A stretch of 64,000 bases of DNA, from contig JABVCE010000004.1 of NCBI GenBank assembly GCA_014905635.1, forward strand, positions 868,001 through 932,000, in the 5' to 3' direction. The notes under the pieces are model-generated. The model searched no databases. It was given only the letters and a program-made list of their open reading frames with translations, and had not been told where the DNA came from. Made by a program: the position numbers and the translations under genes. The DNA is from Scenedesmus sp. PABB004. Taxonomy: Eukaryota. Positions 1 through 64,000 of the stretch are shown here, one piece after another. Position 1 is the stretch's first letter. Each line of letters opens with the position of its first letter.

Positions 1-2053
1 GCGGTGCTGGTCGAGGAGGCGGTGAGGCGCCGCGCCGCGGGGAGGGAAGCGCGGGCGGCGGGGCGTGCGCCGGCGGCGGGGCGCGCGCGGCAGCGGGGCT
101 CGCCCGACGGCGCCCGCGCCCAACCGCCTGCCCGCCGTGCCGCGCAGGACGCTGTGCCCGCGTTTGCGACGTTCACGCCCGCCGACGCCGCGGGGAGCGC
201 CCCGTCGCCCAAGCCGGCAACCTCGGCGCCGCCGCCGCCGCCGCCCGCCGCCGCCGCGCCGCCCAAGGCGCCCACGCCGGCGCCCTCGCCGGCGCTCCGC
301 GCGGCGGCCGCCCCCGCAGCAGCCGGTGAGCGGCGAAAAACGCGCGCGCCGCGCCGCCCGCCCTGCCGGCGCGCGCGCCGTGCGCAGCGGGCCCGCCCCG
401 CCCTCCTCAGCCACGCCCCGTCCGCCCCTCCCCGCCCCCTCCCCGCCCCCTCCCGCCACGCGCCCGGCAGGCGGCCGCGTGGTCGCGAGCCCCTACGCCA
501 AGAAGCTGGCCGCGCAGGCGGGCGTGTCGCTCGCGGGCGCGGCCGGCTCCGGACCCGGCGGCCGCATCGTGGCGGCCGACGTGCAGCAGCTGGTCGCCTC
601 GGGCGGCGCTGCGCCGGCGGCCGCGCCGGGCCTCGGCGGCGCCGCCGCCGCGGCCGCCGCGCCGGCGGGCGGCTACACGGACGTGGAGGTGCGCCGCGCG
701 CGCCGCGCGCTGGCCGCCAGCGCTGCCGGCGGCGCCGCCTCCGCCGGCCGCGCTCACCCCGTGACCACGCGCCCGGCGCGCAGGTGAGCCAGATCAAGCG
801 CGTCACTGCGGCGCGGCTGCTTGAGAGCAAGCTGACCATCCCCCACTACTACCTGACCATGGAGTGCGAGGTGCGGCACGCCCCGCCCGACCGCGTGGCC
901 GGCAGCCGCCAGCCGACGCCGCGGCTGCTCGCTGCCGCAGCGAGCTCCCGCCGCCGCCGCCGCGCCGCGCGGGGGGCGCTTTTGCCGGGGCCCGCGCGCC
1001 GCCGCCGGGGCCCGCGCGCCCACGCCGCCGCGCCGCGCGCCGCCGCCGGCGCGCGCCCGCGCCGCGGCGCAGCTCGACGCGCTGCTGGCGGCGCGCGAGT
1101 CGCTCAACGTCGCGCTGGCGGGGCGCGGCAAGCTCAGCGTGAACGACTTCATCGTCAAGGTGACCCACCTACCTGACTGCGGGGCCGGGCGGGCGCGGGC
1201 GGGCAGGCGCGGGGGTCGCACGGGGGTCAGACGGCCCCAGGGCGCGGCGCGCACGCCGCGCGCGCGCGGCCGCCGACCCCGCGGCCGCGCCGCGCCGGCC
1301 GCCGCGAGCAGGCCGCCGCGCTCGCGTGCCGCGCGGTGCCCGCGGTCAATGCGAGCTGGCGGGGCGACGTCATCCGGCAGTTCCACAACGTCGACGTCAA
1401 CGTCGCGGTCGCGAGCCCCGCGGGTGACCGCCGCGGCCGCGCACGCGCCGCGGCTGCGCAGGCGCCAGGGCCGCGCCCGCGCAGGCGCCGAGGAAAAGCC
1501 CGCGCGCCCACGCGCCCGCCCACGCCTGGCCGCGCGCCGCGGCGCCGCGCGCGCAGGCCTGATGGTGCCGTTTGTGCGCGATGCCGACACCAAGGGCCTG
1601 CTCGCCATCAGCCAGGAGGTCAAGGCGCTCGCCGCCAAGGTGCGCCGCCGTTTTCGCCCCCGAGCCCCCGCCGCCTCAGCTCGCTCCGCTCACGCTCACG
1701 CCGCCGCGTGCCGCTCGCGCACGCGCGACCGCCGCCGCCGCGCGCGCGCGCAGGCCAAGGAGGGGCGGCTGTCGCCCGCCGAGTTCATGGGCGGCACGTT
1801 CACGATCAGCAACCTCGGCATGTTTGGCGTCAAGCAGTTTGCCGCGATCGTCAACCCCCCGCAGGCCGCGATCCTCGCGGTCGGCGCGGCGCTGCCAAAG
1901 GTCGTGTCGGTCGGGCCCGACGAGTTTGCCGAGGCGACCGTCATGCACGTCACGCTCTCGTGCGACCACCGCGTCATCGACGGCGCGGTCGGCGCGGAGT
2001 GGCTCAAGGCGTTCAAGCAGCTGATCGAAAACCCCGTGCTCTTCGCGATGTGA
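1..2053 (+). CDS. DLAT: Dihydrolipoamide acetyltransferase (pyruvate dehydrogenase E2), multi-exon, 5' end outside the window
   Basis: Spliced exons give the E3-binding domain ([36 protein letters not shown]), [29 protein letters not shown] and the catalytic DHRVIDGA. Stop TGA at 2051-2053. Confidence 0.95.
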
Positions 2054-2059
2054 GGCGGC

Positions 2060-2137
2060 GCGGGGCGGGGCACAGGGCGGGGCGGGGCACAGGGCGGGGC
2101 GGGGCACAGGGCGGGGCGGGGCACAGGGCGGGGCGGG
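2060..2137. repeat. 17-bp tandem repeat (GCGGGGCGGGGCACAGG), about 4.5 copies, just after the E2 stop
   Basis: Units start at 2060, 2077, 2094 and 2111, with a partial unit at 2128. Confidence 0.9.
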
Positions 2138-5100
2138 CCGGGGGCGGCTGGGGCGCGGGCGCGGGCTGCGGGCTGCGGCGGCGGCGGCCACTGCTGCCGG
2201 GCGCGCGCTCGGCGGGCGCGCGAGTGCGGGCTGGGCTGCGCGTTAAACGACCCGCAACCCGCACGCCGACCGACCGAGTCTCGCGCCGGAGCCGCCGGGG
2301 TTCGAACCCGGCGAATGCTGGGCCCGCGGGCGCCCAGCACGGCAGCCTGCCGCTCCTGACGTCCGGCTGGCAGGGCGGCACGGGGCCACCCTGCCAGCCG
2401 AACGGGGGGCGACGCCCGGCACCTGGCAGCCGGGCGCCACCCGCCATGCAGGTGCAGTGCGCACGCAGGCAGGGTGCGCCAGGTCAGGCAGGGGCGGGCG
2501 AGCGCGGCGCGTCAGCGGGCAGCAGCACACACCGTCGACCTCCAGCAGCAGCAGCACGGTCAAAGAGAGCCTGCAGGACGCGGTGCGCGCGCGGCGGCAG
2601 CGGGCGGAGCTCCCCCCCCCTCCCCCCCAGCAGCAGCAGCGCCCCTCCCGCGCGACCGCCACGCAGCGAGCCCACCAAAGCAGCAGCAGCAGCACCAGCA
2701 TCAAACCACCAGCCAACTCTGCGCGTGTGTGTGCGGCGGCGCGGCGGCGGGCGCGCGGCCCACCCCGGCGGCGCCCCAGGCGCGAGCACGAGCACGGCAG
2801 CAAACGCGCGCGCCAAAACGCCCATACCACGTGGGCCGAGGTGAGGTGAGGGGTGAGAACAGACGCACACAGCTCGACCTGTGAGCACGCGGGCGGCGGC
2901 GCCGCCCCGCCCAGCGCGGCCCGAGCAGCAGCAGCAGCAGCAGCAGCAGGCCAGCGCGCGCGCAGGGGCGCGGCAGCGCGGCGTTCACCAACGTGCATGG
3001 TGATGGAAACGCAGGCGCCCGGGAAAACCTGCAGCACGGTGACGGCGCGGGGGCGGCGCGGCGCGCGCGGCGCGCGCGCGCGGCCGAGCGCGCGATGCGA
3101 GACTCCGCTCACCACCAAAACAAGCACCAGGCGTGCGGCGACGATGCGTGTGAGTGGCGGCGGCAGCAGCGGCGGCGCAGGCAGGCAGGCGGGCGGCGCG
3201 GCGGGCGGTGCGATGTGGCGGCGCGATGGCAGAGTGAAGTGAAGTGGGCGCGACGAGCGGCGTGCGGGTGGGCGGTGCGTGAGGTGGGTGGGCGCGGCGT
3301 GCGGTGCGTTGACGAGGTGGTGGTGGGTCGGCCGTGTGTGTGTGGATCATGGTGAGAAGCAAGGAAGAAAGGAAGAAGGAAAGGGGTGAGGTGAGATGAA
3401 CAGAGATGAACAGCCGGGACGACGACGGAAGGCGGGCAAAAACCACCTGCGCAGCGTGCTGCGGCGGCGGCGGCGCGCCCCGGGCCCCCAGAAGGCAGGC
3501 GCGTGCACAGTGCCGATGCACAGGAGCTGTGTGCGGCCAAAGTGAGGTGAAACGCATCGCTTACACGGCAGGCAGGGCGCAGCAGGCAGGCAGGCAGGCG
3601 GGCAAAACGCGGCGGAAACGCAGGCAACTCCACCAAACGCAACGCGCGCGCGCGACCCGCGAGTGTTCCCAGCGCCTTACGTGACCGCGTGGGCGGCGGG
3701 TGGGCGCGTGTGGGCGGCTGCGGCTGGCCGTGGAGCCCTTGCCGTGTGCCTGGCGACGCGGCCTGCGCGCGCGGCGCGGCCCGAGGACGCAGGCGCGACG
3801 CGTGCTGTGCTGCCGCCGGCCCTCGCGCCTGTGACTCGCGGCGCGGTCCAAGCGACGCCTCTCGTTGCGCTGCCGCTGCCGCCGGGTGTTGGTTGGCTGC
3901 TGCCTCTGCGGCGCTGCTCTCCGGCTCGCCAGCGCGCTCCAGCTCCAGGCGCGGCAGGAGGCGGGCGACGGGGGAACGCCAGGCGCGCGCAGGCCAGTCG
4001 CCGCCGCTGGACCGCCGCGAGTGGGGCAAGCCGAGAGCGCGCGCGCCCACCGTGCCGCCGGGAGCGAGCGAGCGTAGGGGCGTGGGCGGCGTGCTTGGGT
4101 CTTGGGGAGGGCCGAGGATGTCGATGAAGATGATGCACGCAGTCCGCCAGGCGGGCTGCCGCAGGGTGGCGGGGCGGCTGCAGCAGAGCGGCGCGGGGCG
4201 CAAACCGCCACACCAGCCCGCCAGCGCGCCGAGCAGCCCTCAAGCGGCGCACGCAGAAGGGCGCGGCAGGGGCGCAGGCGATCGCGGCGCGCGCGCGCCG
4301 CGCCGCGCCGCAGCGGGGTGCGCTGCGCCGGCGCCGCCCGTGGTGGTGCTGCTGCTGCTGCGCCTGCGCAGGCCCGGGGGCGCTGCGGGCTGTGTCGCCT
4401 GCCGCTGCCGCTTCGCTGCTGCGCTGCCCAGCCAGCCGCCGGCGGCGGCGGCGGCTCCTGCGCCGGCTGCGCGCGGGCGGGCGTGGTCGCGGCGCGCGGC
4501 GCGCGCTGCCGTGTCGAGCGCTCTCTTGCGTCGGCGTGGGTGATGGGGGGTCGTCGTGGGCGGTCCCGGGTCGGCTCGGACGACGGCTGTGTGGCAGAGA
4601 CAGGGGCCTTCGGGATGCTGGTCGCGTGGGCGCGCTCCGCGTGGTGCTGGGAATGGAGGCCTGCGGCGCGCTCCCGTGTGGCGAGAGAAGCACGAGGCCG
4701 GCTCCGTGACGAGGCGAGGGCGCGGCGTGCAGGGGCCCGGCTCCATGCGGCAACAACGCGGGGGGTCTTCGTCTCCTTCAGGCGGGCTTGGTCTTCTGCG
4801 CCGCGCCGGGCGCGGAGTGCCTGCGGGCCGGCACATGAGTGTGGCGGGCGGCGAGGGCTCCGGGTGGCGCGACGACGGTCTTCTGGGAAGCTGCCCGAGG
4901 CTGCCGCGGAGGTCGCGCGGGGGGCCGTGCGGGCGTCGGGGCGGCGGCGGCTGGCCGCTGGCAACCACGGTGTGGGCGCGCGCGGCGCGGGCGCACGGGC
5001 CGCGGCGCGCGGGGCGCGGGCGTGCGCGCTGGGCGGGGCTGCCGGGGGCCTGTGGGCTGTCCCTGCGGCCGCGCGGGATGGGTGTGTGGCTGCCGGAAGT

Positions 5101-6238
5101 GGCGGCGCGGCAGCGGGGGCGCTGGAGAAGGCGCGAGGCAGGGCAATGTCAGAGCCCTCGCGGTCCAACAAAGGCGCGCAAGAGGTGCTCGCTTGCTGCT
5201 CGCGGGATTCGCTCGCAACCCGGCACCGCAGCCGGCGTTCGAGTGCTTGCACGCGCGGCACCCACCGCCGCCGGCCGCGCGACGCCTCGCGCGCGCAATC
5301 GCCGACGCGCCGCCACGCCACGCCGCCAATCAGCAAGCCCGTCCTGCTGGTCAAGACGTTGCCGCTGCCAATCCACACCACCCCTGCTGGTCAAGGGATG
5401 CGCCCTGCTGGCCAACCCACGCTGCGGGCGCGGCGGGCGGGCGCGCGGGCGGCCGGGCGCGCGCCCCCGCCGCGCCTTCTTTTCGCCGCCGCCGGCCGCG
5501 CGCGCCCCCGCCGCGCCTTCTTTTCGCCGCCGCCCCCGCGGATCAACAAGTGCGTGCCAGTGCTGCGACGCAAGCGCGGGCGACAGATGCGAGCAGCAAC
5601 ATCGGCGAGACCAGGGCGGCCCGCTGCCGGCGGCCGGCGCGCGGCGACCGCCCGCGGCCCGCGCGCGCGCGACGCGCGCGTTTGTGCCCTCCACACCCAC
5701 CCACCCTCGCCCTCACCCAGCCTCACACCCTCACACACACACACCAACCCCGTCCCCCGACAGTTCGCTGTGGCGACCAAAGCCGTGCGTGTGTGTGTGT
5801 GTCGAGCGCATCAACAATCAGCGCGGCGGGGGTGCCGCACAGCAGCAAAAGGAGGGTCACGGCTTGCGAGGCTGGGGTCATTTTGTTGGTCAAACCCCCT
5901 GGACGGGGGTCTGCGACGACGGCAACGAGTCGGGTCAGGGCCGCAGCGCGGGCCCGCGCGCGCGTGAGGGCCCTCACGCACGCGCGCGGGGCTCGCGCTC
6001 TGAGCCGACAGCCGGGCAGCAAAAGGCGCCCGCCGGCGGCAGCAAAAGGCGGCAGCATCAACGTGGTGCACCGGGCGGGCAGGCGGCAGCAGTCGCTGCC
6101 TGGCCGCGTCAACAGCCCAGCCGTCAACAGCGGTGCCAGGCGCGCGCGCGCGGCAAAAACCGACGCGGCGGCGCCGCGGCCGGCGCGGGCCTTCTTGGCT
6201 CAACAACGCACGCGCGCCCGCGCGCCGCCGCCGCGGCG

Positions 6239-9200
6239 TCAGGCGGCGCCGGCAAAGCAGTCCATGCCGGCCAGCTCGTTGAGGATCTGGCGCAGCTCCG
6301 GCAGCGCGCGGCGGCGCACGCAGTCCTGCAGGTGGGGGTAGGTGATGCACTGCAGCCAGTCGCGGTCGGGCGACCCCATGCCGCGCAGGCTGCGCGTGAG
6401 CGCCAGCCGCGCCTCGCCGCTGGCGCCGAGCAGGTTCATGAGCTTTGGGGCGGGGGGGGGGGGGGGGGGGGCAGCGGCAGGGCGCGGCGGCAGCGCGGCG
6501 GCGGCGGCGGCGGCGGCTCGTGGGCGGCGGCAGGCAGGATCAGCGGCGCGGCCGGCGGCGAGCGGGGCCGGCGCGGCCGGGCAGCACGCGCGCGCACCTG
6601 CACGAGCCCTTTGCCCACGACCAGCAGGTTGTCGGCGTCCGGCAGCACCGGCCAGCCGTCCGCGTCGTGCAGCAGCTCGGGGGCGGCAGCGGCGGCGGCA
6701 GTCGCCGCTGGCGGCGCGCCGCTGGCGTGGCGCGCGGCCTCCGCCGCCGCGCCGTCGGGCGCGGAGCCCGGGCTGCAGCTGCCCGGCACGCTGGCCAGGC
6801 CCGGCGGGGCCTTGCTGAAGCAGCTGGTGCCGCTGGTCGGGCTGCTGAGCATTGCGGCGCTCCAGCTCGGCCAGGCGTGCGGCGGCTGCTCGCCCTGCTG
6901 CTTGCCGCCGGCGCCGCCGTGCGGGCTGGCCGGCACGACGCGCCGCACCACCGCCACGCCTGCCATGTCGCCCCGCTCCTCCTGCGCGCGCGCGAGCGCC
7001 AGCACGTCGGGGCCGCACACGCCGCCCGCCCACGGCGCGCCGTGGTGGTGGTGGTGCAGCCCCGCGTCGCCGCCGCAGTCTGCAAGCGCGGCCGCCGCGA
7101 GCAGCCCCGCGGCGGCCTCGCCGGCGGCGGCGCCGACCAGCCGGCGGGTCCCGCCCAGCCGCCGCCGCCCGACGACGAGCAGCGTCGCTGCGGCGGGCGC
7201 TCGAGGTGCTGCTGGTGCGGGTGCGCGTGCGTCCGCGCCTGCTCCGCGTCCCAGGCCTGCTGCTGCGCCGCGGGCGGGTAGGACGCGTGCGCGTGCAGCA
7301 GCGCGGCGTGCTGCGCGCCGCCCCAGGCGTGCGGCTGCCCCAGGGCGAGCTGCTCCAGCGCCAGCGGCGCCTCCCACGCCGCCGCGGCCTCCCAGTGCGC
7401 ATAGAGCGCGTGCTGCCCCGCCGCGTCGCCGTCGGCGCCGGGGTGCGGCGCCGCGCGCTTGCGCTTGTGCTGGTGCGCCTGCCACGGCTGCGCGGCCTCC
7501 AGCAGCTGGTGGTGGTGCTGGTGGTGCAGCGCCGCGCCGCCGGCCTGGGCGCCCGCGTCGTAGCCGCCGCCCGGCAGTGGAAAGGGCCTGAACCTGGTGC
7601 CGGCTGGCAGCGCGGCCGGGTGCATCAGCCCGCTGCCCAGCGCCGCCGCGGCCGCTGCCGCGGGGTCCGGGCCCCAGCCGCTGGCGAGGCCGGCTGCGGC
7701 CTGCGCCTGGGCGCGGCAGGGCTGCTGCCGCCCTGCGGCCGCCGCCGCCGCCGCGTCGGCGCTCAGGTTGCCGCTGCTGCCGACGGCCTGCAGCTGCGCC
7801 GCGTGGTCAGCCAGCAGCCAGAGTGCCCCGGCGCTGCCGCCGGACGCGCGCGGCGGGGGCGTGGCGTCGGCGCTGCCCGCCCGGCCCGAGCTGCCGCCGG
7901 CCGGGTCGCCCGTCAGCGCACCGGCCGGAGCGGCGCCCGCCGCCGCTGCGGCGTCAGCCGGGCGCGGGCTGCGCGCGGCCGCGCCGCCCGAGCGCGCCGG
8001 CGTGGGCCGCGGGCTGCTGCCCGAGTCGGCCGGCCCGGCGCCCGCCGCGACGGCGGCGGCGTCGCCGCTCGGGGCCGGCGGCGGCGCGGCGCTGCTGCTG
8101 GCCATGCCCTCCACGCCCTCCAGCACGCACATCGCCTGCGGCTCGGCCGACATGAGCGCCAGCGCCGGCGGCAGCTGGGCCAGCTGCGCCGCGGCGGCGG
8201 CAGCCGCCGCCGCAGCCGCGGCAGCTGCCGCGGCCGGCGCGCGTGCGCCCTGCGGCGGCGCGGCGCGCGCGGGCGCCGCCGCCGCCGCGCCGGCCGCCCG
8301 GCTCTCGGCGCCGCCGCCGCGCGCCGCGTCGGCGCCGCTGGGCGCCGCCGCGCTGCTCGTCTCCGCGGGCTCCATCGCCGCGCTCACGGCGGCGCCGCCG
8401 GCGCTCGTCGACACGCTGCCCGCGGGGCGCGCCTGCCCGGTGTCGACGCGCAGCCGCACGACCTGCTGCGCGGGCAGCAGCTCCATGGTCGCAAAGGCGC
8501 CCCGGAAGCCCTTGAGCAGCTGGGACAGCCCCGACAGGTAGAACACAGGCTCCGCCTGCGCGGCGCGCGGGGGCGGGGGCTCTGGGGGCTCAGCGCTGGC
8601 TGCATTTGGGGCAGGGCGGCGCAGCAGCAGCAGCAGCGGGGCGGCGAGCTCGCGGGCGCCGCGCGCGGCGCGCGCCTTGGCCTTGGTGAGTATGATGCGG
8701 GCGCCGCAGACCAGAAACTGGTCGGCGCTGTCCACAAACACGTGTGCCGTGACGTCCTGCGGAGCGAGGCGCTCGAGTATGGCGGGCCACTGCGCACGGA
8801 GGAGGCGCTTGGGGATGTTGAGGTTGGGGCCGCCGACGAGCAGGCGCCCCTCCTTGCGCATGACCGCCGCCTCGGCCGCCTTGAGCGCGCCCGCCTCCAT
8901 CTCGGCGCGCAGCTCCGCCGCGCGGGCGGGGTCGGGCGAGTCGTGCGCGGGGAGGATGCCCTGCGTCGAGATCGACACCGCGAGCAGCGCGCCGGGGCCG
9001 GGCTTCTCCACGGCCGTGATCACGGGCTCGCGGAACGCCCGGAAGACCGCCTGCAGGCCCAGCAGCCAATGGTCGTTGCCGTTGGTCGCGTACACCTGCG
9101 GGGCCGCCGGCGCGGGGTGAGCCGGGCAAGCCTGGCCAGCCGGGACGGGCGCGCGCCGCCGGCGCGTGCGCCGGACCTGGCCGGGCAGCAGCACGCCGAG

Positions 9201-9293
9201 GGGCTGCCCGTCGACGTGCGCCTGCACGGTGACATTCTGGGGCAGCGGCTGGCCCGCAAAGTGCGTCTCAACGAAGCTCTTGTGCAGGTGCAC
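6239..9293 (-). CDS. Multi-exon protein of unknown function: two related N-terminal domains, a long low-complexity middle and a small C-terminal domain. Start not resolved.
   Basis: Spliceable exons VHLHKSFVETHF...PGQ|VYATNGNDHWLLGL...LTKAK|AEPVFYLSGL... and ...GKGLVQ|LMNLLG...DCFAGAA*. The model needs a frame change near 7110-7200. Confidence 0.65.
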
Positions 9294-9859
9294 CTGCGGA
9301 GCAGGCGCATTGCAGCAGCAGCGGCGGCGGCCGCGCCAGTGACGTGACGCGCCCAGCGCTGGGGCCGCGCCTGGCGCTCCCCGACATGCCCCGGCGTCCG
9401 TCGCGGCACGCTGCGCGCTCGCGCACCAGGCCGCTGCTAGGCTTGGCGCCCCTCGCGGCGGGCATGGCGACGTCCGGCCGCCCCCGTCAGCCCATGGCCC
9501 GGCGGGCACTCGCCCCCCCCCTCGCCTCAGCCCCGCTGGGCCCAGGGCGAGTGCAGCTTGGTCGCGGATCGGCTTTCCGCTCGACGGCTGACGGGGCAGG
9601 GCTGCGGAAGGCTGGTGTGGTCGCCAAGCGCGCCCGCGGCGCCGCTGGTCGACGCGTCTGGTCCGGGATCGGCGCTGTGCGCGGCGGCACGGCGAGCGGC
9701 GGAGTGCCGCCCAGCGAGGGACCAGAGCGAGGCGTCGGCGAACCCCTCGCTAGGAAGAGAGGGCGTGTGGGCGCGGCCCACCCGCACGCGCGCTCGATCA
9801 CGCTGTTGCAACGCCTCCTGCGCCACCCCGCCGCCGGCATGACCCCCAGCAACCACGAC

Positions 9860-10461
9860 CTAGCCCAGCGCCGGCGCCGCCTTGGCCACCAGGCTGTAGC
9901 CGCTGCGGTCGCCGCCGCCCACCCACTGCCGCACGCCCAGCGTGGCGCCCGCGAGCACCACCACTGCCAGCGCCCCCACGCCCGCGAGCGCGGTCCAGCC
10001 GGTCAGCGACACGCCGGTCACGCCGCCCTGGCGGTTGCGCGTGACCGTGGGCAGCCCCGTGCTGTCCTGCACCGCCGCGAGCGACGCGGTGACGGCCGAG
10101 AAGGCGGCGCCGCGCACGTCAAACGCGCCGCCCCGCTCCGACGACGGCGGCTCCGCCAGCGCAGCGAGCGCGTGGCACGCGTCGCTCAGCGCGGGCGCCG
10201 CGGGCGCGGCGGCCGCGGGCTTGGCGCCGGCCGCGGGCTTGGCGGCCTTGGCCGCGGGCTTGGCGGCCTTGGCCGCGGCCTCGCCAGCCTTGGCGCCGCC
10301 CGGCTGCTCCTTGCGCCCCGGCTCGGCGAGCAGGCGCCGCCGCCGCCGGTCCGTCGGTCCGCCCTTGGACATGCCCTCAACCTGCGCGGCGTGCGGGGGG
10401 GAGGCCGCAGGGTCACGCCGCGCCGGGGAGGGGGGGGGGGGGGGGGGCAGTGCGCGCGCGC

Positions 10462-10528
<67 letters not shown>

Positions 10529-13500
10529 CGCTCACCAGCTCGGCGAGGCAGACGGCGACCGCGCCGGGCGCGACCTCCATGCCCTGCGCCTTGGCGAGGC
10601 AGAGGCGCGCGATGTCGCCGTCGCACGGCGCCGTCACGGGGCCCTTGGGCTGCCAGACAAAGAGCGACATGTGGATGCTGCGCCCCAGCTCGCGCCGGCA
10701 GCCCGCCGCGAGCTCGTCGCGCGCCGCCACGAGGCAGCGCTTCACCGCGCCGTCGTCGGTGCGCCCCGCGTCCTGGCTCGCGCACAGCCTGGCGAGCGGC
10801 GGCGGCGGCGCGCGGTGAGGCGCCGGGCGGCGGGTGCGGCGGGCGCGGCGGGCGCGGCGGGCGTGTGTCCGCGCTCGACGGCGGCGCGCCGCACCGCGTG
10901 ACGTCGGCCTTGCACGCCTTGCGCAGCGGCGGGTCGAGCCGCCAGTTGGCGTCGCGGCGCTGGAGCTTGCGCATGATGACGCGCTTGCAGGGCGCGCCAA
11001 AGTCGGCGGACGCCATGTTCTCGGCGAGGCACCGGAACACGCGCGCGCCGCCGGGCGCGACGCCGCGGCAGAAGAGCGAGCGCTCGCCGGAGCAGGCCTT
11101 GAGCAGGCCAGGGGTGAGGCTCACGCTCTCAGACTCCTTCTCCTCCAGCCGCATCTCCTCGCGCCTGGCGGCGCGGCGCGCGGCGCGCGGCGGCGGCGGC
11201 GGCGGCGTGGGCATGCGCGCGCGGCGCGGCTGCTGCGCCCCACTGCTTGCAGCGCGCGGCGGCGCGCTGCAAGCAGGGCGGCGCGCACTTGCACGCGGGC
11301 GAGAGCTGCGCCGCGTTGTCGCGCAGGCACGCGTGCACGCGGCCCTGCCCGGGCTCGACCTTGGCGCAGAGCTTGCCGACGTCGGCGCGGCACGCCTCGG
11401 CGAGGGCCATGTCCGTCCTGAAGTCACTGAGCTGCATGCGCTCCAGGTACCCCACCTCGGCCGCGCACGCGGGCGCCTTGAGCGTCTCCTTGTGCTCGCT
11501 CAGGCACGCCAGCACCTGGCGGAGATGCGCGCGCGCGGCGCGTGGGAGCGCCGTCCGGGGGCGCGCCCCCGCCGCGCCGCGCCGCGCCGCGCAGCGCGCG
11601 CGCCGCAGCGGCGCACCTTGCCGCCGCAGATCTCGCCCTCCGTGAGCTGGCAGGCGTCCTTGCAGGACGCCGCGACGTCGGCCTTGCAGGCCGTGTAGAG
11701 GCGATAGTTCAGGCGGTAGTCCTTGGCGCTCTCGGCCGCGTGCCGCGACACCTCGCTCGCACACGCCTTGCCAAAGCCCGCCTCGTCCTTGGCGTCCTGC
11801 AGGCACCTGCGGGCGGGACGCACGCGGGCAAAGGGTGGGCGGGCGGGCGGCCCACGCGCGGGCTGGGCCCCGGGCGCCGCCGCGCCGCCGCGCAGCCAGC
11901 GGGCGCGCGCCTGATGACGCGCGCGTTGCCGTGGGGGATGTCCTTGCAGAAGCGCTCGATCTCGCCCAGGCAGGCCTGCTTCATGGGGTACTGGAAGTCG
12001 ATGTTCTCGCTGAACCGCACCTCCTCGCTCAGCAGCGTCGCGCGGCACACGGCGCTGAGCTTGTCGCGCTGCGTCTGCAGGCACCGGATCACGCGCGCGT
12101 CGCCCTGCGGGCCGCGGCGCAGGGGGCGCGGCGGGCGGGGCGGGCGCGGCGGACGCGGGGCGTCAGCCAGGCGGCCGGGCGGCGGCGCTGCGGGGCCCGC
12201 CGCCGCCGGCGGCCCACGCGGCGCCACCGCGGCGGCGCACCGGCGGCACGTTGGCGCAGAGCGTGGCGCGGTCCTTGTGGCACGCGTCGGCGAGGGGCAC
12301 GTCGAAGCGGATGTCCTGCGCCGCGAGCTCCACGTACTTGTGCACCTGCGCCCGGCACGCGTCGGTCTTGATCTCCTCGCTGAAGTCCTGCAGGCAGTTG
12401 ATCACTGCGGCGGGCGCGGCGGCGGCGGGGCTCGCGCAGTCAGCGCGCGGCCGCCGCGGCGCCGCGCGCGCCGCCGCGCCGCGCGTGCCACCGCGCCGGA
12501 CGCATGCGCGTCCACGCGCACGCACCCGTGGCGTCGTACGTGTCCATCGAGTCCACGTCGCCGAGGTAGGCGCACATGTCAAAGATGTCGCTCGCGCACG
12601 CGGCCTTGAGCCGGCTGTCGAGCCGGAAGTCGCGCACGCGGCGCTCGATCATGCCGTCAATCTCCTCCCTGTGGGCGCCGAGCGCGGTGGCACGGCGGCA
12701 CAGGGCGCGGCGGCAGCGCGGGGCGGCAGCGCGGGGCGGCAGCGCGGGGCGTCGGCGCCGGGCGTCGAGCGCGCGCGGGCGGCGGGCGGCGGGCGGGCGC
12801 CGGGCGAGCGCCGGCGGCGCGGCAGGGCGGCGCGGGCGCGCCTGCAGCCGCCGCTGAGCTCGGCGCGGTGCTCCTCGAGGCACTGCTTCGCGAGCGCGTG
12901 CCCCGGCGGCACGTCGGCGCAGAACTGCTTCTTGTCGGCGAGGCAGGCCGCAAAGAGGCGCACGCTGAGCCGGATGTCGTCGGCGTCCTCCTCGTACTTG
13001 CGGAACAGCTCCGCCTCGCAGTCCCAGCCCAGCCGCATGCGCTGGTCGCGCTGCGGGGCGCGTGGGCGCGCGCGGCGGCGGCGGCGGCGGCGGCGGCGGC
13101 CGCGTCAGCGCGCGCTGCGCGGCGCGGAGCGGACCGCAGCGCGCCCGGCTGGGCGACGAGCAGCGGGCGTGCGCGCGCGGGCGCACCAGGCAGGCCTGCA
13201 CGCGGCCGCCGCCGTGCTTGACGCCCTTGCAGAGGCTCGCCGCGTCGGCCGCGCACGCCTCCGCGAGCATCGTGTCGGCGCGGAAGTCGTTGGCCGCGTC
13301 GAGCTGCACCTTGAACACCTCGCGCTTGCACGGCGGTGCGAGCCGCTCGCGCGCGTCGCGCAGGCACGCGATCACGCTGCCGTTGCGGCCGCCAGCAAAC
13401 CAGGTGACGTTGCAGAACTTTGCCACGTCCGCGGCGCACGCCATGGCTGCGCGTGCGCGCACGACAGCGCGGCGTGGAGCGGCGTTGGCTGTGCCCGCCG

Positions 13501-14605
13501 CGGCTGGGCGCCGCCGCTGCGAGGCGCCGCCCGCCGCCCGCGCCGCCGGCTGCTGCTGCTGCGCGCGCGGCCGCGCGCGCGGCGCGCGCACCCAGGGGCG
13601 GGTTGGCGCTGATGGCCGAGTCGCGCGCGATTTTGAACTGCATCACCTCCTCCGCGCACTCGTCCGACAGGCCGCCCGCGGCTGCGGCGCGGCGCGGGCC
13701 AGGGCTCGGCGGGCTGCGCGCGCGCCGGCCCGCGCCGCCGCCGCAACGCGCGCTGCCGCGCTCACCGTCCCCGTCGCTCGCGTCCGCCGCCGCCTGCACC
13801 TGCGCGAGGCAGTCGGCGAGCTGGCCCTCGCCCTGCTCCACATCCGCGCAGTCCGCCGCGATGGAGGCCTTGCACGAGCCTGCGCGCGCGGGCGCGCGTG
13901 GGCGAGCGCGTGGGCGCGCGCGGGCCACGGCGGGCGCGCGCGGCGGCGGGCGGCCACGCACCGTCCGGGCTGACGTCGTCGCCGGCCGCGGCCGCCTGCG
14001 CGGGCGGCGCCGCCGCAGCGGCGGGGGCGGCCTGCGGCGCCGCTGCCTCCGCGGGCGCTGCCGCCGACGCCGCGGGCGCTGCCGCCGACTCCACCGACGC
14101 CGCGGGCGCTGCCGCCGACGCCGCCGACGTCGCGGCCGCCGGCTGGCTCTCGGCCGCCGCGGGCGCGCCCGCCGCGGGCGCTGTTTGCGCCGCGGGCGCG
14201 GCCGGCTTCTGCTCAGAAGGCGCGGCCGGCTTCTGCTCAGCCGCCGCGGGCGCTGCTTGCGCCGCGGGCGCCGCCGGCTTCTGCTCAGCGGGCGCTGCCT
14301 GCGCCGGCGCTGCTGCTGCTGCTGCTGCTGCTGGTTCTGCCGCTGCTGCTGCCGGCGCTGCTGCTGCCGTCTTCACAGGTGCTGCCGCTGCTGCCGCTGC
14401 TGCCGCCGCTGGCGCCGGGTCCGGCTTGGGCGCCGCCGCGTCCTGCGCCAGCAGCGGCGCCGCCGCCACCGCCAGCAGGAACGCCAGCAGCAGCGCGCGG
14501 GCGGCGCGAGGCTGCGGTCGGGGGGCAGGGGCGGCGTCAGCGGGCGCGCGCGCGAAGGCGGCGGGCAGCGGCGGCGCGCGCCACTCTGCTGCTCACCCCG
14601 CCCAT
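9860..14605 (-). CDS. GLG1: Golgi apparatus protein 1-like, cysteine-rich GLG1 repeat protein, copy A
   Basis: Micro-exon MGG then a signal peptide (ALLLAFLLAVAAAPLLA) and an Ala/Pro-rich linker. Many C-x-x-D-x-x-x-x-C...V-x-x-CL repeats follow (e.g. ACRADVGKLCAKVEPGQGRVHACL), then a C-terminal TM helix and short tail. Stop at 9860. Confidence 0.85.
10462..10521. repeat. (GGC)n microsatellite in an intron
   Basis: About 20 uninterrupted triplets. Confidence 0.9.
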
Positions 14606-15139
14606 CGCGCGCCGCCGCCGCCGCTGGGGAGGACACGCCTGCGTTGAAGCGCGCCGGGGCGGGGTGAGGCGGGCATGCGCGGCCCCATGTGCCGCGGCCC
14701 CGCGCGGGCCAAACTGCTCGCTGCCGCGCAGCGCCGCAGGCCGCGGAGCTCCCCGCGGCTGCGAGCTCAGACACCAACAGCGACGACGCGCACCCGAGCT
14801 GAGCGCCGGCGCGCCGCTGCGCGCGCTCCCGCGCCCTGGGCGTCTGGCGCTGCTGCCGCGCCTCGCCGCTGCTGCCCCGGCCCGCGCGGCGTTGAGGTGC
14901 TACGTCTACGTCCGACGTTGCAGCGTGGGCGCGGCGGTGCGGACGGTGCCGGGCACCCGACCGCCAACCGGCGCGCCGCGCGCCTTTTCGCATCGCGGAG
15001 CAGCGCCCTCTGACCGCTCAGCTCTCGCCCGCGTCGCCCAAAGACGTTGCAAGTGGCGCGGTGCACCGCCGCCGCCGGCCGAGCGCCGGCCGCCGCGCTG
15101 TGCGCCGCGCTGTGCGCCGCGCCGCCGGCCCGCACACTC

Positions 15140-18100
15140 TCAGCGCTCCTCCTTGGCCCACGCGTGCGCCACCGCGGCCACCTTCTTGGCGCCGCCGCCG
15201 CCCTTTGCCCACGCCCCCGCGGGCGCGGTGACCGCCGGCAGGCGCTGCTGCTGGCTCCACGCGTTCTGCGGGTGCGTCTTGCCGCTGGACAGCAGCTCCG
15301 CCACGCTCATCTTGGTCCCCTTCTTGCCCTTGCCCTTGCCGCCCGCGGCCGCGGCCTGGCTGCTGCTCCCGCTGCTGCTGCTGCCGGCGGCGGCCTGGCT
15401 GCTGCTGCCGCCGCCGCCAAGGCCGCTGCCGCTGGCGCCGGCGCCGCCGGGCCCGCCCGCCAGCGAGGGCCAGCTGCTCGCGCCCGCCGGCGGCGGCGGC
15501 GGCGACGGCGACGGCGGCGCGGGCGCGGGCGCCGGGCGCGGCGCCGCGGGGCCGGGGCTGCCGGCCGCGGCGGCGGCGCGCAGCTTGGCGGCGATGGGCG
15601 CTGCTGCGCCGCCGCCGCCGCCGCGCCGCCGCCGCCGCCGCGCGCCGCCGCCGCCCGCCGGCGGCGCCGCGGCGGCGCCGCCCCACTGCGACGGCCGCGC
15701 CGCAGCGGCGGCGCCGCCGCCGGCGGCGGCCGCGGGCGCGGGCGCGGCGGACGCGCCGCCCGCGGGGCGCGGCGCGGAGCAGACCTCGCACGCGCGGCTG
15801 CTTGGCGCGTTGACGAGCGTGCAGCGCTCGCAGCCCCAGCTGCCCTTGACCTCCACCTCGGCGAGCGCCGCGATGGCGGCCTCTGGCGGCACCCAGCCGC
15901 GCCCGCCGGGCGCCGCGTCGAGGGCCGCGTGCTCGCGCTCCAGGTAGGTCCGGTGCGCGCCCAGCAGCGCGGCGCGGCGCTCCGCGTCGGGGCACAGCGC
16001 CGCCAGCTGCGGGACCAGCGCCAGCAGGCCGAGCTGCACCACGCGCTTGTGGTACGCGCCTGCGGGCAGCGCGGCGGCGGGGCGTCGGCGGCGGCGGCGG
16101 CGGCTGGCGCCCCCGCCGCGCGCGTGCCCCTCCGCCGCCCCGCCCGCGCGCGCCCCCGCGCGGCCGCACCCGCGCTCACGCCGCCCTGCATGTACGCGCC
16201 GGACTGCTCCCGGAACGTCGCAAACTCGCGCTCGCTCAGCTGCGCCCTGCAGCGCTCGATGAGCGCCCGGTTGGCGGCCTTCAGCTCCTCGCTCACGCCG
16301 CCCGCGGCCGACACCGCGGCCGCAACCGACGCCGCGGCGGGCGCCGCGCCGCCGGCGCCGGCGCCGCCGCCGGCCGCACCCGCGCTGCCGGGCCGGGACC
16401 GCGCGCCGCCGCCGCCGCCGCCGCCGCGCGCCGGCGCCGCCGCAGCAAGCGAGGGGAACTCGGCGGGGCTGGGCGCAGCGGCGGCGGCGGCGCTCGGGGC
16501 CGGCCGGCCGGAGGAGCCCGGCCGCGGCGCCTTGCGGCGCACGGGCACCCACGCGGGGTGGGCCTGCGCCGCGGGCGCGCCGCCCGCCAGGGCCGGGAAG
16601 TCGTCGACGGCTGCCACGCCGCCGTCGTCGTCCTCCGCCTCCGCCTCCGCCGCGGCCGCGGCGCCGACGAGGTTGCCGGTCGAGCTGCTGTGCCGCACGA
16701 GGCCGGCCGCGCCTGCGCCGGGCGCGCCGGCGGCGCTGCTGCTGCTGCCCGCGGCGCCGGGCGGCGCGGGCGTCGCGCGGTTCACGACCCGGATCGGCGC
16801 GCCGGCCGCGGCGAGGCGGCCCACGAGCGAGGCCGCGGTGCTGCGCTCGCGCGCCTTGCGCCGCTGGTTGCGCGACATGCTGGGCAGCGCCGGAAAGTCC
16901 TCCTGCCGCAGCGCGGCGCCCGAGGGGCCTGCGGGGAGCGGGCGGCGTCGGCAACGGTCGCGCGCGGCGGCCCCCGCTGCAGCCACGGCGGCGCGGCGCG
17001 GCGCGCGCGCCCCACCTGCGCCGCCGCCGGCGCCGACCCAGGTGCCCAGCGGCACACCGCCGGCCGCGCCCTGCCCGCTGACGCTGGGGAAGTCGTCGGC
17101 CGTGAACGTGACGCTGCTCGGCCCGGCGCCGGGCTGCTCGCCCCCGCCGCCCGCGCGCGCCGCGCCCTCGGCCTGCCCGCTCTCCAGGCTCGCCTGCAGC
17201 GCCGCGGCCATGGCGCCGTCGGAGCGGCTGTGCCGCATGCCGCCGCCGCCGTCCCGGCCGCCGCCGCCGCCGCGGCGCGGCAGGTTGGAGCCGCCGCCGA
17301 TCACGACGCCAGGGCGCGTGTGGTGCGCCGCGGCCGCGGCCTCCGCCTCGCGGTTGTAATTGAGCTGGATGTTGATGCTCATCGCCTGGGGGGCGCGGCG
17401 GGCGCGCGGCGCGGGCGCCCCGGGTCGTCGGCTGCGCGGCAGTCGCGCGCTGGGCGCGCGGCGGCGCGGCGCCGCCGCCGGCGCGCGGGGCGCGCCTGGC
17501 GGCGCTGCGCGCGCGACATGTTGGCGTCGCTGCCGTGCTCGGCCGCAAAGTGGCGCTTCAGCTCCGCCTCCTCCGCAAAGACGACAAACTTGCGCTCGAG
17601 GCACGCCGGGTGGGGGCAGGGGTGGTGCTGGCCCGTGAAGTGCTCTGCGCACGGCGCGGCGGCGGCGGTGGCGGGCTCGCCGGCGGCCGCCGCACCTCCC
17701 CTCCCCGCCGCGGACTCGGTCGCCCGCGCCCGCCCCCCGCCGCCGGCGCCGCCGCCGCGCTCGCGCTCGCGCTCGCGCCGCGGCCGCCGGGGTGCCGCCG
17801 CGCCGCCGCGCACCCTCGAGCTCTGCGTAGTCCTTGAAGTAGACGTACTTGTTGGGGTTGGCCTTGCGGCAGAGGAAGCAGTGCTCGTGCCGGCCCTCCA
17901 TGTGCTTGTAGAGCTCGTCGCCGTCGTAGAAGCGTGTGCGGCAGAAGCGGCAGAGCGGGTGGCCCTTGAACCCGCTCTCCGCCATCGGCCCCGCGTCGTC
18001 GCCCGTGCGCATGTGGCGCTCGAGGTCGGGCCGGCTGTACAGCACCTGCTCGCTGATGAAGACCTGGCGCGGCGCGGCGGGGAGCGGCGCGGCGAGGCGG

Positions 18101-18583
18101 CGTCGGGCGCGCGGGCGGCGGCCGCGCGCGGGGCCGAGCGCGGCCGCGCGGCGGGGCAGGCGCCGGCGCCGCGGCGCCGGCCGGGGGGCGCGGCGGGGCA
18201 CCTTGCGGCCCTTCACGCAGAGGTCACAGAAATGGAGCTTGTGCGCGTCGCCGAGCTTGCGCTTGAGCGCGGCCATGCTGCCAAACGTCGCGCCCGGCAG
18301 CATGGGGTGCGTGTAGCTGCACAGCGCCCTGCGCGCGCGCCGCGGTGGCGGCAGCGGCGGCGGGCAGCCGCGGCGGCGGGCGGCCGCGGCGGCGTCGGCG
18401 CCCCGTGCTATGCGCGGCCGCGGGCTGCGCACGCCGCGCCCTGGCCGCGCGCAGCAGCCGCGCACTTGACGGCCTTGAAGTGCTCCTGGTCGTCAAAGTA
18501 GCCGTTGACCTCGGGCAGCTCGTACAACTCGCCCGCGCGCGCGCGCGACTGCGCGGCGCGGCGCGCGGCACGCGGCGCGGTCG

Positions 18584-18633
<50 letters not shown>

Positions 18634-18873
18634 TGCGGCCGCGGGCCGCACCGGGAGCTCCGCGAACTGGTCGGGCGCGAGCGCCTGCGTGTAGTCGCCC
18701 ATGTAGCGCGTGAAGAAGACGGTGGGGTTCTCCTGCTTGCAGATCATGCACTTGCTCTCTTCGAGCAGGAAGCGCAGCCGCGCGACGCAGCGGCTGCACG
18801 CCTCCTTGTGCCCGCATGGCCCCACGCCCGTCCAGTCCAGAGAGTCCGCGCACACCAGGCACAGGTCCTCCAT
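15140..18873 (-). CDS. HEL2: RING/C2H2 E3 ubiquitin ligase of the HEL2/ZNF598 family (ribosome quality control)
   Basis: N-terminal RING ([35 protein letters not shown]), then [27 protein letters not shown]...HEHCFLC and [17 protein letters not shown]. Low-complexity tail with FPxL motifs. Confidence 0.9.
18583..18633. repeat. (CCG)n microsatellite in an intron
   Basis: About 16 triplets. Confidence 0.85.
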
Positions 18874-19261
18874 GGCGGCCGCCGCGCGGGCCGCCGCACG
18901 CGCCGGCCGGGGCGGCGCGCCGCTGCTGTTGCTGCCGCCGCTGCCGCCGCCGCTGCCGCGCGCGCTGCTGCGGCGGCTCCTGCGAGGGACGCTGTCAGAG
19001 CGGGGCCTGGGAGACGGGCGCACGCCGCGCCGGCTGTGGGGCGCTGCCGGAGCCGCTGGCAGCAGGCGTCGGCATTGATGTCACAAGCGCCGCACAGAAC
19101 CGCGCGCCTGCGTCAATGCGCGACCTCATCGCGCGCAGCCCGAGCCGCCCGCGCCCCAGCTCGCGTGCGCCCCGCCCCCGATCCACCAGAACACGCGCGC
19201 GCCGCCGCAGGCAGCGCCGCCCGCCCCGCAGCGCCGCGCCCAGGCAAGCGCGCTCCCTGCC

Positions 19262-20483
19262 ATGTCGCTGGCGACGCAGAGGACCGCCGGCTCCACCGCA
19301 CGCACCGCCGCCCTCGCGCCGGCGGGCCCGCGACTGCGCGGCGGCGCGCCGTTTGGCGCTGGCCCGTGCCCGCCCGCGGCGCTGCCGGTGCGCGCGCGCG
19401 TCCGTGCGCGCGCCGCCCCTGGAGCAGCAGCCCGGCGTGGGTTCCCGCCCCACCGCGCGCCCGCGCCGCCCCGCAGGCGCCGCGCCGCGCGGCGCAGCAG
19501 CTCCAGCAGCAGCGGCAGCAGCAGCGCATGGCCACCGCGGCGCGCGCGGCGGCGGTCGACGCGCCCGCGCCGCCGTCGCTGCCGTACCGCGTGGGCCACG
19601 GCTTCGACCTGCACCGCCTGGCGGAGGGCTACAAGCTCGTCATCGGCGGCGTGGAGATCCCGCACACCAAGGGCTGCGAGGCGCACTCCGACGGTGCGCG
19701 GCGGCCGCGCGCGGCGGCGGCCGGGCGCGGCGGCGGCGGGGGCGCAGCAGCGGCGTCGCCCCATGCCCCGCGCGGCGCCGCGCGCAGGCGACGTGCTGCT
19801 GCACACCGTGACCGACGCCATCCTCGGCGCCCTCAGCCTGCCGGACATCGGTGCGGCGCGCCCCGCGGCGCCCTGCACTGCGCGTGCGCCGCGCCGCCTC
19901 CACGCCGCGCTCAGCGCCGCGCCGCCGGCCGCTGCCCCGCAGGGCAGCTGTTCCCGGACAACGACCCGACCTGGAAGGGCGCGGCGTCAGACATCTTCGT
20001 CAAAGAGGCGGTGAGGCGCCACGCCACCGCGCCGCCGGCGACGCCGCAGCCCCGCCGCGCGTGTGAGCTGCTCGGGCGCGAGCGCCGCGCCCGACCGCAC
20101 GCGCGCCGCGCCGCGCGCCGCAGGTCAAGAAGATGCGCGCCGCGGGCTACGTGCTGGGCAACCTCGACGCGACGATCATCGCGCAGAAGCCCAAGCTCTC
20201 GCCCCACAAGGCGCGCGCGGGCCCGCCGCCGCCGCCGTGCGCCGCCGCCGCCGTGCGCCGCCGCGCGGGCGCGCCCGCCGACGCCCCCCCGCCGCCGGGG
20301 CGCGCGCGGCCGCGCGCACGCACGCAGGAGAACATCCGCGCCAACCTGTGCGCGCTGCTCGGCGCGCACCCGAGCGTGATCAACATCAAGGCCAAGACGC
20401 ACGAGAAGGTCGACAGCATCGGCGAGGAGCGCAGCATCGGGTGCCACGCGGTCATCATGCTCATCCGTGAGGACCTCGCCTGA
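19262..20483 (+). CDS. ispF: 2-C-methyl-D-erythritol 2,4-cyclodiphosphate synthase, probably plastid-targeted
   Basis: [63 protein letters not shown] and NIKAKTHEK. Stop at 20481-20483. Confidence 0.96.
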
Positions 20484-20997
20484 GCGCGCTGGCTGCGCGG
20501 CGGCGGCGCGGGCGCAGCACAGGGGCCGTGAGCTGCCCGGTTCGTGGCGCTGGCAACCGCTATGGACCCAATTAAGCGGGGGCGCCGCGCGGCGGCGGTT
20601 GGCGGGGCGCGCGTCAGGGCACGCGGCGGCGGCGCAGCGCACGCCGCGCTCGCTCGGCTGCCCGCTCTGCAGCAGGTTCAGCCCGTGCAGAAGAGGGCCC
20701 AGCCTTCGCCTCGCGCTCGCTCGCGCCAGGGGCGGCAGCGACACGGGGAGCAGCAGCATCGCCGGGCGGCAGTGGTGGGCCGCGAGGCAGCGCGCCGGCA
20801 CGCGCACCGCCCGAGCGTCGGCAAGTCAGCATCGCCCAGCTGCCGGGCTGCCCGTGCTCCGTCGGTTGCGCCCGCGTTTGCCTCGCCGGCGCGCGAGGAC
20901 CGGCGTGGCCGCGGCCAGAGGAGCGCCTGGGCCGGCACAGGCTCCGTTTCGAGGCCGTCCAGGCAGCGCCGCAGCGCGCGCGTGGGCGGGCGGCACG

Positions 20998-23900
20998 ATG
21001 GTGCGCGGGGCGGGCGCTGCGGGCGGCGCGCAGGCGCTGCGCGGGGGTGGCCGGGCCCTCGCGCCGGAGCGCCCGTCGCCGGCCGGGCCTCACGGCGGGC
21101 GCTGCCGACCGCAGGCCGAGCGGCGCGGGCGCCGGGCAGCGCTCGCGGCGCTGCTGCTGCTCTGCCTGGGCGCGGCGGCCGCGCAGCAGCCCGCGGCGGC
21201 CGCGCAGCAGCCCGCGGCGGCGCCCGGGCCGGCACCCGCGGCGCCGGCGCCGGCCAAGGCGGGCAAGAAGAGCCAGATTGTGAGCATTGCGCCGGAGGCG
21301 GACGTCGCGAACGACGTCGACGACATCGACGCCGCCGGCGGTGCGCGCGGAGGCGGCTGCGCAGCGCCGCGGCGCCGCGGCGGCGCCGCGGCGGCGCCGC
21401 GGCGGGTGGCCGGGCCTCGCGCGGGGCAGCGGCCGCGGCAGCGGCAGCGAGCGACGCGCGCGCACGCGCCGCCGCGCCCGCAGGCGCGTGCAAGGCGTTT
21501 CTGACCTCCTCGGCGTGCCGCGACGTCGAGCCGGGCGAGGGCGCGGTCGCGGAGTGCATCAGCGACACGATCAATGCCGCGGAGGCCGGCGACAACCAGG
21601 ACGCGGGTGCGCCGGGCGCCGCGCGCGCGCGCGGGCGGCGGCACCCGGCGCCGCGCCCGCGGCGCCCGTCCCGGCCGGCCCACCGCCGCGCCGCCGCGGC
21701 GCAGAGAGCGTGCCGGAGGAGTGCCAGGAGGAGGTTTATCAGTTCATGATCACGCGCGGCAAGAACATCAACGCCAACATCCCGCTCGGTGGGGCAGCGC
21801 CGCGCGGCAGCAGCGCCCACGGCACCCGCACCGGCGGCGACGTGCGGCGGCGCCCGCGCCGGCGCGCGGCGGCAGCGCCGCGCTGACGCCGCCGCCGTCG
21901 CGCGGACGCGCTCGCGCGCGCCTCTCCCCCGGCGCCGCGCGCGCGCAGCCAAGGCGTGCAAGGACGACGCGCTGAAGCTGTGCAACAACAGCTGGCTCAT
22001 CGGCGCGCCGCAGGACGGCCGCGTTATCAACTGCCTGCGGTGCGGCCGGCCGCCGCCCCGCGCAGCCAGCGTTCGCGGCGCGCGCCGCGCACACGGCGCG
22101 CCCTGACGCACGCACGCCGCGCCGCACGCGCCGCCGCCGCGCGCAGCGACCGCAAGAGCGAGCTGTCCAAGCCGTGCGCGAAGCAGGTGTTCAAGGTGCA
22201 GAAGGCCATCGCGTCTGACTACCGCGCCGACCCGTCCATGGCGCTCGCGTGCAAGCCCGACGTGGAGCGGCTGTGCGGGACGATCAAGTCCGGCAGCGGG
22301 CGCGTCAACTCGTGCCTGGTGCGCGGCGGCCGGTGGCAGCGCGGCCGCGGCGCGGCGGCCGAGGCCCAGCGCGCCGCCCGCGCCGACCGCGCCGACCGTG
22401 CTGCCCGCCCCGTCGCGCAGCGCCAAAACCGGCCGTCGCTGAGCTGGGAGTGCGCGGAGGAGGTGTTCCGGCAGCAGCTTGAGGCGGACGACGACATCCG
22501 GCTCAACGTCCGGCTCTTCCAAAAGTGCCTCGCCGACAAGAAGCGCTTCTGCGCCGACGTGCAGCCCGGCAACGCGGCCGCGCGCGACTGCCTCGTCGAG
22601 CACCGCAACGACCGCGCCTTCACGCCCGCGTGCAGGCGCGCGCCCGCGCCGCACCGCCCGCCCGCCCGCCCGCCCGCCGCCGCGCCCGCCCGCCCGCCGT
22701 GCTGCGCGGCGCGCCCGCGGTCCCGCCCGCCGCCCTCACCGACTCGCCCCGCCCGCGCCGCGCGCGCCCGCGGTGCTCAGGGATGAGCTGGAGGGCATGA
22801 TCGAGGCGCGCGTGCGTGACTTCCGCATCGACAGCCGCCTGCGCCGCGTGTGCGAGGCACCGATCCTGGAGCTGTGCGGCGGCATGGACAGCTACGAGAG
22901 CGACGAGACCGACATGAACATCTGCCTCCAGGCGCGGCGCGGCGCGGCGCTGTGCGGGGCTGTGCGGCGCTGTGCGGGGCTGCGGTGGCGCCCGTGCAGG
23001 TTGGCGCGGATGCCGACCCGCCCGCACCGCCGCCGCCGCCGCCGGGGCTCTGCGCCGCGCGCGCGCGCCTGCAGGACTCTGTGGACCTCATCCCGCCGGG
23101 GCCGTGCAAGGCGATGGTGTACGAGTACCAGAAACTCGCGGCGCAGGACATCCGCTTCGACGTGCCCCTCGCCGACGCGTGCCACGAGGACCGCAAGACC
23201 TTCTGCGCCAACGTGCCGCCGGTGCGCCGCGGCGGCGGCGGCGGCGCGGCGAGTGCGCTGCAGCGGCGCGGTCGCGGCGCGCGCGGCGCGCGCCCGCCAG
23301 GCCGGGCTGAGCCGCCGCGGCCGCCGGGCGCACGCGCGCGCGCAGGGCTCGGCGCGCGTCATCCGCTGCCTGCACAACAACCGCGAGAAGCTGAGCGGGC
23401 TGTGCCGCGCGACGCTGTTTGACGAGGAGGTGCGGTTCAGCGAGAACATCGACTTCCAGTACCCCATGAAGCAGGCCTGCCTGGGCGAGATCGAGCGCTT
23501 CTGCAAGGACATCCCACACGGCAACGCGCGCGTCATCAGGCGCGCGCCCGCTGGCTGCGCGGCTGCGCGCGGCGGCGCCCGGGGCCCGGCCCAGCGCGCG
23601 CGTGGGCCGCCCGCCCGCCCACCCTTTGCCCGCGTGCGTCCCGCCCGCAGGTGCCTGCAGGAGAACAAGGGCGCCAAGGACTTTGGCCGGCCCTGCCTCA
23701 AGGAGGTGGCCGCGTACGAGCAGGGCAGCGCGCAGGACTACCGCCTCAACTTCAGGCTGCGCAAGGCGTGCGACAAGGACATCAGCAAGCTCTGCAAGGA
23801 CGTGTGCAGCCCCAAGCAGGACCAGGTGAGGGACAAGAAGGTGTGTGCGCCGCGCCCCGGCCGCCGGCCGCCGCCCGGCGGCGGGGGCGGCGGCGCGCCG

Positions 23901-25471
23901 CGCCCGCGCTGAGCCGTGCCCGCCGCCGCCCCGCCGCCGCCGCCGCCCCGCGTCGCCGCGGTGCCTGCCAGCAGGTGTGCGGCGGCACGGTGCTGCGCTG
24001 CCTCACGGAGCACCTCGACGAGCTCGCGTCCGAGGGGTGCCGCAAGGAGGTGCACTACTTTGAGAAGATGGAGGTCTCCAACTACAACAACGACGTCCTG
24101 CTCGCGGTGCAGTGCCGCGGCGACGTCGAGCGCTTCTGCAAGGACGTCGAGCCGGGTGCGGCGCGGCGCGGCGCGCGCGGCGCGCGCGGCGCGCGCGGCG
24201 CACCCGGCGCGCGCGCGCGCGCGTCGGGCGCCGGCGTGCCGGCAGCCGACCCGCGCGCCGCCGCCGCGTGCAGGCGAGGGCCGCGTGCACGCGTGCCTGC
24301 GCGGGCACCGCAAGGAGCTGAGCGACGGCTGCCGGCGCGAGGAGATGATCCTGGAGCAGCAGGAGGCGGAGCACATCGAGCTGCGCCCCAACCTGCTCAA
24401 GGCGTGCTCCGACGAGCGCACGACCTTCTGCGCCAACGTCAAGCCCGGCTCCGCGCGCGTGTTCAGGTGCGCGCGCCGCGCGCGGGCGGGCGCGGCCCCG
24501 GCGCGCACCCGCGCCGCGCCGCGCGCTGGCGCGACGTCCGCGGCGTCCGCCGCCGCCGCCGCGCAGGTGCCTGGCGGAGAAGCTGGCGGACCCCGACTTT
24601 GGCGCCAAGTGCCGCTACGAGGTCGTGGCCAAGCTGCAGCGCCGGCAGGCCAACTGGAAGCTCGACCCGCCGCTGCGCCGCGCGTGCCGCGCCGACGTGG
24701 CCGACATGTGCAAGGCCGAGGACGGCGCGGCGACCGAGACGGGCGAGGTGTATCGCTGCTTGATCCACAACCACGACGACCTCGACCCCGGGTGCAAGCG
24801 CGAGCTCGGCCGCGCGGTGCACATGGCGTTCTTCGTCTGGACCCCGGGCGCCATCCTCACGCGCGAGTGCGACGCCGACGTCGCGGCGCTCTGCCTCAAG
24901 GACCGGCCCAACATGGACCGCACGCCCGGCGCGGTCGGCGGCTGCCTCGCAGACCTGGTGCGCCGCGCGCGGGCGCGCCGCCCTCTTGCCGCCGCCGCCG
25001 CCGCCCGCCCGCGCGCCCACGCCGCCCGTGCGCCCACGCCGCCCGCCCTCTCACGCAGCTCGAGCGCCTCGCCGCGGCGGAGGGGACCAGCCGCAAGATG
25101 GTCAAGGAGCCGGCCGGCAGCCCCGCCGCGCCGCCGGCGCTGGGCGAGGCGTGCCGCGTGCTCGCGGACGTCGCGGAGCCGCCCAACATGAAGCGCGCGT
25201 TTGACACCACGCTCTCGGTCGCGCTGCTGGAGAGCCAGCTGAGCGCGCTGGAGAGCAAGACGGGGCTGCCCCTGCTCGCGCGCGACCGGCGGGGGCGGCG
25301 CGCGGCGTGACGCTCACGGGGTGGACCGCCGTCGCGGGCATGGCCGCGCTCATCGTGCTGCTCGCCGCGGGCGGCACGTTTGCGTGGCGGCAGTACCGCG
25401 GCGTGCACGACGGCACGACCGTGGTGCTCAAGGCGCGGCCGCGCTACAACCGCGTCGCGAGCACCGACTGA
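20998..25471 (+). CDS. GLG1: Golgi apparatus protein 1-like, cysteine-rich GLG1 repeat protein, copy B; apparent 1-nt frameshift near 25293
   Basis: ATG-only first exon, signal peptide (AALAALLLLCLGAAAA), GLG1 repeats collinear with copy A, and a C-terminal TM helix (GWTAVAGMAALIVLLAAGGTFAW). Stop at 25469-25471. Confidence 0.85.
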
Positions 25472-25632
25472 CGCGGCCGGGGGCGGGCGAGGGCGCGGGG
25501 AGCGGCGGCGGCGGGGGCCGGTAATCTGGCGCAACGCCGGGACGTCCGTTGCCGCCGCCGCCGCCGCGCGCGCCGGTGCCGGCGCGCGCGCTGCGCTTCT
25601 GCAGCGCTGCGGTCGCGCGGCCGCGCCCGCCG

Positions 25633-26543
25633 TCACGACCCCGCCGCCGCCGGCTCCGCGCCGCCTGGCGGTTCGCTGGCGCCCGCTGCCGCTGCCGCGC
25701 CCGCTCCTGCGCCTGCCGCGCCGCCGCCCCCGCCGGGCGCGCCCTCTGCGCCCGCCGCCGCCGCCGCGGCTGCGGCCTCCTTGATGCGGTTGGCGCGGAA
25801 GTGCTGCCAGTAGAAGGCCTGCTGCGTGTGCAGCTCCTCCTGCAGGCCCCGCCGCGCGGCGCGGCCGTGGGCGGCGGCGGCGGCAGCGGCGTGCGGGCGG
25901 CAGGCGGCGCGCGGGCGCCGCGCACCGTCACGGCGGGCGACGCGATGGCGGTCCGGAAGTGCTCGCTCTGCAGCAGCTCCAGCATGAACAGGCAGTGCGG
26001 GAAGCTGCGGCGGCGCACGCGGGCGGGGCGGCGCGCTGGCTGCGCGGCGCTGCCGCGCCCGCCGCCGCACGGGCTGCTGCTGCTGCTGTTGCCGCTGCTG
26101 CTGCCGCTGCTGCCGCCGCCCCAGCCCCTGCCGCGCGGCTGCCGCCCGCCGCGCCGCACCGTATGTAGGTCGCGTACGCGGGCTGCCGGAAGTACTCCAG
26201 GTACCGCAGGTAGTGCAGGAACGCCTCGTCCTGGAAGTAGCCGTTCTGGGCCAGCCCTGCGCGGCGCACGCGGCGGCGGGCGCGGCGTCGCCGGCGGCCG
26301 GCGCGGGCAGCGGGCGCGCGCAGTCTGCACTGCACGCCGCGCGGCGCACAGTTGAGGTAGTGCGGGTTGGCGAGGCACTGCACGAACTCCAGCTCCAGCA
26401 CGAAGCGCGCCTGCTCGTTCACGCCCGTCTGGGCCATCACGTTGCTGCGCGCGGGCGGGCGGGCGTGTCGCAGCAGCGGCGGCGGTCGCGCGCCGCGGGC
26501 GGGCCGCGCGGCGTGCCGCTCGCCTCGCCGACGCCTCCGCCAT
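25633..26543 (-). CDS. MED31: Mediator of RNA polymerase II transcription subunit 31 (SOH1)
   Basis: RFVLELEFVQCLANPHYLN, LAQNGYFQDEAFLHYLRYLEYFRQPAYATYI and FPHCLFMLELLQSEHFR. Confidence 0.95.
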
Positions 26544-26878
26544 GGCGAGAGCAGCAGGCTCCGCACGCACGGGCGTGCGATGAGCTTGCGTCTGCTGCTC
26601 GCAGGGGCCTTCGGGGCGCGCCCCGCTGCTGCTGCTGCTGCGCCGGGCGGCGCGGGGGCCAATCGCAGAGAGCAGGGCGATCGGGCTGCGGTCTTGCTGG
26701 TCGAGTGCGGGGTCTCCGGGCGCCTTGGCGAGAGGCGAGCTTCCCCCGACACGCCGTCGCGCGCCGCGAACCGCAGCGTCAAACGACGAGCTCGCCTTTG
26801 CTCACCTGCCTTGCTCCCCAGGCGCTGCAGCCACAGTCCCCCCTCTCCCCCAGGACACCAGCCACAGATCTGCGTGCC

Positions 26879-27785
26879 ATGGGCCGCGCGCGGCGGCGCA
26901 GCAGCAGCAGCGACGCCAGCAGCAGCGGCAGCAGCGACGCCAGCAGCAGCAGCTCGGACGATGACGGCCGCCCCCGGCTGGACGCCGGTCGCTACGCCGC
27001 CGCCGGCATGGCCGACGGCCTGCGCAGCCGGTGCGGCAGGCCACGGCGCATGTGACGGCGGCGGCAGCGCATGCGCCCGCGCGACGGTCGAGCAGGCGGG
27101 CGGCGCCGCGTCGCGTACACTACGCCGCCGCCCGCCGCGGGTGCGCGCGCAGGCAGTTTCGCCTGGAGGCGCTGCGGGAGCTGCGCGAGGTGGTGGCGGC
27201 GGGCTACGCGGCCGCCCCGAAGCGCCTGCAGGCGGCGGTGTTTGACGACCTGCTGCTCGCGGTTGGCCAGCCCGACGGCCGGCCGGCGGTGGCCGAGGAG
27301 TTGGCGTCGCTCGTCGCCGCAGCGCGGCGCGTGCTGCCGCAGGCGCGGCGCCAGGCGCTGCAGAAGCAGCAGCGCGCGGCGGGCGTGGCGGCGACGCGCG
27401 CCGCGCGCCGGGGCGGCGGCGGCGCAGACGGCGGCGGCGGCGGCGACGGGGACGGAGAGGAGGACGGCGGCGTGGTGGTGCTGGGCGACGTGCCGCTCGA
27501 GGTCGTCGCCGGCATCCTGCAAGCGCTCGACCCGGCCTCGCTCGCGGCGGCGGCGTGCGTCTGCAGGCGCGTGCGCCGCGCGCGGCTCTCGTCGCGACCG
27601 CCGGCCGCGCACGGGCGGCCGCGCGCTCGCGCGACGACCGGCGCCGCGCTGCGACCCCGCCGCAGGAGCTGGCGGGAGCTTGCGGCCGGCGACGAGCTGT
27701 GGCTGCCGCACCTGCAGCTGGTGTTTCCGGGGCGGGCGGCGCAGTCGCGCCGGCGGCGGCAGCAGATGCAGCAGCAGCAGCAGCT

Positions 27786-27823
<38 letters not shown>

Positions 27824-28218
27824 GCGGCGCAGGCCCGCCACCAGCGCCGCCGGCGCGCGCGCAGTTCAGTGCGGCCGCGGAGCGCCACCCCGCGGCGCTG
27901 CTGCCGTGGCGGTCGTGCCGCGTGCTGGCGCGGGGGCGGCTTGCCTGGGCGGCGCCGGGGTCGCTCGCGGCCGCCGCCGCGCCAGCCGCGCGCGCGGCGC
28001 GGCGGGGCGTGGTCCCGGCGGCGCCGCTGTGCGTCTCGACGGCGCAGGCCGTGCGGCACCTGCTCGGCGCCGCGTGGCGCGACGTCGTGCGGTGCCCCGG
28101 CGGCAGCAGCGATGACGCCAGCAGCGGCGGCGGCAGCAGCAGCAGCAGCGACGGCCAGGAGAGCCACGCCGCGACGCAGCGCCTGCGGCTGTGGGCCATC
28201 CGGACCGGCGGCGGGTGA
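26879..28218 (+). CDS. F-box protein; N-terminus resembles the plant At5g52880-type family (from recall)
   Basis: F-box motif LGDVPLEVVAGILQALDPASLAAAACVCR|SWRELAAGDELW, an N-terminal RELREVVAAGYAAAPKRLQAAVFDD segment, and a polyQ tract at about 27770-27822. Confidence 0.75.
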
Positions 28219-28275
28219 GGCAGGCGGGGGAGCGGGAGCGCTGGCTGCCGAGCGGGCGGTGCTGCGCGTGCTGTG

Positions 28276-28280
28276 TGTAA
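28276..28280 (+). promoter_or_regulatory. Candidate TGTAA polyadenylation signal of the F-box gene
   Basis: TGTAA, the chlorophyte poly(A) signal, lies about 58 nt after the stop. Confidence 0.5.
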
Positions 28281-28753
28281 CGCATCAGCAGTTAAAATCC
28301 TGGCGGCGAGGCATGCAGTCGCAAAGGGAGACCTCGAATCGCGCGCGCCTGCTGGATCAGCGGCGCGGCCGGCGGGGCCGCGCGCGCATCAACAAGCAGA
28401 GAGCGCGTGGTTGTGTACACGGCATGACAAGGAACACAGCGCAGTGCGTACGCTGCTGCCGCTGCGGGCGCAGCCGCGCTGCCAGCCTGGCCAAGGGCTC
28501 CACCTCCTGGCGGTGCTCTCACTTCCAGCACCAAGGCTGCGCGGGACCCAGGCCGCGCGGCGCGCTGCCTTCATGCCGCCGCCGTCGGCCGGCACACATG
28601 CACGCGCGGCGGCGCCAAAACCACGGCGGCGCAGCCGCCGCCCCTAGTTGCCCCCACACGACACGACCACCAAACGCGCGCACGCCACCAAACGCGGGCG
28701 CGGGCGGAGCGCCCCGCGGGCGGGCGCTGCCGCGGTCCTAGATCGTACAGCGC

Positions 28754-31221
28754 TCACTGTGCCGACTCGGGCAGCGAGCGCACCGAGAGGTCGCGCAGCA
28801 GGCTCTTCTTGGCGCCCGCGCCGCGCGGGCTGCCGGGCGCGCCCGCGCCGGCGCCGGCGCCGCCGGCCGCGGGCGTGAGCAGGCTCGCGAGCCCGCCGCC
28901 CGCGCCGCCCGCGCCGCCGGCGCGGCGCGCGGCGAGGGCGTCGAGGTCGTACCGCGCCCGGATGCTCGCGGCGATCACGCTCGGCGCCGGCGCCCCCGGC
29001 GCGGGCGCGGGGAAGTCGGCGCTGAAGTGCAGGCCGCGGCTCTCGCGGCGCTGCAGCGCGCAGCTCACGATGAGCTCCGCGACGGTCACCAGGTTGAGCA
29101 GCTCCACGAGCGGCGTGCTCACGCCGCAGCTGGACGCGAGGGACTTGACCTCAACGTACGCGGCGGCGAGCTCCGCCTGCGCCGCCTGCAGCGCCGCCGT
29201 GCGGCGCACGATGCCCGCGGCCTCCCACATCAGGCGCCGCACCTCGCCGCGCTTCGCGGCGACCCACGCCGCCGCCGCGGCGGGCAGCGGGCGCGGCGCG
29301 CGCGCGCCGCTGAAGTCGGCGGCCGCCGCCGCGGCGCGCAGGTGCGGCGCGCACGCGCGGGCCGCGTACTCGGCGTGCGCGACCGCCGGCCCCGCCGCGC
29401 GGTCGGCAAAGACCAGGCCCTCGAGGAGCGAGTTGGAGGCGAGCCGGTTGGCGCCGTGCAGGCCGCTGCACGAGACCTCGCCGCACGCAAACAGGCCCTG
29501 CACGCTCGTCTCGCCGCGCAGGCCCGCGACGACGCCGCCGCACATGTAGTGCTGCGCCGGCAGCACGGGGATGGGCTCCGCCGCGATGTCGATGCCCGCC
29601 GCGGCGCAGCGCTTGGCGATGTTTGGGAAGTGGGCCAGCACCTCGGAGCGGGGCTTGTGGCTGATGTCGAGCAGCACGTGCGGCTCGCGCCGGCTCTGCA
29701 TCTGGTCGGTGATCGCGCGCGCGACGACGTCGCGCGGCGCCAGCTCCAGGCGGTCGTCGTAGCCCGCCATGAACCGCTCGCCTGGCAGGCGCGGAGTGGG
29801 CGGGGCGGGCGCGGGCGCGAGGGAGGGGGTGAGAAGGGTGCGGGAAGGGCGGGAGGGGGGCGCGCGCGCCTGGCGCTGCCGGCGCGCCGCGCCGCCGCCC
29901 GCGCCGCGCGCGCTGCACGCTGCGGGGCGCGCACCGTCGAGGTTGGTCAGCCGCCCGCCCTCGCCGCGCAGCGCCTCGGTGATGAGGAACGTGCGCTCCG
30001 CGCCCGCGCGGCCGCCGGCCTCGGGCGGCGCGTAGAGCGCGGTCGGGTGGAACTGCACAAACTCCATGTTGGCCATCGCCGCGCCCGCGCGGTAGGCCAT
30101 GGCCATGCCGTCGCCCGTCGCGACGTGCGGGTTGGTCGTGGACGGGTACACCTGGCCTGCGCCGCCGGTCGCGAGCATCGTGGCGAGGCCCAGGAAGCGC
30201 ACGGCCGTGCCGGAGGCCTGGTCGAGCACGTCGGCGCCGAGGCAGTGCGGCGCGCCGCCGACCTCGTCGACGACCAGCTCGGTCGCGAGGTGGTGCTCGT
30301 GGAAGGTGATGCGCGGGTGGCGCCGCGCGGTCGCGAGCAGCGCGCGCTCGATCTCCGCGCCCGTGAGGTCGGCGGCGTGCACGATGCGGCGGTTGGAGTG
30401 CCCGCCCTCGCGCGTGAGGTGCAGGCTGCCGTCGGCGTTGCGCGTGAAGTCGGCGCCGAGCTTGACCAGCTCCAGCACGCGCGCGGGGCCCTCGCGGCAG
30501 ACCACCTCGACCGCGCTGCGCGGCGGGGCGGGACGGCGCGCGCGCGGCGGCGGGCGGGTGAGCGCGGACCGCGGGCGGCAGCGCGGGCGGCGGGCGCCGC
30601 GCGGCTGGCGCCCGCTGACGCTGCCTGCCGCTCCCTGCCGCCGCCCGCCCGCCGCCGCCCGCGTGCCGCCGCGGCGCACTTGCGATCGTTGAGGAAGGCG
30701 CCGGCGACGATCGTGTCCTCCACGTGCGCCTCAACGCTGTCGCTCGCGTCGAGCACCGCGCACACGCCGCCCTGCGCGTACTGGGTGCAGCCCTCGCCCG
30801 CGTAGTCCTTGGTGATCACCGCGACGGAGCCGTACTCCGCGACCTTGAGCGCGTAGGAGAGGCCCGCGATGCCGCTGCCGAGGACGAGGAAGTCAAAGTG
30901 CACGGCGGCGCCGCCGGCGGCGCTGCCGGCGCTGCGGCCGGCGGCGCTGCTGCTGCCGCCGGCGCGCCCGGCGCTGCCGGGGCTGCCCGCCGAGCCGTCG
31001 CGGCGCGGCCGCCGGAGCGAGTCGCCGCCGGCGCGCGCGGCCACAGCGCGGCGCGGCGGGCGCGGGCAGCTACTGCGCCCGGCGCCCGGCGCTGGCGCGG
31101 CGCGGGGCGCGGGGCCGGCCCGGGCGGCGCGTGGCGCGCCGCGGGGGCCCGGGGCTGGCGCGGGGCATGCCCACGCGGCGGCGCGGGGCGCGGCGAGGGT
31201 GGCGCGGGCTGCGTGCACCAT
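28754..31221 (-). CDS. nadB: L-aspartate oxidase with transit-peptide-like N-terminus, 3 exons
   Basis: FDFLVLGSGIAGL, YAQGGV, TREGGHSNRRIVHAADLTG, MEFVQFHPT, ELAPRDVVAR, HYMCGG, GLHGANRLASNSLLEGL and RRESRGLHF. Confidence 0.96.
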
Positions 31222-31539
31222 GGGGCTGATGGCGGGCGGTGCTGCTCGCGGGCGCTAGGGCTAGGTCGCGGCGCGCGTCACGCGGCGTTCGCAAGGCTGA
31301 ACGGGTACTTCTTGTTGTAGGTCCAGCTGCTCTTGGCGCGCCGGCGCGCCATTGCGGCCTGGAGCGAGAGGCTGCTAGGCGCGCGCGGCCATGCGCGCGA
31401 GAGCTTGGGCGGCTGCGCGAGCTGGCGTGGGTGTGGCGGGTCGGCGTTGTGGCGCGGCGGGAGGCGGGGCGCGGACCCTCGAAATATCAGCGTCGCCCCG
31501 GCCGGCGCCCGCGCGCCTGCTGCCGCGCGCCCGCCGCTC

Positions 31540-32145
31540 ACCGTCGGCGTCGCGCGCGCGCACGACGGCCGCCTCGGCGCAGATGAGCACGTCCGGGGCG
31601 TACACGGCGTGGCCGAGCATGCTGACGGCCCAAACACGCGCGCCCCGCTGCCGGTCTGCGCCTGCAGCACGCTGAAGTGTTCGCGCTCCACCCACAGCGC
31701 GCAGGGCGCCGTCACCTCGCGCGTGGCGGCGACCTCGGCGGGGCTGGGCATGGCGTTGGGCGGGAAGTGGACCGCCGCGGTGACGCGCTCGTCGGCGTGG
31801 CGCACGACCATGACCGGCTCGCCGAGCAGCGCCGCCGCGGCGATGCCGACCGCCTCGTCGGTGAGCATCTCGCCGTTGCTCGCTGACGAGATCGCGCCGG
31901 TGAGGAGCTTGAGCAGCCCGCTGTCCGGCTCGGCCTGTGGCGCACGCACAACAGCGGCGGCGGCGGGCAGTGTGTGCAAGCGCGGCGGGCCTTGCAGCGA
32001 GCGCGAGCGCGAGCGCGCGGCCGGCGCAGGCCTCGCCGCGCCGCGCCGAGCTGCCCGCGCGCGGCGGCGCCGCACCTGCTCTTTGCAGAGCCGCCAGACC
32101 CCGACCATCAGCGCGAGCAGCTGCTCGACGGCGGCCTCGAACGCA
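31540..32145 (-). pseudogene. Coding-like fragment, possibly the C-terminal half of an OTU-like domain
   Basis: Two spliceable exons: FEAAVEQLLALMVGVWRLCKEQ|AEPDSGLLKLL...GEMLTDEAVGIAAAALLGEPVMVV...CALWVEREHFSVL. I found no clean start or stop. Confidence 0.35.
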
Positions 32146-33162
32146 GCCCCGCGCCGCGTGGGCGGTCGCGGGCCTTCGGCCCGCCCCCGCTGAGCGACGC
32201 CCCCGCCCGCGCCCGCCGGCGGCCGCAGGGTTGACTGCAGGACTTGGCGCCACGCCCGCGCGGGGGCGGCCGGCAACGCGCCGCGCCGCAGCCGCGCCCG
32301 GGGCATGGTCGAGGCTCTCATCGCCCGACGGGGATCGACGAGAACATGTTGGGGCTGGAGGTGCGCGCCGGACGCGGGCCGCCCTGCAGCAGCGCCCGCA
32401 CCGCGCTGTCCCTCACCACCCCGCACGCCTGTCCGCGCGCCCGCAGGCCCGCCCCGCCCCGCCCAAACCTTGAACACACGGTGCCCCTGAGGGGAACCCA
32501 CCGTTGGTGGCGCCCCTTGCTTGCAAGGGATCAGCGCTAGCGTTTGTCCGGTCGCTGACAGACCCTGTAACGCGAGGGTCCGGTCCGCCCTGCCCGCCAC
32601 GTGAGCGCTGAGCGCTGTGGCGACCTCCGCTGCCAGCGCGCGTGGACGGCGGTTGGCGGCGATGGGAGCGGGCAATCTCGATCGACCTTGGAGCTCCTCC
32701 CGCGCGACGCGCCGGCCCCAGCTGTCCGGCGCGCGCGACCGTCTGCTGCGCGGCGCACGCCGTCGCTGGCAGCACGGGCGCGGCTGGCGGCGTCACCGCC
32801 GCTGCAGCGCCCGCACGCGCGCGCTCGCGTCGCGCCACCCCGCGCCCGTGCGCCACCTCAAGGCATGTTTCAGTCCCTGCACACCACGCAGCACTGCTAA
32901 TCTCACTGCTAAGCTCACGCGGCGCACACGCGCGCGCCAGGGGGGGGGGTCAACGCAGTCCTGCGAGCTGCATGGTCAATGTCGCAGGCACCCGGCACCC
33001 GTCGCGCGATCCTTCTCCTCCAAGCATCAATATTGGGGACGCTGCTGCTGCTTGCTGCTTCTTCGCCCGCCCGCGCCTACCTGCCCCGGCGGCAGCTCAG
33101 CCCCCGCCCAGCCGCCCAAGGAAGCCCGCTCGCTCTCTCGGCCGCACGCGCCGCCCGCCGCC

Positions 33163-36100
33163 TCACGCGTCGTCGTTGCGCAGGCTGCCCGCCGGCGTGG
33201 GCAGCCGGGTCAGGCTGTCCAGCGGCTTGGACAGCAGCCGCGACAGCGTGCGCTGCGGCGCGCCCGCGCCCGACGCGACGTCGGCCATCGCCGCCGGGCG
33301 GTAGCTCAGGCTCTGCCCCAACCGCGACGACAGGCTCATGCCCAGCCCCCGCGCATTGTCCGGCGGCGGCGCGCCCGCGTAGCGCGGCGGCGCCTCGCCC
33401 GCCGGCGCGCCCGCCGGCGGCAGCGCGTCGTCCGCGAGCGCCGCGTGCAGGCTGCCCGCCGCGGGGATGCGCGCAAACGCGGCGGCCGCGCGGTGGATGC
33501 CCGCCGCGAGCGCGGCGTCGCCGTGCGCCGCGTCGGCGTCGTCGTCCTCGTCGGCGGCGGCAGCAGCGGCGGCGCTGGCCGAGCGCTGCACCGGCAGCAC
33601 TGAGCGGCTGGGGATGAAGCGGAACTCGCTGTCCTCCAGGCCCTGCGCGCGGGCGGGCGGGACGGCGTCAGCCCCGCGGCGGGCGCGCGCCGCGCACGGC
33701 CGCGGCCGCCGGCCGGCCGCGCCGCGGCGCCGTGCAAGCCGCGCGCGCAGCGCCGCGGCCAGCCCCAGCCCGGACCTTGAGGTTTGACATGCCAAACACG
33801 ATGCGGTACATGCCGGCAATGTTGGTGTGGATGTAGCGCAGCCAGCCGCCGTTGCGGATCGTCCACGTCACCGTGTAGTGCCCGCTCCCTGGCGGGCGCG
33901 TGCGCGGCGCGTACGCGCGCGCGCGCACGTGGGCGGCCCGCCGCGCCGCCGTGCCGCGGCCCACGCCGCGCCGCGCCACGCCGCGGCCGCCTGCGCCACG
34001 CGGGCCGCGGCGCCGCGCTGCGCGGCCGTGCGCCCCGCGCGCGCGCGCACCCGCGTCGCCGGCGTCGAGCGCTGCCTCGAGGGCGAGCAGGTTGCGGCTG
34101 TGGAAGAACATGTTGCGGTCGGTCTTGGTGCTGTTTTGGATCTCCCACGCGAGGTGCCCGTACTTGAGCCGCCGCGCCGTCTTGTGCTGCCCGAGCGCCT
34201 CGAGCACGCGCACCGCCGCCCACACCTGCGACCGCGCGCGCGCGCCGCCAGCCGCGTCGGCGCGCCGCGCGCCGCGCGCCGCGCGCGCTCCCGGCAGCAG
34301 CAGCGCCGCGCGCGCGCGCCGCCCGCGTCGACTGCAAGGCGCGCCTTCCAGCTGGTCCAGTACTTGCAGCGCTTGACCGCCGCCTCGCTGGGCCGGTAGT
34401 CCATGGGCAGCGTGAACAGGCCGCCGCCGGGCAGGCGGAAGGGCGGCGGGTTGTCGCGCACAAAGTCGAGCCCCGCGTGGAACGCCTCCGCAAAGCTGAT
34501 GGGGTAGGTCGTCGACGTGCCTGCGCCGCACGCCGCCGCGGCGACGCGCGTGTCGACGGGGGACGGGGCGCGTGGGCGGGCGCGGCGCGGAGAGGCGGCG
34601 CGGGCGCGCGCGCGGGCGCGGGAGGCGGCGGCGCGGGGGCTGCGCAGCGCGCGGCGGCGCGCACCCGCGTGCACGACGAGCGGGTCGCCCGGGCGCGCGT
34701 TGGCGTACTGGTTGACCGCCACGCGCGCGGCCGTCGCGGCGGCGGTCGCGAGGATCGCGCTGCACACGACGTCGCCCGGCACCGCGTCCCACACTGCGAC
34801 GCCGCGGCGGCAGAGGCGGCCGCGGCGGCTCGGGCGCGGGCGCGCCGCCGCGCCGGCGTGCGGGGGCCTGGCCGCCGGGCAGCCCGCGCGCTGCCAGGGC
34901 GTGCCCGCCGGCGCGCCGCACACCGTGCGTGGGCACCATGGCCACGCTCTCGAGCCGGTCAAAGAGCCCCACCGCCATCGCGACGCCCATGCCCACGGGG
35001 CCGGCCAAGTTGCCGCAGTACCCGGGGTAGCTGCGGAGGGAGGGAGGGAGGGAGGCAGGGAGGCAGGGAGGGGCAGCAGGGCGGTGAGCGGGCGGCGAGC
35101 GGGGCGGGGCGGACGCAAAGGCGGGGCGGCCCGCAGGCGAGCGGCGCGCGCGCTCACGGCGCGCCCGCCAGGCCGGTGACGAGCGCGGGGCGCACGATGG
35201 CGATGGGCAGGCCGTGGTCTGCCGCGTAGCTGGCCACGAGCTTCTCGCTCAGGTTCTTGCCCTGCGCCGCGCAGGCGGGCAGGTGAGCGGGCGGGGGCGG
35301 GGCAGGTGAACGGGCGCGCGGCGCGGGCGCCTGCGGGGCGTGCGCGGGCGTCAGGCGGCGGCGGCGGCGCACCATGGTGTAGGTGTTTGGGAAGCCCCAC
35401 ATGTCGAGGTACATCTGACAAGGGGGTGGGGGGGGGGGGGGCGGCGGCAGCGGGCACGCGGCGGACGCGGCGGCAGGGACGGCGGCAGGGGGCGTGGGCG
35501 GGGGCATCAGGGGCGGCCGCGCGCGCGTCGCGCGGGGGCCTCGCGGGCGGCGGCGGCGCGTGGCGCGTGGCGGCGTAGGGCGCGCCCTCCTCGCACCTGC
35601 GCGCGGATGTTGGCGGGCTGGCGCTCCAGGCTCATCAGGTCATCCACGACGTCCGCGTGGCTCACCTCCTGCCGGCGGCGTGCCGCGCGCGGCGGCAGCG
35701 GCGGCGGCGTGAGCTGCGCGGCGGCGCCCCGCCTGCCGCGGGCGCTGGCGCGCCGGCGCGGCGCGGCCCCGCCTGGGCGCCGACGGGCGACGCCTCGCCG
35801 CGCGCCGCGCTGCGCCGCGCGCGCCGTGCCTGCAGGCCGACCGTGAGCGGATAGATGACCTCATCCACGGCCGCGCCGCGCGGGTGGTTCACGTTGACGT
35901 ACGCTGCAGCACGGCGCGCGGGAGCGTGGGAGCGTGAGCGGAAGGGCGCGGGCGGGTGGTGGCGGGTGGTGGGTGAGGGCGGGCGCCCCGGGGGGAGGGC
36001 GGGCGCCGCGGGGGGAGAGGGGGCGCCGCGGGTGCTGCGCACCCGTGGAGACGTGCACGAAGCTGACCAGGCGGGTCATGGTGCGCGCGAGCGCGAGCAG

Positions 36101-36856
36101 GCGGCGCGTGCCGATGTAGTTGCTGCGCAGCGTGTGCTGCACGTCGGCCTCGAGCTCGATGCTCGCCGCGGAGTGCACCACAAACTGCACGCCGCCCTGA
36201 ACCTTGGCCAGGTCGGCCGCGCTCAGGCCCAGGCCGTCGCTGTTCATGTCGCCCTCCAGCAGCTCCACCTGGCGGCGGAGGCGGGCGGCGCGGGCGGCGC
36301 GGCACGCGTCGGCCGCTGCCGCGCGGGCCGGCGCCGGCAGCGCGGGGACCGCCCGCCGGCTCCGCGGCGCGGCGCGGCGCACCTTGGCGAGCAGGCGGGG
36401 GCTGTCGCGCACGAGGTGGAACAGCCCGCTCTGCAGCAGGCGCGCGAGCCGCTCGCGCGCGCTCATGCCGCGCTTGCCGCGGATGAGGACGTAGACCTTG
36501 CCCACGTCCGTCGTGCGCAGCAGGCTCTCGATGAGCAGGCTGCCGATGTAGCCGGAGCCGCCTTTGGGTCGCGCGGCAGCGGCAGCGGCGGCGGCGCGCG
36601 TGCCGGCTCAGCGGCGCCGCTGATCGCGCCGCGGAGCAGCCAACCGCTGGAGTGTGCCGTGGCAGCGCGACACGCGTGCGCGTCGGCCCGGGCGCGCGGC
36701 GCGCTGGCACGGGAGCAAAGTGCCGGGCGCGCGCGCTGCCGCGCCTGTGATCATGACCGTGGCGCCGGCAAACTCGCGCTTGATGCTGTAAGTCGCCGCG
36801 GCCCCGCCGCCGTGCGCGCCAGCCGCGAACGGGCCCTCGTCAGCCGGCTGCGCCAT
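33163..36856 (-). CDS. FAR: Fatty acyl-CoA reductase (male-sterility/NAD_binding_4 family)
   Basis: TG|GSGYIGSLLIESLLR, VYVLIRGKRG, VVHSAASI, FVHVST|AYVN, catalytic PNTYTM|GK and IAIVRPALV. An alternative ATG lies at 36877. Stop at 33163. Confidence 0.92.
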
Positions 36857-37215
36857 CTGGTCCTCGCCTGCCGGCATGTGTCGCGGCCCACGGCGTGCTG
36901 CGTGCGTCGCTGGCAGAGGCGGTGCAGGTCAGCTGTCTGGCGCGTGTGCGGGCTAGCTGGGGCGTGTGCAGGCTGGCTGCAGGCTCGCTCGTTTTTGACG
37001 GCGCCCGCACCGCGCGGTTTGGGCCCGGCATGACCGCTTAGCGAGGAGCCCAACGCTGGCCACCGCACGGCGCATCGAGTGGCTCTGGCAACGTTTCGCG
37101 CCCCCGCGGCCGCACACCGCGCGCTCAACAGCCGGCGGCGCGCGGCGGCCCGCCGCGCGGGGGCGCCCTGCGCCCTCGGGGGCGCCCTGCGCTCTGGCGC
37201 CCTGCGCCAAGCGAC
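36585..37215. repeat. Segment A (FAR exon 1 plus upstream DNA); inverted copy at about 41188-41759
   Basis: Reverse-complement match with scattered substitutions and indels. Confidence 0.9.
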
Positions 37216-37237
37216 GCGGAGATCGACCGGCGCCTGC

Positions 37238-37883
37238 CCCGAGGCCTCCGGCGCGCAGCTCCCGAGCACGGGCGCGCTGCGCGGGGCCGATGCTGCGCGC
37301 GCCGGTGCCGCCGCGAGCGCCGCCGGTGCCGCCGGCGCTGCTGCCCTGCTGCGGCTGCTCGCCGCGGCGTGCGCGCAGCAGCGTACGCGATGTTTGCAGC
37401 AGCCGCGCGGTGTGGCGGGGCCCGCGGCTGCCCGCGTATTGCGACTGGTCGCGCACAAAGTTCTTTTAAACCGTCAAAGCCGCGAGCTGGCCGGCCGAGT
37501 CCCCGCCGCCTGCCGACCAGCCGCCAGCTCTCCTCCCCGCCCACCCGCCACGCGCGCGCGCCCGCGCCACGCCACGACGCGCCAGCGCCTCGGCCCCCGA
37601 CGCCGCAGCACGAGCGCGCCGCGTGTCGGGCCGCCACGTCGCCCGCGGCAGGCCGGCGGTGTGCGGCAGCGGGCGGCAGCCCGCGTGCGAGGCGCCCTCG
37701 CGCCACAACGCGTCAGCGATCTGCGCGGCCGCATGCGAGCGTGCCGGGCAGCTCGGCTGTGAACCCGGCGCCGCCGCGCAGCTTTTGGTGTCGCGTGGGC
37801 CGCCCGCCCGGCCACGAGCGGCGCGCCAGCCCGGTCGGCAACGCGGGGCGTTTGGCCTGCGCCGCGCGCTCCACGGCGCGGCG
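37238..37883. repeat. Segment B; inverted copy at about 41807-42469
   Basis: Near-identical reverse-complement match, e.g. GCACAAAGTTCTTTTAAACCGTCAAAGCC near 37453 versus its complement near 42225-42255. Confidence 0.92.
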
Positions 37884-38207
37884 TCGCCCGGCCCATGGCG
37901 TAGCGTGACATCAACGTGCGCGCGCGTGGGCCCAAGGTGGGGCCGCGCCGGGCGCTGCGTCGGGCGCTGCGGTGCCGGCTGCGCGCTGGGCGCGGGCCCG
38001 GCGCAGCGGCTGCGCGGCAGCGGCGCGGGCCCCCTGCGACAGACGTGCCGGACGCCGGGGAACTGCACCGAGCAGCGCGTGGGCTCGTGCCGCGAGCAGG
38101 CGCGCCGCCGCCGCCGCCGCCCGCAGGCGCGCGCTGGCTGGTCGCCCGCCGGGCGCGGCGCGGCCCGCAGCTCCTCCAGCTAGCGGTGGCAGCTCCTAGA
38201 GGTCCCC

Positions 38208-41017
38208 ATGGAGGCGGTCGGCGGCGAGGCGCGCAGCAAGCGCGCCACCAAGCGGCCGGCGTGGCTGCAGGACAACGTGGACCCTGCGTCGCCGGAGCTC
38301 GACGGGTGCGCCGGCGCCGGCCCCGCCGCAGCGCGCGGCGCAGCCAGGCCGCCAGCCAGGGCTGCGCGCCGACGCCGTCGCCGCCGTCGCCGCCGTCGCC
38401 GCCGCCGTGTCGCAGGGAGATGGGCCGCGCGCCGCGGCAGCAGCGGCGCAACGCCGACGGCGGCGCGCGCGCGCCGGGCGCGCGGCACGACGCCGGCGAG
38501 CGCGGCGGCGCGCGGGCGGCTGGGGCCGACCTGCCGCGCCGCATGTGCCTCAACCCGGGCTGCAAGAACCCGTTTGACTCGCCGCAGTGGCGCCGCGGCC
38601 CGCTGGGCCCGGGCACGCTGTGCAACGCGTGCGGCACGCGCTACGCGCGCATCGAGGCCAAGAAGCGCGGCGAGCGCCGGGTGCGGCCGCGCGGCCGGCG
38701 GCGTGGGCGGGGCGTGCGACGCGGGCGCGCGAGCGAGCGCCGACGCGCGGCGCGCCGCCGCTGCTGCCCGCAGGGCGGCAAGTCGCGGCCGGCCGACTGG
38801 CAGGCGTTTGAGCGGCAGCTGCAGCAGCCCGTGGACGCGGCGCGCGCGTGGGCGGCGCACGCGGAGCACGCCAGCAAGCTGGCAGCGCCGCGGCCGGCGC
38901 CGTCGCCCGCGGCCGCGCAGCGCAGCCTGGCGCTGCAGCAGCTGCAGGCGACCATCGCGCAGCACCAGGCGGCCCTGGACCGCTACACGAGCGCTGAGCT
39001 GTGGGGCGACGCTGACGACGCGGAGGAGGACGAGGAGGCGGCGGACGAGGGCGACGAGGGGCAGCCGCCCGCGGGGCATGGCGCGGCGCAGCAGCTGCAA
39101 CACGCGTGCCAGGACGCGCTGCCGCCCGGCAGCGGGCCCCACGCCGGGGGCGGCGCGGCGTGGCCGGCGCGCCAGGCGCCGCCGGGCGCGGGCGGCGGCA
39201 GCGCCGCCGGGGGCAGCCCGGCGGGGGCGCTCGACGACGCCGCGCGGCCGCGGCAGCGGCGGCGGCGCTGCGACGAGGACGCCAGCGACAGCCAGGAGGC
39301 AGCGGCGTGCAGCTACCAGGAGCCGCCCGCCGGCGGCGGCGGCGCCAGCAGCGGCGACCAGTTTCTGCACCTCCTGGCGGTCGGAGAGGCGATGATCAAG
39401 ACAGAGGGCGTGGCGCCGCAGGACCGGCGAGAGGCGTGGGCCGAGGTGCGGCGCAGGCGGCCGGCGGCGCGGCGGCGCGGCGGCGGCTGGGCGCGGCGCA
39501 GCGTGGCCCGCGCCCCAAATCGACGACCGCTCGCGCCAATAACCCCGGCCGCCCTGCCCGGCTGCGCTGCCCGCGCAGTTTGTGGAGAAGCAGCTGCCGG
39601 CTGACAAGAAGGAGGGCCGCCCGGACAGCGCCGGCGCGGCCGAGCGCCCGCCCTTTGCGTGCGAGGCGCAGGAGCCGCAGGTGGGCGCGGCCGGGGCGGC
39701 GCGCGGCCGCCGTGCGCCGCGCGCTCTGCGCTCACCCGCGCGCGCGCGCGCGCGGCTCCCCCGCAGGCCGAGGCGCCCGCGCCGGCGCCGGGGCAGGCCG
39801 GCGGCGGCGGGCAGGCCAAGGAGCGGCTGGACCGCTTTGAGCGCCTGCTGGCAGAGGCGGAGCAGTGCATCCGCGCGCGCAGCGCCAGCCCCCTGCTGCG
39901 CCCCATCACGCCAGCGACCGAGGCCGCGCTGGCGCGCGCCGACCAGGACGGCGCCGCGCCGGGCGGCGGCGGCGGCGGCGACCGCTCGCCCGCGCCGCGC
40001 TCGCGCCTCGGCGACGCGGGGCGGCAGGTCCACCACGGCTCGCTGCCGCCGCTGGTGCTGCCCGCGGCGGCCACGACCGTGTCCCTGGCCGCTGGCGCGG
40101 GGCCACCACCCGCAGGTGGGCCGCTCGGCAGCAGCGCGGGCGGCAGCCAGGGCGGTGGCGGAGCGAAGCAGGTGGGCACGGAGGGGTGGGGGTGCTGGCG
40201 GACGCCGGCGGACGGCCACCACGGCGTGCTTTGCGGCTGCGGCGTGGCGGGTGGTCGCGCCGGGGGCGCGAGCGGCCTCTGCCCAGCGGCCCGCCCGCCT
40301 GCGCGTGCAGCGCGGACAGGCGGGCGCGCCGACCCGGCCGCGACCAGCGGTGCCGCCCGTGATGGCTGACGCGCGCCGCGCCGCCCCGCCTCGGCCCCGC
40401 CGCAGGCGGCATGTGAGAGCCCGAGCAGCCAGCTGCTGCTGGCGAACGAGGTGCTGTCGCCAGCGACCATGGGCATGGCCAGGGCCCCGCTGGCGCCGGC
40501 GGAGCGCCTGCGGCGCCAGGCCGAGCAGGTGCAGCAGCTGCAGGCGCTGCTGGCGCCGCCGCCGCAGCCGCCCTGCGATGCAGCGACGCAGCCCGGCGCG
40601 GCGCAGGAGCAGGAGCAGCGGCCCCGGCCCTCGCAGCAGGGCGACGAGGCGGCGCTGCAGGACGACCTGCTGGCGCACCTCCGGCTCGTGCTGCAGGCGC
40701 CCGAGGCCGGAGCGCTGCTGGCGGCCTGCGTCGCCGCGCGCGCGCCCAGCGGCACGAACGGGCGCGCGCGCGAGCGGCTGCAGGGCCTGCTGGCGCGGCT
40801 GCGCGACGAGGTGGAGGGCCAGCGCAGCGCGGAGCTGGACGCGGCGCTCGAGCGGCAGCCCACCGACCCCGCGGTTGCCGACGCCTGGCGCTGGCTGGAG
40901 CAGGCCGACGCGGGCGCGAGCGGCAGCGGCGGAGCTGGCGGCGAGCAGCCGTGCTGCGGCGCGCAGCCGTGCGTGCAGCGAAGCGAGGCCACGGGCGCCG
41001 CAGCTGAACGGCCCTGA
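38208..41017 (+). CDS. GATA-type zinc finger transcription factor
   Basis: CLNPGCKNPFDSPQWRRGPLGPGTLCNACGTRY, in a multi-exon model running from MEAVGGEARSKR to the stop at 41015-41017. Confidence 0.85.
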
Positions 41018-41187
41018 GCGCGCCATAACCGAGGCTGTGTACCATCAACCAACGAGCACTTTTGCGGCATGGGGTTTTGCCACGCTTCGGCATCGTGCGG
41101 CGTGTGTGCTGCACTTGCATTTCACCGGTGCGTCGGCGGCGCGGTGTGTGGGTGCCGGCCTTGGCGCGTCCGTGTGTACCACCAGCA

Positions 41188-41759
41188 TCGCTTGGCAGGG
41201 CGTCACAGGCTCGAGGCGCCGCGCCGGCTGTTGAGCGCGCGGTGTGGGGCCGCGGGGGCGGGAAACGTTGCCACCGCCACTCGACGCGCCGCGCGGCGGC
41301 CAGCGTTGGGCTCCTCGCTAAGCGGTCACGCCGGGCCCAAACCGCGCGGTGCGGCGCCGTCAAAAAACAGGGACGCCCCAGCCCACCTGCAGCACACACG
41401 CCAGAAAGCTGACGCTCGCCGCCTCTTGCAGCGCCGCACGCAGCACGCCGTGGGCCGCGACACATGCCGGCAGGCGAGGACCAGATGGCGCAGCCGGCTG
41501 ACGAGGGCCCGTTCGCTGCTGGCGCGCGCGGCGGCGGGGCTGCGGCGACGTACAGCATCCAGCGCGAGTTTGCCGGCGCCACGGTCATGATCACAGGCGC
41601 GGCAGCGCGCGCGCCCGGCACTTTGCTCCCGTGCCGCCAGCGCGCCGCGCGCCCGGGCCGACGCGCACGCGTGTCGCGCTGCCACGGCACACTCCAGCGG
41701 TTGGCTGCTCCGCGGCGCGATCAGCGGCGCCGCTGAGCCGGCACGCGCGCCGCCGCCGC
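41188..41759 (+). pseudogene. Inverted copy of segment A carrying an orphan FAR first exon (about 41464-41597)
   Basis: MAQPADEGPFAAGARGGGAAATYSIQREFAGATVMITG is followed by a truncated intron 1 and no further FAR exons. Confidence 0.85.
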
Positions 41760-41806
41760 GGCCGCCAGACAGCTGACCTGCACCGCCCCCGCCGCCAGGC
41801 CAGGTG

Positions 41807-42469
41807 GCGCCGCGCCGTGGAGCGCGGTGGAGGCCAAATTTGTTTAAACGCCGCGTTGCCGACCGGGCTGGCGCGCCGCTCGTGGCCGGGCGGGCGGCCC
41901 ACGCGACACCAAAAGCTGCGCGGCGGCGCCGGGTTCACAGCCGAGCTGCCCGGCACGCTCGCATGCGGCGCGGCCGTGCCGCGCAGATCGCTGACGCGTT
42001 GTGGCGCGAGGGCGCCTCGCACGCGGGCTGCCGCCCGCTGCCGCACACCGCCGGCCTGCCGCGGGCGACGTGGCGGCCCGACACGCGGCGCGCTCGTGCT
42101 GCGGCGTCGGGGGCCGAGGCGCTGGCGCGTCGTGGCGTGGCGCGGGCGCGCGCGCGTAGCGGGTGGGCGGGGAGGAGAGCTGGCGGCTGGTCGGCAGGCG
42201 GCGGGGACTCGGCCGGCCAGCTCGCGGCTTTGACGGTTTAAAAGAACTTTGTGCGCGACCAGTCGCAATACGCGGGCAGCCGCGGGCCCCGCCACACCGC
42301 GCGGCTGCTGCAAACATCGCGTACGCTGCTGCGCGCACGCCGCGGCGAGCAGCCGCAGCAGGGCAGCAGCGCTGGCGGCACCGGCGGCGCTCGCGGCGGC
42401 ACCGGCGCGCGCAGCAGGGGCCCCGCGCAGCGCGCCCGTGCTCGGGAGCTGCGCGCCGGAGGCCTCGGG
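41807..42469. repeat. Segment B partner copy
   Basis: Reverse complement of 37238-37883. Confidence 0.9.
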
Positions 42470-44209
42470 CCAGGCGCGGGCGCCGTTGGCGCCCCGGCCT
42501 CGGACTGCAGGCCGCAGCCACTCCACCGCCGCGGCGGCCTGGTGCCCGGGCGCCAGCCTGGCCGCAGGCGCGGCGCGTGCGGGCGCCTGGCACAGTTGTT
42601 CAACGCAAAACGTCCCCAGCTCAGCGGCGACGTCGGGAGCGGGCAGCCCGTAGGAGCAGGCTGCCGGACGAGCAGACAGCTCCCTGGTGCCGGGCGGCAC
42701 GCCGCTCCGCCCCGCCAGCGCGCGCCGCGGTGCACGTGCAGGCAGCGCGCGGCGGCGGCGCGGCCGGCGGCGCGGCCGGCCGGGCGGGCGGTCGCACTGG
42801 CCCTGGGGTGTTGCGTGGCTGGCGCAGCGCGGCGACCGGTCGGCGGCGCGGCGCGCTGGGGGTCTGGGACTGCTGGCTGACTGTGTTTTGCACCCACCAC
42901 CCCGGTTGCGCCGCCCAGGGCTCGGCCGCACGGCCGCAAATCGCCGTGCATCGCCTGTAGAAGCTGTTGCGACGCCGCGTTGCGCCGGCGCACGCGTGTC
43001 ACTGGGCGCCGGAGGCCGTGGAGCGCTGCTGCGCCGGCCCGCCCGGCCGCCCGGGGCGTCCGCGGCCGCCGCGGCGCGCGCTCCGCGTACGTCGCCCGGC
43101 CCGCGCCTCCGTGCGCCGATCACGGGGCCCGCAGCGCCCGCGCGCGCGCCGCGAGAGCCCGTCGCGGGTTTAACCAGTCGTTGGCAGGCCGCGCCCCGTC
43201 TCGCTGCGCGCCGCTTATCGACCGGCGCCCCGCTCCCCTGCCCCCAGGGCGACCGCTTGACCGACCGGCATCCGGCGTGGTGCACCCCCGCCGCAGTCGC
43301 AGCCGCGCCCGGCGCGCCATCCCACCCGCGCCCACCCGGCGTTGCGCGTGGGCAGCCGCGCCCGCCCCGCGCCCGGCGAGAGGCGCCGGAGAGCGCGGAG
43401 GGAGTGTTTCTGGGCCCCCCAGGTGCGCCGGGGGCCCCGCCAGGCGCGCAGCGCCCATCTTCGAGCAGTTTGGCCAGCCCGCTCGGCTGGGCGGAGCGCG
43501 TGGAATTGGCGCCCCCGCGCGGTGCCGCGGGCGCCCGGACGGACCAGGCGGCGCCCGGGACGCCCCGGGCGGCGCCGCGGGGCTCGCCAGGGCGTGGCAC
43601 CCGAGGCCGCACCGTCACTTACCTCCCCACGCGCCGCCCCCCGCGCCACAGGCGGGCCGCAGCAACGCCCCGGACACGCGCACGCGACCTGGCGTGCCGC
43701 AGGTGAGGCGCCGCGGCGACGGGCGCGGCGCAGACGGGCGGGGCGGGCACCGGGCGCGAGAACAGTTGGGTGCGCAGCCCAGCCAGCAGCAGCAGCCCCG
43801 CGCGGGAGCCCTCCCGGCGCGGCCGGTACCGGCCGGCGCGCAGGCCGCGGCGCGGCGCGGGCGGGCGGCGGGGCGAGCAGCGCCCCCGCGCCACCCTGGC
43901 CAGCAGCAGCACACGGCTGCGCCAGGGGCCCTGGGCAGCCCGGAGGCGCGAGGGACGCTTGAATGGGACCGCCCAGCGGCGCCGCTGCGGCCGAGCGCGG
44001 CGCGGGGCCGGCGCTGGCGCGGGGGGCGCGCCATCGACCGCCCCGGGCTGGCCAGGACAGCAGGGCGGGCGCCCGGGCTGGCCCGGCTCGCCAGCGGCCC
44101 GCCGAGCTCACCCCGCGCGCCGCCTTGCGAGCTCACCCCGCGCCCCCCCGCGCGCCGCAGGGCGTGAGCACCGCAGCAGCTCGCTGGGCCAGCAGCGCCG
44201 GTCGGCGCG

Positions 44210-47200
44210 ATGGCTGGCTCAGACGCCCCGATGAGCCCCAACCTCAAGCCCATCGCCACGCGGCCGCGCGGCTCGGGCGGCGCCGACATGGAGGCGCCGT
44301 CGCCGCCGAGCTCGAGCGGCGTCGTCACGCCGAAGGGCCGCGGCGCGGGCGAGGTGCACAGCGACAGCCCCGGCATGGGCTCCGACTCGTCCAGCCCCTG
44401 GCGCCGCTTCTTCCGCGGCGGCAGCCGCTACCCGGCGAGCGACGTGGACAGCTACGGCAACAGCCCGCGCAACCTCATGGGCTTTAGCCCCAAGGCCACC
44501 AGCAGCGCGAGCGCGAGGTGTGTGCGCGCGCGCGCGCCGCCGGGCGCGCAGCAGCGCCGCAGCAGCGGCGGCGACGGCAGCGGCCGCGCCGGCAGCGGCC
44601 GCGCCGGCAGCAGCGGCCGCGCTGGCTGCGGAGGGCAGCGGCAGCAGCAGCACCGGCGGCGGCGGCGGAAGGGCCCGGCGGCGACATGCGCGCGCGCGCG
44701 CGCGCGCATCGCCGCGCCCGCCCGCGGCTCACCGCCCGCGCCGCCCGCCGCGCGCGCGCAGCCGCGTGAGCACGCCGGTGAAGCGCAAGAACCGCGACCA
44801 CCTCGGCGGCGGCGGCGGCGGCGGCCGCGGCGAGGGCTACGGGGGCGGGCAGATCAACGCTTACCCGCCCGCCGCGGCGGGGCACCCCGCGGCGGTCGCG
44901 GGCATGATGAGCCTCGCGGAGGAGCTGCTGACCAAGAAGGGCCTGTCGCTCAAGAACCTGCAGGTGCGAATGATGATGCGCCGCGCGGCCGCGCGGGCGG
45001 GCGGGCGCGCGGGCGGCGGCGGCGCCGCGCGGCGGGGAGAGGAGGGACGGGCCGCGCCGCGCTGTGCGCGCGCGCGCGCGGCGCCTTGCCGCTCGCCCCG
45101 CCGCTCGCCGCACGGCTCACCCCGCCGCGCGCCCGCCAGGAGGACACGGAGGAGTACGCCGAGACGGGCGAGAAGGCGGCGATCCCGAAGCACAAGCGCC
45201 CGGTGACCAAGCACTGGAACTGGCTCGGCCTCGCGATCTGCCTCTACTACGTCGCCGCGGCGATCTACTACTTTGTCATCCGCGCGACGCGCACGCTCAA
45301 CATGGGATACATGGGGTGAGCGGGACGGCCCGCCCGCGCGCCACGCTGCGCGCGCAAGGGAGCCAGCCGGCGGGCGCCTGCCAGGCGACTGGGGGCCAGC
45401 GGAGGCGTGCCGGGGCGTGTCGGGGCCGCGCCGGTTTGGGGACGGGCGGCGCGTGTGTGCGCGCGCGCCCGGCGCTGACGCCCGCCCGCCCGCCCGCCCG
45501 CTCGCTCCTGCTGTGCCCGCGTGTCGCAGCTACGGTGTGCTGGTGCTGCTGATCGAGATTGTGTCGTCGACGGCGACGTTTGGCTACGCGATCCTGCTGA
45601 TCAAGTACAGCAAAAGCCGGCGAACCAAGGGCCTGCCCATACCCAAGAAGGGCCAGCAGCCCGACCTCGACAACCTCAAGTTTCACGTCCGCGTGCTCAT
45701 CCCCTGCTACAAGGAGAGCATGGAGCTCGTCAAGCTCACCGTGCTCGGCGCGCTCAAGGCGCCGCTGCCCAAGGACACGCTGCGCACGGTGCGGCCTCCT
45801 CGCGCGGCCGGCGCGGCGCGGCGCGGCGGGGGCCGGCGCGCGCGCCGCTGCTGCCAGCAGCCGCCGGCGGCGCGCCGAGCCCGCCGCCCGCCGGTCTGCG
45901 TGCGCGCGCGCAGGTCTACCTGTGCGATGACGGCAAGGACCCGACCAAGGAGGAGATGGTCCGCGAGCTCAACGCGGAGTGGGGCTGCCTCGAGTACGTC
46001 GCGGGCCGCAAGCGCGACCCGTCGGGCGAGACCAACGGCAAGTCCAACAACCTCAACCACTGCCTCAAGAACGTCATCTACAAGGACTACTACCCCATGA
46101 ACGCGAGCGGGCCCAAGATCCCCAAGAGCGAGGTCATGGTCGTCTTTGACGCCGACATGGTCGCCAAGCCCAACTTCTTCACCAAGGCGCGCCCCGCCGC
46201 CGCAGCCCGGGCAGCCGCGCCGCCGCGAGCAGCCGCGGCGCCGCGCCGGCTGCCGCAGCCGCGCCGGCAGCCGCCGCCGCCGCACGCGCAACGCCTCACC
46301 CCGCCCCGCGCCCGCCTGCCCGCCCGCCCGCCTGCCCGCCTGCCCTCCTGTTTGCCCGCAGATCCTGGAGGTCATGGTCGACGACGACGTCGCGCTCTGC
46401 CTCACGCCCCAGGGCTTCAACAACGTCGACGCGCAGAGCGACATCTTCAACAACCTCAACCTCTCCTTCTGGGAGTACATGCTTCCCGGTGCGCACGCCG
46501 CCCGCGTTGCGCGCGCTGCGTGCTGCTTGTCTTGCGCCGCGCGCGCGCCCGCCGACCCCGCGCGCCGCCCGCCGACCCCGCGCGCCGCCCGCCGACCCCG
46601 CGCACCGCCCGCCTCGCGCCTGCTGCCCGCTCCAGGCACCGACGCGCTCGGGTACATCGCGTGCACGGGCACCAACTTCTGCCTGCGCTGCTTCCCGCTC
46701 GCCGACTGCGGGTGGTTCCCGACGTTCACCATTACCGAGGACTACGCGCTGGGCATGATGCTCAAGGCCAAGGGCTACAAGGCCGGCTACCTCAATGAGT
46801 ACCTCGCGATCGGCGAGGCGCCCGAGGAGATCCGCAACATCTTCCGCCAGCGCTCGCGCTGGTGCAAGGGCCAGATGCAGGTGCTGTTCAGCAGCTACTG
46901 CCCCCTGCTCGACACCGGCCTCACGCTCGGCATGCGCCTGCTCTACACGAGCGTCACGTGGTGCTACGTCACAAACACCTTTGCCGTGCCCTGCAGCGTG
47001 CTCGTGCCCTTCATCGCGCTCGTGTTTGGCGTGTACCCGCTCGTGCTCAACCGCGACTTTGCGCTCGCCGCGACGCTCTACTACACCAGCTCCACGCTCG
47101 TCACGATGGTGCGCGCGCCCCGCGGCGCTGCTGGCCCGCGCCCGCGCCCCCGCTGCGCTGCAGAGACCCGCGCGCCGCGCCGCGCCGGCGGGTCGCGCGC

Positions 47201-49994
47201 CGCCTGCCCCGCGCCGACCGCCGCGCCGCGCCCGCGTTGCCCCGCGCAGTACTGCACCAACCGCAAGCACATGAAGCCGCTGTGGTTCTGCATCGTCTCG
47301 TGCCACCTGCTGTGGTTCACGTTTGCGAAGGCGCAGCTCAACGTGCTGTGGAAGAAGATCACCAAGAAGACGGTCGTGTTCAAGTCGACCAAGAAGAAGG
47401 GCGAGGACGACGGCCGCGCGGGCAAGAAGAAGCGCCGCTTCTGCGCGGTGCCCCAGAACGTCGGCGACATGGAGGGCACGCTCGACGCGTGGGTGCTCGT
47501 CGCGAGCTTCAGCATCAGCATGATCACCGCCATCGTGGGCGCGTTTGGCATCATCGACAAGCCCTACACCGCGCAGGGCGACTTCAGGTGGTTCCTCGCG
47601 CTCTCCATCTTCTGGTCGATCTACAACATGATCCCGCCCGCCCTCTTCATCTTCTACTGCTACAACAAGGGCCAGCTCTTCGAGGACTTCTGCTCCTTCT
47701 GCATGACCCTCAGCTTCCTCGTCGGCATCGGCGGCATCGTCTGCACCTGGCTCGTGCCCGGTGCGCGCGCCGCCGGCCGGCCCCCGCGCGCGCCGTGCTG
47801 CGCCGCGCGCTGCGCGCGCGTGCGGCCCCCGCCAGCAGCCAGCCACAGCCTCGGCCGCCGGCGCCGCGCGCCACCCCGCGCTCACCCCGCCCCGCGCGCC
47901 CTGCGCCGCCGCCCGGCAGATGACTACAACCTCGGGCAGGTGCTCAACGTGTCGCTGCAGTTCTTCGAGGCCCAGCGCTCCGGCAAGCTGCCGCGCATCA
48001 GCAACACGCCGTGGCGCGGCAACTCGGGGCTGTGGGACAGCGTGCTGCTGCCCAACGGCAAGAACTACAGCCTGCTCGGCGGCTGGTACGACGACGGCGG
48101 CATGCTCAAGCTCTCCTACACGACCGCGTTCACCGTGTCGATGCTCAGCTGGGCGTACTACGAGTTCAAGGGCGGCTACCGCTCGAGCGGCAACGTCGAC
48201 TTTGGCGCCAACACCATCCGCTGGGGCGCCGACTACCTGATGAAGGTCAGCGTGACCAACATCACCAGCGCCGGCGCGACCATGCAGCCCATCTTTGTCG
48301 CCCAGGTGCGGGGGCAGAGAGGGCGGAGGGAGGGAGGGAGGGAGGGAGGGAGGGAGGGAGGGAGGGAGAAGGAGGGAGGGAGATGGGAGGCGAGAGGCCG
48401 CACGCGCGCTGGGGCGGGGCCGGGGCGGGGCACAGCGCGCACAGCGCCGCGCACAGCGCCGCGCCGCGCGCCGGCGCCGACCCCCTGCTGCCTCGCCCGC
48501 GCCGCCTGCCTGGCCCAGGTCGGCGACATGGCCAAGGACAAGCTCTACTGGGGCTCCCCCGAGCGCTCCACGATCGCGCGCCCCGCGACCTACCTCAGCG
48601 CCGCGCGCCCGGGGACCGACGCGATGGCGATGGCCTCCGCCGCGCTCGCGTCGGCCGCGGTCGCGATCCAGGACGAGTCGCTGCAGGTCGCGGACGTGTA
48701 CCTCCAAAAGGCGATCGTGCTCTACCAGCTCGCGCAGCGCTGGCGCGGCTACTACGCGCGCTACGTCGAGAGCGGCAAGATGTACCCCTCCGTCTCCATG
48801 TACGACGACCTCGCGTACGCGGCGGTGTGGATCTACATCGCGACGGGTGACGAGAACTACCTCAACGACGCGCTCGTCTTCTACGACCAGACCGTGTCGG
48901 CGGAGGGGCACGTCAACCCCAACCCCTACATGTTCAACTACGAGAACGTCGTCCCCGCGCTCGACCTGCTGCTCTACCAGGCCACCGGCGACGCGTTCTA
49001 CAAGAAGAATGTCCAGGCACGCGCGGGGCGGGGGGGGGGGGGGGGGGCGGCGCTGGGCGGGCCGCTGCGGGGCGCTGCGGGCTGGCCGGGCGGTCCAGGG
49101 CGGCCGGGGCCGGGGCTGGCCGGGGCCTGGGGCTGGGGCTCTCCCGCTGCGCGCCGCGCCGCCCGCCCCGCCTGCGCGCCCCCGGGCCAGCGCCTGAACT
49201 AACCCGCCGCCGCCGCCCCGCGCCCTGCGCCCCGCCTCGCGCGCGCGCAGGACTTCGTCAAGGAGTGGATGAACACCAAGTCCAAGACGGGCGACATCTT
49301 TTACACCAACAAGAACCTCGCCAAGGCCTACCCCTACGGCACGCTGCAGCACACCGCCAACGCCGCGTTCTACACCATGGTCGCCGCGAAGAACGTGATG
49401 GACTCCAAGTTCATGCTCTACGCCTGCTGGGCGCGCAACCAGATCGGCTACATGCTCGGCGACGCGGGCCGCTCGTACGTGACCGGCTACGGCGCGGTGC
49501 AGCCGATGAAGACGCCGCACAAGGCCGCGTCGTGCCCGCCCGTGGACGTGACCGACTGCACGTGGGAGAGCGCGTACTACACGACCGACCCCAACTACAA
49601 CCCGCTGCGCGGCGGGCTCGTGGGCGGGCCGGACGACGCCGACGCGTGGGCGGACGACCGCGATATGAACAACCCCGCCAACACCGTGAGCCTGCTCAAC
49701 AGCGCCGGCTTCAGCGCGGCCATGGCGGCGCTCGTCGACCGCGACATCAACATGGTGCGCCGCGCGCACGCACGCAAATCACGCACAGCACAGCACCGCG
49801 CAGCACGGCGCCGCGCGGCGCGCGCGCGCGAGACGGCGGGCGGGCGCTCACGCCCCGCGCGCCCGCCGCGCCGCGTCGCTCCTCGCGCCACGCAGGCCAA
49901 GTGCCAGCAGGGCAACGGCTTCATCCAGACGCTCATGCTCAAGGCACGCGGCCAGCCCGACGCGGCGGGCCAGCGCTGGTGGGAGGGCGTGTGA
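44210..49994 (+). CDS. Cellulose-synthase-like processive GT2 fused to a C-terminal GH9 (endoglucanase-fold) domain; 12 exons, about 1271 aa
   Basis: Exons 44210-44517, 44762-44963, 45140-45315, 45530-45788, 45914-46186, 46362-46488, 46636-47108, 47250-47760, 47920-48305, 48519-49016, 49251-49754 and 49896-49994 join in frame (3816 nt). GT2 motifs: DDG, KSNNLN, DAD, TED, QRSRW. GH9 motifs: FFEAQRSGKLP, LLGGWYD, YDDLAYAAVW, QIGYMLG, SYVTGYG, GGLVGGP. Confidence 0.92.
48325..48367. repeat. (GGGA)n microsatellite in an intron
   Basis: About 10 tetranucleotide units. Confidence 0.85.
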
Positions 49995-50499
49995 GCGCGC
50001 AGCGGAGGCGCGGCGCCAACGCCAGCGCCGGCGCGCCGGCGCGGACGCGCGCGCCGGAGTGTGCAGGCAGGAGGAGGGGCGCGCGCGCTGCAGCCGCCCC
50101 GCGAGCGCATCGCATATATGCGCTCGCGCCACGCCACCCAGCGCCCGGCAGGCCGGCCTGTGCTGCCTGCCGCACGCGGCGCGCCCGGCGGCGGGGGCGG
50201 GGGCTGCAGCGCGGCGCGGGACGCGCGCGCCCTGCGGCGCGCGCAGGAGGAGCAGCAGGGCTCGCGGCATGGTGTCCCGCGGAGGGGAGGGGCTGGCTTG
50301 GCCGGGGCTCGGGCCCGGGGCGGGGCGGCAGGAGGGGCGGGCCTGGTCTGCGGAGCGAGCGGCGGCCGTGCCCGCTCGGTGAGAGTTGGTCACCTCCACA
50401 CATAACGAGCTCGAGCTCGCCGAGTGTGACGTCGACGGCGGCAGGGGCGGCAGGCCCCGCCGCCGCTGTTTGGTTGCTGTGTCGGCGCGCCGCCGCAGC

Positions 50500-50556
<57 letters not shown>
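50500..50556. repeat. (GCG)n microsatellite
   Basis: About 18 triplets downstream of the GT2-GH9 gene. Confidence 0.85.
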
Positions 50557-50558
<2 letters not shown>

Positions 50559-52280
50559 CGGGCCCGAGTGCTGCACTCAACGCACATACCACGGGCCGCG
50601 CCCCTGCACATTCCGGCCGCGGCCGCGGCGCGGCGTGGCGCTGCCCTGTAGAGCCCGTGGCGGCAGGCGCCGAGCAGCACCGCAGCGGCCTGTGATCGTG
50701 TGCATTTCATACGCCCGGGGACGAGGGGCGCTGGGCCGGCAGGGCGCCGCTGGACGCCCTGCCGCTGTGCCCACGCGCCGCGGTGTCATGCCATATTGCA
50801 GGCGCGCGGGCGCGCGCGGCGGCGGCGCCCCCGCCTGGCATGCGCCCGGTCTGCTACGGGGGCAGGGGCAGCAGCAGCACGGCCCCTGCCCTGTGCGCTG
50901 TGTTTGTCGGTCGGCGCGGAGCGCGGCCCCGCGGGCGGGGCGCCGTCCTTGCCGCTGCTGCACACCAGCAGCACGCAGCGGCGCCCGCGCGGGCGGCCTC
51001 AGCCGGCTGCGACCTCGCGATGACCGCACAACATATGAAGCGCTGGGTCTGTAGCGACTAGCCAGGGGACTGCGCGCGCGGCGCCTGCCCGTCGGGCGCC
51101 GCCGCACGGCGGCCGCTGCCGGCATAACGGGTGCGCCGCCCCCGCGCGCCGCGCGCGTGCGCGGGCGGCGCACGCCCCGGCGCGGCCCGTGTGCACAGTG
51201 CCGTGCGGGGGGCCTTGGCCGGCTGGCTGCAGCTGCAGCGGGCGGGAGGAGGTCTGGCACCGCGGCGCTGCGCCGCGCGCGCAACACATGCCCTTGCGCT
51301 CGCGTGTGCATACGGCTGCCGCCCCAGGCCAGGCTCCCTCGGCTCGGCGGCCTGGTAGGTTGGTAGGCGAGCACTTGAGCATTTGTTCAGCAGATAGGAC
51401 TCCCGGGGTGGTGGCGGTGGGTGCTGCTGCGGCGGAAACACGAGGCTGGCTGCATTCCCAGGTTGCTTGCTGACCGATGCGGACCGCCGCCTGGTAACCA
51501 AGCAATAAACAAACAACAACAGGACCGCCGGCTGCCGACGTCGCGCTGCGCGCTGTGCTATGCTGTGCTGTGCCAGCGCCGGCTGGCACAGCACAGCCGC
51601 TTCGGGAGTCGCGGCAAGCGGCGCGAGCGCTGCCGCTGTCGCCGTTGCAGCTCAGGAGCTGTCAGGGACGCCGTGGCGAGCTCGGGAGGCGGAAACGGCG
51701 ACGCGCGCGCCTTGCGCCCTGCGCCGCCGCCTGCCCGCTCGCGCGCCGCCCCGCCGGTCCCCGGTCGCCGTGTGCGCCCGGCAGGCGCCTCCCACATCTC
51801 ACAGCAGGCACGCCTCTCTTCCCTGACCGCCCGGATAGCCCGCGACGCCGCACGCGATGGCGCTGGCAGCAGCACCTGGCCATCGGGCCTGCAGGCGCGC
51901 GTGCGAGCCGCTGCGCGCGGCGCCGGCGCGCGCCTCGCGACGCCACTGACGCAATCACGCCTCACAGGTGCCCGGGCGCCTTCGGCCGGTCCGCAGCGGC
52001 ACGGCCCGCTCAGGTGGGCGTTGCTGCTGCTGCCGGCCCACCACGCCGTCGATCGGGGGCCGCAGCGGTCGCGGAAGCCGCTGCCTGCCGCGGCCAGCTC
52101 CCTGGCGCGCTCGCGCGGCGCCGGCGCCGGCCCCCAGCAGCGCCCGCGGGGCAGCAGCAGCGGCGCGAACAGCGCGCCGCCGCTCATTGGCGCTCCGCGC
52201 GCCGGGCCAGCCGCGGCGCCGGCCGGCCGCCTCTGCGGCGCGCGCAGCCGCTCAGCCCGCGCCCGCGCGCGCGCCCGCAG

Positions 52281-53692
52281 GCATGCAGCGCGGCGCGGCC
52301 CGCGCCGCCGCGGCGGGGACGCGCGCTGGCCGCCGCCGCGCGCATGATGGTCAAGGAGCCCAAGTCGGGCGCCGAGTTCCCGCTGGCGCAGCGCTTCTGG
52401 TGCGGCGCGGCTCGCGCGCGCGCGGCGCGGCCGCCGGCACGCGGCGCCCGACCGACGCGGGCGCGCGGCGCGGTGCGGTGCGGCGGCGCCGCGCAGGGAG
52501 GGTGACGAGTACCGCTGCATTGGTGCTGGCATGCGGGCGAAGCAGATCCTCATGATCAAGGCCCAGGCACGCACCGGCGCGGCGCGGGGCGGGGCGGGCG
52601 TTTGGAGCCGATGGGCTGGAGACGCGGGGTCCCCCCCCCCCGGGCTGGGCCGGGCTGCTCTGTGCCCCGGCGCGCCTCCCGAGCCGCGCCGCGCGCGAGC
52701 GAGCCGGGCCGCGCCGCCTCGCCGCGCGCTTTGGCGCCGTGCCAGGTGTACGCGGTCGCGCTGTACGTGGAGGGCGGCCTCGCGGCCAAGGAGCTGGGCA
52801 TCCGCTCGCGCGGGGGCTTCTTCGAGGGCGACGCCGACTACTGCGCCGCGCTCGTCGACGGCGCGTTCAACAAGGCCCTTGTGGTGCGCGCCCGCGGTCG
52901 TGGCGCGCGCGGGCGCGGCGGGCGCGGCGGGCGCGGCGGGCGCGCGGACGCGCGGCGGGCGCGCGGACACGCGGCGCGCGGCGGGGCGGCGCCGCGCGGC
53001 AGGGCGGCGCCGCGCGGCCCGCGCCGCGCGCGACCCATCGCGCGCCGCGCCGCGCCTCAGTTCACGATGCTGCGCGACCTGGAGGGCAAGCAGTTCAGCG
53101 ACGCGGTCAACGACAAGCTCGGCCCGCGCATGCAGCTCACAGGCGCGGCGGCGGCAACTTGGTCCGCCTCGCGGGGCGGCGCGGCGCCGCTGCGAGCGCG
53201 GGGCGCCGCGGCGCCGCGCCGCGTGGTGAGCGCCGTGCGTGCCCGCGGCCGCCGCCCGGGGCGCAGGCGACACCGCGTCGCTGGAGGCGTTCAAGGGTTT
53301 CATTGAGGGCCACAAGCTCGCCAAGGGCACGCAGATCATGTGCCTCTGGACCAAGGCGCGGCGCCCGCCCGCGCCGCACGCCCCGCGCGCCGCACGCCCC
53401 GCGCGCCGCACGCCCCGCGGCGCCGCCCGCCCACCTGCCTGACACGTCGTCGCCGCGCGCGCGCGCGCAGGCTGGCGACCTGGAGGTGGTGCTGCTCGAC
53501 GCCGCCGAGGCCGCGGCGGCCGAGCTGGAGCGGATCGCGCCGAAGAACAAGCTCCACTCGGAGGGCTTTGCGCGCGCGCTCTTTGAGCTCTTCCTCGGCG
53601 ACGGCAGCGTCGTGGCCGACGCCAAGCCCGTATGGGCGGCGGGCGCGAAGCAGCTGCTGGAGAGCGAGCAGGTGAAGCGCGAGACGCGCTGA
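52281..53692 (+). CDS. Chalcone-isomerase-fold fatty-acid-binding-like protein; true start probably further upstream
   Basis: VKEPKSGAEFP, CIGAGMRAKQILMIKAQ|VYAVALYVE, FTMLRDLEGKQFSDAV and FARALFELFLGDGSVVADAK. Stop at 53690-53692. Confidence 0.85.
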
Positions 53693-53759
53693 GTTGTCGG
53701 GCGCGTGCTGGGAAGCTGGGGCAGCGGTCAGGGTTGAGCGCGGAGGTGAGGCGTAACAC

Positions 53760-54137
53760 CACGCCCTGTCCAAGATCAAGCTCGGCGGCGTGCTCGTGGA
53801 GTCGCACGAGCAGCAGGGGGCGAGCGGCAGCGCGCGGCCCGGCCCCTCGCCCGCTGCCGGCAGCCCCGTGCCGGGGGACAGCGCCGCCGCGACCGACGGC
53901 AGCGCGCGGCCGGCCGCCGCTGCGACGCGGCGGCCCAGCAAGGCGCGGCTTCTGCGCAGCGGCAACGTCTTTTCACTGTCGCCACTGAACGTTTTTGGGG
54001 TTTACTGCGGCTTTGACAACTTCTACGGCAGCCGGCTCGAGGTCTGGGCAGAGTCCGAGTGCCTCCTGTTCTGCTGGCCGATGAAGAGCCTGGAGCACAT
54101 GGCGACGTGCTGCAGCCCCTCCATGGCGGTGTGAGTG
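53760..54137 (+). repeat. Direct duplicate (about 378 bp) of 55456-55833, a partial exon of the downstream gene
   Basis: Near-identical at an offset of 1696 bp; I saw about 3 substitutions. Confidence 0.95.
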
Positions 54138-54387
54138 ACCCGAGCGGGCGCCACGCCGCGCCCACCAGGCCGCCGAGAGCCGAGGGAGCCTGGCCCGGGG
54201 CGGCAGCAGCAGCCCGGCATTCGCCCTCGCCGCGCGCGGTGGGCGCACGCGAGAGCCACGCCCGCGCGGCTGTGAGTCGGCGAGCTCCACGCGGACGATT
54301 TCCGCGCGGCGACAGGGGCAGGGGCGCCACTCACTGGCCGCCGCAGCAGCGGCGTGCTGCTGCTGCTGCTGACCTCGGCCAGACCTG

Positions 54388-56702
54388 ATGATTTACGTCA
54401 CCGCCGGTCCCTGGGGCACCCTGGCGTCACTGTTCTTCTTCATGGCGGCCGTGTTAGGTGGCGACCTCCTGCTCCTGCGCGCGGCTCTCGCGATTGCTTA
54501 CCTGTGGCTGTTTGTGAACGGCGCCACGGGCCTGCCGTCCTGGCCGCACGCCGCGCACCCCGGCGTGATGAGCGTGAGCTGCGGCGTTGGCGGCAGCCTG
54601 GCCCCGCGGCGGCCGCTGCGGCGTCGACTGGCCCGCTCAGCGCGCCGCGCCGCTGCCGCGCCGCTGCCGCTGCCGCTGCCGCCGCCCGCCGCGCAGCTCG
54701 ACATGATGTGCTGGGCGGTTGTGTCGGGCGGGCTGCACGCGTGCGCGGTCGCGCGCATGCTGCTCGACGAGCTGCCCGTGCGCTTTGCGACCGAGGACGA
54801 GCGCCAGCTCGCGCGCTTCCTCAACCGCCGCAGCGGCATGGAGCCGCTCGAGGCCCGGGTGCGCCCGGGCGCCACGCCGCGCGGCGGCGGCCCCGGCGCC
54901 GGCAGCCGCCGCGGCGGGCCGCGCCGCGCTGAGCGCGCCGCGCTGAGCGCGCCGCGTGCAGGAGGTCATCCAGCGCGGCCACTGGGTGCGCGTCGCGGCG
55001 GGCGAGCGCGTGCTCGCGAGCCACGAGGTGCGCGCCGGGCGCCACGGGCCGCGGCCGCGTCGCCGCCGCGGCCGCCGCCGCCGGCCTGGGCGCGGCCGCA
55101 GCACGCGCGCGCACGCACGCGCGACGCCGCGGCGCGCATGCAGATCTACCAGCGCGTGTTCCTGCTGGTTGACGGCATGGTCAGCATGGACAACACAGGC
55201 TGCTGCGGCGACGCCGACGCCTCGCACCACCACTCGTCAGCCGCCGGCTCGCCCGACGCCTCGCACCACCACCACTCGCGGCCGCTCGCCTCGACCGACA
55301 GCACGGGGCGCACGCGGCCGCCGGCGGCCGCGGAGCAGCAGCCTGGCGGCGGCGGCGACAGCGGGGCGCCGGGGTCGCTGCAGGCGCTGGAGCTGCCGGA
55401 GGCCAGCTTCAGCAGCCCGATGTCGTTCACCCTCGTGCGCGCGGTGTCGCTGGAGCACGCCCTGTCCAAGATCAAGCTCGGCGGCGTGCTCGTGGAGTCG
55501 CACGAGCAGCAGGGGGCGAGCGGCAGCGCGCGGCCCGGCCCCTCGCCCGCTGCCGGCAGCCCCGTGCCGGGGGACAGCGCCGCCGCGACCGACGGTAGCG
55601 CGCGGCCGGCCGCCGCTGCGACGCGGCGGCCCAGCAAGGCGCGGCTTCTGCGCAGCGGCAACGTCTTTTCACTGTCGCCACTGAACGTTTTTGGGGTTTA
55701 CTGCGGCTTTGACAACTTCCACGGCAGCCGGCTCGAGGTCTGGGCAGAGTCCGAGTGCCTCCTGTTCTGCTGGCCGATGAAGAGCCTGGAGCACATGGCG
55801 ACGTGCTGCAGCCCCTCCATGGCGGCGTGAGTGGTTCGCGCGGGCGCCGGCGCCGCCATCGTCCCGCGCCGCCTGCGCCGCCGCGGCCCACGCTCACGCT
55901 CGCGCGCTCATGTGCCCGCCCGCCCGCCCGCCCGCCCGCCCGCCCGCCCGCCCGCCCGCCCGCCCGCCCGCCCGCCCGCCCGCCCGCCCGCCCGCCCGCC
56001 GCCCGCCCGCCCGCCCGCCCGCCCGCCCGCCCGCCCGCCGCCCGCCCGCCCGCCCGCCCGCCCGCCCGCCCGCCCGCCCGCCCGTGCTGCCGCCGCCGCA
56101 GCTACTGGCGGTCATTCGTTCTGTACACCGTCGCCTCCGAGTTTGAGCTCAAGGCACACCGAGGCATGAAGCTCTCACGGTGGGCGCCGCGGCACCGTGG
56201 CACAATCACCGCCCGCGCCGCCTGTGCCGCCTGCGCCGCCGACGCCCGCACGCCCCCGGGCCGCCGCCGTGCCGCGCAGGTGCTCCACGGGCGAGTACGA
56301 GCACGCCGGCTGGCTCATGGGCGGCCGGTCGCGGGACTTCACCGACCCGCTCCGAAGCTACGAGGTCCCCGAGCGCCGCAGCCTGGCGCGGCTGTGCCGC
56401 TGGCTGCGCCGCGCCGCGTCCCCCTTCCAGCCGCGCGGCATGCGCCACACGTGCGCCCCGCGCCGGCGCGGCGCGGCCTGCCCCGCTGGCAGTCGCCTCG
56501 CGCCGCCGCGGCCGCCCCCCCCCCCCCCCGCCACCGACGCCGCCGCCCGTGCCGCAGCGCGCTGCCGCTGACCGGTGTGATGGCGCGCACGCGTGCCGTG
56601 ATCAGCGCGGAGGCCAAGGCGCAGGCGGCGCGCAGCCGGGACGTCAGCTTGCACAGCGGCGGCGGCACGGCGGCGGCGGCGGCCCGCGAGGGCATCGCTT
56701 GA
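54388..56702 (+). CDS. Popeye-like membrane protein with a cyclic-nucleotide-binding-like fold
   Basis: Three N-terminal hydrophobic helices (LASLFFFMAAV; DLLLLRAALAIAYLWLFV; MMCWAVVSGGLHAC), then EDERQLARFL, GHWVRVAAGERVL, RVFLLVDGMV and VWAESECLLFCWP. The start is uncertain. Confidence 0.6.
55914..56083. repeat. (CCCG)n microsatellite, about 170 bp, in an intron
   Basis: About 40 units with two short interruptions. Confidence 0.92.
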
Positions 56703-56765
56703 GCTCCAGCGGCTGCGCTCGTCGGCTGCTCGACCGGGCGTGGGAGCGGTTCGGCAGAGCTCGTG

Positions 56766-56770
56766 TTACA
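56766..56770 (-). promoter_or_regulatory. Candidate TGTAA polyadenylation signal of the PWWP gene
   Basis: TTACA on the plus strand, about 120 nt beyond the stop at 56891. Confidence 0.45.
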
Positions 56771-56890
56771 CACACAACCCGTGATGCAGGCGGCCAGCTT
56801 GCTGTCCTATGCCTGACCGCCTCGCCGGCATCAATCAACACAGGCAACATGCCCAATCACCGCACAGCCTCCTGAGCGACGCGCCGACCC

Positions 56891-58896
56891 TCACGCCCGG
56901 CCGCGCTTGCGCCCGCCGCCGCCGCCGCCGCCCTGGTCCGCCGCCTTGCGCTTGCCGCGCCTGCTGCCGCCGCCGCCGCGCTGCGGCGTGGCCTTGTGCG
57001 ACCGGCCGGCCGCCTTGGCGGTGGGCCTGGGCGGCACCAGCGCCCCCGTCGTCGCAGGCTCCCCGTCGGGCTCCGCGGCGGACGTCGACGCGGACGCGCC
57101 GGCGGATGCGGCCGCCGCCGGCTCCGGCGCTGACGGCGCCACTGACGCCAGCAGCGCCCACACGTCGGGCTGCCCGTGCAGCTGCGGCTCGGCGGGCGAG
57201 GCCCCCACCTGCTTGCTGGCCTTCTTCTTCTTCTGAGCCCCGGGCTGCGCCGGCGCCGGCTCGGCCAGCAGCAGCGGCGCCGCAAAGCCCGCCGGCAGCT
57301 CGCCTGCGCCGCGCGGCGCCGCGCGCGTCAGGCCAGCCGCCACGTGGCAGTGCGCTGCCAGAGCACCAGACGCGTGCGCTGCCTCGGCGCAACGAGCAAC
57401 GCGGCCGCCGCGCGCCGCCCGCACCGCTCGCCGCGAACGCGTCCGCCTCGCCGAGCGCGGCGAGGAAGATGGCAGACTTGGTCTTGCCCGCGCGCTCCGC
57501 CTGCTGCACGCCCCAGCGCGACAGCCCCCGCTCGCCCACCCACGCGCAGTCGTGGGTGCCGAGGAAGCGCACCAGCGCGGGCCCGCCGCCGCTGCCGCCC
57601 GCGCCGATGCCAGGCGGCGGCGGCGGCGGCGGCGGCGCGGCGGCGGGCGCGGACGCCGGGCCGTCTGCAACGACGACCGCCGGCCACCACGGGTAGCTGC
57701 GGCAGGTGCGGCGCGGGCGGGCGTGTGGGTGCGCCGCGTGCGCATGTGCGTGCGCGTGTGCGTGTGGGGCCGGCGCCGCGGCTCACCGCGCGACCTTGGC
57801 CCACACCAGCGCGCCGGTGGTGATGGTGGCGGCGCTGCGGTAGGGCTTGGCCGGCTCGCAGCTCGCCGCTGCTGCAGGCGGCACCGCCGCCGCCTGGGCC
57901 TGCTCCTGCGCGGACGTGGCCCCGGCGACTGGCCGCTGCAGGCGCTGCGGCGCCGGCGGCGCGTGCTGCGCCTGCGGCGAGGGGGCGCGCTGCAGCAACC
58001 CGCCCCCCACGCCCCCGGTGAGCTTGTGGATGCCCGGCGAGATGGCCACAGGCGGCCACCGCGCCCGCTCGCTCACGCCCGGCACCGCCACCTGCGGCAC
58101 CTGCAGCGTGCGCTGCGCCTGGTCCTGCTGCTGCTGCTGCTGCGCCTGTGGCTGCTGCTGCTGCTGCTGCTGCACCAGTGGCTGCACCTGCGCCAGCGGC
58201 GGCCTGGGCTGCGGCGCCGGCATCGCCTGCCCGTCCGGCGCCGCGCTGCTGCGCAGCTGCTGCAGCTGCAGGTGCTGGCGCAGCGCGGCGTCGGCACGGC
58301 CGCCGCCGGGGGCGCCGGGGCCGCGCGGCGACACCGCCAGGCCGTTGGCCACGTCAAACAGGCCGGCGGCGTTGAGGTGGCGCGTGAAGTCGGTCGGCGA
58401 GCCCAGCGACGCGCTGCGCAGCAGGTCTGCGTCCGAAGGCACGGCCGCGGGCAGCATTTAGGTGGGCTGTTTGTGTTGTTGGATTGATCGGCGGCGGCGT
58501 GGGCCGGCCGAGCGGCGCGGCAGCATGCGCGCCGCGCACCGTTGGGCCCTCCGGGGCTGAGGGGGCCCCAGCCGGACGTGTTGAGGTTGAAGGCCGCTGC
58601 CAGCGCGGTGGGGCTGTCGAGGACGTGGCTCCAGGCGTCGGGCGAGTCGTTGCCGCGGTCGGGGAGGACCAGCGCGCCACTGCCGCGCGGCTCTGGCGCG
58701 GGCGCGGCGGCGCAGGCGCGCGGCGCCGCGCGGGGTGGCGGCGGGGCAAGCGCGTGAGGGGGGAGAGCGCGCGCTCCAGGTCGGAGGGCCGGGCACGGCG
58801 CGCGGAGCGCAGGGCGCGCGGCGCCGGCGCGGGCGCGCGCGCCGCGCGCCGCCCCGCCGCCCGCGCACCCAGCTCGTGCAGGCCGTTGCGCCACAT
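56891..58896 (-). CDS. PWWP-domain chromatin protein
   Basis: GALVWAKVA..|YPWWPAVVV...ALVRFLGTHDCAWV and a basic NLS-like tail (RRGKRK, RKRGRA*). The start MWRNGLHEL is inferred. Confidence 0.8.
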
Positions 58897-59274
58897 GGCG
58901 AGCTCGATGCGCCGCGCCGTCAGGGATGGCGGGCGTCCCGCCTGCCGCGCCGGGCGCGACGACAGCAGCGCTCGGAGCAGCTCCGACAGTCTTTTGCGCG
59001 CGCTGCTGCCCGAGAGCGCCGCGACGGCCCATGGGTGCCTCCGTTTCAACGCGCGCGGCAGCGGGCCGCGCGACGAGACCCAGGGCGCTGAGCCCCGGCA
59101 GCAGGCACCCGACGACCGCGGCGCGCGCTCGACGGGCGGTTCACTCGCTCGCCCATCCTTGACCTGCCCCACCGGACCCGGCCGTCCACGCAGCCGCAGC
59201 GCCCGCCGCCGCCGCGCGCGACCGCCGCCGGCCAGCAGCAGCGGCGGCGCTGCGCTCGCCGTGCGGCGCTCGGG

Positions 59275-59996
59275 ATGGCGCCGCCGCCGGCGCCGCCGCC
59301 CCTGGTGTGGGTGGTGGTGCTGGGCGACTTTGGGCGCAGCCCGCGCATGCAGTACCACGCCGCGTCGCTCGCGGCGGCGGGGTACGGCGTGGCCGTCGTC
59401 GCGCTGCCCGGCAGCCCGCCGATCGCGGCGCTGCGCGGCGCGGCCAACGTGCGGCTCGCGCTGCTGCCGCCGCCGCCGGCGGCGCTCGCCGCGGCGCCGG
59501 CGCTGCTGGGCCTCGCGCTCAAGGCGGCGTGGCAGCTCGCGGCGCTGGCGTGGCTGATGCTCGTGGCGCTGCCGCGCCCGGTCGCCATACTGATGCAGAA
59601 CCCGCCCGCCATCCCCGCCATGGCCGCGTGCGCGGCCGCGGCGGCGCGGCACCGCGCGGCGTGGGTGGTCGACTGGCACAACACCGCGTTCTCCATCCTC
59701 GCGCTCAAGCACGGCCGCCGGCGCTGGCTCATCGCGCTCGCGCGCTGGCTCGAGCGCCGCGGCGGCGCCGCCGGCGCGGCGCACTTTTGCGTGACCGCCG
59801 CGATGCAGCGCTGGCTGGCCGCCGAGTTTGGCGTGCCCGCGGCTGTGCTCTACGATCGCCCGCCCGCGGCGTTCCGGCCGACGCCGCCGGCCGAGGCGCA
59901 CGCGCTGCTGGCGCGCCTGGCGCCGCAGCTGCGCGCGGAGGGCATCGGCGCCGCGCTGCAGCGCCACCTCGACGCCGCCGATGCCGCCGACGCGGC

Positions 59997-60032
<36 letters not shown>

Positions 60033-60865
60033 GGCGGCGGCGGCGCGGCGGCGGCGGCGGCGGCGGCGAGAGCGCGGCGCGGCAGCAGCGGCAGCAGCAG
60101 CAGCGCCCGGAGCGGCAGCAGCAGCCCGCCGCGACGCTGCTGACGCTGCGGCCCGCGCCGGGCGCGCCGCCGGGTCCGCGGCCGGGGCGGCCGGCGCTCG
60201 TCGTGAGCAGCACGAGCTGGACGCCGGACGAGGACTTTGGGCTGCTGCTCGACGCGGCGCTCGCGTACGACGCCGCGGCGGCGCGCGCGCCGGCGGGGAC
60301 CTACCCCGACGTCGCCTTCATCATCACCGGCCGCGGCCCGCAGCGCGACGCGTACCTCGCGCGCGTGCGGCGCCTGCGCCTCGCGCGCGTCGCGTTTGCG
60401 AGCCTCTGGCTCGAGCCCGAGGACTACCCCGCCCTGCTCGGCGCGGCCGACCTCGGCGTCTGCCTGCACACGTCGTCGTCGGGGCTCGACCTGCCGATGA
60501 AGGTCGTCGACATGTTTGGCGCCGGCCTGCCCGTCTGCGCGGTCGACTACCCCGCCATCACCGAGCTCGTCGCGCCCGGGCGCACCGGCCTGCTCTTCAC
60601 GTCCGCGGAGCAGCTCGCGCGGCAGCTGCTCGAGCTGCTCGCCGGCTTTGGCGGCGGCGCCGGCGGCGGCGGCGGCAAGCTCGCCGCGATGCGCGCGGCC
60701 GTCGCCGAGGCGCACGGCGCGTGGCGCTGGGACGACAACTGGGCGCGCGTCGCGGGGCCGGTCTTTGCCGACGCAGCGGCGGCGCGCGGGCTGTGCGCTG
60801 CGGGCGCTGGCGCCGGCGGCGGCGGCGGCGGCGGGCGCGAGGGGGTGCAGAAAAAGGCGGCGTGA
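59275..60865 (+). CDS. ALG1: Chitobiosyldiphosphodolichol beta-mannosyltransferase; apparent frameshift in a GGC repeat near 60001-60070
   Basis: VVVLGDFGRSPRMQYHA, MQNPPAIP and VDWHN lie in one frame. VSSTSWTPDEDF and GVCLHTSSSGLDLPMKVVDMFG lie in another. Confidence 0.93.
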
Positions 60866-61222
60866 GCGCCGCGGCGCGGCCGACGGCGGTGGCGCGCTTG
60901 CGCCCTGCGCCCCGCGTAACACGGCGGCCGCCCGCTCGCTGGGCCTTGCTCCATCGCGGCGCCCCCGCCCGGAGTCGCCGCCCACGCGCGCATGACGGGC
61001 AGCCGCGCCCGCAAGCGCTCGCTCTCGCGGCCCGCAGTCTGCGTCAACAACACGCCCCGCCTGCAGCCCCCCGGGCCCTGCAGCGCCGCCGGTCGGTCGT
61101 GAAGGCCGCCAGGACGCTCGTCAGTGCTCGCCCCGCCCTCCAGCGGCGCCAGCGTCGCCGGGCGGGCCGCATCGCCGCGCCAGCCCCGCCAGCGCGCCGC
61201 AGCGGCGCGCGGGGGGCGCGCC

Positions 61223-63930
61223 ATGCCGCTCATACTGGAGGAGGACTCCCGGGCGATGTCTGGCTTCGACCCCGCCTCCGCGGCGACGCTGTACTGGAAG
61301 GACGTGCCCGTGCTGGTGCGCCAGGCTGACCGCGAGGACCAGACCGAGGCGCTCACCTTCCGCATCCTCTCGGGCGTGACCAAGCAGAACCACAGCCTGC
61401 GGGTGCGGCCGGGCGCGCCGCCGCGGTGTGGCGCCGCGGCGCCGGCGCGCGCGCCGCCGCCGCCGCTGCTCAGCGGCGCGCGGCGCAGGTGCTGCGCATC
61501 CACGCGTCGAGCGAGGCCGACCCCTACTTCCTGCACACGATGGAGGTGACGGAGGACGAGTTCCAGGGCCTCAAGGCGGAGCAGGGCATCCTGGTCGACT
61601 TTGGCAGCTTTCCCGGCAAGATCGTGTCGCTGTTCGAGCGCTGCATCGCCGCCGCCGCGCCCGACGCGCCGCGCTTCGCCGCCGTGCTCGCGGTCGGCGC
61701 GGGCGAGTCGGTGCTGAAGATTGTGGAGACGAACGACTTCAAGCAGCTGCCGCACGTGACGCTCGCGTTCAGGCCGGGCAACGACTTCACCGTCAAGCAG
61801 GCACGCTCGGCGGCAACCAGCGCCCGGCACCGCGGCGGCCGGCGCGGCCGCGGCAGCGCGCCCGGCCCTGCGCGTGCAGCCCGGCAGCGCCCCCTGTGCT
61901 TGCCGCGCGGCCGCGTCCGCGCGGGCGGCCGCAGCGCCAGCCTGGCGCACGCACGTGACTGCGCCGCCCGCCGCGCCGCAGTTCCTGGCCTTCCGCCTGG
62001 GCGAGGTCAAGGACGACTGCGCGAAGCTGCAGGACCAGCTCGCCAACAGCCAGGTCGAGTCGTGCCAGTTCCAGCAGCGCCTCGCCGAGTGCACGGCGCA
62101 GCTGGCCGACCTGCAGGAGCGCCACAGCCGGCAGACGCTGGAGCTGGAGGCGCAGCTGCGCGAGCAGGCCGCAACCGCACAGCAGGACAAGCTGGACGCG
62201 GTCGCAGCCACCCGGGCGCAGCTGGAGCGGTGAGCGCGGGGCGGCGTGCGGCTGCTGTTTGGTTCTGTGTCGCCGGCGGCGGCGCCTCAACACCACCGCG
62301 CGCCGCGCGCCCGCAGGGAGCTGGACGAGGCGGCGCGGCGGCACGCCGCGCAGGCGGAGCTGCTCAACGCCCGCATCGCTGAGCTGGACGGCGAGGGCCG
62401 CAAGCTGCGGGACCAGAAGTACGCGCTGGACACGCAGGTGCGCCGCGCCGGCATTGGGCGGCGCCCACGGGCCGCTGCGGGGCCGCAGGTGCAGGCCGGC
62501 CGCGCCGCGCCCGGTCGCCCGACCGCCCGGCCGCGCGCGACGCTCCGCAGGTGTCAGAGCTCAGCCACAAGCTCGGCAGTGCGGAGGGCGCGGCGCGCTC
62601 GCTGGAGCAGGAGGTGGGCCAGCTGCGCGTTCAGCACAAGGCGGTGGCGGCCGACAAGCACGGCCTCGAGCTGGCGCTGGCGGACACCAGGGCGCAGCTC
62701 GCGGCGGCGCAGGAGAAGGTGCGCGGCGAGCCAGGGTGGCGCGCGCGCGCGCGCGCCGGCGGGCCCTGCGTTCGAGCCTGGCGCTGCGAGCCAGCCGGCC
62801 TGCCAGGCGCGCCGTGCCACGCCGACCATCCGCCGCCCGGTCCGCCCGCCCGCCCCCGCCGCGCCGCAGTGCTCGTCGCAGGGCCAGCTCATCGCGCAGC
62901 AGCAGGCGCGCCTGGGCGACCTCGAGGGCGCCGCACGGCAGTGGGAGGAGCGCTGCGCCGACCTGCGCGACCTCGCGGCGGGGCACGAGGCGCGCTGCAG
63001 GGAGGCGGCGGGCGAGGTGCTCAAGGGCAACGAGGCGATCGACAAGCTGCAGGTGCGCCGCTGGCGCGTGCGCGCGCGAGCGCGCGCCGGGGCTCGGCCG
63101 GGCCGCGCGGCGCCCGGCTGCGCCGCGCCGGGTCGGTAAGCGCGTGCGCGCCGACCGCGCGCCTTGGCACCGCCGCCGGGCCTGCGCAGACCGACCTGCG
63201 GCTGCTGAAGGAGAAGTCCAAGCGCAAGCAGGCCATCCTGGTGCGCCAGGAGGAGGAGATCGCGGGCCGCGAGGCCCAGCTCGCGGCGGCGCAGCGCGAG
63301 CTCGCGGCGGCGGGCCACGCGCGCGAGGGCCTCGCCGCCGAGGCCGGCGCGCTCAAGGCGGACAACGCGGAGCTGCGCGCCAAGCTGGAGGAGAGCCGGC
63401 AGCAGCTGCAGAGCAACGAGCAGATGATCCGCTGGCTAAACCAGCAGGTGCGGCGCCCGCGGCGGCGCGCGGCGTGCGGGCGGGCGGGCGGGTGCGCGAC
63501 GCCGGCCGCTGCCGGCGCCGCCTGCGCGACGCCGAGCCCGCGCCGCTCGGCGCCGCCGCCGGCGGCCGCGCAGGTCACGGACGCGCAGCTGCAGGTCAGC
63601 GCGGTGCCGGGCTCGCGCTTCAAGTTCCGCCCCTCCGCGGCGCCCGCCGCCGGGCTGGGCGCCGCCACGCCCGGGCTCACCACGTCGTGGCCGCTCGCGG
63701 GCGCCGTCACGCCCGGCCTCGCGGGCGGGCCCGGCACCGCCGCCAAGCTCGGCGGCGCCAAGGCCGCGCACTCCACGGCGCCGTTTGCCGCGTTCAACGC
63801 CGGCAAGTTCTCGCCGCAGACGGTCTCGCCGCGGCACGGCGACTACGCGCTGCCCACGCCGCGCCAGGACTGCGCGGCGCCGCCGCCGGCGCCGGCCGCG
63901 AGCGTCGCGACGGGCGTGGTGCGGCGGTGA
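61223..63930 (+). CDS. SAS6: Centriolar cartwheel protein SAS-6 (BLD12)
   Basis: Head domain LYWKDVPVLVRQADRED...LKAEQGILVDFGSFPGKI...IVETNDFKQLPHVTLAFRPGN, closely resembling Chlamydomonas SAS-6 as I recall it, followed by a coiled coil with NEQMIRWLNQQ. Confidence 0.95.
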
Positions 63931-64000
63931 CGCGGCTCGCCGCGGCGGGAAGACCACGACGGGGGGTGTGGGCACCGGCGCTCGCGGCGCGCGCCTGCAC

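Follow-up and report, generated by a model that had tools for sequence, protein, structure and literature searches.

A probable BcsA-type beta-1,4-glucan synthase bearing a conserved, probably non-hydrolytic GH9-fold module in Scenedesmus sp. PABB004

Introduction

Processive synthases of the GT2 family are found in several arrangements with glycoside hydrolases. In bacterial BcsA, two helices follow the gating loop, and the glucanase partner, BcsZ, is a separate and active GH8 protein. In plants, CesA is accompanied by KORRIGAN, a catalytically competent class A GH9 that is anchored in the membrane as a type II protein of its own. The tunicate CesA carries a C-terminal GH6 domain; the passage treating it in PMC10334666 describes this domain as missing a catalytic Asp and considers it functionless.

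The closest described system is algal. Blanc et al. (2012; PMC3446292) noted, in their passage on the subject, that GH9 domains of Coccomyxa C-169 are attached to cellulose-synthase-like domains, and they state that the GT2 domains of the alga and of tunicates closely resemble each other. They also linked this gene family to a cell wall that is Calcofluor-positive and cellulase-sensitive; the same passage is silent on any loss of GH9 catalytic residues. Our literature search found no paper characterising any member of the GT2-GH9 family. The architecture is already known, and proteins of this kind are biochemically uncharacterised. Here we describe a GT2-GH9 gene in the window, the whole 64,000-nt stretch of Scenedesmus sp. 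PABB004 DNA that was analysed.

Results

Gene model and the GT2/GH9 junction

44210..49994, + strand: whole GT2-GH9 coding region, ATG to TGA, 12 exons, 1271 aa
44210-44517, 44762-44963, 45140-45315, 45530-45788, + strand: exons 1-4
45914-46186, 46362-46488, 46636-47108, 47250-47760, + strand: exons 5-8
47920-48305, 48519-49016, 49251-49754, 49896-49994, + strand: exons 9-12
44210..45140, + strand: N-terminal region, about 190 aa, Ser/Pro/Gly-rich and Cys-free (exons 1, 2 and the beginning of exon 3)
47761..47919, + strand: intron 8 at the GT2/GH9 junction, GT-AG, phase 1, 159 nt, open in frame
49896..49994, + strand: conserved 32-aa C-terminal tail (AKCQQGNGFIQ...GQRWWEGV) and stop codon (exon 12)

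The original prediction of 12 exons joining in frame into about 1271 aa holds: the exons splice into 3816 nt with no internal stop, and the product aligns over its whole length with P0001, a transcript-derived ORF from a close relative, at 92% identity (1164 of 1263 aligned residues). Splice support for the model comes from this relative's transcript together with sequence logic. In a tblastn search, P0001 residues 1-1265 matched positions 44210-49991, and no second match to P0001 was found anywhere else in the window. The coding signal tracks the 12-exon model, with a GC content of 0.66 in exons and 0.87 in introns and a GC3 of 0.97. Nine introns are GT-AG and two are GC-AG (donors 46187 and 49017); the latter two were absent from the original prediction.

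The N-terminal region is predicted to be cytosolic and disordered. The part of the homologue P0005 that matches it has pLDDT below 50 in an AlphaFold2 (AF2) model, and Pfam gave no match in exons 1 and 3, the two exons of this region that were scanned. It nevertheless contains a conserved SSPWRRFFRGGSRYP...SPRNLMGFSPKA stretch, kept in the aligned sequences of P0001, P0008, P0007, P0010, and P0012. At the other end of the protein, the C-terminal tail, also without a Pfam match, is conserved in an alignment of 12 homologues (31/33 identical residues with P0001 and 29/33 with P0005).

The membrane region and the GH9 domain are joined across intron 8, whose phase and bounds are as originally predicted. 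Its length is a multiple of three and it is open in frame, so exons 6 through 10 lie in a single 1033-aa ORF (46101..49202) that stays uninterrupted even without splicing. The spliced junction, CTWLVP followed by DDYNLGQ, is identical in P0001, and the two domains follow one another with no stop, new start, or signal peptide between them. Most of 12 fused relatives share the pattern W-LVP-DY--GQVL, with P0015 and P0016 diverging. The GH9 part lacks a Met ahead of aa 838 and a signal peptide, and the last helix of the synthase is its sole anchor. Two transcript-derived complete ORFs, P0001 (1265 aa) and P0004 (1224 aa), span both domains. These results confirm that one gene and one polypeptide join GT2 and GH9.

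The synthase domain and its topology

45140..45788, + strand: TM1 (aa 197-217), TM2 (aa 229-253), and start of the cytosolic GT2 domain (exons 3-4)
45914..47108, + strand: GT2 catalytic core, then TM3/TM4 (exons 5-7)
47250..47760, + strand: amphipathic helix (IF3-like), K/R-rich gating loop, and three TM helices ending in ...CTWLVP (exon 8)

The catalytic motifs of the GT2 (GT-A) domain are complete and lie where they had been placed: DDG at 45926 (as CDDG), DAD at 46148 (as DADM), TED at 46734, and QRSRW at 46848, with CTGTNF also in the core. TED is kept in 34 of 44 aligned rows. The gating-loop motif FKSTKK (aa 650-655) has the form F-x-x-T-x-K, in which the Val of FxVTxK is replaced, and the surrounding region (aa 640-700) contains 14 K/R. 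Pfam, which finds both GT2 and a full-length GH9 in the protein, assigns the core to PF13632 (E 4.8e-13); Cellulose_synt PF03552 reaches 24.9 bits in exon 7 against a cut-off of 24.7. With P0001 as the query, the best solved matches to the GT2 part are R. sphaeroides BcsA (5ej1, E 6.3e-22; 4hg6, E 8.1e-22). E. coli BcsA matches P0001 GT2 at E 7e-14, and plant CesA and CslF6 at no better than E 8e-5 to 6e-3; the plant CesA chains span E 2e-4 to 6e-3.

Eight hydrophobic helices are predicted from hydropathy and from the P0005 model. TM1 and TM2 have Kyte-Doolittle peaks of 2.12 and 1.88, and TM2 is directly followed by seven K/R versus one D/E. After the gating loop, hydropathy places three helices (aa 684-708, 719-744, and 751-775). 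The protein folded with AF2 was P0005, a homologue 68% identical to the window protein, from an input alignment of 18 sequences (pLDDT 79.4, pTM 0.76); in this model, three helices likewise follow a disordered loop, and the GT2/TM part aligns with BcsA 4p00_A over 640 columns (Foldseek). BcsA has two helices after its gating loop; with three, the window protein would have its C-terminus outside the cell. Hydropathy, the K/R-rich loops, and the P0005 model thus point to a topology in which the GH9 domain is extracellular.

The GH9 fold is kept and catalytic residues are lost

47920..49754, + strand: GH9-fold domain, aa 776-1238 (exons 9-11), Pfam PF00759

The predicted 'full GH9 domain' stands as far as the (alpha/alpha)6 fold is concerned, while its catalytic Glu and one catalytic Asp are lost. 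Exons 9-11 cover positions 3-443 of the 444 in PF00759 (E 1.9e-29, 2.2e-26, and 1.2e-25), and 88 of 111 GH9-conserved columns are kept in the window protein. P0001 matches the termite endoglucanase 1ks8 with E 2.7e-76, and the GH9 part of the P0005 AF2 model superposes on 1ks8 with a TM-score of 0.93 and an rmsd of 2.6 (Foldseek).

Alignments to six solved GH9 chains (8u49, 8ihw, 3wc3, 1ks8, 4zg8, and 8ihy) reveal four changes with high confidence: DAGD to DDGG (aa 834-837), DH to DK (912-913), HHR to PHK (1160-1162), and NEV to NTV (1215-1217). The canonical GGWYDAGDHVKF of 8u49, 8ihw, and 3wc3 reads GGWYDDGGMLKL in the window protein, and ANTVSLLNSAG stands in place of HNEVATDYNAG (1ks8), SNEVACDYNAG (4zg8), and RNEVANDYNAG (8ihy). 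The general acid Glu is therefore Thr, the second Asp of DAGD is Gly (G837), and the DYN motif is also replaced. The first Asp of DAGD is kept, with another Asp adjoining it. Given the loss of the acid Glu and the second DAGD Asp, the domain is most likely non-cutting: judged by its residues, it is not a canonical endoglucanase, as it had originally been labelled, and has most likely lost hydrolytic activity. The second Asp of DDGG could serve as a base, however, and another acid could substitute.

Among 44 fused rows, the acid column has Glu in 6, a different residue in 32, and gaps in 6. In 100 stand-alone GH9 domains, DAGD and Glu are both kept in 80 and both missing in 10, so loss of the motifs also occurs outside fusions. 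At the acid column, 89% of stand-alone GH9 domains have Glu. The replacement residues recur in the 12 closest relatives (P1160 and N1221 in 12/12, Q1104 in 11/12, G837 in 10/12). Moreover, the GH9 domain is conserved equally to the GT2 core or more, with GH9/GT2-core identities of 0.94/0.94 for P0001, 0.84/0.84 for P0008, and 0.76/0.58 for P0005. It contains three N-x-S/T sequons (aa 786, 825, and 890).

A family of algal GT2-GH9 fusions

We collected 43 database proteins with GT2 and GH9 in one chain, the named carriers belonging to three chlorophyte classes: Chlorophyceae, Trebouxiophyceae, and Ulvophyceae. Sources in public databases include Tetradesmus, Raphidocelis, Monoraphidium, Trebouxia, Chlamydomonas sp. 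UWO 241, C. euryale, Haematococcus, and Bryopsis. With the fusion present in three classes, and described in Coccomyxa in 2012 in the passage cited above (PMC3446292), it is not new here, and the novelty originally suggested for it falls away. The nearest named relative is from Raphidocelis subcapitata (Sphaeropleales); identity to the window protein is 92% for P0001, 79% for a Raphidocelis protein, and 68% for a Tetradesmus protein. In the GT2 tree, the set to which the window protein belongs has 14 rows, of which 12 are fused.

Members vary in which domain retains its catalytic motifs. DAGD and Glu are kept in the fused relatives P0016, P0023, P0026, P0031, P0045, and P0054, and both catalytic sets in only a few: P0023 (full length) and P0026 and P0054 (partial). 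Relatives that retain both sets suggest that cutting may be the ancestral role and that some activity could persist.

Discussion

We consider that this nuclear gene of a chlorophycean alga with a very GC-rich genome probably encodes a multi-pass membrane protein, a BcsA-type beta-1,4-glucan synthase bearing a conserved, probably non-hydrolytic, extracellular GH9-fold module. The cytosolic, BcsA-like, PilZ-less processive GT2 domain would most likely polymerise UDP-glucose into beta-1,4-glucan, which would be threaded through the synthase's own transmembrane channel. With the third helix after the gating loop, the GH9-fold domain would sit on the outer side of the membrane, attached directly to the last helix, and its probable role there is to bind or guide the emerging chain; chain ordering, microfibril assembly, and oligomerisation are possible roles. 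Cellulose is suggested as the product by the likeness to BcsA and the usual GH9 substrate, and the polymer may be a beta-glucan for the algal wall. The original idea of a self-contained synthesis machine may hold with a binding or guiding module, but not with a fused cutter, since catalytic residues are lost.

A different product seems rather unlikely to us, although several observations fit it. The GT2 could make mannan, glucomannan, a glucan with mixed or beta-1,3 linkages, or a chitin-like glycan, and the GH9 cleft would have been remodelled to suit that polymer. GT2 motifs do not fix donor and linkage, the Pfam families are generic GT2 with Cellulose_synt barely above its cut-off, and the cleft residues are changed systematically. 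There are also relatives in Haematococcus and Bryopsis; the walls of both are reported to contain mannan, that of Haematococcus in PMC8618704. GH9 substrates, however, are chiefly beta-1,4-glucans, every one of the nearest solved GT2 proteins, by sequence search and by Foldseek, is a cellulose synthase, and CTGTNF, TED, QRSRW, and FxxTxK are cellulose-synthase-type motifs. The Coccomyxa gene family is tied, in the passage by Blanc et al., to a Calcofluor-positive, cellulase-sensitive wall (PMC3446292).

In our judgement, the C-terminal domain is unlikely to work as an active GH9 endo-beta-1,4-glucanase, trimming or releasing the GT2 product in the manner of a built-in KORRIGAN or BcsZ. The full-length fold, the 88 conserved positions, the first DAGD Asp with its adjoining Asp, and the six relatives with DAGD and Glu, which make ancestral hydrolysis plausible, would all suit such an enzyme. 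Yet Thr replaces the acid Glu in the window protein, 32 of the 44 fused rows have a residue other than Glu at this position, and the second DAGD Asp, the DH His, the leading His of HHR, and DYN are all replaced. In mutants of T. fusca Cel9A, an inverting GH9, loss of the acid Glu reportedly nearly abolishes activity. The parallel GH6 domain of tunicates is also regarded as inactive in the passage cited (PMC10334666). That adjacent GT2 and GH9 genes only seem joined, stop codons being rare in a GC-rich genome, is extremely improbable. At 78% GC, both strands do abound in long spurious ORFs, such as the 1160-aa antisense ORF at 46296..49778, and the annotation of some database relatives shows a GT2 or a GH9 alone. 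However, transcript-derived ORFs cover both domains, the junction is kept in most of 12 relatives, the coding signal fits the 12-exon model, and the GH9 part lacks an early Met (none ahead of aa 838), a signal peptide, and an anchor of its own other than the synthase's last helix; several GT2-only relatives are fragments on contigs of about 5 kb that neighbour fused proteins in the tree.

How does a synthase with a probably non-hydrolytic GH9-fold module compare with known systems? BcsA (R. sphaeroides 4hg6/4p00/5ej1; E. coli 7lby) has the same logic of D, DxD, TED, QxxRW, and an FxVTxK-type gating loop. Its glucanase is a separate, active protein, whereas the GH9 of the window protein is fused. 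PilZ (PF07238), carried by the bacterial matches P0184, P0188, and P0189, was found neither in any scanned exon nor among the precomputed Pfam domains of fused relatives, which makes c-di-GMP control unlikely. Plant CesA with KORRIGAN likewise combines a processive synthase with a membrane-tethered extracellular GH9, but KORRIGAN is separate, and the GH9 here is fused and lacks the acid Glu; CesA itself is only a distant match to P0001, and its N-terminal RING zinc finger is absent, there being no Cys in the first ~190 aa.

Tunicate CesA also has a bacterial-type GT2 with a C-terminal hydrolase-fold domain, and its GH6, regarded as inactive, parallels the probably inactive GH9 module of the window protein. 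It differs in its GH6 fold and as an animal gene of presumed bacterial origin; Pfam finds no GH6 match in the window protein, whose C-terminal domain is GH9 (PF00759). The Coccomyxa and database homologues share the same order in one ORF, an N-terminal GT2, TM helices, and a C-terminal GH9. There is no difference in kind between them and the window protein, which is another member of this family.

A single gene encoding GT2 and GH9

Open frames alone mean little in this window because its G+C content is about 78% throughout (range 0.70–0.83 across 2-kb windows): between 43800 and 50400 there are 65 ORFs of at least 40 aa, among them an antisense ORF of 1160 aa (46296–49778, reverse strand). 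The exon model of the GT2-GH9 gene was derived from splice signals and frame, and it bears out the original prediction of 12 exons joining in frame into about 1271 aa. The exons lie on the forward strand, run from an ATG at 44210 to a TGA at 49992–49994, and join into 3816 nt (1271 aa) with no internal stops. Of the eleven introns, nine have GT-AG borders and two GC-AG; near the donors of those two there is no GT that would keep the frame.

46187–46361, forward strand: GC-AG intron, donor GCGCGC at 46187
49017–49250, forward strand: GC-AG intron, donor GCACGC at 49017

Exons have a GC content of 0.66 (GC3 0.97) and introns of 0.87, and a crude codon-usage scan gives signal on the same exons as the model. 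Intron 8, at the GT2/GH9 junction, was predicted at 47761–47919 in phase 1 and is found exactly there; its length, 159 nt, is divisible by three, and no stop interrupts its frame. Introns 6, 7, 8 and 9 (147, 141, 159 and 213 nt) are all multiples of three with no in-frame stop, so 46101–49202 (forward strand) is a single 1033-aa ORF even when unspliced. At 78% GC, ORF length is a poor guide, as this ORF running through four introns and the 1160-aa antisense ORF both illustrate.

The best database relative of the gene product, P0001, is a complete 1265-aa ORF predicted from a transcriptome assembly. From first Met to last residue it is identical to the model at 1164 of 1263 positions (92%), and the junction, ...CTWLVP followed by DDYNLGQVLNVSLQFFEAQRSGKL, is the same in both. 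When used in tblastn, P0001 (residues 1–1265) matched 44210–49991 and nothing elsewhere in the window. A second transcript-derived ORF, P0004 (1224 aa), is fused too, and the junction motif W-LVP-DY--GQVL is kept in most of 12 fused relatives, with P0015 and P0016 diverging. In the spliced model, the GH9 part has no Met upstream of residue 838 and no signal peptide, in agreement with the earlier claim that no stop, new start or signal peptide separates the domains; its sole membrane anchor is the last helix of the synthase. As far as can be told from sequence, GT2 and GH9 form one gene, with the junction resting on the transcript ORF of a relative. The fused architecture was correctly recognized; Pfam finds both domains, and P0001 spans both.

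A synthase core resembling BcsA

All catalytic motifs of the GT2 domain are intact in the gene product (CDDG, DADM, CTGTNF, TED, QRSRW and FKSTKK), so the original prediction of a complete processive set holds, as do the positions it gave for DDG (45926), DAD (46148), TED (46734) and QRSRW (46848). Among 44 aligned rows, 34 have TED, 7 (fragments) are gapped there and 3 (P0016, P0029 and P0039) have other residues. In exon 7, Pfam reports GT2 (PF13632, E 4.8e-13) and Cellulose_synt (24.9 bits, cut-off 24.7). With P0001 (92% identical) standing in for the gene product, the closest solved GT2 structures are all bacterial cellulose synthases: R. sphaeroides BcsA is nearest (E 6.3e-22 to 8.1e-22), followed by E. 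coli BcsA (7e-14), whereas plant CesA and CslF6 reach only 8e-5 to 6e-3.

No PilZ domain was found, either by Pfam on the gene or among the domains of the fused relatives, and the lack of Cys in the N-terminal ~190 residues means that there is no CesA-type zinc finger. The core of the enzyme thus resembles BcsA, but its regulation differs.

44210–45140, forward strand: N-terminal region, ~190 aa, Ser/Pro/Gly-rich, Cys-free

This region holds a conserved block, SSPWRRFF...SPRNLMGFSPK / SSPWRRFFRGGSRYP...SPRNLMGFSPKA, common to relatives down to ~50% identity, and we infer a possible phosphoregulatory role for the region, in place of the PilZ control of bacteria.

Predicted topology

Hydropathy gives the following order along the protein:

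aa 197–217: TM1
aa 229–253: TM2, then a K/R-rich stretch, then the GT domain
aa 544–586: two strong helices
aa ~614–636: weaker amphipathic segment
after the amphipathic segment: loop with 14 K/R, carrying FKSTKK
aa 684–708, 719–744 and 751–775: three helices, running directly into GH9

An AF2 model of the homologue P0005, built on an 18-sequence alignment (A1; mean pLDDT 79.4, pTM 0.76), has the same order of disordered loop, three long helices and GH9. In BcsA, two helices follow the gating loop and the C-terminus is cytosolic; with a third helix after this loop, the GH9 domain is predicted to lie outside. Three N-x-S/T sequons in this domain (aa 786, 825 and 890) and a conserved Cys pair in ASCPP...DC, which also occurs in animal secreted GH9 enzymes, would fit an extracellular location. 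In Foldseek searches with the P0005 model, the GH9 part resembled termite endoglucanase 1ks8 (TM 0.93) and the GT2/TM part resembled BcsA 4p00_A (640 columns) and poplar CesA8; because query TM is at most 0.35, no solved chain spans both parts.

The GH9 domain is conserved but has lost acid/base residues

The Pfam GH9 profile (PF00759) is matched from 3 to 443 of 444 across exons 9–11. The domain scan therefore supports GT2 and a full-length GH9, but the canonical GH9 catalytic motifs are degenerate. Exons 9 and 11 aligned to solved GH9 enzymes with high posterior confidence, and four motifs are changed.

Table. GH9 motifs, canonical form and form in the gene
Motif 1: GGWYDAGDHVKF, in the gene GGWYDDGGMLKL
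Motif 2: DH, in the gene DK
Motif 3: PHHR, in the gene TPHK
Motif 4: (H/S/R)NEVAxDYNAG, in the gene ANTVSLLNSAG

In these alignments, the general acid Glu is replaced by Thr and the second Asp of DAGD by Gly; the catalytic residues in these motifs are those known from GH9 enzymes such as T. fusca Cel9A and C. thermocellum CelD. The label 'endoglucanase' in the original prediction is thus probably wrong. When the fused proteins are aligned (44 rows), Glu occupies the acid position in 6 (P0016, P0023, P0026, P0031, P0045 and P0054), 32 have a different residue there and 6 are gapped. For comparison, 100 stand-alone GH9 domains were taken from these searches: 80 have both DAGD and Glu, 10 neither, 9 Glu only and 1 DAGD only.

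The domain is nonetheless strongly constrained. Stand-alone GH9 domains have 111 columns conserved at 80% or more, and 88 of these are unchanged in the gene; the 23 changed columns take in the catalytic residues and their neighbours, and the new residues are in turn largely fixed in the 12 closest relatives. Identity in GH9 and in the GT2 core, respectively, is 0.94 and 0.94 for P0001, 0.84 and 0.84 for P0008, 0.75 and 0.67 for P0004, and 0.76 and 0.58 for P0005, so GH9 is at least as conserved as the GT2 core in these four relatives. Judged by its residues, the domain is not a canonical enzyme, and it looks like a remodelled, functional module rather than a decaying one. Nearly all fused relatives also share a tail after GH9 for which Pfam gave no match:

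49896–49991, forward strand: exon 12 tail, 32 aa, KCxQGNGxIQ...RWWEG

Most other fused proteins likewise combine an intact GT2 with a degenerate GH9. Both catalytic sets are kept in P0023 (full length) and in P0026 and P0054 (N-terminally incomplete). Bryopsis P0016 keeps DAGD and Glu in GH9 with a degenerate GT2 (TED to GE-, QRSRW to EHSTW), as does P0031 (DAD to GAS, QRSRW to DRKHW); this reciprocal degeneration is the mirror image of the gene under study. A GT2 tree made by a quick method without a bacterial outgroup has three long branches (P0016, P0031 and P0039) and interleaves fused and GT2-only rows (8 changes), and for these reasons it shows neither that the fusion arose once nor in which order the losses came.

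Distribution of the fusion

A first homologue search gave 21 matches, a search with a profile of 18 fused proteins gave 43 at E ≤ 1e-20, and an exhaustive representative search with P0005 gave 7518 proteins at E ≤ 0.001, most of them GH9 or GT2 standing alone. Both domains occur in 33 of 169 collected proteins, rising to 43 after the profile search. Named carriers are Tetradesmus obliquus, Raphidocelis subcapitata, Monoraphidium neglectum, M. minutum, Trebouxia sp. C0006, Chlamydomonas sp. UWO 241, C. euryale, Haematococcus lacustris and Bryopsis sp., which span Chlorophyceae, Trebouxiophyceae and Ulvophyceae and whose database labels read 'hypothetical protein', 'cellulase' or 'six-hairpin glycosidase'.

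The suggestion that the fusion might be new does not survive this distribution, nor Blanc et al. 2012 (PMC3446292), who described GH9 domains joined to cellulose-synthase-like domains in Coccomyxa. Passages of PMC4981690, PMC7570368, PMC3499364, PMC11096116 and its preprint, PMC8618704, PMC10762512 and PMC5977491 make no mention of it. Within main texts outside subscription journals, we found no paper characterizing any GT2-GH9 member, and our searches found none characterizing cellulose synthases of core chlorophyte algae. The gene is a further member of a known, uncharacterized chlorophyte family; the new points here are that the loss of catalytic residues from GH9 is conserved and that tunicate CesA offers a parallel.

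Genomic surroundings

Exon fragments of unrelated genes lie on both sides of the gene:

1859–2050: 2-oxoacid dehydrogenase acyltransferase (E2)
17767–18834: RING/ZNF598-like
20304–20480: YgbB (MEP pathway)
30667–30963: FAD-binding oxidoreductase
36389–36595: fatty-acyl reductase-like NAD_binding_4
60380–60634: GT1 glycosyltransferase
61471–61713: centriolar SAS-6

Unrelated neighbours are usual in eukaryotes, and we rejected these housekeeping genes as functional context; such an assortment is in keeping with a green alga of flagellate ancestry. Two genes with Cys-rich FGFR/GLG1-type repeats (PF00839), at 11883–13053 (reverse) and 22127–24193 (forward), are inverted and ~10 kb apart, and a ~50-aa stretch is near-identical between exons 11883–12107 and 23337–23567, pointing to an inverted duplication. 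At 53934–54143 and 55645–55833 (both forward), two stretches translate to almost the same 60-aa peptide (LLRSGNVFSLSPLNVFGVYCGFDNF...); the copies are unusually AT-rich for the window, the one scanned has no Pfam match, and a repeat element is one possibility.

The tandem repeats within and near the GT2-GH9 gene are limited to short GC-rich arrays, found in its introns and flanking DNA. A (GGAG)14 microsatellite sits in intron 9 (48325–48382) and a perfect (GCG)19 run at 50500–50556, ~500 nt downstream of the stop codon. Upstream, ~7.6 kb (about 36.6–44.2 kb) shows no coding signal on either strand by codon-usage scan and only short GC-rich tandem arrays; 36600–44200 might be an extended intergenic or promoter stretch, or else contain a gene that uses codons differently.

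A possible role for the GH9 module

The proposed mechanism is that the cytosolic GT2 domain would build a beta-1,4-glucan chain, most probably cellulose made from UDP-glucose, which would pass through the synthase's own channel to the outer face, where the extra helix would tether the GH9-fold module. With its cleft largely kept and its acid/base residues lost, this module would bind or guide the nascent chain without cutting it. One main rival holds that GH9 is an active glucanase using substitutes for the lost residues; the other concerns the synthase, whose product would be a polymer other than cellulose. A bolder reading, put forward only tentatively and at clearly less than even chances, makes GH9 a conserved, non-cutting extracellular pseudo-glucanase handling the chain at the exit of a bacterial-type cellulose synthase.

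Core chlorophyte algae have cellulose terminal complexes unlike the plant rosette, and the GT2-GH9 family is the obvious candidate for their cellulose synthase. If the bolder reading is true, an uncharacterized cellulose synthase of core chlorophytes would be identified, and P0023 (both activities), the gene under study (synthase only) and the Bryopsis type (hydrolase only) would form a natural subfunctionalization series. It would also point to a general rule: in eukaryotes, a cellulose synthase of one subunit would require a cleft shaped like that of a glucanase, at the mouth of its channel, for ordering chains into microfibrils. What is worth pursuing is the state of GH9, strongly conserved with its acid/base residues lost, and not the fusion. 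A possible use lies in engineering algal walls, an obstacle to product extraction from Sphaeropleales and Haematococcus.

As a guide and not a cutter, GH9 would offer a simple one-protein system for the role of glucanase-like partners such as KORRIGAN and BcsZ in cellulose synthesis. The closest precedent is tunicate CesA, whose C-terminal GH6, according to PMC10334666, is missing a catalytic Asp and is regarded as having no function. Where tunicates carry a dead GH6, the algal protein carries a GH9 with lost acid/base residues, and under the bolder, tentative reading the two would have arisen independently and in parallel.

Follow-up and report, generated by a model that had tools for sequence, protein, structure and literature searches.

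A spliced gene for a GT2 synthase with a GH9-like domain

The window (the whole stretch of 64,000 nucleotides analysed) carries on its plus strand, at 44210–49994, a 12-exon eukaryotic gene whose product has 1271 amino acids plus the stop. In order, the protein consists of a BcsA-like GT2 synthase, three transmembrane helices, a GH9-like domain and a conserved tail (Table 1). The exon model comes from tblastn with the transcript-derived orthologue P0001, which is 94% identical to the window protein, and splice sites were picked by best fit to P0001. The assembled coding sequence has no internal stops, nine of the introns are GT-AG and two are GC-AG, and the GC content is 60–75% in exons and 81–90% in introns. 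The gene is eukaryotic and spliced, from a Sphaeropleales-type green alga, and its reading as a bacterial ORF was dropped for that reason. The region 47920–49994, which a first-pass annotation had given as the fused GH9 domain, is exactly exons 9–12 through the stop codon; it is made up of several exons, not one ORF, with introns at 48306–48518, 49017–49250 and 49755–49895.

RNA contigs from three runs cover the exons and skip the introns. Their depth is zero in the intronic bins 47084–47195, 48316–48427 and 49100–49211 and near zero (0.14–0.39) in bin 47756–47867, and they show the joints 47759>47919 and 48302>48516; positions 48428–48651 are nearly uncovered. For the end of exon 10, a GT donor at 49011 was dropped in favour of the GC donor at 49017 because P0001 has two additional residues, and at the junction of exons 10 and 11 a loose RNA-contig end at 49247 reads the end of exon 10. 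An additional exon beyond a possible GC donor near 49943 was likewise rejected, since P0001 terminates in an identical ...WWEGV. The C-terminal tail is 81–94% identical to those of P0001, P0004 and P0005.

Table 1. Exons of the gene and sequence features of its product, in window coordinates
Feature	Position	Strand	Remark
Exon 1	44210–44517	+	
Exon 2	44762–44963	+	
Exon 3	45140–45315	+	
Exon 4	45530–45788	+	
Exon 5	45914–46186	+	
Exon 6	46362–46488	+	
Exon 7	46636–47108	+	
Exon 8	47250–47760	+	
Exon 9 (GH9 exon 1)	47920–48305	+	
Exon 10 (GH9 exon 2)	48519–49016	+	terminates at GC donor
Exon 11 (GH9 exon 3)	49251–49754	+	
Exon 12 (last)	49896–49994	+	Cys-containing tail AKCQQGNGF...WWEGV; TGA stop 49992–49994
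GT2 motif DDG	45926–45934	+	intact
GT2 motif DAD	46148–46156	+	intact
GT2 motif LTPQ	46401–46412	+	intact
GT2 motif TED	46734–46742	+	intact
GT2 motif QRSRW	46848–46862	+	intact
FKSTKK	47379–47396	+	resembles FxVTxK gating-loop motif of BcsA
Hydrophobic helix 1, after gating loop	47481–47555	+	Kyte-Doolittle peak residues 690–708
Hydrophobic helix 2	47583–47663	+	Kyte-Doolittle peak residues 722–740
Hydrophobic helix 3	47688–47756	+	Kyte-Doolittle peak residues 749–771
Sequon NVS	47946–47954	+	exon 9
Sequon NYS	48063–48071	+	exon 9
Sequon NIT	48258–48266	+	exon 9
DDGG (canonical DAGD)	48090–48101	+	Ala to Asp; base Asp to Gly at 48099–48101
Lys for DH clamp His (+1)	48540–48542	+	exon 10
Tyr for -2 Trp	49335–49337	+	exon 11
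Gln for Arg of WGxLR	49347–49349	+	exon 11
TPHK for HHR motif (PHK)	49512–49523	+	exon 11
Asn for +1 clamp Tyr	49671–49673	+	exon 11
Thr for acid Glu, within NTVSLLNSA	49683–49685	+	exon 11
LLNSA for xDYNA	49692–49706	+	exon 11

The synthase part and the predicted position of the GH9 domain

The D, DxD, TED, QxxRW signature of processive BcsA/CesA-superfamily GT2 synthases is complete, and the TED and QxxRW of the window gene align to those of the BcsA structures 5ej1/4hg6. The exon with these two motifs matches 12 solved structures, every one a cellulose synthase or CslF6; BcsA ranks first (E = 1e-11). Pfam GT2 families lie above their cut-offs in P0001. Among NCBIfam models CelA TIGR03030 ranks first, although its 117 bits fall short of the 699-bit cut-off. 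The product of the synthase is probably cellulose or another beta-1,4-glucan.

Downstream lies FKSTKK, which resembles FxVTxK, the gating-loop motif of BcsA. Because three membrane crossings follow the cytosolic gating loop, in a topology drawn from hydropathy and homology to BcsA and not from a dedicated predictor, we infer that the GH9 domain is located outside the cell. Two further features were counted for this location: the three N-x-S/T sequons are retained in 9/10, 10/10 and 8/10 orthologues, and the Cys pair of canonical GH9 domains (present in 89% and 86% of 64) is found in all 13 members of the window's clade. The GH9 domain follows the last transmembrane helix, where BcsA proper has its C-terminal PilZ domain, and PilZ is absent from the Pfam matches of P0001, P0005, P0016 and P0301 at E <= 0.001.

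Active-site replacements in a constrained domain

Pfam PF00759 matches the window exons with E = 4.4e-56 and 3.7e-25, and P0001 with 300 bits (cut-off 27.7) over profile positions 3–425 of 444. In the window protein the domain spans residues 778–1239 approximately. For comparison 85 GH9 domains were aligned, of which the 64 with both DAGD and the acid Glu make up the canonical set and 13 the window's clade. Of the 88 columns with conservation of 85% or more among the canonical domains, the window domain retains 71, so the first-pass statement that the fold motifs are intact holds at the sequence level, and at that level only.

The same annotation reported substitutions in three catalytic motifs, and all three are present, in the coding frame and where it had placed them. 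In a HMMER alignment to the termite endoglucanase structure 1ks8, the best solved relative of the window's GH9 domain, Gly837 stands against D57, Thr1216 against E412 and P-H-K against H-H-R. Counting along the 1ks8 chain gives D54, D57 and E412, its catalytic residues. The passages on DAGD in PMC6032398 describe its C-terminal Asp as the base and its N-terminal Asp as an essential support. The base Asp and the acid Glu, each present in 64/64 canonical domains, are each found in 0/13 members of the window's clade. The base position is Gly in 13/13; at the acid position the residue varies among T, I, S and R, so that nothing catalytic stands there in place of Glu. Candidate alternative carboxylates at the catalytic positions are the new Asp of DDGG (12/13) and the Asp of DDRD.

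Three motifs proved to be an understatement. According to the passages on CelR in PMC10149213, the glucan chain is held there by a +1 clamp of His and Tyr and by a stacking Trp at -2. At these positions, assigned by motif and spacing and not by structure, the canonical residues occur in 63/64 (His), 47/64 (Tyr) and 54/64 (Trp) canonical domains and in 0/13 members of the window's clade in each case. With replacements at the base Asp and acid Glu, at the first His of HHR and that of DH, and elsewhere in the cleft, in a domain that is itself constrained (below), the earlier call of a pseudo-enzyme is borne out: the alignments strongly support that the GH9 domain is a pseudo-enzyme for canonical inverting hydrolysis. 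Cleavage or transfer by other residues, for example by the DDGG Asp as base together with a distant acid, or as a transglycosylase, could draw on the Ala to Asp change of DAGD in 12/13 clade members, on the support Asp retained in 11/13, and on P0301 and P0302, which belong to the same clade and still have DAGD/DSGD and DH. We consider such catalysis very unlikely, however, since no alternative acid aligned at the T, I, S or R of the acid position and neither of the +1 clamp residues nor the -2 Trp is retained.

The annotation had also proposed for the domain a role in binding, guiding or organising nascent glucan. Because the canonical chain-holding residues are lost as well, this proposal is weakened in its simplest form, and the alignment does not support binding of beta-1,4-glucan by the GH9 domain in the usual cleft mode. 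One might then suppose that the dead GH9 barrel is a scaffold for protein-protein contacts that leaves the polymer untouched and oligomerises synthases into linear terminal complexes or docks other wall-building proteins. The loss of canonical sugar-contact residues while surface and core are conserved would fit such a scaffold, as would the conserved Cys-containing tail after the GH9 domain, but the concentrated, conserved changes sit in the former active-site motifs, which speaks for re-use of the cleft and not of the outer surface alone, and we regard a pure scaffold as unlikely.

Between the window and Tetradesmus P0005 the GH9 domain is 76% and the GT2 core 62% identical, and the ratio of GH9 to GT2 divergence is 0.70–1.88 in the window's clade versus 0.80–2.71 in the intact-GH9 clade. 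The substitutions are common to the orthologues of Monoraphidium, Raphidocelis and Tetradesmus, and the replacement residues themselves are conserved in the clade (Gly 13/13, new Asp 12/13, Pro1160 11/13, Gln1104 10/13). Replacements that orthologues share under selection, which the annotation had named as a check, are thus what is seen, and purifying selection on the dead domain, at a constraint comparable to that of the GT2 core, is strongly supported by these comparisons. Because this selection persists and the replacement residues are conserved, the dead domain would have a non-hydrolytic job.

GT2-only paralogues are present in Tetradesmus, Scenedesmus and Coccomyxa, so that this type of synthase can apparently work without a GH9 domain, unless the GT2-only gene models are truncated. 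Their existence would suit a vestige, that is, a domain with no activity of its own, kept solely so that the synthase can fold, be exported or stay stable. Within Sphaeropleales, however, GH9 is constrained as tightly as the GT2 core or more so, and the replacements at the former active site are conserved, which makes a vestige highly improbable.

The reading that we favour, and to which we give about an even chance, is that the domain is a non-hydrolytic exit-side module of a BcsA-like synthase and handles the emerging glucan. A GH9-fold domain would lie outside the cell, adjoining the polymer exit from the synthase. With base, acid, +1 His/Tyr clamp and -2 Trp platform all lost, canonical inverting hydrolysis would be impossible for it, and it would serve as a membrane-tethered, glycosylated module with another job. 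Its remodelled cleft or surface may receive or hold the emerging chain and then deliver it to adjacent chains or the wall. Such a role would be functionally like those of the non-catalytic BcsB partner of BcsA and the dead GH6 of tunicate CesA.

Chlorophyte relatives and known systems

The first-pass annotation treated the window gene as a singular case, which it is not. Acid Glu is absent in 45 of the 55 scorable chlorophyte GT2-GH9 fusions, in a census that scored residues by hmmalign column, with possible misplacement among the most divergent fusions, and that left 16 of 71 unscorable; by this count a dead GH9 domain is the majority state in these fusions. States were mapped on the GT2 tree, since the deep branches of the GH9-domain tree are poorly resolved, and there the acid-Glu state needs at least three changes. 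Degeneration of the same kind, with different replacement residues, is found in several clades. This diversity argues against one specific new ligand, such as another wall component (mannan/glucomannan, a glycoprotein or an algaenan precursor), or anchoring to the existing wall, for which the remodelled cleft would have gained a new specificity. Such a change of ligand would agree with replacement residues that are conserved and non-random, and the TIGR03030 match that bears on the GT2 product does lie below its cut-off, but we think it quite unlikely.

The window protein clusters with fusions of Coccomyxa, Trebouxia, Elliptochloris, Myrmecia, Haematococcus and Chlamydomonas species. GT2-GH9 fusion was first noted in the 2012 genome paper of Coccomyxa subellipsoidea C-169, whose passages on the fusion read the GH9 domain as a cellulase and predict cellulose metabolism from it (PMC3446292). 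As described in those passages, the Coccomyxa-type fusions have the same make-up as the window protein, a cellulose-synthase-like GT2 that is non-orthologous to land-plant CesA together with a Pfam GH9 domain. In contrast to the cellulase reading given there, the window domain and the 45 of 55 scorable relatives are without the catalytic acid. Our literature searches found the fusion itself noted in 2012 and no description of a dead active site in it. Databases that call these proteins 'cellulase' or 'six-hairpin glycosidase', for example, are probably misleading, and so are predictions that derive cellulose degradation from such names.

Intact chlorophyte fusions (P0016, P0048, P0050, P0051, P0064, P0065 and P0068 of Bryopsis sp. 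KO-2023, P0067, P0081 and P0088) are homologous to the window protein over the full length of GT2, transmembrane helices and GH9. They differ in retaining DAGD, [DE]H, HH[RQM] or HQR and the acid Glu, and they lie in other clades of the GT2 tree. On the more tentative reading of a recurrent solution, given at the end, intact and dead green-algal paralogues would be natural 'cut' and 'hold' variants of one machine.

The closest solved structures to the GT2 part are those of bacterial BcsA (4hg6/4p00/5ej1). BcsB is its non-catalytic extracytoplasmic partner, with one transmembrane helix, at the polymer exit; it differs from the window domain in being a separate protein with a fold unrelated to GH9. 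Plant GH9 endoglucanases of the KORRIGAN type are membrane-anchored, lie outside the cell and work with the cellulose synthase complex. The window domain would share with them the character of a membrane-anchored extracellular GH9 that partners a cellulose synthase, but KORRIGAN is a separate polypeptide, and in Lactuca endoglucanase 25 (P0040), our stand-in for this type, the catalytic motifs are intact (YYDAGD, HHR, TEP). BcsZ is an active GH8, and why a cellulase (KORRIGAN, BcsZ) is needed for cellulose synthesis is a long-standing puzzle. In green algae one type of synthase joined to GH9 forms an extensive natural series, with the catalytic residues intact in a few clades and lost in most. 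Should the dead domains still have a role, and their conservation indicates that they do, the cellulase fold would contribute more than hydrolysis to polymer production, and transformable Sphaeropleales or Chlamydomonadales could separate 'holding' from 'cutting'.

Tunicate CesA is like the window protein in being a processive GT2 with a C-terminal cellulase-family domain minus a catalytic carboxylate. The two differ in that the window domain is GH9 by Pfam and the tunicate domain GH6, which are unrelated folds, and in that the tunicate gene is in animals. In the passages of PMC10334666 on tunicate CesA, the GH6 domain is described as without a catalytic Asp and is regarded as non-hydrolytic; the gene is genetically required for cellulose production and is attributed to horizontal transfer, and a role of KORRIGAN with cellulose synthase is mentioned as well. 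The parallel with this degenerate GH6, drawn in the first-pass annotation, is therefore apt, the loss of a catalytic Asp being documented in those passages. Tunicate CesA is absent among the 85 matches of our GT2 search, which was word-seeded and could miss similarity. We suggest, tentatively and as rather less than an even prospect, that eukaryotes without BcsB have repeatedly arrived at dead glycosidases tethered to the synthase, and that the non-cutting module of most chlorophyte cellulose-synthase-like/GH9 fusions is convergent with tunicate CesA-GH6. If so, a cellulase fold tethered at the channel exit through one additional membrane helix would have become a module that takes up the nascent beta-glucan and determines how its chains are released or assembled.

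Gene structure and surroundings

Overall G+C in the window is about 78–80%, and between about 44 and 50 kb stretches of 60–75% G+C are interleaved with stretches of 81–90%; recognisable protein lies there only in the stop-to-stop frames of the lower-GC stretches. The locus is tiled end to end in tblastn by P0001, an ORF of 1265 aa taken from assembled transcripts, whose identity to the protein encoded here is 94% in every domain compared. With GT/GC...AG splice sites picked by best fit to P0001, the gene model has 12 exons, and the joined CDS runs to 1271 codons with no internal stop (GC3 97%). Nine introns are GT-AG and 2 of the 11 GC-AG, with CAG at every intron end; the composition is unusual, introns (81–90% GC) lying far above exons (60–75%).

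RNA contigs from three libraries, placed at ≥90% likeness, cover the exons; many are 90–99% alike to the locus and so derive partly from relatives. Their depth is zero in three intron-internal bins (two of them covered by a DNA run) and 0.14–0.39 in a fourth, two joints follow GT..AG introns, and three loose ends match the adjoining exons. There is thus a real gene here, its splicing agrees with the model, and very close relatives, at the least, express it.

Because GC is so high, long open frames also arise spuriously on either strand. The purine tract of intron 9, with the in-frame peptide GREGGREGG..., was excluded as a repeat when reads were placed. Elsewhere in the window, two multi-exon genes with Cys_rich_FGFR/GLG1-type repeats (PF00839), some of whose exon peptides are near-identical, look like an inverted paralogue pair about 10 kb apart. 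Exons of unrelated neighbours encode a ZNF598-like RING/C2H2 protein, an FAD_binding_2 oxidoreductase, a NAD_binding_4 (fatty acyl reductase-like) protein and a SAS-6 N-terminal domain, and no obvious link to wall synthesis was found among these.

Features of the window
Feature	Position	Strand	Remark
GT2-GH9 gene	44210-49994	+	ATG at 44210, TGA at 49992-49994
GH9 interval of the first-pass annotation	47920-49994	+	exactly exons 9-12
Zero-depth RNA bins	47084-47195, 48316-48427, 49100-49211		inside introns
Near-zero RNA bin	47756-47867
RNA joints	47759>47919, 48302>48516
RNA contig loose ends	49247, 49755, 49895
Spurious ORF	46296-49769	antisense	1157 aa
Intron 9	48306-48518		(GGGA)n-like tract ~48313-48384
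PF00839 gene	11357-12661	-	exon peptide 11913-12089
PF00839 gene	22142-24840	+	near-identical peptide 23358-23549
300-nt direct repeat	53760-54059, 55456-55755		99% identity, 1696 nt start-to-start
Long (CCCG)n-type tract	~55917-56090		3' of second repeat copy
Neighbour exons	17791-17985, 18646-18825, 30676-30900, 36047-36271	-
Neighbour exon	61486-61815	+

Synthase part and topology

Pfam assigns the upstream part to GT2 families and exons 9–11 to GH9 (PF00759). The GT2 part has DDG, DAD, LTPQ, TED and QRSRW motifs and an FxVTxK-like FKSTKK, and the TED/QRSRW exon matches 12 solved chains, all 12 of them cellulose synthases or CslF6 with BcsA at the top (E = 1e-11). The top NCBIfam model is CelA TIGR03030, at 117 bits far below its cut-off of 699; we therefore call the GT2 part cellulose-synthase-like. 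C-terminal of FKSTKK come hydrophobic segments at residues 690–708, 722–740 and 749–771 and then the GH9 domain. By homology with BcsA the gating loop should be cytosolic, and the odd number of helices after it would place the GH9 domain outside the cell. This fits the three N-x-S/T sequons kept in 9/10, 10/10 and 8/10 orthologues, the retention in 13/13 clade members of a Cys pair common in canonical GH9 domains, and the fact that the best-matching solved structures belong to GH9 enzymes secreted by animals.

The GH9 active site and its possible role

Canonical inverting hydrolysis requires a water-activating Asp pair and a proton-donating Glu. HMMER alignments pair the domain with the termite endoglucanase 1ks8.

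Catalytic motifs in 1ks8 and the window
Motif	1ks8	Window	Change
Base	GGYFDAGDFVKF	GGWYDDGGMLKL	base Asp57 to Gly, Ala to Asp
DH	GDADHAFWGRPE	GDMAKDKLYWGSPE	DH to DK
HHR	PTRPHHRSSSCPP	PMKTPHKAASCPP	HHR to PHK
Acid	DYVHNEVATDYNAGF	NNPANTVSLLNSAGF	Glu412 to Thr

The first-pass annotation had read the domain as a pseudo-enzyme from alterations in DAGD, HHR and the acid Glu; all three are borne out by this alignment, and its codon coordinates proved exact when recomputed from the sequence. Of the two DAGD aspartates, the C-terminal one acts as base and the N-terminal one as an essential support (PMC6032398). With base and acid gone and nothing acidic aligned at the acid position, hydrolysis has very probably been lost.

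The GH9 alignment comprises 85 domains: the one encoded here, those of its relatives, and representatives drawn from 1.8 billion searched proteins. DAGD plus Glu is present in 64. On the 88 columns at least 85% conserved across these 64, the window's GH9 clade of 13 sequences keeps 71, has changed 10, mainly in active-site motifs, and is mixed at 7. Cleft positions were named from motif spacing and the CelR description (catalytic D71/D74/E439, +1 clamp H141/Y435, W330 stacking at −2; PMC10149213).

Conservation of cleft residues
Residue	Window's clade	Canonical domains
Base Asp	0/13	64/64
Acid Glu	0/13	64/64
Clamp His	0/13	63/64
Clamp Tyr	0/13	47/64
−2 Trp	0/13	54/64
Support Asp	11/13	64/64
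DHxxW Trp	12/13	64/64
YxS Tyr	13/13	62/64
HHR second His	12/13	62/64

Since both clamp residues and the −2 Trp are also lost, the remodelling read from this alignment goes well past the catalytic residues. Several replacements are themselves conserved: Gly in 13/13 members, a new Asp in 12/13, Pro in 11/13 and, where WGxLR has its Arg, Gln in 10/13. At the acid position, by contrast, T, I, S or R occurs.

The domain is 76% identical to that of Tetradesmus P0005 (GT2 core 62%) and 75% to that of the relative P0004 (GT2 core 70%), and GH9/GT2 divergence ratios are 0.70–1.88 in nine pairs from the window's clade vs 0.80–2.71 in seven pairs from the intact clade. By these protein-level measures the dead domain is no less constrained than the live one.

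This constraint, the tether beside the polymer exit of a processive synthase and the conserved, re-used former cleft together lead us to favour, at about even chances, a non-hydrolytic exit-side module touching the emerging polymer, in a role like that of BcsB or the dead GH6 of tunicate CesA. Any binding would need a new mode because the canonical clamp and platform residues are lost. That same loss keeps other readings in play: a scaffold or oligomerisation role is unlikely, and a changed ligand slightly more so; residual non-canonical catalysis is improbable, and a mere vestige very improbable indeed.

Relatives and known systems

A first search found full-length GT2-GH9 proteins, every one with the substitutions, in Monoraphidium neglectum, Raphidocelis subcapitata, Tetradesmus obliquus and further assemblies. 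It also recovered one fusion whose motifs are intact, P0016. Searches with the GH9 part of P0016 and the GT2 part of P0001 show that the fusion is widespread in core Chlorophyta: in Ulvophyceae (Bryopsis), Trebouxiophyceae (Coccomyxa, Trebouxia, Elliptochloris, Myrmecia, Apatococcus, Symbiochloris, Botryococcus) and Chlorophyceae (Haematococcus, Chlamydomonas eustigma, Chlamydomonas sp. UWO241, Monoraphidium minutum). Some close GT2 paralogues have no GH9 at all (P0303 and P0304 of Tetradesmus obliquus, P0305 of Scenedesmus sp. PABB004, and P0327 and P0336 of Coccomyxa); if these gene models are complete, one synthase type occurs with an intact GH9, a dead one or none.

Both domains occur in 71 of 371 pooled proteins (370 retrieved plus the window's own), and the 55 with readable catalytic columns comprise 10 with base and acid, 7 with base only and 38 with neither, in a query-shaped sample where 16 fusions are unscorable and the most divergent members are aligned with less certainty. 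A quick GT2-domain tree (87 rows, deep branches unresolved) places the window in a 13-row clade (SH-aLRT 97), no member of which has the acid. Two members, P0301 and P0302, keep DAGD/DSGD and DH but carry Arg in place of the acid and read PHR at HHR, which suggests that loss of the acid preceded loss of the base; as intermediates they could help to order the steps of degeneration. Intact domains lie only in one 9-row clade and the pair P0081/P0088, and this tree requires at least three changes for the acid state and at least six for the base. A similarly quick GH9-domain tree, its deep branches also unresolved, requires at least two for the dead state.

In the available part of PMC6032398, base replacements are mentioned only for one enzyme of Medicago and certain isoenzymes of sea squirts, and the paper collection searched yielded no account of GH9 catalytic residues being lost in these algal fusions. 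The fusion itself has been described, likened to tunicate CesA and its domain taken as a cellulase (PMC3446292). The tunicate GH6 domain, thought functionless, lacks a catalytic Asp (PMC10334666).
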